Below the pieces are notes generated by a model. That model saw only the letters and a list, made by a program, of their open reading frames with translations. It did not search any database and had not been told where the DNA came from. 64,000 nt of DNA from Macrostomum lignano (taxonomy: Eukaryota). The stretch spans positions 124,001 through 188,000 of the forward strand of contig NIVC01000928.1 of NCBI GenBank assembly GCA_002269645.1, read 5' to 3'. Each line of letters begins with the position of its first letter. The first letter of the stretch is position 1. The translations under genes and the position numbers were made by a program. Below are positions 1-64,000 of this stretch, piece by piece.

Positions 1-727
1 TTTGTTGGCAATGAAAATTTGTTTATCTTTGATGCATCTAGAGTTAAAATTTAAAGTCGGTTGCATTGCGTGCCAGTACAGACAATTCAGACTGGAGACA
101 ATTTTGTCTATGGCTAAACCTGCGTCGGTGGCAGAATGCTTTGAACTGGGGTTTGTTTCTATTGATTTTCTGTAAGCGTTGCCCCAGTCTGAATTGTCTG
201 AATTGAATTTCTGCTAGTTTTTTTAGAACTGGACTTTGGTCAAAATTAGAGGTGAAAAGGTGTAATATTATAATATATTAAGCCTATTGAGCCTATTTTT
301 AGGGATTACAGTCATTTCGGTGACAAGACGTTTTAGTGACAAGCAAGTCATTTTGGTGACAAGAAAAATCCCTTTGGTGATGTCCATTTTGTTTTTCAAC
401 AGTAAATTACCTTGCAACTCTTAAGGGATATCAAACCCTAACTTTTTAATAATTTTCTGAAATGGTTAAGTAATTAGCTAATTGCTTAACTACTAATTGC
501 TTAATTATTGCTTATTGCTTATTATTATTAGACCTTAATCATATGAAAATAGAATGAAGTGGGCCTAAGCATTTAAAAAATATATTTATAGATCAAATTA
601 GGTCTAACTCTAAGGCTAAGCCTAAGCCTAAGGTTTAGTTTAATCACAATAATTTTTTTAAATCAGTTTTTAAGCTAAGGTGTGCCTTTTATTAGTCTAG
701 GTTAAGGCTAGTCTATACCTACCATAG

Positions 728-1258
728 GGGTGCCAGTCATTTCGTCTACTGACAGTTTGTCTGCTGAGCAGACGAAAAGTTTTCTCTTTTTGGGGTGGGA
801 AGCTGCCCAACCCGCAACTTCTTTATTCATTAACATTGTTAAACTGCTGTAGGGATGGTTGATCTCTTCAAAATGAATATCTTCAAAATATGTCATGTGT
901 GGATTATAGTGCCTACTGGAAATTTTGTCAATTTAAATAATTTTGAATAACTATTCGCCGATATTTTATCTTTTTCAAATTTTTAGCAGTTTCCTTTACT
1001 GTTTTAAGTTAGGCCTAAACTTTCTTATTTTAAGTGATTGTAAAATAGTTTGTTAAAATTATAAAAGACCAGGCTATATGCAGCACTGTATAACAATGTT
1101 AATGGACAAAGGCAGCTCCCCTAGTCCCTCAGCTCCCTAGCCCCCTACCCCTACTCTTTATCCCCACCCCATTTCCCAGCAAACAAACAGTTTTAGAAGG
1201 AAATGGTGTTTCATCTACTCAGCAGATGAACTGTCAGCAGACAAATGAACTAGAAACC
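728..1258. mobile_element. Non-autonomous Mutator(MULE)-like MITE, diverged
   Basis: Imperfect ~50-bp terminal inverted repeats (728-778 GGGTGCCAGTCATTTCGTCTACTGACAG...; 1209-1258 reverse complement GGTTTCTAGTTCATTTGTCTGCTGACAG...) flanked by an exact 9-bp direct repeat CTACCATAG (719-727, 1259-1267). A 9-bp TSD with G-starting long TIRs is typical of MULEs. Confidence 0.7.
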
Positions 1259-1708
1259 CTACCATAGCTACACAAAGCTACATGATTGCACTAGGCCTAA
1301 CATAAATTTTATATTAGGCCTATTAGTAGGAGCTAGTAGGGTTAGGCCTACCTATGACTATATTTAATATATATTATGAAATAAAGGTTGGACAGGATTG
1401 AAATCTTTGGGCAAGATTTGGATTGGGAATAATTTTTTTTTAGGATTGGGATTCGGGAATTGGGATCAATACTTTTAATATATTGTAGCTCGTAGGTCTA
1501 TATAAAGTTAAACAAAATTGAGCAAAAATGTCAAGATCAAAAATTAAAATATGTTGTAGGGCTCTTTTATTATTCTTAAAGTTCTATTTTTGCTACTAAT
1601 GTTGTCAAAGGCTTACTTCTGCAGGTCTATTAAGTTTCTAATGTTGGTAGCTGCTACCAAGACTATTCTATTAATAAATTATGAGTTTATTAACCTTATA
1701 ATAAGTCT

Positions 1709-1889
1709 TGTAAGAAGCGTGAATGTTTTTGCTGTTGTGTGGTTGTTATTGGGTCGGAGTTATTCATCTGCAAATAATCGCGATGTACATTGATTGGTGT
1801 ACATTGCAAATATATAAATCGTTGCGCGTGGCTTTAGCCACTTCGTGTGTTTTTGGTCTCGCTTAACTCTCGCCTTCTCTCAGTTTACA
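1709..1889 (+). repeat. 5' LTR
   Basis: TGTAAGAAGC...CAGTTTACA, direct repeat of 6492-6672; contains a TATATAAA box. Confidence 0.97.
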
Positions 1890-1890
1890 T

Positions 1891-1902
1891 TGGTGGCAGC
1901 GG
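1891..1902 (+). promoter_or_regulatory. Primer-binding site (tRNA-Leu)
   Basis: TGGTGGCAGCGG, starting one base after the 5' LTR, is complementary to CCGCTGCCACCA, the 3' end of eukaryotic tRNA-Leu. Confidence 0.8.
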
Positions 1903-1926
1903 CCTCAGTTGCAAACCGGCTCACTC

Positions 1927-2774
1927 ATGGCGCACGCAAATGCACTTTTACCGCCAAAGTTTTCTGGCTCAGACGATACTGATATCAACATGTGGCTGCA
2001 GATGTTTGAGGACTTTGCAGCAGATTCTGAGTGGAACGACACCAAGATGGCATCCAAGATCAAGCTGCTTCTATCAGGTGAAGCCCTCGTGTTCGTCTGG
2101 GACCTGCCAGCGGCCAAACAGAGCAGCTACAAGACCTTAAAGGACGAACTCGTCAAGTTCTACAGAGGCAAGGATAACACTTTCACTTTTCGCGCTATGT
2201 CTGAGTTCGAGAGCCGGAAGCGACGCCAAGGAGAGTCGCTGAGGGAGCTGTGCTACGCACTCAAGCTTCTGTATCGAAAGGCACGCCCGGAGCACGCTCA
2301 AACGGTGAGAGATTGCGAAGTGCGACACCGACTGCTAGCTCTGCTGCCGACAGAGATCCGTGAGGCTCTGTTGAAAGCTTCGGATTATGACAGCAGCAGT
2401 CCTGAACAGCTGGCAGACCGCGCCACAGCGCTGGAGAGCATCGGCAGCAAAGGAGCCCCGGTAAGCGTCGCAGTGACATCGGTGAGCAGCCAAGTGACTG
2501 ACCGGCTGGAGCAAATGCAAGAGCAGTTGGCGGATCTGGCTGCGACAGTCGCCACCATTGGCAGCCGCGGAGGACAGCGCGGTGGGAGAAGGAATGCAGC
2601 TCGTGGAAGAGGCAGCACCCGTGGAAAATGCTTCAACTGTGCTCAGCCCGGTCATTCGCTGCTCAGTGTCCAGGCAAGCAAGTCGCTCCAGCTGTGCCGT
2701 CTGTGTGCAGCCGCTGCTCAGGCAGAGGACACCGGGCCGAGGTCTGCCCGACCCCGGCTTCGGGAAACTTCTGA
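1927..2774 (+). CDS. gag: Gypsy Gag (capsid plus two CCHC zinc knuckles), one apparent 1-bp deletion at ~2656
   Basis: MAHANALLPPKF... reaches knuckle 1 (CFNCAQPGH) in the frame of ORF 1909..2784. Adding one base at 2656-2657 restores H(F)AAQC and continues to a second knuckle CSRCSGRGHRAEVC (2706-2747), ending SGNF-stop (TGA 2772-2774). Confidence 0.88.
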
Positions 2775-5700
2775 GGACTGGTGAGCGCGGGCCATCACCA
2801 GCCCTGCCTAGCAAGGCCCAAACCGTCTCAATATTTCTGCCCGGCAGCATTGCTGGCCGGCCCTGCAGGTGGCTGTTCGACACTGGCGCACAGGTAACTT
2901 TAGTTTCAGCTGCGCTGCTTCGAGTTCTAGGAGTCGATGCTCAGCTTCATCCTCCTATCAGCACTCCGGTCGGAATCGATGGTCGACGCTTGGAGTCTCC
3001 GGCGAGTGCAACGATAGCGATACAGCTAGAGGGACTGCCATCCGTGGAGCACCAGGTAATGGTGGTTGCCGGGATTCAGCCGGAATGCGTGCTCGGTATG
3101 GACGCCATCGGGAAAATGTGCTCAAGTTTTAGCGTCAATCTCCCGGCGTCTTCTGTCCAGCTGGGGTCAACCAGGATCTCGATCTTGCCGGACAGGAGCT
3201 CCTCGCAGGCCTGCCGAGTGGTGCCCACCGCCGTGATTGCCAGAGTTGCCAGCACCGTGTCCATTCCAGCCCGCAGCCGCGTCATCATCCCAGTCAAAGT
3301 GCCATCGTCTGTCGAGCAGGGTCTATTCGAGCCCAGCTCAGATTTTATCGACAAGACTGGCCTGCTGCCAAACAGGGCTCTGGTGGTCTCCAGCGTAGAC
3401 GGAAATCTCCCAGTGGGCGTCTGCAACGTGAGTGCCGACCCGGTGGTGCTCTACCAGAACCAGGCAATCGGCAACTTCGACGCTGCAGAAGTAAACGGAG
3501 CAGACGGTGAACCTGGTGAAGAGGAAGCTGGCTTTAACATCAACCCGGAGCTGAGCGAGTCGCAGCGCGAGCGCATCGAATCCTTGCTGTGCCAGGCAGA
3601 GCAGGCATTCGCCAGGCACGAGTTTGACCTGGGAACAACACACCTGCTGCAACACGAGATTAATCTGGAACCCGGCAGTCGCCCCATCAAGCATAGGCAA
3701 CGGACCGTTCCCCTGAATTACCGGCAGCAAGTGGACGAGAAAATTAGCGAGATGCGGCGTCACGGGATTATCGAGCCGTCCTGCAGTCCATGGGCGAGTA
3801 ATCTGCTTGTGGTGCGAAAGAAAAACAACGAGATTCGAATCTGCACCGACTGGAGAGCTCTCAACTCGTGCACCGTGAAGGACGCCTACCCGCTGCCTCC
3901 GCTGTCTGCTGCGCTGGACGCGCTCACTGGAAGCAGTTGGTTCAGCACTCTTGACCTCCGCCAAGGGTTCCTGCAGGTTGAGCTGCGAGAGCAAGACCGG
4001 GAGAAGACCGCTTTCTACACCACGCAGGGCCTGATGCAGTACAGGAAACTCGGGTTCGGCCTCTGCAACGCCCCGGCAACCTTTCAGCGCCTGATGGACC
4101 TAACGATGGCCGGCCTGAACTGGACAGAGGTGCTCACGTACATGGACGATCTGATTCTGTTTAGTCAGACCTTCGAGAAGCATGCGGAAACACTGGAACA
4201 GGTCCTGGAAGACTGCAGTCTGCTGGCCTCAAATTGAACAAACGCAAGAGCTACTTCTGCTTCCAGGAGGTTGAGTACCTAGGACACAAAATCTCGGCAG
4301 AAGGCATTCGACCAACTCAGGACAAGGTCAGCGCTATCCAGTCCATCCCGATACCCGAATGCGCTGAGGATGTTCGCCGGCTTGTCGGCATGCTGGGCTT
4401 CTACCGGCGTTTCGTTCCGCACTTCGCCAGCATCGCTAATCCGCTTCATCAGGCGACTCAGAAGAGTCGACAGTTTCAATGGACAACTCAGTGCGATGAC
4501 GCTCTGCGGAAGCTGAAGTCAGCTCTGTCGACACCACCCGTACTGAAGCTGCCTGACTTTTCCAAGGGATTCCGGTTGTGTTGTGACAGCAGCGGAGTGG
4601 CCATCGCCGGCGTCCTGAGCCAGCTCCACGAAGATGCCGAGTGTCCGGTAGCCTACGCGTCGAGAGTCCTGAACAAAGCGGAGCGCAATTATTCGACTAC
4701 CCACAGAGAGCTTCTTGCGGTGGTCTGGGCGATGAAGCATTTCCGGAACTACTTGGCGTCCGCTGGCGAAATTCTCGTCTTCACCGACCACAAGCCGTTG
4801 CAAGGGCTGCTCAACACCAAGGAGCCAGAAGGCCGGCTAGCCAGATGGATTACGTTTCTGCAGGAGATCAACTTCAAGCTGCTCTTCAGACCTGGTCGCG
4901 AAAACGTGGTTGCGGACGCACTGAGCCGAGCAGCGGCGACCCGGCTGCACCCTGCCTGGTCGGACAACGACATCCGTGTAGCGCAGGCTGACGACCCAGT
5001 GCTAGCGGCGGCTCGACAAGTGCTCCTCGGACAAAGGCCAAGACGTGGCAAGGCTGCAGATGACGCAGAACACCTGGTGAGGACAGAGAAGCTGGACCTT
5101 GGTGAAGATGGCGTCCTCAAGAAGAGTGGCCAACCCGTCATCCCGCGGCAGCTTCGCCAGGACCTGCTGCAGCTGCTGCACGACGATCCTGCAAGCGGGC
5201 ACCTCGGAACCGAAAGGACGCTGGCCAGAGTCGTCAGCAGAGCTTGGTGGCCCGGCCTAAAGGACGACGTCCAGCACTGGGTGAGCAGCTGCGAAGTGTG
5301 TCAGCGTCGCAAGGTACCGCATCAGCACCAGAGGGCCCCGCTGCAGAACAACACCGTGCCATCAGCTCCTTGGGAGATGGTGCAGGTGGACATCAAAGGG
5401 CCCCTCCCAGAGACTGAAGCCGGCCTCAGGTACATCATCTGCTTCACGGACGTGTTTTCCAAGTGGGTTGAGGCGACCGCGGTGTCCAACATTGAGGCCC
5501 GGACGGTTGCGGATGCGCTGCTAAGGAGTGTCGTTCTTCGCCACGGAGCGCCCGAAGTCATCCACTCCGATCAGGGTCGTCAGTTTGAAAGTGACATCTT
5601 CCAAGAGCTGTGCCGCCTGCTGGATATTCGCAAGACAAGAACGACACCCTTCCATCCCAGCGGCAACCCTGCAGTCGAGCGGTTCAACCGAACATTAGGC

Positions 5701-6384
5701 GACATGCTGGCGGCGTACTGCATGGAACAGCAGAACAAATGGGCGGACTTCCTGCCGTACGTCATCTGGGCTTACAACTCTTCAGCACACTGCACCACCA
5801 AGAGGTCGCCCTACGCAGTGCTTCACGGATGTGACCCCAGGATCCCGGCAGAGCTCAGTTTACCTGCAGGCGGCGAAAGGAGGCTCGTCACCGACACGCT
5901 GGCAGACGCTCGCACCGGCTTGCAGCTCGTGCGGCAGCGCCTGCAGTCGACACAGCGGTCACGGAAGCAGCAGTACGACAAGCGCCAGCACTTCACGCCG
6001 ATCCAAGTCGGGCAGCTGGTGATGCTCAGCAACCCGGCGGTGTTGAAGGGCCAGTCCAAGGCTCTCCGTCGGCGGTGGCTGGGACCGTACCGCGTGCTCG
6101 AGAGGCTGGGCCCCGTCACCTACCGGATCTCAAAACCCGCCGGCCGGAGACGAAGCACGGTGGTGCATCACGACCGGCTCAAGCTGTTCGTGCGCAGGCG
6201 GCCGCAGCCCGCTTCCTGGCAGTCCGCCCCGACTCCGCCCGCTGCAGAGGCCGGCCGACCGCCCAGCCCGGCTGTCGATCCGCGGCTGACCTGGACGGAC
6301 TTGCTGGATGAGCCGACCGCAGTCGGCCCTCGGCGTTCGGCAAGGACTCGAAGACCGCCTGATTTTTATGCTGCGCAAAACTAG
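2762..6384 (+). CDS. pol: Gypsy Pol polyprotein (protease, RT, RNase H, integrase), one apparent 1-bp deletion at ~4211
   Basis: ORFs 2558..4237 and 4234..6384 contain protease LFDTGA, RT LDLRQGF / FGLCNAPATFQ / YMDD, RNase H CDSS...ELLAV, integrase H-H-C-C zinc motif, D,D-35-E core and GPY motif. Adding one base at 4211-4212 restores LE(R)LQSAGLKLN. Confidence 0.95.
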
Positions 6385-6478
6385 TTTACTGGTTCATTTT
6401 TGCTATTCGTGCATTTTTAATTCTCATGGTTTTACTGCCTCTTTTGTCTTTTCGCAGTTTTTTTATTATCCTCAATTT

Positions 6479-6491
6479 AGGGAAGGAGTGA
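6479..6491 (+). promoter_or_regulatory. Polypurine tract
   Basis: AGGGAAGGAGTGA directly 5' of the 3' LTR. Confidence 0.8.
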
Positions 6492-6672
6492 TGTAAGAAG
6501 CGTGAATGTTTTTGCTGTTGTGTGGTTGTTATTGGGTCGGAGTTATTCATCTGCAAATAATCGCGATGTACATTGATTGGTGTACATTGCAAATATATAA
6601 ATCGTTGCGCGTGGCTTTAGCCACTTCGTGTGTTTTTGGTCTCGCTTAACTCTCGCCTTCTCTCAGTTTACA
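6492..6672 (+). repeat. 3' LTR
   Basis: Direct repeat of 1709-1889, followed by the GTCT TSD. Confidence 0.97.
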
Positions 6673-8431
6673 GTCTAATAATATTGTTTCTTAGAATATG
6701 TCTTAGTATTTGATCTGAGTATTTATCTAAGTATAAGTCTGAGTATTTGGTCTATGAATTATTCTTATAATACTATTTGGCCCTCACGAGTATCATTCTT
6801 CTGTTATTCTGGTAGTGTTTCTACTAGTAATTTGGCCTGAGTGGTAAGGGGCCTATATTGGCTTACTGGTATATGTATTGCATATACTTTCCAAGTCATC
6901 CAAGCCTCCAGTTATTCTTAACATATGTCGATTCAGATCTACTTTGTATTCTCTTACTACTTAATACTGCTGCTTCTTAGTAGTATGTACTGTATTTGCT
7001 TCAGTCTACTTTACTCTTACTTTCTAAAAAATTAACACAGGAAAACACCTCTTCAATTATATTTTCTTGGAACTCTTATTCTTTGCTATTAACTGTTTTG
7101 TTAGTGAACTGCAATGTGCGAGATTGTCTTTTCCTCTGCCAAAATTTGCTTCTATTTCTACTATTTTTACTTGTAAATTAAAACAAAACTTGTATTTGTA
7201 AAATATTATGAGAAAATCGTACAATATAACAAATCATTTACTTAGTTTTAGGCATGAATTTGAAAACATTGTTACTTGTAGAAATATAGATTGCCCTGCA
7301 CAAATAAAACAAAATTGATGCAAAGTTTTATAACCAACAAAGTAATAATGTAATGGATGATATGAATGCAAGGTAAAACAAAATATATTCAAGCAATCAC
7401 TAATTCTATAAATTTTTAATCAAAAGACCTATTCCCGATTCTTGTATTTTTTTAGGGTTGGGATTCTAGTCCCGTGGGAATCCAATTCTCCTCAGGATCC
7501 CGAGATTTCAGGATTGGGATTGGAATCCTGTTTGACCTCTATTATGAAATCTTTTTGTACCTATTGGCATTAGTCTAGCTTTTTATGAATCTAAAAAGAG
7601 GCCTATATTTTTCTACTAGGCCTAATATGAATGTTTTTTTTAAGTAAGGTTAAGAGCTTAGATTTAGAAATATTCTTTTATCCTAATTTAAATAAAATTA
7701 ATTAATTTTAATATTTAAATAAATCTTGCTTTGGACTTTGGAGCCTTGGAAACTGAAAGATATAACTTAGCTAGCCTTGGTCTTGGGCCTAATAAAAATA
7801 ACAAGAGATAATAGTAATGTAGCTATAATAGTATAGCTAAGGGAAGGGGAATACAGGGATATATCCCCCCATTTGATGATTTATAAGAAATAAAAATTAG
7901 GTTTTTTTGGAAAAAGACAAAATAAAGTGGCTTAGACTTAACAAAATTGCCAAAAATTGATCTATTTCACTTGTAAATTACTAATAAAATGTTTTAAACA
8001 ATATTTCTACAAATTCCTAGTTCCTAAAATGCCCTTGTCAAGATAGATGTCTGCTGGCTTTATTTTGATTTTAATAAAGTAAAGTTTTTAGCCTAAAAAC
8101 ATTATTTTGGTACTTTCTAAAGGTAATATTTTAAGCAAAAAAATAAATAACTATTTTATTAGTCTATAATTTTGTCCCTAAAAGCTATCCCCTCCTTTTT
8201 AAAATATTAGCTACACCACTGATTTACTATAATATGTATAGATAGCTATTAGGCCTAGTATTAGTTAAATAATTATATTAGACTTTTAGGCTATAGCATA
8301 AAAATGATTATCTTGAACTTTCTATTTAATTGTTTTGAAAAATCAATAAAGAACCTAATTAGAAACCACTTTTACAACTATGTTAATATGAGTAGTTGAA
8401 TTCATTTACTTGCTGTATTTTTTAGTTGCAG

Positions 8432-11400
8432 ATGTCAAACACAACAGGCATGGCTAATTTGAATCTAACTGGTGATGATGGCACAGTGCCAACTGAGGAT
8501 GAGGTTAACCCATGGGAGGTGCACGCCTCATCTGCTACTGGTGTGGACTATGACAAACTTATAAGTGAGTGCACTGCAGTGGATGCTAATTGTCTTCTCC
8601 TCTAAAATTTAATAGAGCCAACTTATAGACGATAGGATACTCATTTTCAGAGATAAAAAGTCTAGAAAACACGGGGATTATTGCTTGGGTTATCAAGGTT
8701 GTCAAATTCCAGATTTGCAGGAAACACACGGATTATTGCTTCAGTTATCAAAGATGTCAAATTCCAGATTTCTAGGAGACACGGGATTATTGCTTAGATT
8801 ATCAGTGCTGTCAAATTCCAAGAAACACGGGGATTATTGCTTGGATTATCAGTGCTGTCAAATTCCAGGAAACACGGGGATTATTGCTTGGGTTATCAGT
8901 GCTGTCAAATTCCAGGAAACACGGGGATTATTGCTTGGATTATCAAAGGTGTCAAATTCCAGATTTCCAGGAAACACGGGGATTATTGCTCAAATATTTT
9001 GCTCCGAATTCCCACCTTGATGCCAGAGCGATTCGGCAGCAGTCCCATTGACTCAGCGCTGCTCAGCAAGTTCGAGACCGCCCTCGGCCAGCCTCCGCAC
9101 TTCCTTCTTCGCCGCGGAATCGTGTTCTCCCACCGGGACATGGACCAGATCCTCGCGCTGCACAGTCAGGGCAAGCCCTTCTTTCTCTATACCGGACGGG
9201 GTCCCTCGTCCGAGGCGATGCACATGGGCCACGTGATTCCCTTCCTGTTCACCAAATGGCTGCAGGAGGCCTTCAACGTGCCGCTGGTGATCCAGATGAC
9301 TGACGATGAGAAATTCCTGTGGAAAGATATCAGCTTGGAGACGGCCAGGAGTTACACTACCGAGAATGCTAAGTGAGAGCGCGGTGGGGAGCGATATTGC
9401 CTTTTGTGCTACTTTTAGTAGCATATAAATCGTATCAGTTATAAAAGCTTTATAAAAAGCTTTAGCTGAGACATCATTAGAATCTCCCTCTACAATCCTT
9501 AGAATCGCCCTCTGTTATCCTTAGAATCGCCCTCTATTATCCTTAGAATCGCCCTCTGTTATCCTTAGAATCGCCCTCTATTATCCTTAGAATCGCCCTC
9601 TATTATCCTTAGAATTGCCTTCTATGATCCTTAGAACCGCCCTCTGTTATCCTTAGAATCACCCTCTGTTATCCTTAGAATCGCCCTCTGTTATCCTTAG
9701 AATCGCCTTCTATTATCCTTAGAATCGCCCTCTGTTATCCTTAGAATCGCCCTCTATTATCCTTAGAATCCCCCTTTATTATCCTCAGAATCGCCCTCTA
9801 TTATCCTCAGAATCGCCCTCTATTATCTTCAGAATCGCCCTCTATGATCCTTAGAACCGCCCTCTGTTATCCTTAGAATCGCCCTCTGTTATCCTTAGAA
9901 TCGCCCTCTGTTATCCTTAGAATCGCCTTCTATTATCCTTAGAATCGCCCTCTGTTATCCTTAGAATCGCCCTCTATTATCCTTAGAATCGCCCTCTATT
10001 ATCCTCAGAATCGCCCTCTATTATCCTCAGAATCGCCCTCTATTATCTTCAGAATCGCCCTCTATTATCCTCAGAATCGCCCTCTATTATTCTCAGAATC
10101 GCCCTCTATTATCCTCAGAATCGCCCTCTATTATCCTCAGAATCGCCCTCTATTATCCTCAGAATCGCCCTCTATTATCCTCAGAATCGCCCTCTATGAT
10201 CCTCAGAATCGCCCTCTGTTATCCTCAGAATCGCCCTCTATGATCCCCAGAATCGCCCTCTATTATCTTCAGAATCGCCCTCTATTATCTTCAGAATCGC
10301 CCTCAATTATCCTCAGAATCGCCCTCTATTATCATCAGAATCGCCCTCTGTTATCCTCAGAATCGCCCTCTATTATCCTCAGAATCGCCCTCTATTATCC
10401 TCAGAATCGCCCTCTATTATCCTTAGAATCGCCCTCTATTATCCTCTGAATCGCCCTCTATTATCCTCAGAATCGCCCTCTGTTATCCTCAGAATCGCCC
10501 TCTGTTATCCTCAGAATCGCCCTCTATGATCCTCAGAATCGCCCTCTGTTATCCTCAGAATCGCCCTCTATGATCCCCAGAATCGCCATCTATTATCTTC
10601 AGAATCGCCCTCGATTATCCTCAGAATCACCCTCTATTATCTTCAGAATCGCCCTCGATTATCCTCAGAATCACCCTCTATTATCCTCAGAATCGCCCTC
10701 TGTTATCCTCAGAATCACCCTCTATTATCCTCAGAATCGCCCTCTGTTATCCTCAGAATCGCCCACTATGATCCTCAGAATCGCCCACTATGATCCTCAG
10801 AATCGCCTTCCCCAAGAATGTAGAATAAAAAAAACAATTTGCTATCAAGTTTGTTGCGCTACTCACAGTAGCACCTAAGCGCATGCATCCCCCAATCCGC
10901 CACTTTCCAGAGACATAATCGCCCTCGGCTTCGACCCCGAGCGCACGTTCATCTTCTCCGACCTGGACTACATCGGCTCGTCCCCGGAGTTCTACCGCAA
11001 CATGTGCCGGGTGCAGAAGGCGGTGACCTTCAACCAGGCCAAAGGCATCTTCGGCTTCACCGAGAGCGACTGCATCGGCAAGATCTCCTTCCCGGCTATC
11101 CAGGCTGCTCCATCGTTCTCGTCTAGTTTTCCCCAGATTTTCAACTCCCGATCGGACATCCCCTGCCTGATCCCGTGCGCCATCGACCAGGATCCCTACT
11201 TCCGCATGACCCGGGACGTGGCTCCGAGAATCGGCTGCCCGAAGCCGGCGCTGCTGCACAGCACCTTCTTCCCTGCGCTGCAGGGCTGCCAGACTAAAAT
11301 GTCCGCTTCGGATGCGAACTCGTCGGTCTTCCTGACCGACACGCCGAAGGCTGTGAAGGACAAGATTAACAAATACGCTTTTAGCGGCGGCGGCGCCACG

Positions 11401-12934
11401 GTCGAGGAGCACAAGAAGAATGGCGGCAACTGCGACATTGACGTGAGCTATCAGTACCTGCGATTCTTTCTGGACGATGACCAGCGATTGGAAAAGATTC
11501 GACAGGTAGGTTTTTTGTTCGGCCGATTCCTAAGAGTCTCGTTTTCTTGGAGAGTTTATTTTAGGAATCATTCAGTGCTCTAGTTTCGGAGAATAGTCTA
11601 GTTTCTTACGAAACATCCGTCTATTCTCATTTCTAAGAATCGCCATCTATTCTCATTTCTAAGAATCGCCATCTATTCTCGTTTCTAAGAATCGCTATAT
11701 CTATTATTATTTCTAAGAATCGCCATCTATTCACCTTTCTTAGAATCGCTATATCTATTATTATTTCCAAGAATCGCGTCTTTTCTCATTTCTAAGAATC
11801 GCCGTCTATTCTAAGAATCGCCATCTATTCTAATTTCTAAGAATCGCCATCTATTCTCATTTCTAAAAACCGCCATCTATTCTCATTTCTAAGAATCGCC
11901 ATCTATTCTCATTTCTAAGAGTCGCCATCTATTCTCATTTCTAAGAATCGCCATCTATTCTCATTTCTAAGAATCACTATTTATCATTTCTAAAAACCGC
12001 CATCTATTCTCATTTCTAAGAATCGCCATCTATTCTCATTTCTAAGAATCGCCATCTATTCTCATTTCTAAGAATCGCCATCTATTCTCATTTCTAAGAA
12101 CCGCCATCTATTCTCATTTCTAAGAATCGCCATCTATTCTCATTTCTAAGAATCGCCATCTATTCTTTTTTCTTAGAATCGCTATATCTATTATTATTTC
12201 CAAGAATCGCGTCTTTTCTCATTTCTAAGAATCGCCATCTATTCTCGTTTCTAAGAATTGCCGTCTATTCTAAGAATCGCCATCTATTCTAATTTCTAAG
12301 AATTGCCATCTATTTATTTCTAGGAACCGCCATCTATTCTCATTTCTAAAAACCGCCATCTATTCTCATTTCTAAGAGTCGCCATCTATTCTCATTTCTA
12401 AGAATCGCCATCTATTCTCATTTCTAATAATCGCCATCTGTTCTCATTTCTAATAATCGCCATCTATTCTCATTTCTAAAAACCGCCATCTATTCTCATT
12501 TCTAAGAATCGCCATCTATTCTCATTTCTAATAATCGCCATCTGTTCTCATTTCTAATAATCGCCATCTATTTTCATTTCTAAGAATCGCCATCTATTCT
12601 CATTTCTAAGAATTGCCATCTATTCATTTCTAGGAACCGCCATCTATTCTCATTTCTAAGAATCGCCATCTATTCTCATTTCTAAGAATCGCCATCTATT
12701 CTCATATCTAAGAATCGCCACCTATTCTCATCTCTATGAACCGGCCACCCTTTGCCAATGAATTCCAAACCGCAGGACTACAGTAGCGGCGAGTTACTCA
12801 CTGGCTACCTGAAGAAGGAGCTGATCGAGCTGCTGCAGGCATTCCTGAAGAGCCATCAAGAGAAGCGCAAAGCTGTCACTAACGAAGTTGTCAAACAGTT
12901 TATGACGCCCAGGAAGTTGAAATTCGACTATTAA
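8432..12934 (+). CDS. WARS1: Tryptophanyl-tRNA synthetase, cytoplasmic type (exons 8432-8564, 9027-9372, 10911-11505, 12776-12934)
   Basis: Conserved motifs EVNPWEV...[23 protein letters not shown] (HIGH), [32 protein letters not shown] (KMSKS) and [10 protein letters not shown]. All introns are GT-AG with matching phases (1, 2, 0). Confidence 0.96.
8668..8990. repeat. 47-bp tandem repeat in WARS intron 1
   Basis: About 6-7 copies of GAAACACGGGGATTATTGCTTGGATTATCAGTGCTGTCAAATTCCAG. Confidence 0.85.
9478..10812. repeat. 22-bp minisatellite in WARS intron 2
   Basis: (AGAATCGCCCTCTATTATCCTC/T)n, about 60 copies. Confidence 0.95.
11618..12737. repeat. ~26-bp minisatellite in WARS intron 3
   Basis: (AAGAATCGCCATCTATTCTCATTTCT)n, about 40 copies with length variants. 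Confidence 0.95.
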
Positions 12935-13210
12935 AGCAAATTTCGACCAAATTTAGCGCTAATTGGCTCTTTTCGCTTTTATTCGGATTTTTTCCTGGTA
13001 TAGTTTTCGTTTTACGCTTTACCTGAAGAAGGCAAATAATTTAAAGTCAATGAACTAAATTATTTATTTGTGTTTAAATTCTAATGACGGATTATGCCAT
13101 TTATGGATTATCCATCCTAACAGCTCTTTCTTTGATGCCTTTCGAAGCTATAGATAGCTGTATGTCTGTCACCTGCGTTTCTGTGTAGACCTAACCGCGA
13201 TATATCTGAT

Positions 13211-13505
13211 CATACATGCGCAACAGTCGGCCGATCCGGCCGACCGATTTGGCGGCCAACCAAGGAAGTCGCAAAAATGCCCACCCGAAAAACACCTAGT
13301 AGTACTAAGTAGCTGACGAGGCATTTTGGCTTTATAAGACAGTCATAGTTACTCCTGCCGTTTACCCAAATTTTGTTAATTTAAAAGCGTAAATTTGCTT
13401 TCGGGTTTTTTACATGTAAGTCGCATTTTTGGCCAAAAACTACGTCGCATTTTTGTTAAAACTAAGTTGCACGGCCGACCGAATTTTGGAGGTTGCGCAT
13501 GTATG
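13211..13505. mobile_element. hAT-like MITE
   Basis: Perfect 14-bp TIRs CATACATGCGCAAC (13211-13224) / GTTGCGCATGTATG (13492-13505), exact 8-bp TSD TATCTGAT (13203-13210, 13506-13513), and repeated subterminal GGCCGACC motifs. An 8-bp TSD is typical of hAT. Confidence 0.85.
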
Positions 13506-13682
13506 TATCTGATAGCTATGTGTTTACAAAGACCCTGCGTGTGCTTTGCTGTTTGTTCATTATCAACTGCTTGTTTTCTGCTTGTGCTTATTGTTCCAGA
13601 TATTTCCGATTCAAGGCTAGAGATGGCATCTGGATCAGGAGAATGAAATCCTGATTTGACAAGTTAGATTCAGTTTCTCAAA

Positions 13683-13935
13683 GGGTTTGTAGCCTAGCGG
13701 TCAGAGCGTTGGACTCACGACTGAAAGGCCAGGGGTTCGATTCTCGATCCACTCGGAACAATTTGTGTCCTTGAGCAAGAGACACTTAACGCTGCATTGC
13801 TTCAGTTCACCCAGCTGTAAGATTGGTGCCAGAATTAGCTGGGGAATTGAGGGTGTGTGGTGACGCCCCAGTGCAATGGACTGAGCAGCGCCGCGCTATA
13901 GCTGCGGCTGAGCTGCCGGTTGCACATCTGGTCAT
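13683..13935 (+). mobile_element. tRNA-derived SINE
   Basis: Pol III A box (TAGCCTAGCGG, 13690-13700) and B box (GGTTCGATTC, 13734-13743), followed by a non-tRNA core GTGTCCTTGAGCAAGAGACACTT...TTCACCCAGCTGTAA. A second copy lies at 52087-52282 on the minus strand. Confidence 0.85.
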
Positions 13936-13965
13936 TAGGGCAGGTGAAATCAAGAAAGGACCTCA

Positions 13966-15024
13966 AAGTGAGATTTAGGAGCTCAAAGTGAGATTTAGGA
14001 GCTCAAAGTGAGATTAAGGAGCTCAAAGTGAGATTTAGGAGCTGGAAGTGAGATTTAGGACCTTAAAGTGAGATTTAGGAGCTGGAAGTGAGATTTAGGA
14101 CCTTAAAGTGAGATTTAGGAGCTAAAAGTGAGATTTAGCAGCTCAAAGTGAGATTTAGGACCTTAAAGTAAGATTTAGGAGCTCAAAGTGAGATTTAAAA
14201 GCTCAAAGTGAGATTTAGGAGCTGGAAGTGAGATTTAGGACCTTAAAGTGAGATTTAGGAGCTGAAAGTGAGATTTAGGACCTTAAAATGAGATTTAGCA
14301 GCTCAAAGTGAGATTTAGGACCTTAAAGTAAGATTTAGGAGCTCAAAGTGAGATTTAGGACCTTAAAGTGAGATTTAGGAGCTCAAAGTGAGATTTAGGA
14401 GCTCAAAGTGAGATTTAGGAGCTCAAAGTGAGATTTAGGAGCTGGAAGTGAGATTTAGGAGCTGGAAGTGAGATTTAGGACCTTAAAGTGAGATTTAGGA
14501 GCTGAAAGTGAGATTTAGGACCTTAAAGTGAGATTTAGCAGCTCAAAGTGAGATTTAGGAGCTCAAAGTGAGATTTAGGAGCTCAAAGTGAGATTTAGGA
14601 CCTTAAAGTGAGATTTAGCAGCTCAAAGTGAGATTTAGGACCTTAAAGTGAGATTTAGGAGCTCAAATTGGGATTTAGGAGCTCAAAGTGAGATTTAGGA
14701 CCTTAAAGTGAGATTTAGGAGCTGAAAATGAGATTTAGGAGCTCAAAGTGAGATTTAGGAGCTGGAAGTGAGATTTAGGAGCTTAAAGTGAGATTTAGGA
14801 GCTCAAAGTGAGATTTAGGACCTTAAAGTGAGATTTAGGAGCTGAAAATGAGATTTAGGAGCTCAAAGTGAGATTTAGAAGCTCAAAGTGAGATTTAGGA
14901 GCTCAAAGTGAGATTTAGGACCTTAAAGTGAGATTTAGGAGCTGAAAATGAGATTTAGGAGCTCAAAGTGAGATTTAGGAGCTCAAAGTGAGATTTAGGA
15001 CCTTAAAGTGAGATTTAGGAGCTC
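13966..15024. repeat. 20-bp minisatellite
   Basis: (GCTCAAAGTGAGATTTAGGA)n with CCTT/GCTGG variants, about 53 copies. Confidence 0.95.
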
Positions 15025-15456
15025 TACTGCGTTGTAAAGCAATTAATTTTATTTAATTCTCTTTCTTCAGCTATGTTTAATCTCGTTATAACAAAGTTAA
15101 TTTAGCTATTATATAGATAATTATATTAACTGCCTTCTCTAATAAACCGAAAGCTGCTGTATTTGCTAAAAAATGGATACTAAAAAATCAAATACATGCG
15201 CACGCCGCTTGTGCTTTGAGTAGTCTAAATACAGCGCGCGAGTCTGTGAGCTTTACATGACTAATGCGAAATTTACTTTGCGCCATTCTATTGCAAGCTA
15301 CTTGTGGACTGCTAATTGTTATTCATTAAATCTTCGATTGTCTGCTTTTTTGCCTGGAAAGGCTACGAGCGTACATGTGCAATCTGCATCTAACCGACAC
15401 AGATGGGCATGTAGCGGTACAGCGTCGCATAGAAGGCGGTACACGTATCGACGGGT

Positions 15457-15654
15457 TCAGACCTGACCCCGACTGTATGGGCCCTGCAAGGTGAGCAGTA
15501 GGACGTCCTGAACAGGTTGGGGGCAGTAGCCTTCGGCCCGGATCACGTGGCCCGCCAGGTAAAGTCTCCGAAGGTGCAGGACGATGGACGGGCGCTGCAG
15601 CTTGGCCCGATATACATGTAATAGCTGTTTACAGTTTGCATTCACAGGTGACAA
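15457..15654 (-). mobile_element. Short non-LTR (LINE, RTE-like) ORF2 3'-end fragment
   Basis: The translation LRRLYLAGHVIR resembles the RRLRWAGHVLR-type motif near the C-terminus of RTE-like ORF2 proteins; it is an isolated GC-richer patch. Confidence 0.5.
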
Positions 15655-16501
15655 GATAAATAAAAATCAGAGGCTTTAGCGCTACCAGATAAAGATCAGA
15701 AGAGCTCTGCAAGAACCCATGCAGTCAGTCGGGTGCCAACACAGCTGGTTCTGCTGCAAATGCTTGATGTTTACAATAAGCTCAGGGCCATCTTAAACTA
15801 AACTGCTTGTAACTATATGAAAGATTTTGACAGTTTCTTCCTATTTTAGAGTCTCATCACAGACTAAAGAAGAAATAACGAGCCTACGCTCGTACAAGGG
15901 AGGGGCTTCTTCACCTTCTTAGGGTGGGGCCTCTGTGCAATGGCTCGCTTGCATATGTTTATGATGCGTTTTTGAATGCTTATGGGACTCAGCAGGTGAC
16001 AAAAAAACAAAAACAGCAGCGACCAAGCCCTGTCAATACGAGCGTATGTCTAAAAATAGGAGCTGCGTCACAGCGTATAGCCAAAAAATTTATGACACTC
16101 CCTTCTCTCCACCATTTTTCATCTTATTGTACAAGCGTACAAGCCAGGCCGCCAAAGCGCTTTCCATTAAAATATTTGTTTGACCTGCAACCATGCAAGT
16201 TTGCCCGCGTAAGAACAGTATGTACAGGAGAAAAGGCTAAATATAAGCGGCGGGAATAATTCAAATATATAGATGGATGAACTTGGAGTACAAAGGGTCC
16301 GTTGGGACAGAAAAATGTAACCAAGTGCTATTATTTCGCTTTGGAGAACTCGCCTTTTGATTGGTAGGCAGTACGGAAGTTCCAATGAGACAAACATATT
16401 ACAAGCCAAGCTGAGAGAGCCAGCCTTAAAATGTACTCTGACAGGTTTCTGTCATTCATTTTCGTTCACTAAAAAGCGTGACGAGATGTGAGATGTCCTC
16501 C

Positions 16502-19500
16502 TTAAGCTTTCCCAGCCGTCAGGAACTCGTGCTCCAGCAGCTGCTGTGCCGAGTTTCTCTCCTTGTGCTCCTTGGCGATGCAGCGGCTGTAGAAATCCCT
16601 CAGCTCTGCGGATCGGCCGTCGGGCAGGGCGGGGGCGCCGCTTCTGCCGATCAGCTGGGCCATTTCTAAGAAGTTTCTGGCGTTTGCAAACGGTCTTTCA
16701 CCAGAGGCCATCTGGAAGACCGAGCAGCCGAACGCCCAGATGTCCGACTCTCTGCTGCACTGCACGCTGTCCGACTCTCCCGCTCCGAGCAGCTCTGGCG
16801 CCATGAAGTTCGGAGTGCCTTTGGGTGACTGAGTTGAGGCTAAGATGTGGCTGACTGACTGCTCCAGCTTGATTGACAGGCCGAAGTCGATCAGCTTGAT
16901 TCGCGTGTAGTCAGCACAAACGATTATGTTCGAGCAGTTGATGTCTCTGTGGATCACGGGCGGCTGCCGGCTGTGCAGGTAGAGCAGCGCGCGGCAGATC
17001 TGGGAGCGGTCGGTCAGTGAGCAGTCATCATTCATGGAAACATGGAACAGGAGCATCAAGGATGCACAATGCTCACCTGCTTGCTGAAGTCTCGAATCGT
17101 CAGCTCGTCCAGCGGCTTGTTGTGGATAAACCTCTCCAAGCTTCGGCCGTCCAGCAGCTCCATGAACACAACGACTGTGGCGGGCTCCGGCTGAGCGATG
17201 TGCAAGAACCTGACGATGTTGGGATGCCGCAGTCGGCACAGGTTTCTCTCGCTCTCGATAGCTCTGAGAATCTCTGTGCTCACAGAGGGCAGCTCATCAC
17301 CGAGCTGTAAAGGTAGTCTGAGAGTCTTGGCAGCGCACTTGACGCCCGTGTCAGTTCGAACTTCGTGGACTTCACTGAAGCCTCCACGGCTGATGAGGTG
17401 AACGGCGTCCCAGCACTCCAGGAACGGGGGGCCTTCGGGTCTGAGGGGATGTGAATTCAGTTATGGAAGAACTTGCTTCGGAATTTTAGGAGAATGTGTT
17501 CAAACTGAGTTTGCTCTGAAAGAACTCACGGAGACTCATCGAAGTAGTTCTCGTCTTTGAGCCTGAAGCGTGCATGCAGAAACTCAAATTAATATTCGCG
17601 AACAATCTAGCTTAGAGAATCAAGTTTGCATGTTTCTGAGCAATACTCGAAATTTAAAACTGCACAAAACACTTGGATGTGTAGTGGCAGCAAAGTAATT
17701 AATCAAATATACATGTACCATATAGAATGCCTGTCAATAATAAATATCGATCAGAGAAACATTGTCATGAAAGCTCACCCACGCAGCAGCTCAGCCAGTT
17801 CGCTCTTTCCCTTCTGTGTGGCCAAATCCAGCGCAGTCATGCCATAGCAGTCCTTGATGCTCCAATTTGAGCCTGAGTCCAGCAGAACTCGACCGACCGC
17901 GGCGGCGGTGTCGGAGGGCGCCAAGAAGGCAGCCCACATGAGAGGTGTGAGCTCGGCTCGTTCCCTGGCATTGGCGAAGGCTCCGGCAGCCAGAAGAGCG
18001 GAGACTGCGACACAATTTCCAGCCCTGGCTGCATGTTGCAGGCAGCTTTCAGCCCACATGTCAGCACAGGTGGGGTCACCCAGCTGCACCAGCTGCTTCC
18101 ACAGAGCCTCATCACCGCACGAGCTTTTCATAGCTGCCCACATCAACGCGGTTTGGCCCCAACTATTGGGCAAATCAGGACTACCGCGAGTCGCCGCTCG
18201 CAGAAGCCCCGCCGAGTCGCCCGCCTTCACCAACCGCTCCAGTTCCTGTCGATCCGCCTCCTCCTGCAAAGGCGAACGAGAAATTTGAGCACAGCTGCTC
18301 AGCTGCAGCCACATCGGCACTGCAGATGCCGCTTACCTGGTCGGTAAGGCCGGAGATCCTGCCATTTGCGACCACAACCAACCGCATCTCGCTGCAATAA
18401 AAATTGTGATTATGATTTTGAAAAATAGGAGCGATTGGCGAACCAGTAGCGCAACGTCGAACTCAGCCCTGCATGCGCATGAGTTTACAAATCAATTACT
18501 GCAGCTCTGCAAAAGTCAGCATTGACGAGATCGCATACAACTTCACACACGCAGCTCATTTCCCATTTTTTGCGGCACGAGTTTCCTTCCATCTCACAAT
18601 GTCTTGCAAAGCACTCACACACAGCCTCCCAGTTCTCAATCTGCAGCTCAAGCCACACTCTCTCACTGCACATCGAGGCCCAACAGCTTCCATTCTTAAC
18701 TGAGATCAACCGGCACCCCATCTCGAGGCAGCCAGCCAATCACAGCTCTCTTCCATCAAGCAGTCGGACAGAGACAAGCTCAGCTGACTGGCTCTGATTG
18801 GCTGGCCTGAGACTGCATGCTCCGAATGCTCCAAAAATGGACACAGCAGCAAACTGCTGCTCACTCACCGCTCGATGTAGCCGGCCAGCTCTGAGTGGCC
18901 GCTGAGCCTCGCCAGGTCCAACGCCGTCCGGCCTTCGAGATCCTCCATTTCGAGCAGCCGCGACCTCTTCGAGTTTCCGTGCTCCTCGGACTCATTAAAC
19001 CTGGGCTGCCTGAGCAGGTGCAGCAGGTGCTTGGCGCATTTCCAGCTTCCAGTCCGCGCTGCCTCCATCAGCGGAGTGGCGCCGTTGTCGTTCCGCAGCC
19101 ACTTTGCATCGAACGACAGCAGCGTCAGCAGCCGCAGGTGATCCCGCTGGGCTGCCAGGTGCGCAGCCGTGTCGCCATTTGCGTCAGCCATCTTGGGGTT
19201 CGCGCCCAGCTCAAATAAGTACAAGATACACTTTTCAGTGTGCACGGAAGTCTCAGAAGCGTCGGCCACCAGCATGAGGACGGTCCGACGAGCCGCATCA
19301 GCGCTGGTGACCAGCTGGCGTGTTGCCAGCCGCCGCACCTGGCCGAAGTCACCTCGGATGACGTTGTGGGCGAGAGTCTGGAGATCGGCTGTTGAGTCTC
19401 CGACGCTTGCCCGGTTGCTGGGGACCGGCTGAGTGAGTTCCTGAAACTGCAATTGAGGCACCTGGGACCTACATCTAAGCACTGATTACTAATAGTCGAT

Positions 19501-19593
19501 TTCTGTCGCAATTCAACTTACCGCACAGTCAGGGAACTCGGTAACTTCTTCGTCTTCCCAGGATGAGTTTGAATCTTCTGAAGAGCTGGCCAT
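16502..19593 (-). CDS. Ankyrin-repeat Ser/Thr kinase (MAP3K/STE11-like domain), 699 aa; exons 19593-19522, 19461-18869, 18391-18337, 18263-17779, 17562-17530, 17440-17077, 16999-16502
   Basis: Two ankyrin clusters (NGDTAAHLAA, NGATPLMEAA, GRTALDLA; GQTALMWAA, ELTPLMWAA, GMTALDLA), then a kinase domain with ISRGGFSEV, AAK, HPNIV, HRDINCSN, DFG, GTPNFMAPE and SDIWAFG. All junctions are GT-AG and in phase. The exon 2 acceptor has nearby in-frame alternatives. Confidence 0.88.
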
Positions 19594-20122
19594 GGCAAAG
19601 CGCTTGGTGATTTTGGGGCACTACGTCAGCTCTGCTCTGCAACCTGGCAGGGCAGCGAGGTCCCGTGCTGCAAATTTTATAGCCCTGGCTGCCTGTGGCG
19701 GATTGGCTGAACACTATATCTGTTTATTTGCTCTGTACTACTGCAAGCAGTATAGGGTTGCAATGCCGCATACTGATGCAGATTTTATTTTACTTTTAGT
19801 TGCTGTGCGGTGAAACAACAACAGCAGCTCCGCGCTTGTCTCACCTGTTTCTTTAATTAGCAACTACCTATTTCTGCCTCTCCCAGCCTCCATTTTTTCT
19901 TCTTCTGCACTAGCTCAGAATGGGCAGCAGAAGCTCAAAGTGATGCAGCAGAGATGCTGTGCTCATTCGGCAAGGAGAGGCAGGTGCACAGCTAGTGAAA
20001 TTTGTGCAGCGGGCTTTTTGACAATGGGGCAGAACTGATGAGGCATCGCTGAGTGCAGCTGAGCTGCTGTGCGCGGCCACTGCATCTCCAATTATGTCTC
20101 TCCTCCCTCCTGTCCTGTAGTA

Positions 20123-20402
20123 GCTGGGGCTGGGGCTGGGGCTGGGGCTGGGGCTGGGGCTGGGGCTGGGGCTGGGGCTGGGGCTGGGGCTGGGGCTGGG
20201 GCTGGGAATGGGAATGGGGCTGGGGCTGGAGCTGGGGCTGGGGCTGGGGCTGGGGCTGGGGCTGGGGCTGGGGCTGGGGCTGGGAATGGGGCTGGGGCTG
20301 GGGCTGGGGCTGGGGCTGGGGCTGGGGCTGGGAATGGGAATGGGGATGGGAATGGGAATGGGAATGGGAATGGGAATGGGGCTGGGGCTGGGGCTGGGGC
20401 TG
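20123..20402. repeat. (GGGGCT)n / (GGGAAT)n hexamer repeat
   Basis: About 46 hexamer units, read directly from the sequence. Confidence 0.95.
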
Positions 20403-20699
20403 CATGAGGCTCGAAATCTATAAAAACGAAAACTCTGTGTGTGCACAATTTTGTTCGCTCCCAAAACGCTCAACTAAATGACGCCAAATTTTGCACCCAC
20501 CCAACTTTACCTTACCTTAAAATTTCCTCAATCCAAGTTTTTGGTACCTAAAAAATTAAGAAACCTGCTAAATAAGCGGCATTTTTCACTAATTATTTCA
20601 TAGTTTTGCTCCAGATTTCACAAACCCTCGTCAAATTTGACACAAACAAACGTTAACAACTTAGCTATATCTATCCAGTGGCCGCAGATCCAGAATGTA

Positions 20700-21605
20700 T
20701 CCTGGAGGCGATACATTCCATACATTCCATATTCTCCAAGGTCGACCTACTGGTACGTGGCTACCACCAGATCCCCGTCGGCCTTTTCGAGTTTCTCCGA
20801 ATGCCGACATTCGGCTTGAAAAACGCGGCCCAGACTTTTCAGACGTTTGGTGAATTCCATCTGTCAGGACGTGCCCGTCCGTCTTCGCCTACATTCATAT
20901 CGACGACTTTTTGGTAGCCAGCAGCAGCACCATACCGAGCTGTTCTGGCGCTGTTCCAGCCTCCTCTGGTCTACTGCTCAACTCAGAAAAATGCCAATCG
21001 ACTTTCTGGGCGACAGGATCAGCAGCCAGGGTGCCGTGTTGCTTTCCGACAAGGTCCACGCCAACCGCGGAAGTTTGCGCCGCCCTCCACGCTACCATGG
21101 TGAACTTTTACCACCGCTTTGTACCGTGAGCCGCCCAGCTTCTGTGCGACATCTACCGCGCCATAGCCGGAAAGGAGAAGCTGATGAGAGGGCACTAAGT
21201 GAACGCTGGCTGAGGCAGTCATGCTGGTACATCCCGACCCCAACGCTCCAAACGGTGCTCACTTCATGCCGACGCTTCCCAGACAGCCGTCGGCGCCGTC
21301 TTCGAGCAGCGAGTGGGCGGTGCGTACGTGGAGACCACTGGCGTTCTTCAGCCGGCGACTGCGTCCTTCAAAGCAGAAGTACAGCGCTTCTGGCTACGAG
21401 CTTCTGGCGTTTTACCATGGCCACCCGTCATATATCCATTTCTCCTAGACTCCTTAGAGGGCCCGTCCTTTTACCGCCTTCACCCACCACAAGCCGTTAG
21501 TCACGGCCATGGCCAAGCTGTCCGATCCGAGGTCGGCGTGGCAGCAGCGACATCTGGCCTACGTGTCGGAGTATACGGCCTCCGACATCCGGCACGTCGG
21601 AGGCC
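20700..21605 (+). pseudogene. Degenerate Gypsy pol relic (RT and RNase H)
   Basis: Frameshifted fragments FSKVDL.VRGYHQIPV, GLFEFLRMP.FGLKNAAQTFQ, MVNFYHRFVP, WRPLAFFSRRL...KYSA...ELLAFY and HLAYVSEY. No LTRs seen. Confidence 0.85.
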
Positions 21606-22896
21606 ATAAAAACACTGAAATGCCGGCTAAAAATTGCCGTTCAATCCATTATTTAAAGATATGAACTGTCTTAATGGAGTGAACCATGCTTCTAGAGCTA
21701 CATTTTCATCATGAACGCCTGACCTGACGCATCAAGTCAATCGATCGTAATTATTGTCCGGAAAGCAGTTGGTGTATCAAAATTTTGCTTTTTGTTAACA
21801 AAAAGAGCGTGTTTTCCGATGTAATAAAGATTGTAGTTTAATAAAATTTGCTAAGAGATGTGTTTTCCTGTATTATCTAGATGAATAGCTTCAAAAGCTT
21901 AAATTAATAATTTGCATCTCGAAGGAAGACAAAATTTTCGCTTTTATCGTTTAAAATTTTAAGTTTACAAGTCTCCGGGCCGCGAGTACGACTTACGAGC
22001 TACGCCAACGTACTCCTTGTAGAGTTATAGACATCGAACTTTGACGAGTGGCGTAAACAAGTCCTGAATTTGAAAAAAATCCTAAAATATTTTATTCATT
22101 TCAAAGAGCATTTAGCAGTTAAATCTTAAAAAATTTGATCCATAGAGCTAGTGAGCGAAAGAAAAAATTCTAAGTTTTCAAACATTTAAGCCTAAAGTTT
22201 ATTGAAGCTAATTATCGTACATAATTTGCTTTGTAGTAGCTAGCACAAAAAGCTATAAGCTAAAATTGTGTCACTAATTCCCTCTTATCTCTAATATAAG
22301 ATAAGATAACAATTTTTACTGAGTACACGATTTTTACACACTTTTTTCGAATATCTGAATGTATATAGCTATATGGGCATATTTAATAACTAAAATTACA
22401 TTTTTGAAATTTTCAATTACTTGTAATGGTTGAATATACTATTATTTTCTAATTTTTTTAATTACGAAGATATTATATGTGGTGAATAAAATGCTATTTG
22501 CTAATTTAATTGAAATTCGTGTTTATATATTAATCAAGATTTTAAAACATGTTAATTAGTTTGTTCTAATCTAGGGGTGCATTAAAGTTCAAGCATGGGT
22601 ACATACACGGATAGAAATGAAATATCTAGGTTTGGTAAATAATATTTGAGCAACCCGCATGAGCCATAGCATCTCAACGAATTAGTGTTTGGCTTTCTTA
22701 TATTTTTAGTCGAACTTGCTTTGCCAAATAACTTTCTTGGTAGTTTTAAAACTATTAGAATAAAATATTTTCGAGCAACTTGAGCTAAACGTTCCTGTTT
22801 AAAATGAAAATAATATATTATAAAATCCTATTGCATGAACAAAACTTCGACCAGACTGAGACAATGAAAAAACCTGTTAATTTCAGGTGAAAACCC

Positions 22897-25800
22897 ATGC
22901 CTGCTCATCATGAGCACACGCAAAATGCCAAAGCCACTGCCAATATTCAATTCGCAGTCAGCCTGCTTAGCGAGTCCCTGCGTGACATTCTCGAAAACAG
23001 TTTCAACATCAAGGATCGACTCGATTTTAACAAATCACTAGAAATGTTGGGCGATAAAGTCAAAGAAATATTTCCTGACTTGGAAAGCCAGAAGCAACGG
23101 CAGCTGGAGCAATATTTGCAAAGAGCAAAAGCAATCACTAGTAGATTGTCTACTCAAAATTTTGATTTCGACAGGTGTGAGCATGATTTAGAGTGTCTGT
23201 TGAGGCTATCGACTCTGCTGGGTTTTAGCGAGTGTCACAAACAAATTATAAACTTTTCTGGAGTCATAATTGAAGACTGGGAGAAGCTAAAAGCCGAAGG
23301 CAATGATTTTTATAAAAATAGAAAGTGGATGGAGGCCATGAACTGCTATTCCAGGGCAATCAAAAGCACTTCAAATGTTGCTGTATTGTTCTCAAACCGA
23401 GCTCTGTGCGAAATTAACCTGCGCAAGTTCGATCTCGCACGCGAGGACGCAGAGGACGCGATCGAGCTGGACCCCAGCCAGGTTAAATTCTACAGGATTC
23501 TTTCCGAGACGCTTTTCAAACTGCGGCTGTATCAGCAGGCAGCTGATGTGTGCAAAGCCGGTTTGAAAATCTCTTCAACAGACGAGACCCTTCTTATGAG
23601 AGTGCGTCTTTGCGATGAGCTTGTCCTAGACAGCGAGCAGCAGTCAAATGCAGATCGGAGCAAAGTAGGGCAGGACCCAACAGTTCACAAGAAGCTGCGA
23701 GACTGCCAAGTGGAAAGTACATCGGACATTTCACCTGACGAGGTGCACCCCATGGACAGCGCCGTTTTGCAGAGCATCAGCGAGCTGGATAAGGCCCACC
23801 AGATTCTGCAGTCAGGCAGAGGCGACATCGGTGAAGAGCAGAAGGCGTTTGAGATCTTCGAGTCCGTTGCAAAGCAAGGCAGTGCACAGGGTTTGTACAA
23901 CATGGCCATCATGTACAAAGACGGCAATGCAGGACTGGCTCGAGATCCAGCAAAGCATTTCCAGCTGTGCCTCCAAGCCGCCGAGCAAAATCCGTACTTA
24001 TCGGCCATGGACGATGTGTTTCTCAACATTGGCGTGGCGGAGGCGGAGAACGCCCTCGGTGTGGCTTACAGAGACGGCATGGCCGTGGACAAGGATGACA
24101 AGCTCGCTTTCAAATGGTTTCTGAAGTCCGCTCGTCACGGCTACGCATCTGCCATGAGCAACCTCGGGCTGGCCTTCTACAACGGAACTGGCTGCGAGCG
24201 GAGCCCGACCTCCGCCCGATGGTGGCTCCAGAAAGCCGCGGACCTCGGACAGTCGGAGGCGCAGCTGAAATTAGCTGGGATGCTCATCGAAGGCGAGGGA
24301 GGACCAGCCGACTCTGAGAAGGCGGTTGAGCTGCTCAAAGCAGCTGCAAACCAGGGCCTGCCAGGTGCTCTGGAGGCGCTACAGCAGCAAATGCGGCGCG
24401 GAGCCACGAAGGCAAAGCGCATGAACTCAACAAGAAAAATCGTGGAAGAGAAGGCAGCTGCTAACGACAAAGAGGCACTGTTTCTTCTCGGAATGAACTA
24501 TTTGCAGGGAGAAGGAGGATTCGAGCAGGACTTTGAACTCGCGGAATCGTACTTGAGAAAAGCATTCGATCGGAATCACGAGAAGGCTGCTTTTGTGCTT
24601 GGTAATTTGTTTTTGCGATTACGAAGGAACAAAGATTCCGTGTACTTCCTACGGCATGCTGCTGAGAACGGTAATGAAGAGGCCCAGTGGACACTTGGGT
24701 TCCTGTTGAGTATCGGGCATGGCTGCGATCGAGATGCTGCCGAAGCTCGGATTTGGATGCTTCGTTCCAAGAAGCAGAGTAAAAAGTGTATCGATGATCT
24801 GATTGAACAGAGTTCACAATTTGTACGAGTGGAAGCTGCTAGAGGTCTTTCAACAAAAGATGGACTCAGCCAGCTCGAGAGAATCGAAAGACTTTGTACA
24901 GCTTCGTTGTCGAACTCAATGGCGCGGGACGCTACCAAAGAAGTTTTCGAGCTTTTGAGACAAGAAACAGAATGCGAACTACATCCTGGTACGAGTAGCT
25001 GGTGTGAAATGGTAAACATGCTGACAACTGAGAAATTGATGGCAAAAAGGGTAGCAGAGGGATCGAAAACGGCGCAATTGTATTTCATTGCCCACGATCT
25101 CCTGGACCAGATGCGCTGGGCCCTGAAGAGTAAAAATCCAGAAGCCTTTCGCCTGTACCGACTTGCTGCAAGAGCTTGGCAGCCCCTTATGTTCGATATG
25201 GACACCTGGGATGAACTGCTTGCTGCAGCAACTGAAGCCTTCGAGAAGAATCCAAGGGACGCGGATGCTTATTTCGCCATTTGTCAGTGCCACGCTTGTA
25301 AAAATATGTCGAATAATAAAGAGCTTGTTCGCATGGCGCTGACCTGCACAAATCTGAACCCCAATGTTGCGGACTACTACGTTTTTCTATGCAACATGTA
25401 CGCCTTTGTTGAAGATGGCGTGGGCTCATTGAAGGCGGTCGAAAGAGCTTTGGAGCTTGAATGGGAGCCTACCTGGCTTTTGGAGAAGGCCAAGGCATTG
25501 GTGCAAAAATATATTAATCGGCAAGATCGCAGCATCATTATTGAGGCGTACAAGGAGTTCATTGCCGCCAACGAAAAGGACCAGCGGCATATCCCGGAAG
25601 CGAATTATTACCTCTCTTATGAATACATGGAAATGAAAGACGAGGAAATGGCCAGAGAATATTATCAAAGAGGTCTTCGCGCTGAAAGTCCAGAAGTGAG
25701 GCTGCCCTGCTTTGAACCGGTGCAAGACTATCGACCCAAGGAAATTGTTGAGGCGATGTTCAAGATTCTCGATTCGAGTCGATCGAATCCCGGCATGAGT

Positions 25801-25962
25801 TTTCCGTTTCCTAATGGCGAGTCAAGCGGCGGAGCCTGGTGCGGCTCCTGCGGAATGCCGGACGCTTCGCGACGGTGCAGCAGGTGCAAGAAAGTCTACT
25901 ACTGCAACAGAAACTGCCAGCTGGAGCACTGGAAGCGGCACAAGAAGCACTGCACCGCTTGA
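22897..25962 (+). CDS. TPR + Sel1-like repeat + MYND zinc-finger protein (1021 aa, single coding exon)
   Basis: TPR block LKAEGNDFYK...ALCEINL...DAIELDP; about 7 Sel1 repeats (e.g. AENALGVAYRDGMAVDKDDKLAFKWFLKSARHG); further TPR-like helices; C-terminal CGSC..CSRCKKVYYCNRNCQLEHWKRHKKHC (MYND). An in-frame stop at 22888 supports the ATG. Confidence 0.92.
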   Translation: MPAHHEHTQNAKATANIQFAVSLLSESLRDILENSFNIKDRLDFNKSLEMLGDKVKEIFPDLESQKQRQLEQYLQRAKAITSRLSTQNFDFDRCEHDLECLLRLSTLLGFSECHKQIINFSGVIIEDWEKLKAEGNDFYKNRKWMEAMNCYSRAIKSTSNVAVLFSNRALCEINLRKFDLAREDAEDAIELDPSQVKFYRILSETLFKLRLYQQAADVCKAGLKISSTDETLLMRVRLCDELVLDSEQQSNADRSKVGQDPTVHKKLRDCQVESTSDISPDEVHPMDSAVLQSISELDKAHQILQSGRGDIGEEQKAFEIFESVAKQGSAQGLYNMAIMYKDGNAGLARDPAKHFQLCLQAAEQNPYLSAMDDVFLNIGVAEAENALGVAYRDGMAVDKDDKLAFKWFLKSARHGYASAMSNLGLAFYNGTGCERSPTSARWWLQKAADLGQSEAQLKLAGMLIEGEGGPADSEKAVELLKAAANQGLPGALEALQQQMRRGATKAKRMNSTRKIVEEKAAANDKEALFLLGMNYLQGEGGFEQDFELAESYLRKAFDRNHEKAAFVLGNLFLRLRRNKDSVYFLRHAAENGNEEAQWTLGFLLSIGHGCDRDAAEARIWMLRSKKQSKKCIDDLIEQSSQFVRVEAARGLSTKDGLSQLERIERLCTASLSNSMARDATKEVFELLRQETECELHPGTSSWCEMVNMLTTEKLMAKRVAEGSKTAQLYFIAHDLLDQMRWALKSKNPEAFRLYRLAARAWQPLMFDMDTWDELLAAATEAFEKNPRDADAYFAICQCHACKNMSNNKELVRMALTCTNLNPNVADYYVFLCNMYAFVEDGVGSLKAVERALELEWEPTWLLEKAKALVQKYINRQDRSIIIEAYKEFIAANEKDQRHIPEANYYLSYEYMEMKDEEMAREYYQRGLRAESPEVRLPCFEPVQDYRPKEIVEAMFKILDSSRSNPGMSFPFPNGESSGGAWCGSCGMPDASRRCSRCKKVYYCNRNCQLEHWKRHKKHCTA

Positions 25963-28900
25963 GGATTGATGTTTGTTTTTGAAAATCCTAATGATAGCAG
26001 ATATACTATTATAATTTGCTTACTATGCAGTTTCTCTTACCATTATTGCTGCTCTGGCCACCTTGGTGGCTCTCAAGTCTTTCCGAATTAGGCCATAAAA
26101 ACTAAGAAATTAGTTTTATATTTTGTTTTATTTAGTTTTAGTTTTAGTTTTTAGTTTTCATATTTTTAAGAGGTTTACAAATCCAATCCTAACGCTGAGG
26201 GGGGGAAGAGTGGCTTAGCGTCAATCTGGTTTCGAACGTTTCGAATGTACATGTAAGCATAGCAAGTCTTAAAGAAAGAAAGAAAGAAAGAAAGAAAAGG
26301 AAAGCTGTAAAAGCTGGGCTTTGGCTGGGAGTTAAGGTAATAGATATAACTGTAAAGAATCAAGGCTAAAATTGAAAGAGCAAGTAACGGTGGGGGCGAT
26401 CATGGACTTCTATGCTAAGTATAGAAGTCCATGATGAAACCAACGATATTTGCATGGCCCCTGTTAAATAAACGATCTAAATAAATCAGACCAACGATTA
26501 AGGGAAATTACTCAAAGATAGACAACAAACTATAATATTGTGCGCTCGTACAACGAACAATTGTTGAACAGCTTTTTCGGCTTGACAGTTCAAAGTGAGT
26601 CGATTGGTCTTAAAGGATCAGCTCAATCAAAACGTAGAAAACCACGCGATTAGTCTCCCCGCGCAACTCCACGCAATCACGGAACTCACCAGTTGTCGTG
26701 GACCATCTCTACCAAGCACACCTTCAGACCAGAGCATCTCCTCGATGCTAGGTAGAACAGATCCTGCACGACGCAATCCACTACCCGTTCCGTGACGGGT
26801 ACTCCGCTTGATTGAAGCATCCAGCGCAGGTCGGCTCTCATTGAACCCCACGTCCTTCCAGAGGCACCATTGCTTTCGCATTCGTTGTTGATCACGTAGT
26901 ATCGCAGCATGCTGAAGCAATCTAGCTCGTAGAACATAGAAATGCATCTGTCAGATACGAGATAAACCACTTTGAGATCGCGCTTGCTCATCTCGGATAG
27001 ATCGGCCAACACCAACAAACTCGCTTCATAAATTCTGCCTTAGCCCATTAAGTATTCTCCTCGTGCCACGATCGAAAGATTTTTACTGTCTTTCCAGTAG
27101 ATTCCAGCACAACAGACGCAATCATTTCGTTGAGTCTGTGCTAATCTTCGTTGTTAGTCGGTTGCGGGAGCCAATGGCAAGTCACTTAAGACTGCTTTCG
27201 ACTTCAGCAAGACTAATTAAAAAATTAAAAAATAACGCTGTCAACATCAATAACGTTGAATACATAACTCGAAAGTGTCACACTCTATAGAGACAACCGC
27301 TCACTCTTAAATACCCACACAATACAGTCGTTTTCGTGAACTGCACGAAGTCAGTATTTTTCTATGGTTAATTAAAAGGTACAATGCTAATATGGCCAAA
27401 TGGGGTATAAATATATTTTTACCGTTTATTATTTCCGGTCTGGAAGCGAGTCCTCTGCTTTTGCTTCAGACTATAGAAGCAAGTAAACGGAAATAACTTA
27501 TACTCGTATCTATGTGATCTCTCGACATTAGGGCCAACCGCCGTCTCATCATTGCTTGGTTGCGGGTCAACTGATTTCCGATTAATAAAGCTTATAACAG
27601 TGCGAGTATATATATATATATCTGTAGTATAACTAACTGCACTAAAACTGTTGCTTTCATTTTCGCTTTTTAGATCCATTGTTCTTCTTCCTACTACCAT
27701 AAGTAATCATATATAGACATGAAATTGCTGCGCCGTTGCAATTTTGCGACCGGGCCCCATCAAGTCTTCCACATCCCTTTAATCATTTTCTACTTAATTT
27801 TTCTACTTAAATTAGCGATACTGAACCTAAGAACATTTTTGAACAGTCTAAGCAACTCAAGATGATTAATAAATTTACATGACATTATGGCAGTTTAGCC
27901 CGCCTTAGCTAATTATTTCTGCTGACTCGGATGTCAGAAAGCTTAAGTTTTGATTTATTAAATGGATATATTATATCCTAGAATTGTAGCAGAAACGTGT
28001 CTTAAAACGTGTCTTATTTGTGTTTTAAAATTCAATATCAAATTGTTAGTGCAATACTGTACATATATATACATGTATGATTCACCTGCAATTCAGAGAC
28101 CGAAAAAAGAATGTCACATCTCTGTCTGAGTCTGTCCTACGAGCGTATTCACAGAACTTACACAGAAAGAGCTACGCGAACACACTACTTTAAAGATGAA
28201 AAAGAATGTGTAGCCATAAAGCATAGACAGATAGACTACGTTGATGTTGATGAGTTGCAAATAAGAAAGTGTACATGTATTAAGACATTTCCTCATAACT
28301 TTCTAGATATTATTTCAGAGTAACTTTTGCAGGTAAAAATGTACGTGTATATTGGTAGCCGAAATGTTAATCAAACAAATATTCAAGCAAATAAGCGATG
28401 GATAAAAATGCGTAGCCCTGTCGCAACTTCAATTATATGCATCTGACGGCTTGCACTGCAAGCTTTGTGTGTAAAAGTGCAGCCGAGTTTTGGAGGCCTA
28501 GTGGTACTTTCTGTGATGATACTTGTATAGATTTCGGCAAGGCAATCCCACAGCTGACTACGAGCCTTGTGGCAACTTTGCAGACACGTTCTGTACAGGT
28601 CCCGTCAGGGACTACTCAAACTCGGGACGAGAAACGACAAAACTTGAAGGCCTATCTATTAATATCCTAGCCCTCGAAAAGCATTACTTCGATATGTTCT
28701 ACCTTGTAGTCATAAGTTTGTATCTGTGGTCAAAACCTATCCAGTTAATAGGTCTTCGAGTTTGTCGTCTCCCATCCCGAGTTCAAGTAGTCCCTGGGTC
28801 CCGTCTGTCCCATCTCTCCCACCCCATCCCAGCGCAAGCAGCGGCCATCAGAGATCCTCAGCCATAAACTAAACCCGAGTTCGCACTGCTCAGAGCAGCA

Positions 28901-29007
28901 AAAAGAATTCAGTTTCTTTTTCAGCAGCCCCAATCTCAATCTCAAGCATTCGCAAAAGCAGACAAAAGCCAATCAAAAGCAGCATTTGAAGCCCCTCGCA
29001 GCTTCCC

Positions 29008-32000
29008 ATGCAGCAGGCCGTTGTGACCCGCACCTGCCGCCCCTGTGGCAGGCAGTTCACTGCTCAGACCGGGACATTTGAGCTGCAGGGCAAAAGTCCC
29101 GGGCAGCAGCAGCAGCAGCAGCAGCAAGAGAGTCAATCAGAGCAGAGTAGAACCCGAGGCCAGCTCAAGCCTCTCAGACTCGCCCTGGCAGACTGGAATG
29201 TGTTCCCTGAGACCACCGTGTTGGCACCTCAGCAGGCTGAGGGAGTTGTGTGCAACTGGCTGCAGACCACAGCTGCCCAGATGAAGCTGCTGGATGACGA
29301 ATCCAGACTCTACGGCAAGGTGATCTTCGATCCGCTGGGTGAGTCCTGCCGTGGGACCCTGGCTTGTGAGCCGCTGACATGAGTAGTGAGGGCTGAGTGA
29401 GGACTGGATAGTGAGGGCTGATTGTGGACTGGATAGTGAGGGCTGTGTGTGGACTGGATAGTGAGGGCTGATTGTGGACTGGATAGTGAGGGCTGATTGT
29501 GGACTGGACAGTGAGGGCTGAGTGTGGACTGGATAGTGAGGGCTGAGTGGACTGGATAGAGAAGGCTGATTGTGGACTGGATAGTGAGGGCTGTGTGTGG
29601 ACTGGATAGTGAGGGCTGAGTGGACTGGATAGAGAAGGCTGATTGTGGACTGGACAGTGAGGGCTGAGTGTGGACTGGATAGTGAGGGCTGAGTGGACTG
29701 GATAGAGAAGGCTGATTGTGGACTGGATAGTGAGGGCTGTGTGTGGACTGGATAGTGAGGGCTGAGTGGACTGGATAGAGAAGGCTGATTGTGGACTGGA
29801 TAGTGAGGGCTGAGTGTGGACTGGATAGTGAGGGCTGTGTGTGGACTGGATAGTGAAGGCTGAGTGTGGACTGGATAGTGAGGGCTGAGTGTGGACTGGA
29901 TAGTGAGGGCTGTGTGTGGACTGGATAGTGAGGGCTGAGTGAGGACTGGATAGTGAGGGCTGGGTGTGGACTGGATAGTGAGGGCTGAGTGTGGACTGGA
30001 TAGTGAGGGCTGAGTGTGGACTGGATAGTGTGGGCTGTCTGTGCAGTGTGGACTGGATAGTGTGGATCGGGTCTCTGACCTTCATATGTCCCTCCTCCCA
30101 AAGGTGAGCTGTACGACTTTGAGATCTCAACTCTGAGCCCGAAGATGCTCAGCCTGGGCTTCGGGAACTGGATGAGCACCCTGGCCAGTGGCGAGGTGCT
30201 GCTGGACATTGTTAACTGCCTCATCGACCACTGCCTGCCGGCCGCGGTTGGGAGAAATGAGGCTGGGAACATCTTCGAGGTGAGGGCTGTCTTGACAGGC
30301 TGCGACAGGTGGGGACACTGCCTGTGACAGCTGGGGACACGTGTAGGACAGGCTGCGACAGGTGGGACAATGCCTGTGACAGGTGGGGACACTGTCTGTG
30401 ACAGCTGGGGACACTGTCTGTGACAGGTAGGGACACTGTCTGTGACAGGTAGGGACACAGGTGGGGACACTGTCTGTGACAGGTATGGACACTGTCTGTG
30501 ACAGGTATGGACACTGTCTGTGACAGCTGGGGACACTGTCTGTGACAGGTAGGGACACTGTCTGTGACAGCTGGGGACATTGTCTGTGACAGGTAGGGAC
30601 ACTGCCTGTGACAGGTGGGGACACTGTCTGTGACAGGTGGGGACACAGGTGGGGACACTGTCTGTGAAAGGTGGGGACACAGGTGGATTTCAATGCTGTC
30701 AAGGCATTCTCAAGCATCCCAGAACGCCTCGAAATCCTGCAGATCATCACAGCCGAGCCGCTGAAGAAGGTCCGGTTGCTGGACGTCGCCCCCAACCAGC
30801 TGGCGGCCTGCATGTTTCTTGGAAACCACAACCGGCTGATTGACGATTTTCTGGACCCCCTGCTGGCCTCCGTGCGGGACATCGGGCTGCCCCCTCCAGG
30901 AGAGAAGCCGGAAACTGCGGGGAACATCCGGCAGGCCCTGCACCTCATTCGCCCCGTGGGACACAACCTGCTGCGGAGCTGCCACTCGACTAGGGTGAGA
31001 GTCAGATCGCAGATCCCAGATCGCAGATCCCAGATCGCAGATCCCAGATCGCAGATCCCAGATCGCAGATCCCAGATCGCAGATCCCAGATCGCAGATCC
31101 CAGATCGCAGATCCCAGATCGCAGATCCCAGATCGCAGATCCCAGATCGCAGATCCCAGATCGCAGATCCCAGATCGCAGATCCCAGATCGCAGATCCCA
31201 GATCGCAGATCCCAGATCGCAGATCCCAGATCGCAGATCCCAGATCGCAGATCCCAGATCGCAGATCCCAGATCGCAGATCCCAGATCGCAGATCCCAGA
31301 TCGCAGATCCCAGATCGCAGATCCCAGATCGCAGATCCCAGATCGCAGATCCCAGATCGCAGATCCCAGATCGCAGATCCCAGATCGCAGATCCCAGATC
31401 GCAGATCCCAGATCGCAGATCCCAGATCGCAGATCCCAGATCGCAGATCCCAGATCGCAGATCCCAGATCGCAGATCCCAGATCGCAGATCCCAGATCGC
31501 AGATCCCAGATCGCAGATCCCAGATCGCAGATCCCAGATCGCAGATCCCAGATCGCAGATCCCAGATCGCAGATCCCAGATCGCAGATCCCAGATCGCAG
31601 ATCCCAGATCGCAGATCCCAGATCGCAGATCCCAGATCGCAGATCCCAGATCGCAGATCCCAGATCGCAGATCCCAGATCGCAGATCCCAGATCGCAGAT
31701 CCCAGATCGCAGATCCCAGATCGCAGATCCCAGATCGCAGATCCCAGATCGCAGATCCCAGATCGCAGATCCCAGATCGCAGATCCCAGATCGCAGATCC
31801 CAGATCGCAGATCCCAGATCGCAGATCCCAGATCGCAGATCCCAGATCGCAGATCCCAGATCGCAGATCCCAGATCGCAGATCCCAGATCGCAGATCCCA
31901 GATCGCAGATCCCAGATCGCAGATCCCAGATCGCAGATCCCAGATCGCAGATCCCAGATCGCAGATCCCAGATCGCAGATCCCAGATCGCAGATCCCAGA

Positions 32001-33052
32001 TCGCAGATCCCAGATCGCAGATCCCAGATCGCAGATCCCAGATCGCAGATCCCAGATCGCAGATCCCAGATCGCAGATCCCAGATCGCAGATCCCAGATC
32101 GCAGATCCCAGATCGCAGATCCCAGATCGCAGATCCCAGATCGCAGATCCCAGATCGCAGATCCCAGATCGCAGATCCCAGATCGCAGATCCCAGATCGC
32201 AGATCCCAGATCGCAGATCCCAGATCGCAGATCCCAGATCGCAGATCCCAGATCGCAGATCCCAGATCGCAGATCCCAGATCGCAGATCCCAGATCGCAG
32301 ATCCCAGATCGCAGATCCCAGATCGCAGATCCCAGATCGCAGATCCCAGATCGCAGATCCCAGATCGCAGATCCCAGATCGCAGATCCCAGATCGCAGAT
32401 CCCAGATCGCAGATCCCAGATCGCAGATCCCAGATCGCAGATCCCAGATCGCAGATCCCAGATCGCAGATCCCAGATCGCAGATCCCAGATCGCAGATCC
32501 CAGATCGCAGATCCCAGATCGCAGATCCCAGATCGCAGATCCCAGATCGCAGATCCCAGATCGCAGATCCCAGATCGCAGATCCCAGATCGCAGATCCCA
32601 GATCGCAGATCCCAGATCGCAGATCCCAGATCGCAGATCCCAGATCGCAGATCCCAGATCGCAGATCCCAGATCGCAGATCCCAGATCGCAGATCCCAGA
32701 TCGCAGATCCCAGATCGCAGATCCCAGATCCCAGCGCACGCCTCTCCCACAGGAGTGGACCTGGAAGGCGCTGATGTTGCTGGTGCTCATCCTGATGGCG
32801 CTGTGCGGCAGCCTGACCGCAGAGCAGGAGCACCTGTTCAGCTGCCTCACCGGGGAGTTCGATGCCTCCCAGCTGGTTGTCCCGGAGCTGCAGCTCGCGC
32901 TGAGCGCCATCCAGCAGGCCGCCAAGGGGATCACCGTGGCGGAGCAGCCCTCGGTGCAGGAGCTGCGGTGGGCGCTGCCGTACAGGCGGGTGATGAAGCA
33001 GGGCCCCATCGAGTTCCAGAGCGTCCTGCTTCGGGACTTCGAGCTGGAGTGA
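29008..33052 (+). CDS. Uncharacterised 372-aa protein; exons 29008-29338, 30104-30279, 30683-30994, 32753-33052
   Basis: Four GC-rich non-repetitive blocks separated by tandem arrays join through GT-AG sites with matching phases (1, 0, 0) into one stop-free protein. No family recognised. Confidence 0.72.
29385..30065. repeat. 23-25-bp minisatellite (orphan gene intron 1)
   Basis: (GGACTGGATAGTGAGGGCTGAGTGT)n with variants. Confidence 0.93.
30297..30682. repeat. 22-bp minisatellite (orphan gene intron 2)
   Basis: (GGGACACTGTCTGTGACAGGTA/G)n. Confidence 0.9.
31004..32733. repeat. Near-perfect 14-bp satellite (orphan gene intron 3)
   Basis: (AGATCGCAGATCCC)n, about 123 copies with no visible variant unit until the last one. 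Confidence 0.98.
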
Positions 33053-33227
33053 CCGAGCTCACGGGTCCCGAGATCCCGAATCAAAGTTTTGATCCCAATG
33101 GCTCTGAATTGAGGAACTTGGTTCGATTCGAAATTCTGAAAATAAACTTAAAATATAAACACGATTCTGACTTGTCTTTGTCAAAGCGAATAGTTATTGA
33201 ATGTCAATGATCTTGATGATCTGCGGT

Positions 33228-33625
33228 TTCTAATATGGCGCCCCCAATTTCTAATATGGCACCCCCGATTTCTAAAATGGCGTCCTCCGCCAATTTCTAA
33301 TATGGCGCCACCGATTTCTAATATGGGGCTCCCCATTTCTGATATGGCGCCTCTCGATTTCTAATATGGCGCCTCCAACTTCTAATATGGCGCCCTCCCC
33401 CGATTTCTAATATGGCGCTCCCGATTTCTAATATGGCGCCCCCGATTTTTAAAATGGCGCCCTTCCCCAATTTCTAAAATGGCGTCCTCCGCCAATTTCT
33501 AAATGGCGCCTTCCCCAGATTTCTAATATGGCGTCCCCGATTTCTAATATGGCGTCTCCGATTTCTAATATGGCGCCTCCGATTTCTAATATGGCGTCCA
33601 CGATTTCTAATATGGCGCCCCCGAC
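33228..33625. repeat. ~21-bp degenerate tandem repeat
   Basis: Repeated (CC)GATTTCTAATATGGCGCC units, about 18 copies. Confidence 0.88.
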
Positions 33626-34201
33626 TATATGAAAGTTTTGAGTTTCTCGTGAAAACTTTTCAAAATTGAAAAACTTTTATTCTTCAAACGTAATCCGAGT
33701 TTTTGCAAAGAAATTTCCAGAATATTCTGCAGAGGCTGGGGCTTACGTTAGTGGAGTCTCGCAGTGGGTAACAAATACAGCGAGCCAATGCTTCATCAGC
33801 CAGATTGTCAGCTCATTTTGCTTTTGTCTTTCAAATCTGTCAAACTAGCCTGTAATTAACCTGTCACTATGAGCACCGCCTACTCGACAAAGCCGTTGTC
33901 AACTGTCTCGCAATTGCCCCCTGGCAATGAGGCGCCTATACTGTAAGATCGCCCACATTTTAAGTCGATTCGCATTGTTCAACCATTTTTCCTCCTGCAT
34001 TCCTCCTGCTCACTAAATTCCAGATGTAAAAATTTGTTTACGCAATCCGCATCCTTTATAGAAGCCACCCGGATATGCAGCGGATGTATTGTTATTATAA
34101 ATACGGACCGGTAAATCCGCCGTAGGTCTTTAAAACAGTCGATCTGACGCTCATAGTCTTGAAAATTTTCTGAGAAACCAGCGATTGTTTACACCGAGAC
34201 C

Positions 34202-37200
34202 ATGCAGCCACTGGTTCGGCTGACTGCCATTGGCGCACTGTTGGCAGTCTGTCTGGCTGTCACCTGCATCGGCAGCCCTGCTGGCACGATTGATGAAGAT
34301 GCCTATGCAGCTGAGGATAATTATGCCCGTGACCTGGAGGATCTGGACGAGGACAAACGGAGTTTAGCGTTCAAAGACAACGCTGACTATGGGCGAAAGC
34401 CTGAGCTGCAGTCTGGAGAGGAGGTGAGATGCACGTTTAATTATAGTTTAACTAAATTTATATTGTTGATGTCAAGGCATCTGAGCTCGTCCGTCAGAAT
34501 GAGTCCACAGACCCTCATCTGAGTCTGTCAGAATGAGTCCATAGACACTGATCCGAGTCTGTCAGAATGAGTCCATAGACACTCATCTGAGTCTGTCAGA
34601 ATGAGCCCATAGACACTGATCTGAGTAATGTCAGAATGAGTCCATAGGCACTGATCTGAGTCTGTCAGAATGAGCCCATAGACACTGGACTGAGTAATGT
34701 CAGAATGAGTCCATAGACACTGGACTGAGTCTGTCAGAATGAGTCCATAGACACTGGACTGAGTCTGTCAGAATGAGTCCATAGGCACTGATCTGAGTCT
34801 GTCAGAATGAGCCCATAGACACTGGACTGAGTAATGTCAGAATGAGTCCATAGACACTGGACTGAGTCTGTCAGAATGAGTCCATAGACACTGGACTGAG
34901 TCTGTCAGAATGAGTCCATAGACACTGATCTGAGTCTGTCAGAATGAGTCCATAGACACTGATCCGAGTCTGTCAGAATGAGTCCATAGACACTCATCTG
35001 AGTCTGTCAGAATGAGTCCATAGGCACTGATCCGAGTCTGTCAGAATGAGTCCATAGACACTCATCTGAGTCTGTCAGAATGAGTCCATAGACACTCATC
35101 TGAGTCTGTCAGAATGAGTCCATAGGCACTGATCCGAGTCTGTCAGAGTGAGTCCATAGACACTCATCTGAGTCTGTCAGAATGAGCCCATAGACACTGA
35201 TCTGAGTAATGTCAGAATGAGTCCATAGGCACTGATCTGAGTCTGTCAGAATGAGCCCATAGACACTGGACTGAGTAATGTCAGAATGAGTCCATAGACA
35301 CTGGACTGAGTCTGTCAGAATGAGTCCATAGACACTGGACTGAGTCTGTCAGAATGAGTCCATAGACACTGATCTGAGTCTGTCAGAATGAGTCCATAGA
35401 CACTGATCCGAGTCTGTCAGAATGAGTCCATAGACACTCATCTGAGTCTGTCAGAATGAGTCCATAGGCACTGATCCGAGTCTGTCAGAATGAGTCCATA
35501 GACACTCATCTGAGTCTGTCAGAATGAGTCCATAGACACTCATCTGAGTCTGTCAGAATGAGTCCATAGGCACTGATCCGAGTCTGTCAGAGTGAGTCCA
35601 TAGACACTCATCTGAGTCTGTCAGAATGAGTCCATAGGCACTGATCCGAGTCTGTCAGAATGAGTCCATAGACACTGATCTGAGTCTGTCAGAATGAGTC
35701 CATAGACACTCATCTGAGTCTGTCAGAATGAGTCCATAGACACTGATCTGAGTCTGTCAGAATGAGTCCATAGACACTGATCTGAGTCTGTCAGAATGAG
35801 TCCATAGACACTCATCTGAGTCTGTCAGGATGAGTCCATAGGCACTGATCTGAGTAATGTCAGAATGAGTCCATAGGCACTGATCTGAGTCTGTCAGAAT
35901 GAGCCCATAGACACTGGACTGAGTAATGTCAGAATGAGTCCATAGACACTGGACTGAGTCTGTCAGAATGAGTCCATAGACACTGGACTGAGTCTGTCAG
36001 AATGAGTCCATAGACACTGATCTGAGTCTGTCAGAATGAGCCCATAGACACTGGACTGAGTAATGTCAGAATGAGTCCATAGACACTGATCCGAGTCTGT
36101 CAGAATGAGTCCATAGACACTGGACTGAGTCTGTCAGAATGAGTCCATAGACACTGGACTGAGTCTGTCAGAATGAGTCCATAGACACTGGACTGAGTCT
36201 GTCAGAATGAGTCCATAGACACTGGACTGAGTCTGTCAGAATGAGCCCATAGACACTGATCTGAGTAATGTCAGAATGAGCCCATAGGCACTGATCTGAG
36301 TCTGTCAGGATGAGTCCATAGGCACTGATCTGAGTAATGTCAGAATGAGTCCATAGACACTGATCTGAGTCTGTCAGAATGAGTCCATAGACACTCATCT
36401 GAGTAATGTCAGAATGAGTCCATAGACACTGATCTGAGTCTGTCAGAATGAGTCCATAGGCACTGATCTGAGTCTGTCAGAATGAGCCCATAGGCACTGA
36501 TCCGAGTCTGTCAGAATGAGTCCATAGACACTGATCTGAGTCTGTCAGAATGAGTCCATAGACACTGATCCGAGTCTGTCAGAATGAGTCCATAGGCACT
36601 GATCCGAGTCTGTCAGAATGAGTCCATAGGCACTGATCTGAGTCTGTCAGAATGAGCCCATAGACACTCATCTGAGTCTGTCAGAATGAGCCTATAGACA
36701 CTGATCCGAGTCTGTCAGAATGAGTCCATAGACACTGATCTGAGTCTGTCAGAATGAGTCCATAGACACTGATCCGAGTCTGTCAGAATGAGTCCATAGA
36801 CACTCATCTGAGTCTGTCAGAATGAGCCCATAGACACTCATCTGAGTCTGTCAGAATGAGTCCATAGACACTGATCTGAGTCTGTCAGAATGAGTCCATA
36901 GACACTGATCTGAGTCTGTCAGAATGAGCCCATAGACACTCATCTGAGTCTGTCAGAATGAGTCCATAGACACTGATCCGAGTCTGTCAGAATGAGTCCA
37001 TAGACACTGATCTGAGTAATGTCAGAATGAGTCCATAGACACTGGACTGAGTCTGTCAGAATGAGTCCATAGACACTGGACTGAGTCTGTCAGAATGAGT
37101 CCATAGACACTGATCCGAGTCTGTCAGAATGAGTCCATAGACACTGATCCGAGTCTGTCAGAATGAGTCCATAGACACTGATCTGAGTCTGTCAGAATGA

Positions 37201-40200
37201 GTCCAAAGACACTGGACTGAGTCTGTCAGAATGAGTCCATAGACACTGGACTGAGTCTGTCAGAATGAGTCCATAGACACTGGACTGAGTCTGTCAGAAT
37301 GAGTCCATAGACACTGATCCGAGTCTGTCAGAATGAGTCCATAGACACTCATCTGAGTCTGTCAGAATGAGCCATAGACACTGATCTGAGTAATGTCAGA
37401 ATGAGTCCATAGGCACTGATCTGAGTCTGTCAGAATGAGCCCATAGACACTGGACTGAGTAATGTCAGAATGAGTCCATAGACACTGGACTGAGTCTGTC
37501 AGAATGAGTCCATAGACACTGGACTGAGTCTGTCAGAATGAGTCCATAGACACTGATCTGAGTCTGTCAGAATGAGTCCATAGACACTGATCCGAGTCTG
37601 TCAGAATGAGTCCATAGACACTCATCTGAGTCTGTCAGAATGAGTCCATAGGCACTGATCCGAGTCTGTCAGAATGAGTCCATAGACACTCATCTGAGTC
37701 TGTCAGAATGAGTCCATAGACACTCATCTGAGTCTGTCAGAATGAGTCCATAGGCACTGATCCGAGTCTGTCAGAGTGAGTCCATAGACACTGATCTGAG
37801 TAATGTCAGAATGAGTCCATAGGCACTGATCTGAGTCTGTCAGAATGAGCCCATAGACACTGGACTGAGTAATGTCAGAATGAGTCCATAGACACTGGAC
37901 TGAGTCTGTCAGAATGAGTCCATAGACACTGGACTGAGTCTGTCAGAATGAGTCCATAGACACTGATCTGAGTCTGTCAGAATGAGTCCATAGACACTGA
38001 TCCGAGTCTGTCAGAATGAGTCCATAGACACTCATCTGAGTCTGTCAGAATGAGTCCATAGGCACTGATCCGAGTCTGTCAGAATGAGTCCATAGACACT
38101 CATCTGAGTCTGTCAGAATGAGTCCATAGACACTCATCTGAGTCTGTCAGAATGAGTCCATAGGCACTGATCCGAGTCTGTCAGAGTGAGTCCATAGACA
38201 CTCATCTGAGTCTGTCAGAATGAGTCCATAGGCACTGATCCGAGTCTGTCAGAATGAGTCCATAGACACTGATCTGAGTCTGTCAGAATGAGTCCATAGA
38301 CACTCATCTGAGTCTGTCAGAATGAGTCCATAGACACTGATCTGAGTCTGTCAGAATGAGTCCATAGACACTGATCTGAGTCTGTCAGAATGAGTCCATA
38401 GACACTCATCTGAGTCTGTCAGGATGAGTCCATAGGCACTGATCTGAGTAATGTCAGAATGAGTCCATAGGCACTGATCTGAGTCTGTCAGAATGAGCCC
38501 ATAGACACTGGACTGAGTAATGTCAGAATGAGTCCATAGACACTCATCTGAGTCTGTCAGAATGAGTCCATAGACACTGGACTGAGTCTGTCAGAATGAG
38601 TCCATAGACACTGGACTGAGTCTGTCAGAATGAGCCCATAGACACTGGACTGAGTAATGTCAGAATGAGTCCATAGACACTGATCCGAGTCTGTCAGAAT
38701 GAGTCCATAGACACTCATCTGAGTCTGTCAGAATGAGTCCATAGGCACTGATCCGAGTCTGTCAGAATGAGTCCATAGACACTCATCTGAGTCTGTCAGA
38801 ATGAGTCCATAGACACTCATCTGAGTCTGTCAGAATGAGTCCATAGGCACTGATCCGAGTCTGTCAGAGTGAGTCCATAGACACTCATCTGAGTCTGTCA
38901 GAATGAGCCCATAGACACTGATCTGAGTAATGTCAGAATGAGTCCATAGGCACTGATCTGAGTCTGTCAGAATGAGCCCATAGACACTGGACTGAGTAAT
39001 GTCAGAATGAGTCCATAGACACTGGACTGAGTCTGTCAGAATGAGTCCATAGACACTGGACTGAGTCTGTCAGAATGAGTCCATAGACACTGATCTGAGT
39101 CTGTCAGAATGAGTCCATAGACACTGATCCGAGTCTGTCAGAATGAGTCCATAGACACTCATCTGAGTCTGTCAGAATGAGTCCATAGGCACTGATCCGA
39201 GTCTGTCAGAATGAGTCCATAGACACTCATCTGAGTCTGTCAGAATGAGTCCATAGACACTCATCTGAGTCTGTCAGAATGAGTCCATAGGCACTGATCC
39301 GAGTCTGTCAGAGTGAGTCCATAGACACTCATCTGAGTCTGTCAGAATGAGTCCATAGGCACTGATCCGAGTCTGTCAGAATGAGTCCATAGACACTCAT
39401 CTGAGTCTGTCAGAATGAGTCCATAGACACTGATCTGAGTCTGTCAGAATGAGTCCATAGACACTGATCTGAGTCTGTCAGAATGAGTCCATAGACACTC
39501 ATCTGAGTCTGTCAGATGAGTCCATAGGCACTGATCTGAGTAATGTCAGAATGAGTCCATAGGCACTGATCTGAGTCTGTCAGAATGAGCCATAGACACT
39601 GGACTGAGTAATGTCAGAATGAGTCCATAGACACTGGACTGAGTCTGTCAGAATGAGTCCATAGACACTGGACTGAGTCTGTCAGAATGAGTCCATAGAC
39701 ACTGATCTGAGTCTGTCAGAATGAGCCATAGACACTGGACTGAGTAATGTCAGAATGAGTCCATAGACACTGATCGAGTCTGTCAGAATGAGTCCATAGA
39801 CACTGGACTGAGTCTGTCAGAATGAGTCCATAGACACTGGACTGAGTCTGTCAGAATGAGTCCATAGACACTGGACTGAGTCTGTCAGAATGAGTCCATA
39901 GACACTGGACTGAGTCTGTCAGAATGAGCCCATAGACACTGATCTGAGTAATGTCAGAATGAGCCCATAGGCACTGATCTGAGTCTGTCAGATGAGTCCA
40001 TAGGCACTGATCTGAGTAATGTCAGAATGAGTCCATAGACACTCATCTGAGTCTGTCAGAATGAGTCCATAGACACTCATCTGAGTAATGTCAGAATGAG
40101 TCCATAGACACTGATCTGAGTCTGTCAGAATGAGTCCATAGGCACTGATCTGAGTCTGTCAGAATGAGCCCATAGGCACTGATCCGAGTCTGTCAGAATG

Positions 40201-43200
40201 AGTCCATAGACACTGATCTGAGTCTGTCAGAATGAGTCCATAGACACTGATCCGAGTCTGTCAGAATGAGTCCATAGGCACTGATCCGAGTCTGTCAGAA
40301 TGAGTCCATAGGCACTGATCTGAGTCTGTCAGAATGAGCCCATAGACACTCATCTGAGTCTGTCAGAATGAGCCTATAGACACTGATCCGAGTCTGTCAG
40401 AATGAGTCCATAGACACTGATCTGAGTCTGTCAGAATGAGCCCATAGACACTGATCTGAGTCTGTCAGAATGAGTCCATAGACACTCATCTGAGTCTGTC
40501 AGAATGAGCCCATAGACACTCATCTGAGTCTGTCAGAATGAGTCCATAGACACTGATCTGAGTCTGTCAGAATGAGTCCATAGACACTGATCTGAGTCTG
40601 TCAGAATGAGCCATAGACACTCATCTGAGTCTGTCAGAATGAGTCCATAGACACTGATCCGAGTCTGTCAGAATGAGTCCATAGACACTGATCTGAGTAA
40701 TGTCAGAATGAGTCCATAGACACTGGACTGAGTCTGTCAGAATGAGTCCATAGACACTGGACTGAGTCTGTCAGAATGAGTCCATAGACACTGATCCGAG
40801 TCTGTCAGAATGAGTCCATAGACACTGATCCGAGTCTGTCAGAATGAGTCCATAGACACTGATCTGAGTCTGTCAGAATGAGTCCAAAGACACTGGACTG
40901 AGTCTGTCAGAATGAGTCCATAGACACTGGACTGAGTCTGTCAGAATGAGTCCATAGACACTGGACTGAGTCTGTCAGAATGAGTCCATAGACACTGATC
41001 CGAGTCTGTCAGAATGAGTCCATAGACACTCATCTGAGTCTGTCAGAATGAGCCCATAGACACTGATCTGAGTAATGTCAGAATGAGTCCATAGGCACTG
41101 ATCTGAGTCTGTCAGAATGAGCCCATAGACACTGGACTGAGTAATGTCAGAATGAGTCCATAGACACTGGACTGAGTCTGTCAGAATGAGTCCATAGACA
41201 CTGGACTGAGTCTGTCAGAATGAGTCCATAGACACTGATCTGAGTCTGTCAGAATGAGTCCATAGACACTGATCCGAGTCTGTCAGAATGAGTCCATAGA
41301 CACTCATCTGAGTCTGTCAGAATGAGTCCATAGGCACTGATCCGAGTCTGTCAGAATGAGTCCATAGACACTCATCTGAGTCTGTCAGAATGAGTCCATA
41401 GACACTCATCTGAGTCTCTCAGAATGAGTCCATAGGCACTGATCCGAGTCTGTCAGAGTGAGTCCATAGACACTGATCTGAGTAATGTCAGAATGAGTCC
41501 ATAGGCACTGATCTGAGTCTGTCAGAATGAGCCCATAGACACTGGACTGAGTAATGTCAGAATGAGTCCATAGACACTGGACTGAGTCTGTCAGAATGAG
41601 TCCATAGACACTGGACTGAGTCTGTCAGAATGAGTCCATAGACACTGATCTGAGTCTGTCAGAATGAGTCCATAGACACTGATCCGAGTCTGTCAGAATG
41701 AGTCCATAGACACTCATCTGAGTCTGTCAGAATGAGTCCATAGGCACTGATCCGAGTCTGTCAGAATGAGTCCATAGACACTCATCTGAGTCTGTCAGAA
41801 TGAGTCCATAGACACTCATCTGAGTCTGTCAGAATGAGTCCATAGGCACTGATCCGAGTCTGTCAGAGTGAGTCCATAGACACTCATCTGAGTCTGTCAG
41901 AATGAGTCCATAGGCACTGATCCGAGTCTGTCAGAATGAGTCCATAGACACTGATCTGAGTCTGTCAGAATGAGTCCATAGACACTCATCTGAGTCTGTC
42001 AGAATGAGTCCATAGACACTGATCTGAGTCTGTCAGAATGAGTCCATAGACACTGATCTGAGTCTGTCAGAATGAGTCCATAGACACTCATCTGAGTCTG
42101 TCAGGATGAGTCCATAGGCACTGATCTGAGTAATGTCAGAATGAGTCCATAGGCACTGATCTGAGTCTGTCAGAATGAGCCCATAGACACTGGACTGAGT
42201 AATGTCAGAATGAGTCCATAGACACTCATCTGAGTCTGTCAGAATGAGTCCATAGACACTGGACTGAGTCTGTCAGAATGAGTCCATAGACACTGGACTG
42301 AGTCTGTCAGAATGAGCCCATAGACACTGGACTGAGTAATGTCAGAATGAGTCCATAGACACTGATCCGAGTCTGTCAGAATGAGTCCATAGACACTGGA
42401 CTGAGTCTGTCAGAATGAGTCCATAGACACTGGACTGAGTCTGTCAGAATGAGTCCATAGACACTGGACTGAGTCTGTCAGAATGAGTCCATAGACACTG
42501 GACTGAGTCTGTCAGAATGAGCCCATAGACACTGATCTGAGTAATGTCAGAATGAGCCCATAGGCACTGATCTGAGTCTGTCAGAATGAGCCCATAGACA
42601 CTGGACTGAGTAATGTCAGAATGAGTCCATAGACACTGATCTGAGTCTGTCAGAATGAGTCCATAGACACTCATCTGAGTAATGTCAGAATGAGTCCATA
42701 GACACTGATCTGAGTCTGTCAGAATGAGTCCATAGGCACTGATCTGAGTCTGTCAGAATGAGCCCATAGGCACTGATCCGAGTCTGTCAGAATGAGTCCA
42801 TAGACACTGATCTGAGTCTGTCAGAATGAGTCCATAGACACTGATCCGAGTCTGTCAGAATGAGTCCATAGGCACTGATCCGAGTCTGTCAGAATGAGTC
42901 CATAGGCACTGATCTGAGTCTGTCAGAATGAGCCCATAGACACTCATCTGAGTCTGTCAGAATGAGCCCATAGACACTGATCCGAGTCTGTCAGAATGAG
43001 TCCATAGACACTGATCTGAGTCTGTCAGAATGAGCCCATAGACACTGATCTGAGTCTGTCAGAATGAGTCCATAGACACTGATCTGAGTCTGTCAGAATG
43101 AGTCCATAGACACTCATCTGAGTCTGTCAGAATGAGTCCATAGACACTGATCTGAGTCTGTCAGAATGAGTCCATAGACACTCATCTGAGTCTGTCAGAA

Positions 43201-43744
43201 TGAGCCCATAGACACTCATCTGAGTCTGTCAGAATGAGTCCATAGACACTGATCCGAGTCTGTCAGAATGAGTCCATAGACACTGATCTGAGTAATGTCA
43301 GAATGAGTCCATAGACACTGGACTGAGTCTGTCAGAATGAGTCCATAGACACTGGACTGAGTCTGTCAGAATGAGTCCATAGACACTGACTGAGTCTGTC
43401 AGAATGAGTCCATAGACACTGATCTGAGTCTGTCAGAATGAGTCCAAAGACACTGATCTGAGTCTGTCAGAATGAGTCCATAGGCACTGATCTGAGTCTG
43501 TCAGAATGAGCCCATAGGCACTGATCTGAGTAATGTCAGAATGAGTCCATAGGCACTGATCTGAGTCTGTCAGGATGAGTCCATAGCACACTGATTTCAA
43601 TACTTGCAAAGTAGTTTTGTTCATATATTTATGTTTCAAACATTTAAAATTTTACAGCCAATTCAAAAGTCTCCATCTGCCAAGTGGTTCATCAGACACC
43701 ACATCTCTTCTCGAGCTTCGCGGCGCGGTGGCTGGGGTCGTTAA
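34202..43744 (+). CDS. Candidate neuropeptide/prohormone precursor, 102 aa; exons 34202-34423 and 43658-43744
   Basis: Signal-peptide-like N-terminus (LTAIGALLAVCLAVTCIG), acidic spacer and KR-SLAFKDNADY-G-RK. Phase-0 donor GAG/GTGAGA at 34424 and acceptor TTTACAG at 43657 give PIQKSPSAKWFIRHHISSRASRRGGW-GR-stop. Confidence 0.68.
34478..43595. repeat. 34-bp satellite array (~268 copies, ~9.1 kb)
   Basis: (GTCTGTCAGAATGAGTCCATAGACACTGATCTGA)n with recurring variant units. Confidence 0.98.
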
Positions 43745-44134
43745 AAATACTGAATCTTTCCCATTATGTATGCATGTACACGTATGTGCGTCGTAAAGGT
43801 GCCCATTAAGACGATCAGGAACTTTGAAAACTTTGGACTTACATGCATATATCTCACAGGAAACGTGCATGTCATGTAGACGAACATTTATATGCACTGT
43901 TGTTTTAGTAGCGAGCCATCTGCTATTACCTGATCTCACCTATAATCGTGTTATCCTCCTTAATCTTAACTGCAACGAAAACTATATCAATTGTTGTTAA
44001 AGTGTTTTGTCACCTTCGAGGATTAAAACTGCTGGTCTGTCGTTTTTACTATTGTATGAAAGAAACTTAATAATCGGACTTTTGCTTGGATTTCCTTTCA
44101 AAACCATGCAGTCTTTCGTTGTTTCTCACTCACT

Positions 44135-44438
<304 letters not shown>

Positions 44439-45659
44439 GACATTTTTTTAAATATATATAGTATGATACTTTGATCGAGAAATACAAGTTTCTCTCGCGG
44501 TGTCGCGTTTAATTACTAGAAAAGACAGAAAGGCACAGACAGACAGACAGACATGTAAAAGATACATGTACATCTTGTAATAAATGTAGCAATTAAGTAA
44601 TGCAATGAGTATTAGGACTAAAACAATTCCCTGAGATTTGTTGCTCATACTTGCGGCTAACATGCAACTAACTTCAAATTCGGGAACTTGGAATGACAAA
44701 CTTTGCAATCTAAATGATACGGAGGATGTTCCCAGTCTTCAATTATTGTTCTTGAAAAAAATTATGGACATATGTTCGGTCTTTTCTTTCAAGCTGTCGT
44801 ACAATATTTGCCATTAAAAATAAAAGTCTAAGGCCTACAGAAATGTGACCACATTGTCATAAATTGTCGACTTATCGTTGATCGATCGTTATATCACAAG
44901 TTGTATTTTTGCAACAATTTAAAAACCCACTTTTCTCATTTAAAAACCCAATTTAAAAAAACCCATTATTTGACACTGTACGAATGTTTAAATGTCATTA
45001 CTTACTTAGATTAGGCCTTATTCTCATAAGCACTGCAATTTGTTACTTAATTCGCATGACCTAGAATAAGTTTTGACGTGTTGGATTTTATTTTATTATA
45101 TTGTAGCTAAGACTAGCCGACTCGGCCCTAGGCTTGGCTATGTTTGCTGATTTCTAGCTATGCTGCCATGGACATGGTATATTGTTGGGCTTATGGGCTT
45201 AGGGGCTTAGGTTCAGGGCCGATGTGACGATGTCTTTTCGCCGATGTGACCTGCACCCAGGGCTATCTAACTGATTTGTCTAGGCCTATGCCATTGCTGC
45301 AGCACTTGGTTTTCTAATTTTTAGTCAGGTGTAATACTAATTAGACCTAGGCCCTATTTATTTATCCAATTTATTTAGGGTCAACTTTTCTCTTGTCTTA
45401 TAAGTTATTACATGCCTAGCCAAAAACTGATTATGCATCGTTGTCTAAGTTTAAAAGTTTTTTATTTAAAACAAATTTAAAAGTATTTTTATTTTGTTAG
45501 GCCCACCCTAAATCAATTGTTTCTTTTTATTATAGCCTAGTTAGGGGCTAGGGCCTTTAATGTCTTGGCTAGACCCTAGCTTCCTAGACACTGTCATCTT
45601 ATATTTTTGTAGACCTAATCTACTTTGAAGTAGATCTTGCCAATTTGGCTTAGATAAAA

Positions 45660-46053
45660 CGAAGAGCTTGCGTGCACGGCAGCCGTTCACGTAAGCTCAG
45701 AATTGCGTGCACGGCGGCTATCTACCTAGTGCTTTATTTGCATGTATACAGCCGTACACCTAGTGTTGTAATTGCGTGCACGGCAGCCGGCAATTGGCCG
45801 GGACTGGGGCCCTTAAATCCATGCATTGGCATTGGCAAACCTAATTAAAAAATATTTTTACTATATTGTTTTATAATGTTTTATCCCCCGTACACCATGG
45901 ACTGCAAATGTAATCTTAATTCATTGTTTTTTTGTTAACTTGAATATTAATTTGAATAGTATATGACTTACTGTATAAGCCTATAAGATATAGCTCTGCT
46001 GTGCACGCAATTCTAAGCTTACGTGAACGGCGGCCGTGCACGCAAGCTCTTCG
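45660..46053. mobile_element. Mutator(MULE)-like MITE
   Basis: ~53-bp TIRs (CGAAGAGCTTGCGTGCACGGCAGCCGTTCACGTAAGCTCAGAATTGCGTGCAC versus the reverse complement at 46001-46053, few mismatches) and exact 9-bp TSD TAGATAAAA (45651-45659, 46054-46062). Confidence 0.88.
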
Positions 46054-46710
46054 TAGATAAAAAGCATAGGGGGGGGGGCCTAAAAATCTAAAATATACAT
46101 TTAGGATTTGTTCTTAAATTTAGGTAAAATGCCCAGGCCTAGCCTATGATAGGGCCTAGTATATATCTACACAGAAAAATTCTGGTATACAGAGGGACTT
46201 AGAGTATACTATTGGTATACAAATTGGTATATAAAGGAGACTGGCATGCCTTCTTGCTCTTAGTAGGCCTAAATAGCTTAGCATATAAAGATTACCAAAA
46301 TAGCAAATAAGACCAACATTCTGAATCCTAATCAAACTATATAGCTAGCTTACAAAAATGAGTAAGTTTCTATTTTTTATAGTCTTCATATATATAGAAT
46401 AGCTAAATTAAATTTTGTTATAAAGAATAGTTTTTAGCATTCTTAAAAAACAAAATTTAAAAAATCTTTAACTTTTTCTAGGAAATAAAAATAAACAAAA
46501 CTGGGCCCTATTTAAAATAAACTAGTTCTTTATGGTTAAGTAAAAGGTCTATTAGTTTTTACTAATCATTTTTTCAATATTAACATTTTGCAAGTCATTA
46601 AATATTGGTTGTAGTTAGTTTTTTGGCATACTTTTATATATAATAAGTCTGCTGATATACATCCCTATAGGAAAAAGTTGTAAAACTGTGGATGGTATCC
46701 GGTAGCAATG

Positions 46711-46987
46711 GCTAGAGTCCTGGCATCAGAACCCATTTTCAAAAGGCTATGGATCCAGCAATAATATTCTAGTAGTGCAATTTATGGGTATAATATAATA
46801 GAAACATTTTAATTTTTAATGGGTAGTTGATATTAAGATTTTGTTCAAGATAAGATTGAAACAAAATGTTGAAATTCAAAATAGGATATTTCTAATGTTC
46901 AAAGAATTAATTATTTGATAACTGACTACAGAATATTGCTAGATCCATAGCCATTAGAAAACAGGTTCCAGTGCCAGAACTCTAGCC
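46711..46987. mobile_element. Old MITE-like element (diverged inverted repeats)
   Basis: ~70-bp imperfect inverted repeats (GGCTAGAGTCCTGGC...GGCTATGGATCCAGCAATA at 46711-46785 versus 46918-46987). No TSD identified. Confidence 0.55.
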
Positions 46988-48449
46988 TTTATTAAAATTT
47001 AAGTGTCTAAGAGTTGCTGAAAAAGTAATTTCTGCTATATATACATGTATTTTGTTTTGCATAAGCAGTAAATCAAAGGTTAAAAAGTGAGTTTTAGTCA
47101 TACAAAACTTTGTTTTTCTGAATTCCAATTTTGGAAAATTTCAATTTTGATTTTGATTTCAATAGAAAATGCAATGCTCTTTTGGAACATCTATAATAAT
47201 GCTATAGTGCAATAAAATAATTCGACTCTATTCTAGAGCGCGCATCTGCAGGTTTTCAACATTTATTCCAATAGGGGTATACATTGGCATATATGAGCTA
47301 GGAAAACAATTTTCATTCAGTGGTACATAGGTATACAATCCTGAGCTTGGGCCACAGCAAATGATAAGAAATATCATTCTCAGATAGTATTTTCTGATTA
47401 ATTATGAAAGTGTGAGTGCTAGATAAATATTCTTTGTTTCTATGATTAGCAAAGACCTCTATATTATACAACTAGGCCTATTGTAGTTTCAATTTATAAA
47501 TGCTATTGCATGTAAGTATAAATAAAAACTGAGGCTAAACTATCAGACTTCAAAGCTATTCAATATAATGTTTCCTCTTTTCTCATTCTAGACTTGAGAC
47601 CAGACAATTGTAGAGTTATTGGGTGAAACAGAAACTTCTTTCAGTTTGTAAAGATAAGACTATAAAATTTCTGGAAGCCATATATTTAGAGGTATAAAAA
47701 AAGGCCATTGACTAATGTAGATAGTAGAGCAACCCAAGTTTAAATCTTAGCTATAGTGCTACAGTACTAATATATATACTTCAAGTACTTAATTTCATAG
47801 AAGGCTTCAAAAACTGTAAGAACTTCCCATTTTACCCAATATGAATGTAAAAACATTTGCATTGGTAAAATGTGTCATATAAGTCATATATGTCATATAG
47901 TATGATATAAAATGCAATTTAAAAGAAAAATGCAAAGATTTGCTTTGCATTTGCATTTCTAAAATAAATTGGACATGCACTCACACCTATATATAAATAT
48001 ATATATAGCCACCTTACTTGCTGTTTTGCCCAAATTCAGGCATGGAATGTCCCAGGTGCTGATGCCCTTTTGGCCACAGATGTGCCGCATATCCCTTTCT
48101 GCATATGCAAGTGCTGCACAAAGTAACTTAACCTTTTGAGTGGTGCACCATTGTGGTCTTGGTCCTCTGGTAACACTGGTTGATTAGTCATCCTGGTAAA
48201 AGAAAACACTTGAGGTTCTTAGAGAATGGAGCTAACTAAGTAAATTTTCACATGCATAACTTCTTAAACTTCACTGATTATGTAACTTAGTTTGACAAGT
48301 AATGCAACAAGTTGCTTTGGCGCCATCCTCAAGTTAAACAGTGCCTGCGGAAAATAACTATTATTTCTGTTTATTAAGTATTGCATCGAATGAACCAAAA
48401 CTCTTCAGAGCTGCAGTCAGTCTCAGCAGATTGATAGCTCTCTTACCTC

Positions 48450-51400
48450 ATGGCCACCGGATCAGCTTCCGCTCAACAATTTTACAATGGCAGCGCCAGC
48501 AATAATTCTTATCTGACTTCTACACTGGAAGATCTCATGTCAGACAGCTTGGACGAGATGGCGCCCTCAACGATGTCGGCTGGCTTGCCGTCTGGAGGTT
48601 CCGGACAGCCGGGCGCCAAAGCTGTTGAACTGCTGGACCAGCTCAGATCCTGTATGACTGACCTGTCTGATGTGCGAGGCATCTTCAGAGCTGCGGGTGA
48701 GACCGGTGAACATATTTATCAATCATGTCAGCCTTACTTGCCACCTTCCCAGTTGATTGAGATTCCGTTTTAGGCTCCCAGAATACTTTCTATTGGGAAG
48801 ATTGTGCAGAATTTTTAAGGCGCCAATGCGCCTGTGTCCAAGTTGGACTGTCGGTAGCTGTGCCTGTCCACCTGTCCATCTGCCGTCCACCTGTCTTATC
48901 TATCTGTCTGTCCACCTGTCCATCTGCCGTCCACCTGTCTTATCTATCTGTATGTCCACCTGTCCATCTGCCTGTCCACCTGTCTCATCTGTCTGTCCAC
49001 CTGTCTCATCTGTCTGTCTACCTGTCTAACCTATGTCTGTCCACTGTCTCATCTGTCTGTCTACCTGTCCATCTGCCTGTCCTCCTGTCTTGTTTATCTG
49101 TCTGATCACCTGTCTTGTCCATCTGTCTGTCTACCTGTCTTGTCCATCTGTCTGTCTACCTGTCTTGTCCACCTGTCTAGTCCATCTGTCCACCCATCTT
49201 GTTCATCTGTCCACCTGTCTTGTCCACCTGTCCACCTATCTTGTCCATCCTGTTCACCTGTCTTGTCCATCTGCCTGACCACCTATAAGAGCGCACAATG
49301 ACAGTATCTCAGCCTAGAAATATCCCAGACTCAAACTTGCCCCTAAATCCTCAGGCGCTGAGAACGCCAGGTTCGTGCGCCAGCTGGCTCACGAGCTGCC
49401 GCCGAGTTCGCCGGTGCCCACCGGCACTGCTGCGGCGCCTTCGTCGACTTCAACCGCGAACGGCGTCGGCCAGTCGGACTTGAAGCGCCGAGTGGCCGAG
49501 CTGGAGTCCGAGAATGCCAGCCTGAGAGCCGAGTTGGCGACTGTCAGGCTGCAGCTCGACCAGCTGCTCACTAGAAGTCCTAGGCAGTACTCCGGCTTGG
49601 CCCCTGTCAAGGAGGGCGGCGATGCAGCGACCGCGGCATCCGCTCAGAGCTCCGTGCTGGTTGGCATTGCCGCGCCTGAGGCCACTTCGACAGCTAAGAA
49701 ACCCACGGCTCTGGTTAATGCCATGCCGGCTGCCCCAGCGGCTTCTAACACTGGTGCGTGTGGCTTAGCATGCGTTTGTACTTTAGTCAGTCAAGTCGCA
49801 GACAGGGCTTTTGATGCCAGCAGTTACATCTTCCAATTTTCTATCAGAGTTTCTCACTGAGAGTTTCCCACTGAGAGTTTCCCATTGAGAGTTTCCCATT
49901 GAGAGTTTCCCATTGAGAGTTTCCCTCGGAGAGTTTTCCACTGAGAGTTTCCCATTGAGAGTTTCCCATTGAGAGTTTCCCATTGAGAGTTTCCCTCTGA
50001 GAGTTTCCCATTGAGAGTTTCCCACTGTTAGTTTCCCACTGAGAGTTTCCCACTGAGAGTTTCCCACTGAAAGTTTCCCACAGAGAGTTTCCCACTGTTA
50101 GTTTCCCATTGAGAGTTTCCCATTGAGAGTTTCCCATTGAGAGTTTCCCACTGAGAGTTTTCCACTGAGAGTTTCCCATTGAGAGTTTCCCATTGAGAGT
50201 TTCCCATTGAGAGTTTCCCACTGAGAGTTTCCCATTGAGAGTTTCCCATTGAGAGTTTCCCATTGAGAGTTTCCCATTGAGAGTTTCCCTCTGAAAGTTT
50301 CCCATTGAGAGTTTCCCACTGTTAGTTTCCCACTGAGAGTTTCCCACTGAGAGTTTCCCACTGAGAGTTTCCCATTGAGAGTTTCCCATTGGCATTGAGA
50401 GTTTCCCTCTGAGAGTTTCCCATTGAGAGTTTCTCACTGAGAGTTTCCCACTGAGAGTTTCCCACTGAGAGTTTCCCACTGAGAGTTTCCCATTGAGAGT
50501 TTCCCAATGAGAGTTTCCCTCGGAGAGTTTCCCACTGAGAGTTTTCCACTGAGAGTTTCCCACTGAGAGTTTCCCATTGAGAGTTTCCCATTGAGAGTTT
50601 CCCACTGAGAGTTTCCCATTGAGAGTTTCCCACTGTTAGTTTCCCATTGAGAGTTTCCCACTGTTAGTTTCCCATTGAGAGTTTCCCATTGAGAGTTTCC
50701 CACTGAGAGTTTCCCATTGAGAGTTTCCCACTGAGAGTTTCCCTTTGAGAGTTTCCCACTGAGAGTTTCCCTCTGAAAGTTTCCCATTGAGAGTTTCCCA
50801 CTGAGAGTTTGCCATTGAGAGTTTCCCATTGAGAGTTTCCCACTGAGAGTTTCCCTTTGAGAGTTTCCCTCTGAGAGTTTCCCATTGAGAGTTTCTCACT
50901 GAGAGTTTTCCACTGTGAGAGTTTCCCACTGTGAATTTCCTATTGAGAGTGGAAATTATTTTTCATGTTTCTCCCAACCACCCCCCGCCGAGCAGACTCA
51001 TCATCAACTCTGTCAACGCCTCGACCTCAGCGGCACAATACCGCAGGCGCTGCCGCTCCGGCGCCACCGACTGCCGATCCCGCCGAGGCCGCCATCGTCA
51101 GCAGTGTCGCCGACACGGCCGCAATGGAGGCGGAGGCTCGCCGCCAGCAGATGATGCTGCGGCCGCTGCCAGTGTCAACCAAGGACTCCGGCGGCTCCTC
51201 CGGCAGGAGCGGCTTCCGCAAGCTGGTGGCCTCCATGCGCTGGAAGAAGAGCCGCGGCAGCGCTAATCTTCAACGGGGCGGCAACTTCCGGTCGACAATT
51301 GGCGGCGGCGGCGGCGGAGCTTCCGGTGGCGGCGCGGCTGGTTCGTCGTCCTCCTCGACGCTGCCCTCGCCGCCTCGCCTTCTGTCGGCTCCGCTCACTC

Positions 51401-52847
51401 CGTCTGGCGCCGCCTTCGCGCACTGGGACTCGCGCCGGCTGGCTAGATGGTTCACCGACCTCCGGCTGGACATGTACGTCACCGCCGTGGTGTCTGATGG
51501 GTGGCGTGGTGCCCGACTGCTGGCCAGCAGCGACAGGGAGCTGGAGCGGGGCCTGCAGCTGCGACACCCGCTGCACCTGCGGAAGCTGCGCCTGGCCATC
51601 GAGCTGGAGACCAGCGGCGGCCGGCTGGACGACTATCTGCGGCCGGACTTCAATGTGGCCAGATGGCTGGACGATTTGGGACTGCGGCAGCACACCGACG
51701 CCTTCGCTGCCGCGGCTGCCGACCCGCTGCTGTTGGACAATCTGCGACTGGCCGACCTGTCGCACCTGCGCATTGTCAGCCTGCTGCACGCGCACAGCCT
51801 GAGGCGCGGGGTGCAGGCAATGCGCCTGGTGGACTGGCGCCTGGACTCGCTGGTTCGGCGGGCTGGGACCAGCGCCGATCTGCCCAGGTGGACTAGCCAT
51901 CAGGTTTGTACTTTTATTGGGAGGCTGGTGTATGTAGATTTGCTTCTGGAGAATGTAGCCTCAAATTTCCTGTGTTTTTAAAGAAAGATTGTAGCTTCGA
52001 ATTCTATATTTCTAAGAAAACTTCCAGTCTTTCTAGGAAAGCTGGTTTCTAAGAAAGCTGCGTACGGCTGTTCAGTTTAAGAACTTGGGGGGTCGCCACA
52101 CACACCCTCAATTAACCCCAGCTCATGCTGGCACCCATTTTACAGCTGAGTGAACTGAAGCAATGCAGAGTTGAGTGTCTCTTGCTCAAGGACACAAAAT
52201 TGTGTTCCGAGTGGGTCCAGAATCGAACCCCTGACCTTTCAGTCGCGAGTCTGACCGCTCTAACCACTAGGCTGCAACCCCTCCTGGCGATTTTTTTCTA
52301 AGAATGCTATTGCCCTTTAAATCCTATATTTCTAGGAAAGAGTGTCCTCAATAAAAATATTTCTAAGAAAACCTGGTACTCTTTAATCCTCACAAAATCC
52401 CACGTTATCCCTCAAACGCGGCAGGTGATGGAGTGGCTTCGCCAGGCGGACCTGGCCGAGTACGCGGTGAACTTGCGCGGCTCCGGTGTACACGGCGCCC
52501 TCATGGCGCTGGAGCCGCGGTTCACCTGCGACCTGCTGGCGGCCCTGCTGTCCATCCCGGTCGAGAAGTCGCTGCTCCGGCGCCACCTGCTGTCCAACTT
52601 TGTCGAGTTGGTCGGCGCCGACACGCACGCGGCAAAGATGCGCGCCCCGAACCCGCTGACCCTGGCAGGGAAAGTGAAGCTCAAGAAGCGGATTGGCCTG
52701 TTCTCTTCTAGTAGCACCGGCTCTGCCGCTGGCAGCAGCAGCAGCGAGACCTCGCCCGATGCGCTGCTGTGTCCGAGAACTTCGGATTGTTTGGATCAGC
52801 TGCTGAAAATGAGCACTCCGGCTCCGCCTAGGCTGACTCACCTGTGA
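48450..52847 (+). CDS. PPFIBP: Liprin-beta-like protein (three SAM domains), ~658 aa; exons 48450-48696, 49355-49753, 50996-51903, 52425-52847
   Basis: SAM1 FAHWDSRRLARWF..HLRKLRLA, SAM2 VARWLDDLGLRQH and SAM3 WTSHQ/VMEWLRQADLAEYAVNLRGSGVHGALMALEPRF...LLRRHL, which is characteristic of liprin-beta. Short coiled coil (LKRRVAELESENASLRAELATVRLQLDQL). Phases 1, 1, 0 are consistent. Confidence 0.88.
48860..49285. repeat. Degenerate CTGTC/CCAC low-complexity repeat (liprin intron 1)
   Basis: Repeated CTGTCCACCTGTC / CTGTCTGTC motifs. Confidence 0.8.
49845..50950. repeat. 14-bp minisatellite (liprin intron 2)
   Basis: (GAGAGTTTCCCATT/CT)n, about 78 copies. Confidence 0.95.
52087..52282 (-). mobile_element. 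tRNA-derived SINE, second copy (liprin intron 3)
   Basis: The reverse complement matches 13683-13880, including the A box, B box GGTTCGATTC and the GTGTCCTTGAGCAAGAGACAC core. Confidence 0.85.
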
Positions 52848-53924
52848 GCTGACTCACCTGTGACCTGACTCATTCATTCTTGATTGACGGGACAATCGCT
52901 GTGAGAATTTTGGTTTTGATACAAATTGCTGCCTCAGAAATCGCGCTCAACGCCAATAGGAAATTGGCCTTTTAAGCTCAGATGCGTCCTGTATGAGCCT
53001 CAGAAATTGTAAAGTCTCTCGAGTACTTAAGCTATTGTAGTATTCATTAATAGCTATGTATTTTGCTACCTGTTTTAATAAGTTTTTTATTTTCAATTGG
53101 CGCAAAGTTCTACTCATTCTCTTGTACTGTTGGTTGTACTTTTACTTTAATAGTTTTAAGTATTATTAATGTTTGATTAGTTGGAAAGTTTAAGCGAGAA
53201 ATTTGTGCCATTAAAAGTTTTTGTAACCGGTTTGCACTTTTTACTATCTGTGCTTATTTTTTTCCCAATTTTCTATTTACATTTTGACTACTATGAGTAG
53301 CTATGTTTCGTAGGAAAGTTTTTGGCAACTCAGTTCACGCTTTTTATCATTCGAAGCTTGAGATAAGCTTAAATATGCGCGTTCGCCTGCTTACAGTAGA
53401 GTAGTAGTTTGTTGCGAAGCTTTTTTAATTAGCATCGTTGCTTGTCTGTCTTCCATCCATTGCTGGTTACTAGCTACTTTAGTCTATTTTAGTAAGTATT
53501 AAAAAGTTTGTTGTGTACTTTTATCTGTGCTCAAAGCTTTGCGCTATGTAATAATAAATCAACATTTATTTGCTTGATTTTTTGCAAAAAAGTTTGTTTT
53601 TCAGTAAACTCGCTGAACAACTCACTTGTGTCACAAAATATTTTTCTGAGTTTCAAATTTAATCTCGCAATGCGTTTGGTCCGCCTTCGTAATCACGAGC
53701 AATTGACGCTTGTTATAAAATTTATATATGCTGCAGTTTGTTGTCGTGTGTTTAAATATAGCAACTGTTAACTTATTATTACGACGAGTAGTATTGATGC
53801 TTTTTAATACCTTCTTCTCTTTCACCTAGGCAAAGGCTAGTATAATTTTTGCGTTTAGTAGCGTACAGAAGATCACCAATTACTGATGATAGGTGTCCTA
53901 AATTAAGTTCGATTGCATCCGATA

Positions 53925-54200
53925 TGTATATTTAAACGGCCGATATGTATCGAAGGTATATTTACTTCACCAATATGTATCGAAAGTATATTTAATCCGC
54001 CGATATGTATCGAAAGTATATTTAGACCGCCGATATGTATCGAAAGTATATTTAATCCGCCGATATGTATCGAAAGTATATTTAGACTGCCGATATGTAT
54101 CGAAAGTATATTTAGACCGCCAATATGTATCGAAAGTATATTTAATCCGCCGATATGTATCGAAAGTATATTTAGACTGCCGATATGTATCAAAAGTATG
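53925..54200. repeat. 30-bp tandem repeat directly upstream of the NuSAP-like ATG
   Basis: (CCGATATGTATCGAAAGTATATTTAGACCG)n, about 9 copies. Confidence 0.92.
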
Positions 54201-54228
54201 CTATATACCCTATGCATAAATTGCAGGC

Positions 54229-57200
54229 ATGTCGACCGAAGCCGCTGATTTGGTAGCCGGCCTGAGCTATGCGGAGCTGCGCCGATGGGCAAAGCATTTC
54301 GGCGTCAAGGGTCGCCGGAAGGCGTTCAAATTGCGCGATTCTTTGCAGCCCTTCGCCGGCCAGATTGCCGAGGCCATGGCGGCCGAGTCTGCTCAGGATG
54401 ATGTTGCTGATGCTGTTAAAGCGGCGCCAAAAGTTGTCGAAGAGGATTCGACATCGGCGAGGAGGCGAGGGTATGAGAAACGAAAGCTGCCAGTTCGTCG
54501 GGCCGCAGGCAGGAAGCGACAGCGCCAGTCGCCCTCGCCGGAGGCTGAGGCTGACGACAAGGCTGTTCCGGATTTTTCGTCTGGTAAAACCGGAAATTCT
54601 CCCTCGGTTACCAAGGAAAATTTAACTGCAAAATCGTCTGACAAGATTCAGCTGTCAGCTGACAAGATTCAGAAATCAACTGACAAGATTCAGAAATCAA
54701 CTGACAAGATTCAGAAATTAACTGACAAAAGTCAGGAATCAGCTGACAAGATTGAGTTAACAACTGACAAGATTGAGTTAACAACTGACAAGATTGAGTT
54801 AATAGCTGACGAGAGTCAGGAATCAGCTGACAAGATTGAGAAATCAGCTGACAAGATTCAGAAATCAACTGACAAAATTCATGAAACAGCTGACAAGATT
54901 CAGAAATCAACTGACAAGATTCATGAAACAGCTGACACGATTCAGAAATCAACTGACAAGAATCAGGAATCAACTGACGAGATTGAGTTAACAGCTAACA
55001 AGATTCTGGAATCAGCTGAAAAGATTCCTAAAACAACTGACAAAATTCATAAAACAGCTGACAAGATTCAGGAATTAGCTGACGAGATTGAGTTAACAGC
55101 TGACAAGATTCAGAAATCAGCTGACGAGAGTCAGTTAACAACAGACAGTGTCGATCTAACAACTGACAAAAACAAAGTATCGTCTGACAGGATCAAACAG
55201 TTGCCTGACAAGAATAGAAACCAGCAATTTGACGCTGTCGCAGTGACAGCCGAGAATGACGCCGCCTCATCCTGCCTGACAGATGAGAGCCTCGACAGGC
55301 CGTCGCTGCAGGCAGCCGGCGAAGACAGTCAGAAAGAGAACGTGGCGCCGTCAGACTATTCACCTGGCCAGGTCAGCCAGCACAGCGCCCAGTCCTGCTT
55401 CTACGTTGTTGAAGACGAACAGCCCGGCATGGCAGCCCCGGAGCCTCCAGCCGCGGCCCGACCCGCCGCTGCCGTCGGCATGCCAAATTTCGCCGACATC
55501 CACGCTAGAAACGCCGCCCGACATCAGGAGTCCCTGGCCGACTATCAGGCCAGGAAGGCGGCCAGAGCCACCTACCTGTTAAGCAAGCCGGTTACTAGCC
55601 AGGCTCGGCTGCACACTCACCAGGTCACCTCGACGCCTCAGGGCCGGTCGGCGGTCACCCAGACCAGCCCGTCTCCGCCGCAGTCGCAGCATCGCCAGGC
55701 TCGGCAGCCGCCGCAGTCGGCGAGTCCGGCCGTTCGCCAGCACGTCTGCCGACGGGCCTTCACGCCCGGCTCCGGCTGTGAGTGCCCGGCCTTGGCAGAG
55801 TTGGGTGGTGGGGGGGGGGTGCTGTTAGTAGCTGTGGCTGCTCATCTGGCATTTGGCTGCGTGCTATATAACTGCCGCCTCTATTCATCCACACTTGCCT
55901 ATATGCTATGCCTCTGTGCCTGCTTTCCCTCTGTACCCTCCTCTCTGTACTCTCCTCTCTGTACCCTCCTCCCTTCTGTACCCTCCCTTCTGTACCCTCC
56001 CTTCTGTACCCTCCCTTCTGTACCCTCCTGTCTGTAGCCTCCTCCCTAGCGTTATCGCTATTGCGGCGTGCCCGCAGAGGCAGGCAAAGCCAGAAGCAAA
56101 CGGCACACTAACAGCAATCAGCTGCACTGGTCTGGCCGAACATGCGCAGTCAACACGGCGGGTCTCCTCTCTTCTTCTTCTGCAGTCAAATTTTTCCTGC
56201 GCGCTCGCCAAGCGGAGAATTGTTAACTTTGATCCTGAGGCCAGTGTGTTGCCTAAGCCCTCCTGCGTGCCCGGCCATGCGCTGATGGCAGTGGTAGTGA
56301 TGGATGAGTTGAATCTTCCACTCTGTGCCGCCGCCAGGAAGCGCTCCAATCCATCACCGGATGCAAAATACCTTTAGAGAGGCTGGGCGCCGCAAATGAA
56401 AGCAGCAGAAATGTATACCTTGGCTACAACTATACTTACAAGCTGGCTAGCTGGAACCTACCTGTGGCCATCCATCACTGTCAGCCTGCAGGCAGGCGGA
56501 GACCTCAGCCAGCAGCAGCAGCAGATGCATTCAACTGGATTGCAGAGGCCGAAGCAGGTAGCAGCTCCTGCCGCCGCGCCACCGAAGCACACCTTCAAGT
56601 AGGCGACAGTAGGCAGTTGTGGGCTGCTGCAGCAGTGTATAATCAATCTTAGTCACCAGGCACCGCCACCACAACTCAGAGAATCTACAGACAGGCACAA
56701 GCGGGAACCTACCTGACTGACTGACAAGGTTCAGGCGAATCAGGCATAGTTATTTATATAGAAACAATCTTGGCAAGGGATTCATTGGAACTGGCCTTAA
56801 AAGGCCAACTTCTTTTCAAGCCACTCACTGATAAGGCAGCAACTTCCTGTTTGTCTAAAAAAAACGATCCGCTGTCAAAACAACTCGGCAAGGAAACTAA
56901 GATCGGTGTCGGTTGTTTAGTTGGTGCACCTGAACTTGCACCTGAACAGCAGATCTGCATATTACTCTGGCTGCATTCCGGCACACTTTAATTGGTACAG
57001 GGAGAGATGTAGAAGGAAGGGAGAGAGAGACGTAAAAGGAAGGGAGAGAGATGTAGATGGAAGGGAGAGAGAGATGTAGAAGGAAGGGAGAGAGATGTAG
57101 ATGGAAGGGAGAGAGATGTAGATGGAAGGGAGAGAGATGTAGATGGAAGGGAGAGAGATGTAGATGGAAGGGAGAGAGATGTAGATGGAAGGGAGAGAGA

Positions 57201-60200
57201 TGTAGAAGGAAGCGAGAGAGATGTAGATCGAAGGGAGAGAGATGTAGAAGGAAGGGAGAGAGATGTAGATGGAAGGGAGAGAGATGTAGATGGAAGGGAG
57301 AGAGATGTAGATGGAAGGGAGAGAGAGAGATGTAGAAGGAAGGGAGAGAGAGATGTAGATGGAAGGGAGAGAGAGATGTAGAAGGAAGGGAGAGAAAGAT
57401 GTAGAAGGAAGGGAGAGAGATGTAGATGGAAGGGAGAGAGAGATGTAGAAGGAAGGGAGAGAGAGATGTAGAAGAAAGGGAGAGAGAGAGATGTAGAAGG
57501 AAGGGAGAGAGAGAGAGAGATGTAGAAGGAAGGGAGAGAGAGAGAGATGTAGAAGGAAGGGAGAGAGAGAGATGTAGAAGGAAGGGAGAAAGAGATGTAG
57601 ATGGAAGGGAGAGAGATGTAGAAGGAAGGGAGAGAGAGATGTAGAAGAAAGGGAGAGAGAGATGTAGAAGGAAGGGAGAGAGAGAGATGTAGAAGGAAGG
57701 GAGAGAGAGATGTAGAAGGAAGGGAGAAAGAGATGTAGAAGGAAGGGAGAGAGAGATGTAGAAGGAAGGGAGAAAGAGATGTAGAAGGAAGGGAGAAAGA
57801 GATGTAGAAGGAAGGGAGATAGAGACGTAAAAGGAAGGGAGAGAGATGTAGAAGGAAGGGAGAGAGAGATGTAGAAGGAAGGGAGAGAGATGTAGATGGA
57901 AGGGAGAGAGATGTAGAAGGAAGGGAGAGAGAGATGTAGAAGGAAGGGAGAAAGAGATGTAGAAGGAAGGGAGAAAGAGATGTAGAAGGAAGGGAGATAG
58001 AGACGTAAAAGGAAGGGAGAGAGATGTAGAAGGAAGGGAGAGAGAGATGTAGAAGGAAGGGAGAGAGATGTAGATGGAAGGGAGAGAGATGTAGAAGGAA
58101 GGGAGAGAGATGTAGAAGGAAGATAGAGAGATGTAGAAGGAAGATAGAGAGATGTAGAAGGAAGGGAGAGAGATGTAGATGGAAGGGATAGAGAGATGTA
58201 GAAGGAAGGGAGAGATATGTAGATGGAAGGGAGAGAGATGTAGAAGGAAGGGAGAGAGGTGTAGAAAGAAGGGAGAGAGATGTAGAAGAAAGGGAGAGAG
58301 AGATGTAGAAGGAAGGGAGAAAGAGATGTAGAAGGAAGGGAGAAAGAGATGTAGAAGGAAGGGAGATAGAGACGTAAAAGGAAGGGAGAGAGATGTAGAA
58401 GGAAGGGAGAGAGAGATGTAGAAGGAAGGGAGAGAGATGTAGATGGAAGGGAGAGAGATGTAGAAGGAAGGGAGAGAGATGTAGAAGGAAGATAGAGAGA
58501 TGTAGAAGGAAGATAGAGAGATGTAGAAGGAAGGGAGAGAGATGTAGATGGAAGGGATAGAGAGATGTAGAAGGAAGGGAGAGATATGTAGATGGAAGGG
58601 AGAGAGATGTAGAAGGAAGGGAGAGAGGTGTAGAAGGAAGGGAGAGAGATGTAGAAGAAAGGGAGAGAGAGATGTAGAAGGAAGGGAGAAAGAGATGTAG
58701 AAGGAAGGGAGAAAGAGATGTAGAAGGAAGGGAGAAAGAGATGTAGAAGGAAAGGAGAGAGAGATGTAGAAGGAAGGGAGAAAGAGATGTAGAAGGAAGG
58801 GAGAGAGAGATGTAGAAGGAAGGGTTAGAGAGATGTAGAAGGAAGGGAGAAAGAGATGTAGAAGGAAGGGAGAAAGAGATGTAGAAGGAAGGGAGAAAGA
58901 TATGTAGAAGGAAGGGAGAGAGAGATGTAGAAGGAAGGGAGAAAGAGATGTAGAAGGAAGGGAGAAAGAGATGTAGAAGGAAGGGAGAAAGATATGTAGA
59001 AGGAAGGGAGAGAGAGATGTAGAAGGAAGGGAGAAAGAGATGTAGAAGGAAGGGAGAAAGAGATGTAGAAGGAAGGGAGAAAGAGATGTAGAAGGAAGGG
59101 AGAAAGAGATGTAGAAGGAAGGGAGAAAGATATGTAGAAGGAAGGGAGAGAGAGATGTAGAAGGAAGGGAGAAAGAGATTTAGAAGGAAGGGAGAGAGAG
59201 ATGTAGAAGGAAGGGAGAGAGAGATGTAGAAGGAAGATTTAAAGGAAAAGGGTCAGAGAAAACATAGGGCGGTTAAAGGAGAGGAGGGTAAAGAAGGAAG
59301 AAGGGAGGGAAACTAGAAAAAAAGAGGGGAGGAGGTTGCAGATGGTAATCGAAGGTCCGAAAAGAAGGTACTGGCCAAGGACTCCTAAAGGCACATGAGA
59401 AATGCGTTCAATAACAACGCAGAAGTCTACGAGTTAGTTTGACTCGTATTTCTTTAAAACGATTTTCAGCTAAACGACAGAAGTTCGATCTGCAGTCCAG
59501 TCTGTCTCGGCCTCTGACCTGGGTGCCCCACCGCGGCCCCTTGAAGCCCTTCGCTCCGGAATCGCCCGCCTATCTCGGCGGCAGCGGCGGCAGCGGCTGT
59601 GTGGGTCGCAAGAGGCCAATCAGTGCAAAGTGAGTGCGATTTTTCCCTGGGTTGATTTTTTCTAGAGACAGATGGGACTTGAAACTAAGAGAGAGACAGA
59701 GATGGGACTAAGAGAGATAGAGATGGGACTAAGAGAGAGACAGAGATGGGACTAAGAGAGAGACAGAGATGGGACTAAGAGAGAGACAGAGATGGGACTA
59801 AGAGACACAGAGATGGGACTAAGAGAGAGAGACAGAGATGGGACTAAGAGAGAGACAGAGATGGGACTAAGAGAGACAGAGATGGGACTAAGAAAGACAG
59901 AGATGGGACTAAGAGAGAGACAGAGATGGGACTAAGAGAGAGACAGAGATGGGACTAAGAGAGACAGAGATGGTACTAAGAAAGACAGAGATGGGACTAA
60001 GAGAGACAGAGATGGGACTAAGAGAGAGACAGATGGGACTAAGAGAGACAGAGATGGGACTAAGAGAGAGACAGAGATGGGACTAAGAGAGAGACAGATG
60101 GGACTAAGAGAGACAGAGATGGGACTAAGAGAGACAGAGATGGGACTAAGAGAGAGACAGAGATGGGACTAAGAGAGAGACAGAGATGGGACTAAGAGAG

Positions 60201-60784
60201 ACAGAGATGGGACTAAGAAAGACAGAGATGGGACTAAGAGAGACAGAGATGGGACTAAGAGAGACAGAGATGGGACTAAGAGAGACAGAGATGGGACTAA
60301 GAGAGAGACAGATGGGACTAAGAGAGACAGAGATGGGACTAAGAGAGAGACAGAGATGGGACTAAGAGACACAGAGATGGGACTAAGAGAGAGACAGATG
60401 GGACTAAGAGAGAGACAGAGATGGGACTAAGAGACACAGAGATGGGACTAAGAGAGAGACAGAGATGGGACTAAGAGAGAGACAGAGATGGGACTAAGAG
60501 AGAGACATATATGGGACTAAGAGAGAGACAGAGATGGGACTAAGAGAGACAGAGATGGGACTAAGAGAGACAGAGATGGGACTAAGAGATAGACAGAGAT
60601 GGGACTAAGAGAGAGACGGAGATGGGAGTAAGAGAGACAGAGATGGGACTAAGAGAGACAGAGATGGGACTAAGAGAGAGACAGAGATGGGACCAAGGAT
60701 TAGTTCCTCTGAACCTCCAATTGCAGAGAGGCCACAGCAGACAGCGCCAGTGCAGCAAAGCGCAAGCACTTGGACCTGCCTTGA
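54229..60784 (+). CDS. NUSAP1: NuSAP1-like (nucleolar and spindle-associated) protein; first exon from 54229, conserved late exon 59470-59629, likely last exon 60727-60784; middle exons unresolved
   Basis: N-terminal SAP-like LSYAELRRWAKHFGVKGRRKAFKLRDSL, central PNFADIHARN..ESLADYQARK and C-terminal KFDLQSSLSRPLTWVPHRGPLKP. These match the three conserved NuSAP blocks as I recall them from human NUSAP1 (LKYSDLQNLAK.., PNFKKLHE.., [22 protein letters not shown]). Confidence 0.82.
54636..55190 (+). repeat. 21-bp (7-codon) repeat, in frame within the NuSAP-like ORF
   Basis: (GCTGACAAGATTCAGAAATCA)n encoding ADKIQKS / TDKIELT, about 26 copies. Confidence 0.9.
57000..59238. repeat. Purine-rich 21-23-bp minisatellite (NuSAP intron)
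   Basis: (GATGTAGAAGGAAGGGAGAGA[GA])n. Confidence 0.95.
59665..60690. repeat. 21-23-bp minisatellite (NuSAP last intron)
   Basis: (GAGACAGAGATGGGACTAAGA[GA])n. Confidence 0.95.
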
Positions 60785-61364
60785 GCCCTGCTGGCCCAGG
60801 CGTTGGTATTCCGCAATTACATTGCATCAGTCTCTGTGCATGATAGACTGGTTTATTGCGCAACTGATACTGAAAACTACGCAGGTGGTGTCTGTTGTGC
60901 ATCTTAGTTTCCTTTTGTATCATTTAGTTCGTTATAATTTTATAATAACTAACGTTTTTTATTGCGTTGCTTTTTAAGCCGGCATTTTCTGTTGACATAA
61001 TAACTATCAATGCAGCTCTGGTTTAATTCTGTATTGCATTGACTGTCTGGTTTTGTTGTTTGCTGCTGCAGGTGTTTTTTAAAAATATTTTTATTAGTTA
61101 TTATTCATTGGTGCTCCCACATTTTTTATAAGTTTTCTATTTGCTTAGCTTACAATATACTTTATAGTGCAATGCAGTGATAAACTCTTCACTTTCATAA
61201 TTTAAATTTAAAATTATGCTAGTAACAAGGCTCATTGTGTACTACAGCACAGTGCTAATCCAAACCTTATTCAACTGAACTTTTAATTTTGTTTTAATGC
61301 TTTTAGATTACAGAATCTTATCAAAAAATTACAGAACAGAAATTATTGTCTGGCGATGATGTAG

Positions 61365-62310
61365 ATTAGATGCTGTCTGGAGTCTGAGATTAGATGCTGT
61401 CTGGAGTCTGAGATTAGATGCTGTCTGGAGTCTGAGATTAGATGCATTGAGCGATTATTGAGATTAGATGCAGTCTGGAGTCTGAGATTAGATGCATTGA
61501 GCGATTATTGAGATTAGATGCTGTCTGGAGTCTGAGATGATGTAGATTAGATGCAGTGCGAGAGATGATTTAGATTAGATTCAGTGTGAGAAATGATTGA
61601 GTTTAGATGCAGTGAGAGATTATTGCGATTAGATACAGTCTGTAGTCTAAGATGATGTAGATTAGATGGGTCTGAGAGATGATTGAGATTAGATGCAGTG
61701 AAAGATACTTGAGATTAGATACAGTCTTGAGTCTGAGATTAGATGCATTGAGCGATTATTGAGATTAGATGCTGTCTGGAGTCTGAGATGATGTAGATTA
61801 GATGCAGTGCGAGAGATGATTTAGATTAGATTCAGTGTGAGAAATGATTGAGTTTAGATGCAGTGAGAGATTATTGCGATTAGATACAGTCTGTAGTCTA
61901 AGATGATGTAGATTAGATGGGTCTGAGAGATGATTGAGATTAGATGCAGTGAAAGATACTTGAGATTAGATACAGTCTTGAGTCTGAGACGATGTAGATT
62001 AGATGCAGTGTGTGAGATGATTGAGATTAGATGCAATGTGGGAGATGATTGAGATTAGATGCAGTGTGTGAGATGATTGAGATTAGATGCAGTGTGTGAG
62101 ATGATTGAGATTAGATGCAGTGTGTGAGATGATTGAGATTAGATGCAGTGTGGGAGATGATTGAGATTAGATGCAGTGTGTGAGATGATTGAGATTAGAT
62201 GCAGTGTGTGAGATGATTGAGATTAGATGCAGTGTGTGAGATGATTGAGATTAGATGCAGTGTGGGAGATGATTGAGATTAGATGCAGTGTGGGAGATGA
62301 TGTAGATGTG
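61365..62310. repeat. Composite ~28-bp tandem repeat
   Basis: GAGATTAGATGC core units, ending in regular (GATGATTGAGATTAGATGCAGTGTGTGA)n. Confidence 0.9.
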
Positions 62311-62613
62311 CAAGAAAAGCGTGACCAGCAGGAGCGGAACGAATCTCATTGGCTAAGAGCTGCACAGCCAATGGGAAGGCCGCCCACGTAATTGACGGCG
62401 TTGCTACTTATTTTTGACAAAGTCAAGCAATGTGGGGTTGAACCAGTTCAAAGAGAAGTCTGTCCTGCACTGCAACACAGGAGCGGCTATTTCTAAGAAT
62501 CGCCTAACAGTGGGATAATTATCCCCACATCAAATGCCAGTGGATCTGATAGTGCCTGGGCGAACTTCTATCGCCAAATAAGCTATCTCTGCTAGTTCAA
62601 GTATATTAAAAGC

Positions 62614-62795
62614 ATGACGGAGCTGCCGGATTCGAACTTGGGACCTTGCATCGGCAAAGTCGCAGCGGCTGAGAGCGATAAATTATCGAAGCCGGTCGGT
62701 GCAGGAGTTCAGGGACGGATTTTCGGCTTTGGCCCGGTTTTTCTGGCCGCTTCAGTTTGGACTCTGCTGCTGTCGCTTTGTCACCTGGCTGCGGG
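62614..62795 (+). CDS. Possible first coding exon of a secreted or membrane protein continuing beyond the window
   Basis: ATG, GC-rich codons, hydrophobic stretch VFLAASVWTLLLSLCHLAA, donor GG/GTGAGG at 62796, then a minisatellite as in other introns here. Opposed ATTGG/CCAAT boxes at ~62348-62372. Confidence 0.38.
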
Positions 62796-62899
62796 GTGAG
62801 GCTGGCGGGAGATGAAGAGCTAACTGAGGATGGGGAAAGAAGCAGAGAATGAGGATAAGATAGTGAGGGAAAGAAACCATTTAATAAGTCTGTCAATGA

Positions 62900-64000
62900 G
62901 AGTGAGATAGAATGAGATGAGAGTGAGATAGAATGAGATGGGAGTGGAGATAGAATGAGATGGGAGTGGAGATAGAATGATATTAGAGTGAGATAGAATG
63001 ATATTAGAGTGAGATAGAATGATATGGGAGTAAGATAGAATGAGATGGGGGTGAGGTAGAATGAGATGGGGTGAGATAGAATGAGATGGGGTGAGATAGA
63101 ATGATCGAGATGGGGTGAGATAGAATGAGATGGGATTAAGATAGAATGAGATGGGGTGAGATAGAATGAGATGGGGTGAGATAGAATGAGATGGGAGTAA
63201 AATAGAATGAGATGGGAGTGAGATAGAATGAGATGGGAGTAAAATAGAATGAGATGGGAGTGAGATAGAATGAGATGGGAGTAAAATAGAATGAGATGGG
63301 AGTAAGATAGAATGAGATGGGAGTAAAATAGAATGAGATGGGAGTAAGATAGAATGAGATGGGAGTGAGATAGAATAAGATGGGGTGAGATAGAATGAGA
63401 TGGGAGTGGAGTGGAGATAGAATGATATGAGAGTGAGATAGAATGAGATGGGAGTAAAATAGAATGAGATGGGAGTAAGATAGAATGCGATGAGGGTGAG
63501 ATAGAATGAGATGGGAGTGGAGATAGAATGATATTAGAGTGAGATAGAATGATATTAGAGTGAGATAGAATGATATTAGAGTGAGATAGAATGAGATGGG
63601 AGTAAGATAGAATGAGATGGGACTGAGATAGAATGAGATGGGGTGAGATAGAATGAGATGGGGTGAGATAGAATGAGATGGGAGTAAGATAGAATGAGAT
63701 GGGAGTGAGATAGAATGAGATGAGAGTGAGATAGAATAAGATGGTGTGAGATAGAATGAGATGGGAGTGGAGTGAGATAGAATGATATGAGAGTGGAGAT
63801 AGAATGATATGAGAGTGAGATAGAATGATATGAGAGTGAGATAGAATAAGATGGTGTGAGATAGAATGAGATGGGAGTGGAGTGAGATAGAATGATATGA
63901 GAGTGGAGATAGAATGATATGAGAGTGGAGATAGAATGATATGAGAGTGAGATCTAATGATATGAGAGTGGAGATAGAATGATATGAGAGTGGAGATCTA
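62900..64000. repeat. ~19-20-bp purine-rich minisatellite (runs off the window)
   Basis: (GAGATAGAATGAGATGGGAGT)-like units. Confidence 0.93.

Follow-up and report, generated by a model that had tools for sequence, protein, structure and literature searches.

Immediately 3' of the orphan gene Mlig009799g6 in Macrostomum lignano, an initial annotation of the window (the whole 64-kb stretch of DNA analysed here) drew a 102-aa neuropeptide precursor. In this model, exon 1 (34202-34423) was spliced across a long satellite to an exon at 43658-43744, and the product was to release SLAFKDNADY-amide and a C-terminal GGW-amide. The locus thus raises two questions: does exon 1 begin a gene of its own and, if so, which downstream exon is its partner? 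The reading that we prefer, at roughly even odds (probability about 0.5), is an unannotated two-exon gene with its terminal exon at 44462-44512, encoding a secreted, acidic propeptide of 90 aa from which SLAFKDNADY-amide may be released. Sequence features, codon statistics, a comparison of paralogues and database gene models form the basis of this reading. The window belongs to contig NIVC01000928.1 of assembly Mlig_3_7, which it matched at 100% identity across 24 kb; adding 124,000 to a window position gives the contig position (ATG at 158,202, stop at 168,510-168,512). The features are collected in Table 1.

Table 1. Features of the proposed gene, its intron and the neighbouring gene (positions in the window)
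Feature	Position	Strand	Remark
BOX15_Mlig009799g6	29008-33052	+	Orphan gene; P0008, 352 aa; GenBank protein of this contig
Mlig009799g6 exons	29008-29338, 30104-30279, 30743-30994, 32753-33052	+	Annotated
TATAAAT, candidate core promoter	34096-34102	+	106 bp 5' of ATG; identified post hoc
First coding exon (proposed)	34202-34423	+	74 codons; ACCATG start context
Signal-peptide-like leader	34202-34273	+	Likely cleavage CIG/SP
Exon as in ML2 models P0001 and P0004	34276-34423	+	Acceptor ggcag/C at 34275/34276, inside leader
KR dibasic site	34355-34360	+	Exon 1, in frame
SLAFKDNADY	34361-34390	+	Exon 1, between KR and Gly
Gly (candidate amide donor)	34391-34393	+	Exon 1
RK dibasic site	34394-34399	+	Exon 1
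Phase-0 donor GAG/GTGAGA	34423	+	3' end of exon 1
Intron of proposed gene	34424-44461	+	10,038 bp; satellite, unique sequence, microsatellite
34-bp tandem array	34489-43595	+	267 copies; inside intron
Exon 2 of the initial annotation	43658-43744	+	PIQKSPSAKWFIRHHISSRASRRGGWGR, then stop; judged intronic
(CAGA)n microsatellite	44135-44442	+	Inside intron
Terminal coding exon	44462-44512	+	16 residues and TAA; acceptor atatatag/T
AATAAA poly(A) signal	44579-44584	+	67 nt past TAA of terminal exon

Exon 1 resembles the start of a secreted-peptide gene

The features on which the initial annotation was built were all present in the sequence, namely the leader, the KR…GRK motif, the donor, the satellite, the acceptor and the 87-bp open reading frame (ORF). 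Translation of exon 1 gives MQPLVRLTAIGALLAVCLAVTCIGSPAGTIDEDAYAAEDNYARDLEDLDEDKRSLAFKDNADYGRKPELQSGEE, with GTGAGA directly 3' of it. By a crude n/h/c-region heuristic, the leader comprises R6, a 17-residue hydrophobic core and a CIG/S cleavage site; database models place an acceptor inside it. An acidic spacer sits between the leader and KR, and the candidate convertase sites of KR-SLAFKDNADY-G-RK lie in a single frame. This arrangement of leader, spacer and KR/GRK fits a secretory propeptide, as had been proposed.

Of the 187 ATG-initiated ORFs in the window with 40 aa or more, only two passed the crude signal-peptide test, including that of exon 1. A signal-like ORF that also carried [KR][KR]…G[KR][KR] arose in 1 of 200 simulations (third-order Markov, 40 kb of non-satellite window sequence), equating to an expectation of 0.005, and the combination in exon 1 exceeds chance. 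The donor matched the consensus at 7/9 positions, the same as the three annotated donors of Mlig009799, and agreed with the M. lignano GT[GA]AG motif. The + strand of the 64-kb window contains 44 TATAAAT motifs, and the one at 34096-34102 is weak evidence for a promoter. Between it and position 34202 there are no ATGs, and the TGA at 34160-34162 is in frame with the start; the TATA box, the Kozak context and the lack of upstream ATGs were all spotted post hoc.

Codon usage was strongly coding across 34277-34423 in the proposed frame, with a score of +21.8 (coding expectation 12.9 ± 8.7; off-frame -18.9 ± 8.0), ~5 sd above the off-frame expectation. The leader was mildly coding: the proposed frame scored +2.1, a value matched by just 3.4% of local upstream windows, and the two alternative frames scored -10.3 and -4.1. 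Judged from its sequence, exon 1 looks like the start of a real, small, unannotated secreted-peptide gene.

The partner of exon 1 is probably the exon at 44462-44512

Splicing of 34423 to 43658, as initially drawn, has several points in its favour. The site ttttacag/CC at 43657/43658 is the earliest good acceptor past the satellite, agrees with the M. lignano CAG motif and beats the TAG acceptor at 44461 on both the CAG and [TC]TNCAG motifs. It opens an 87-bp ORF that is phase-compatible (phase 0) and terminates in RR-GGW-G-R-stop, and the surrounding sequence (43596-43767) is nearly invariant across copies, with one synonymous change. However, this acceptor is one of 106 AG dinucleotides in 43596-44700, many of which open short ORFs, and the ORF is no better than chance. 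In the frame required, 43658-43741 gave a log-odds of -12.0 (coding 7.4 ± 6.0; off-frame -10.6 ± 5.6), which is 3.2 sd under the coding expectation and the lowest of the three forward frames. In contrast, 44462-44509 scored +3.6 (coding 4.2 ± 4.2; off-frame -6.0 ± 4.0), the highest of its three frames.

Gene models also favoured the distal exon. In a protein database search and a tblastn of P0001, no database gene model used 43658-43744, and the sole model spanning the intron, P0001, skips over it and joins 34423 to 44462. Residues 149-164 of P0001 match 44462-44512 exactly and end at its stop (tblastn). Exon 1 therefore splices elsewhere in P0001, which is an automated gene model rather than a verified transcript; if P0001 is purely ab initio, its choice of 44462-44512 and the codon test are non-independent evidence. 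The poly(A) signal closest to 43658-43744 is a distant ATTAAA, 278 nt 3' of it. Furthermore, the 102-aa protein was annotated in none of the three copies of the locus, despite passing the 100-aa ORF cut-off that is the TransDecoder default and is assumed here to be the usual annotation threshold. The terminal exon at 44462-44512 was 100% conserved in the two paralogous loci (L001 and L003), and its 3' UTR probably extends to about 44600. Its acceptor is TAG, whereas M. lignano prefers CAG.

The stretch 43658-43744 is thus most likely intron sequence, and because of this the 102-aa precursor as drawn is probably wrong; we regard the splice to 43658, with release of a GGW-amide, as very improbable. 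What survives of the initial model is exon 1 as an apparently genuine coding exon ending at donor 34423, and not its partner at 43658. The predicted C-terminal GGW-amide falls with that partner; GGWGR occurs once, in this stretch, which P0001 skips and whose codon usage is non-coding.

Exon 1 is probably not a 3' extension of Mlig009799

The neighbouring gene, of an orphan M. lignano family with copies g1-g6, had no Pfam matches and no homologues beyond M. lignano. An exhaustive HMMER search with P0002 against 1.84 billion representative proteins returned M. lignano proteins only, so Mlig009799 carries no assignable name, and a single-sequence AlphaFold2 prediction for P0002 was unusable (pLDDT 40). 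The annotated gene ends at a TGA (33050-33052), with an AATAAA at 33141.

The gene lies adjacent to exon 1 on the same strand, and older ML2 models (P0001 and P0004) join the two. An alternative reading is that 34276-34423 and 44462-44512 are alternative 3' exons of Mlig009799, reached via a donor at 33048 and adding an acidic tail to give an isoform of 417-437 aa, in which case the leader would be intron that is open by chance. In a tblastn versus the window, P0001 aligned exactly with 32753-33048, 34276-34423 and 44462-44512, and the split codon reproduces its Asp. P0004, the other model containing the exon, also begins it at 34276, and the acceptor used (ggcag/C) combines the M. lignano CAG motif with a tract of 60% pyrimidine. 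However, the joining donor (GGA/gtgacc) matched only 4/9 consensus positions compared to 7/9 for all other donors, lacks GT[GA]AG and, in addition, overlaps the stop codon annotated for Mlig009799. Because of this weak and overlapping donor, the fusion in the old models is probably a chimeric prediction. Fusion to exon 4 of Mlig009799 carries little weight, since ML2 models P0004-P0006 are frameshifted or joined to adjacent genes.

The annotation based on transcripts pointed the same way. All transcript-based copies end at FELE-stop, with GenBank stopping the gene at 33052 in g2, g3 and g6 and one UniProt model in agreement. Copies g1 and g5 are entirely without the downstream exons. The copies at L002 and L004, in another genomic context, contain Mlig009799 exons 1-4 plus 178 bp and nothing of 33625-44600, and Mlig009799 is therefore complete without a downstream exon. 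The long isoform would also leave the ACC-context ATG, the signal-like leader with its coding-like codons and the TATA box as coincidences, and we consider it unlikely. Pfam gave zero matches for the 102-aa and 437-aa models, and Rfam zero matches in the window. Spliced-leader trans-splicing onto 34276 was also considered and rejected, as the AUG at the end of the spliced leader would be out of frame and meet a stop after five codons.

The proposed gene structure is intact in three copies that differ in intron length

In a comparison with the two paralogous loci, the exon 1 ORF, its donor, the 44462 acceptor, the stop and the AATAAA were intact in all three copies. L001 differs from the locus by P3T, A15T and one synonymous change, all in the leader, whilst L003 differs by two synonymous changes, L48M and K66R, all outside the leader; the last converts GRK to GRR, so the dibasic site after Gly is kept. 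Of these seven exon 1 substitutions, three are synonymous and four non-synonymous, and with paralogues that are 96-100% identical this provides no real test of selection.

The copies diverge in their introns. L001 has a corresponding intron of 1,400 bp and L003 one of 994 bp, shorter because the satellite there measures only ~555 bp and ~160 bp, respectively. Judged from these copies, the 9.1-kb satellite expansion is specific to this locus; the 9.2-kb satellite intron initially described is thus correct for this copy and not for the two paralogous loci (994-1,400 bp).

A further possibility is that there is no functional gene here, only a chance or decayed ORF that is not expressed and was caught by ab initio predictors through its composition. 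Several null results are compatible with this. The transcript-based annotation has no gene at the locus in any of the three copies, and a contig look-up gave no record of either the unspliced 106-aa ORF or P0001. A word-index search of the databases found no protein carrying the leader and no homologue of the 90-aa model, not even P0001; this index is lossy, having missed both P0004 and P0001, and its silence is weak evidence. The neighbouring gene is likewise homologue-free among the 1.84 billion representative proteins, and a rate of 0.005 per window predicts dozens of chance look-alikes genome-wide (~60 ORFs in a 764-Mb genome). Set against these are the codon score of 34277-34423, the conservation of all structural elements in three copies, and the coherent gene structure formed by the leader, start context, donor and terminal exon. 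An absence of any gene is, on balance, improbable.

A proposed 90-aa pre-propeptide and its relation to known families

Under the preferred two-exon reading, transcription would initiate at ~34125, near the TATA-like box just 3' of Mlig009799g6, and translation at the ACCATG (34202). Exon 1 would terminate at the strong donor at 34423, and the 10-kb intron, swollen by the 34-bp satellite and the CAGA microsatellite, would be spliced out to join exon 2 (44462-44512), which is followed by the AATAAA. The product would be a 90-aa pre-propeptide consisting of MQPLVRLTAIGALLAVCLAVTCIG, up to the predicted cleavage site, and 66 further residues, and may enter the secretory pathway. By the established rules of prohormone processing, cleavage at KR and RK and amidation at Gly would release SLAFKDNADY-NH2 and a 24-residue C-terminal peptide. 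We infer where transcription starts and that this ATG is used, as well as secretion and processing of the product and any role in signalling.

A more specific version of this reading, which we put forward tentatively as possible though rather unlikely in full, is a Macrostomum-specific prohormone gene releasing SLAFKDNADY-NH2 (possibly Tyr-sulfated) and the 24-residue peptide. Its intron would have grown from ~1 kb to 10 kb via recent satellite expansion, and its exon would occasionally be captured by the upstream orphan gene.

The natural comparison set is the npp/spp precursors reportedly known from flatworms (Schmidtea, Schistosoma and Macrostomum). The 90-aa model resembles these in its small size, signal-like leader, acidic spacer and short peptide between KR and G-RK, and in being lineage-restricted with no detectable homologues. 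Unlike them, it contains one peptide copy. No family matching the predicted -DY-amide C-terminus was found, and literature on DYamide and GGWamide gave nothing. The literature covered on M. lignano neuropeptides, Mlig009799 and GWamide likewise gave no catalogue entry.

Two other families share motifs with the locus. In molluscs and annelids, the coding exons of APGWamide/RGWamide precursors each time hold multiple xGW-G-KR/RR copies. The likeness here is confined to the hypothetical C-terminal …GGW-G-R of the initial annotation, a lone motif in a stretch that is non-coding-like and skipped by P0001, unlike the members of that family. Sulfakinin/CCK-type peptides are defined by a C-terminal G[HM]MRF-amide. 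SLAFKDNADY shares with these an Asp-preceded Tyr in an acidic context followed by Gly (…NADYG), making Tyr sulfation conceivable from sequence; in contrast to DYG[HM]MRF-amide, it has no …MRF and its Gly stands directly before RK.

Implications

The case carries two cautions for annotation, in that an attractive 'G-R-stop' exon spotted by eye past a satellite is probably not the true partner, and older automated models joined the exon to an adjacent gene. It also shows how two-exon genes of fewer than 100 aa with satellite-filled introns can evade transcript-based annotation. Near-identical copies whose introns differ tenfold in length provide a natural test of whether a large satellite-filled intron affects splicing or expression. 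Finally, if the 90-aa model is expressed, it would represent a lineage-specific secreted peptide, perhaps an amidated signal, for a transgenic flatworm model whose peptides are poorly catalogued.

A proposed two-exon gene with a prohormone-like first exon

Joining the exon at 34202-34423 to one at 44462-44512 (exon 6) yields a coherent ORF of 90 codons, in which a signal-like leader and an acidic spacer precede KR-SLAFKDNADY-G-RK, with a further 24 residues as a tail. Judged from sequence, we put the probability that this gene model and its 90-aa secreted product are correct at roughly one half (0.5). The first exon (+) encodes MQPLVRLTAIGALLAVCLAVTCIGSPAGTIDEDAYAAEDNYARDLEDLDEDKRSLAFKDNADYGRKPELQSGEE and ends at the donor GAG/GTGAGA, and here every feature listed in the initial annotation was present. 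A crude signal-peptide test was passed by 2 of the 187 ATG-initiated ORFs (≥40 aa) in the whole window. In 200 Markov simulations modelled on the non-satellite part of the window, signal-like ORFs occurred at 0.47 per simulated sequence, and those also carrying [KR][KR]…G[KR][KR] at 0.005. The second window ORF to pass (44663, minus strand; ORF 44448-44708) is AT-rich and overlaps the proposed gene's 3' end in antisense; we take it to be a chance match.

Frame-specific codon log-odds were trained on 7.8 kb of CDS from the window against codons read off-frame or in antisense from those same coding sequences, a background that controls for GC content, and the scored segments were kept out of the training set (Table). 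Of windows drawn from the 577 bp of unique sequence preceding the ATG, just 3.4% reached the leader's score. The start context (ACCATG, 34202), an in-frame TGA 14 codons upstream, and a TATAAAT at 34096 followed by no ATG before the start codon were spotted post hoc and carry little individual weight. The ORF is open in the paralogous loci: the L001 leader differs by P3T, A15T and one synonymous change, and the L003 exon by two synonymous changes, L48M and K66R, the dibasic site being kept as GRR. Divergence among the paralogues is too low for a selection test.

Choice of the second exon

The initial annotation had joined donor 34423 to 43658, giving a 102-aa precursor with a GW-amide C-terminus. 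Its acceptor, ttttacag/CC at 43657/43658, and the ORF that this opens, PIQKSPSAKWFIRHHISSRASRRGGWGR followed by a stop, do exist, and the acceptor is of the species' preferred CAG type, versus TAG at 44461. However, its codon score (-12.0) was the worst of the three forward frames, whereas that of exon 6 was the best, and the first poly(A)-type signal lies 278 nt past its stop (ATTAAA), versus 67 nt past the TAA of exon 6 (AATAAA). The 102-aa query matched one protein, the old ML2 automated model P0001 (UniParc UPI0007A17233, 164 aa), with 100% identity confined to residues 26-74, and P0001 links 34423 to 44462, skipping 43658. Should P0001 be a purely ab initio model, its exon choice and the codon test would not count as independent evidence. 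Since 43596-44700 holds 106 AG dinucleotides, an appealing short ORF after one of them is unsurprising.

Weighed together, these observations clearly favour exon 6 as the partner of 34423, and the 102-aa model appears very improbable. Although all sequence features first reported are real, they exceed chance for the first exon and not for the remainder; the exon and its prohormone-like layout stand, whilst the 34423/43658 junction and the GW-amide peptide are probably wrong. At face value, P0001 shows the first exon spliced elsewhere, an outcome that the initial annotation had itself named as refuting its precursor, although the quality of the ML2 models has to be weighed.

The upstream gene Mlig009799 and a doubtful fusion

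P0001 also extends upstream, its first junction having a split codon (GA/C) that accounts for an Asp and an acceptor (ggcag/C, 34275/34276) inside the supposed signal peptide; P0004, a second model of that batch, begins the exon at the identical position. The upstream gene is annotated as BOX15_Mlig009799g6 (PAA74699.1; NIVC01000928.1, GCA_002269645.1) in a transcript-derived GenBank annotation whose gene boundaries come from trans-splicing and poly(A) reads (PMC5730564). A 24,045-bp stretch of that contig (assembly Mlig_3_7) around the gene matches 19008-43052 of the window at 100% identity, contig coordinates being those of the window plus 124,000. Its 352-354 aa protein ends in …DFELE and a stop in g2, g3, g6 and one UniProt model. 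Five genomic copies were compared. In the window, L001 and L003 the order is Ank-kinase, TPR-MYND gene, Mlig009799 and the region under study; in L002 and L004, Mlig009799 has an EF-hand gene on one side and a PPDK-like gene on the other, and these copies comprise just exons 1-4, a further 178 bp and a little 21-bp satellite, with none of 33625-44600 present. The four exons thus form a self-contained gene. The duplicated block in these two copies (g5 and g1, respectively) runs from ~28798 of the window to the 21-bp satellite, i.e. the four-exon gene alone; g5 (NIVC01000928.1 229557-251901, reversed) lies on the window's own contig and is oppositely oriented.

The P0001 donor at 33048 (GGA/gtgacc) matches 4/9 consensus positions, lacks the species' GT[GA]AG motif and overlaps the annotated TGA stop, whilst 34423 and three annotated Mlig009799 donors each match 7/9. 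P0004-P0006, the sibling ML2 models, carry frameshifts or have been joined to a neighbouring EF-hand or transporter gene. Given this weak donor, the self-contained copies and the faulty siblings, the exon-4 to exon-5 junction is probably a chimeric prediction, although that join might occur in a minor read-through isoform.

A search with the spliced upstream gene matched solely Macrostomum lignano proteins, no homologue outside the species occurred among 1.84 billion representative proteins, and a Pfam search found no domain. Mlig009799 is an orphan gene; its single-sequence AlphaFold model was not usable.

Intron, satellites and other features of the window

As first described, satellite separates the exons: a 34-bp array of 267 copies (34489-43595) fills most of an intron that, with exon 6 as partner, spans 34424-44461 (10,038 bp). 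The corresponding introns are 1,400 bp in L001 (satellite ~555 bp, 15092-15646) and 994 bp in L003 (~160 bp, ~14761-14919), and exons and flanks are 97-100% identical across the three loci. The 9.1-kb array contains kb-scale internal duplications (98.8-100% identical; lags 2,594, 3,682, 3,721 and 6,276 bp), a sign of recent amplification in blocks, or possibly of an effect of the assembly. The M. lignano genome is more than half repetitive, with 15% made up of simple and tandem repeats, and contains numerous duplicated blocks that are almost identical (PMC5730564), in keeping with the 55 tandem-repeat rows in the window. Each Mlig009799g6 intron has its own unrelated array; the 14-bp one lacks stops in several frames, producing spurious ORFs of 582-985 aa.

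Elsewhere, a 22-bp satellite (60 copies, 9479-10807) splits the aminoacyl-tRNA synthetase exons and a 26-bp satellite (11620-12740) follows them; a 14-bp satellite (78 copies, 49846-50950) precedes the SAM-domain ORF. Purine-rich (+) satellites lie within 56000-64000 (23-bp, 100 copies, 57002-59236; 21-bp, 59684-60697 and 62896-63997), with GC skew up to 0.74 and AT skew up to 0.53. Paralogous loci carry annotated ankyrin-repeat kinases of 694-709 aa. A 1017-aa paralogue of the TPR/MYND ORF is annotated at L003 and not in the window or L001, which shows that GenBank gene annotation is incomplete for individual copies.

Features of the window and codon log-odds of the scored segments
Feature	Position	Strand	Description
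Ty3/Gypsy-type LTR retrotransposon interior	1909-6384	+	long open frames; gag-like ORF
Aspartyl protease, RT (Ty3/Gypsy-type)	2558-4237	+	
RNase H, integrase (Ty3/Gypsy-type)	4234-6384	+	
Class-I Trp/Tyr-type aminoacyl-tRNA synthetase exons	8837-11583	+	Pfam tRNA-synt_1b on 11002-11583
Ankyrin-repeat protein kinase gene	16502-19482	-	Pkinase, Ank on separate ORFs
TPR/Sel1/MYND ORF	22897-25962	+	intronless, 1021 aa; TPR, Sel1 repeats, C-terminal MYND zinc finger
Mlig009799g6 exons	29008-29338, 30104-30279, 30743-30994, 32753-33052	+	AATAAA at 33141
Arrays in Mlig009799g6 introns	29384-30037, 30304-30686, 31003-32734		25-bp; 22-bp; 14-bp (124 copies)
21-bp array after Mlig009799g6	33227-33624		
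P0001 blocks (tblastn)	32753-33048, 34276-34423, 44462-44509	+	then TAA
Leader	34202-34273	+	in frame +2.1; other forward frames -10.3, -4.1; expected if coding 6.3±5.5; expected off-frame -9.0±5.1 (likewise below)
Exon 5	34277-34423	+	in frame +21.8; others 0.8, -39.1; coding 12.9±8.7; off-frame -18.9±8.0
Initially proposed exon 2	43658-43741	+	in frame -12.0; others -6.2, -7.0; coding 7.4±6.0; off-frame -10.6±5.6
Exon 6	44462-44509	+	in frame +3.6; others -8.6, -7.5; coding 4.2±4.2; off-frame -6.0±4.0
GC-rich ORF with SAM domain	50965-52847	+	probably part of a multi-exon gene

Predicted product and its processing

Indexed (lossy) protein searches found no homologue of the proposed peptide outside its own gene models, and a literature search found no DY-amide or GGW-amide peptide. 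The suggested likeness to APGW/RGW-amides falls with the rejected exon 43658-43744, on which it wholly depended. The DYG motif resembles that of sulfakinin, but the defining …MRF-amide is missing here. The proposed 90-aa product has the same architecture as a small flatworm npp-type precursor, a likeness short of family assignment.

In prohormone processing, a signal peptidase acts together with PC1/2-type convertases at dibasic sites, carboxypeptidase E, and PAM on a C-terminal Gly. Flatworms also have numerous small acidic secreted proteins, and if the product is secreted, the case for a processed amidated peptide rather than another such protein is tentative, at somewhat below even odds. 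By the general rules of prohormone processing, the 90-aa product would be secreted and SLAFKDNADY-NH2 would be released, and sulfation of the Tyr residues in their EDAY, EDNY and ADY contexts is conceivable.
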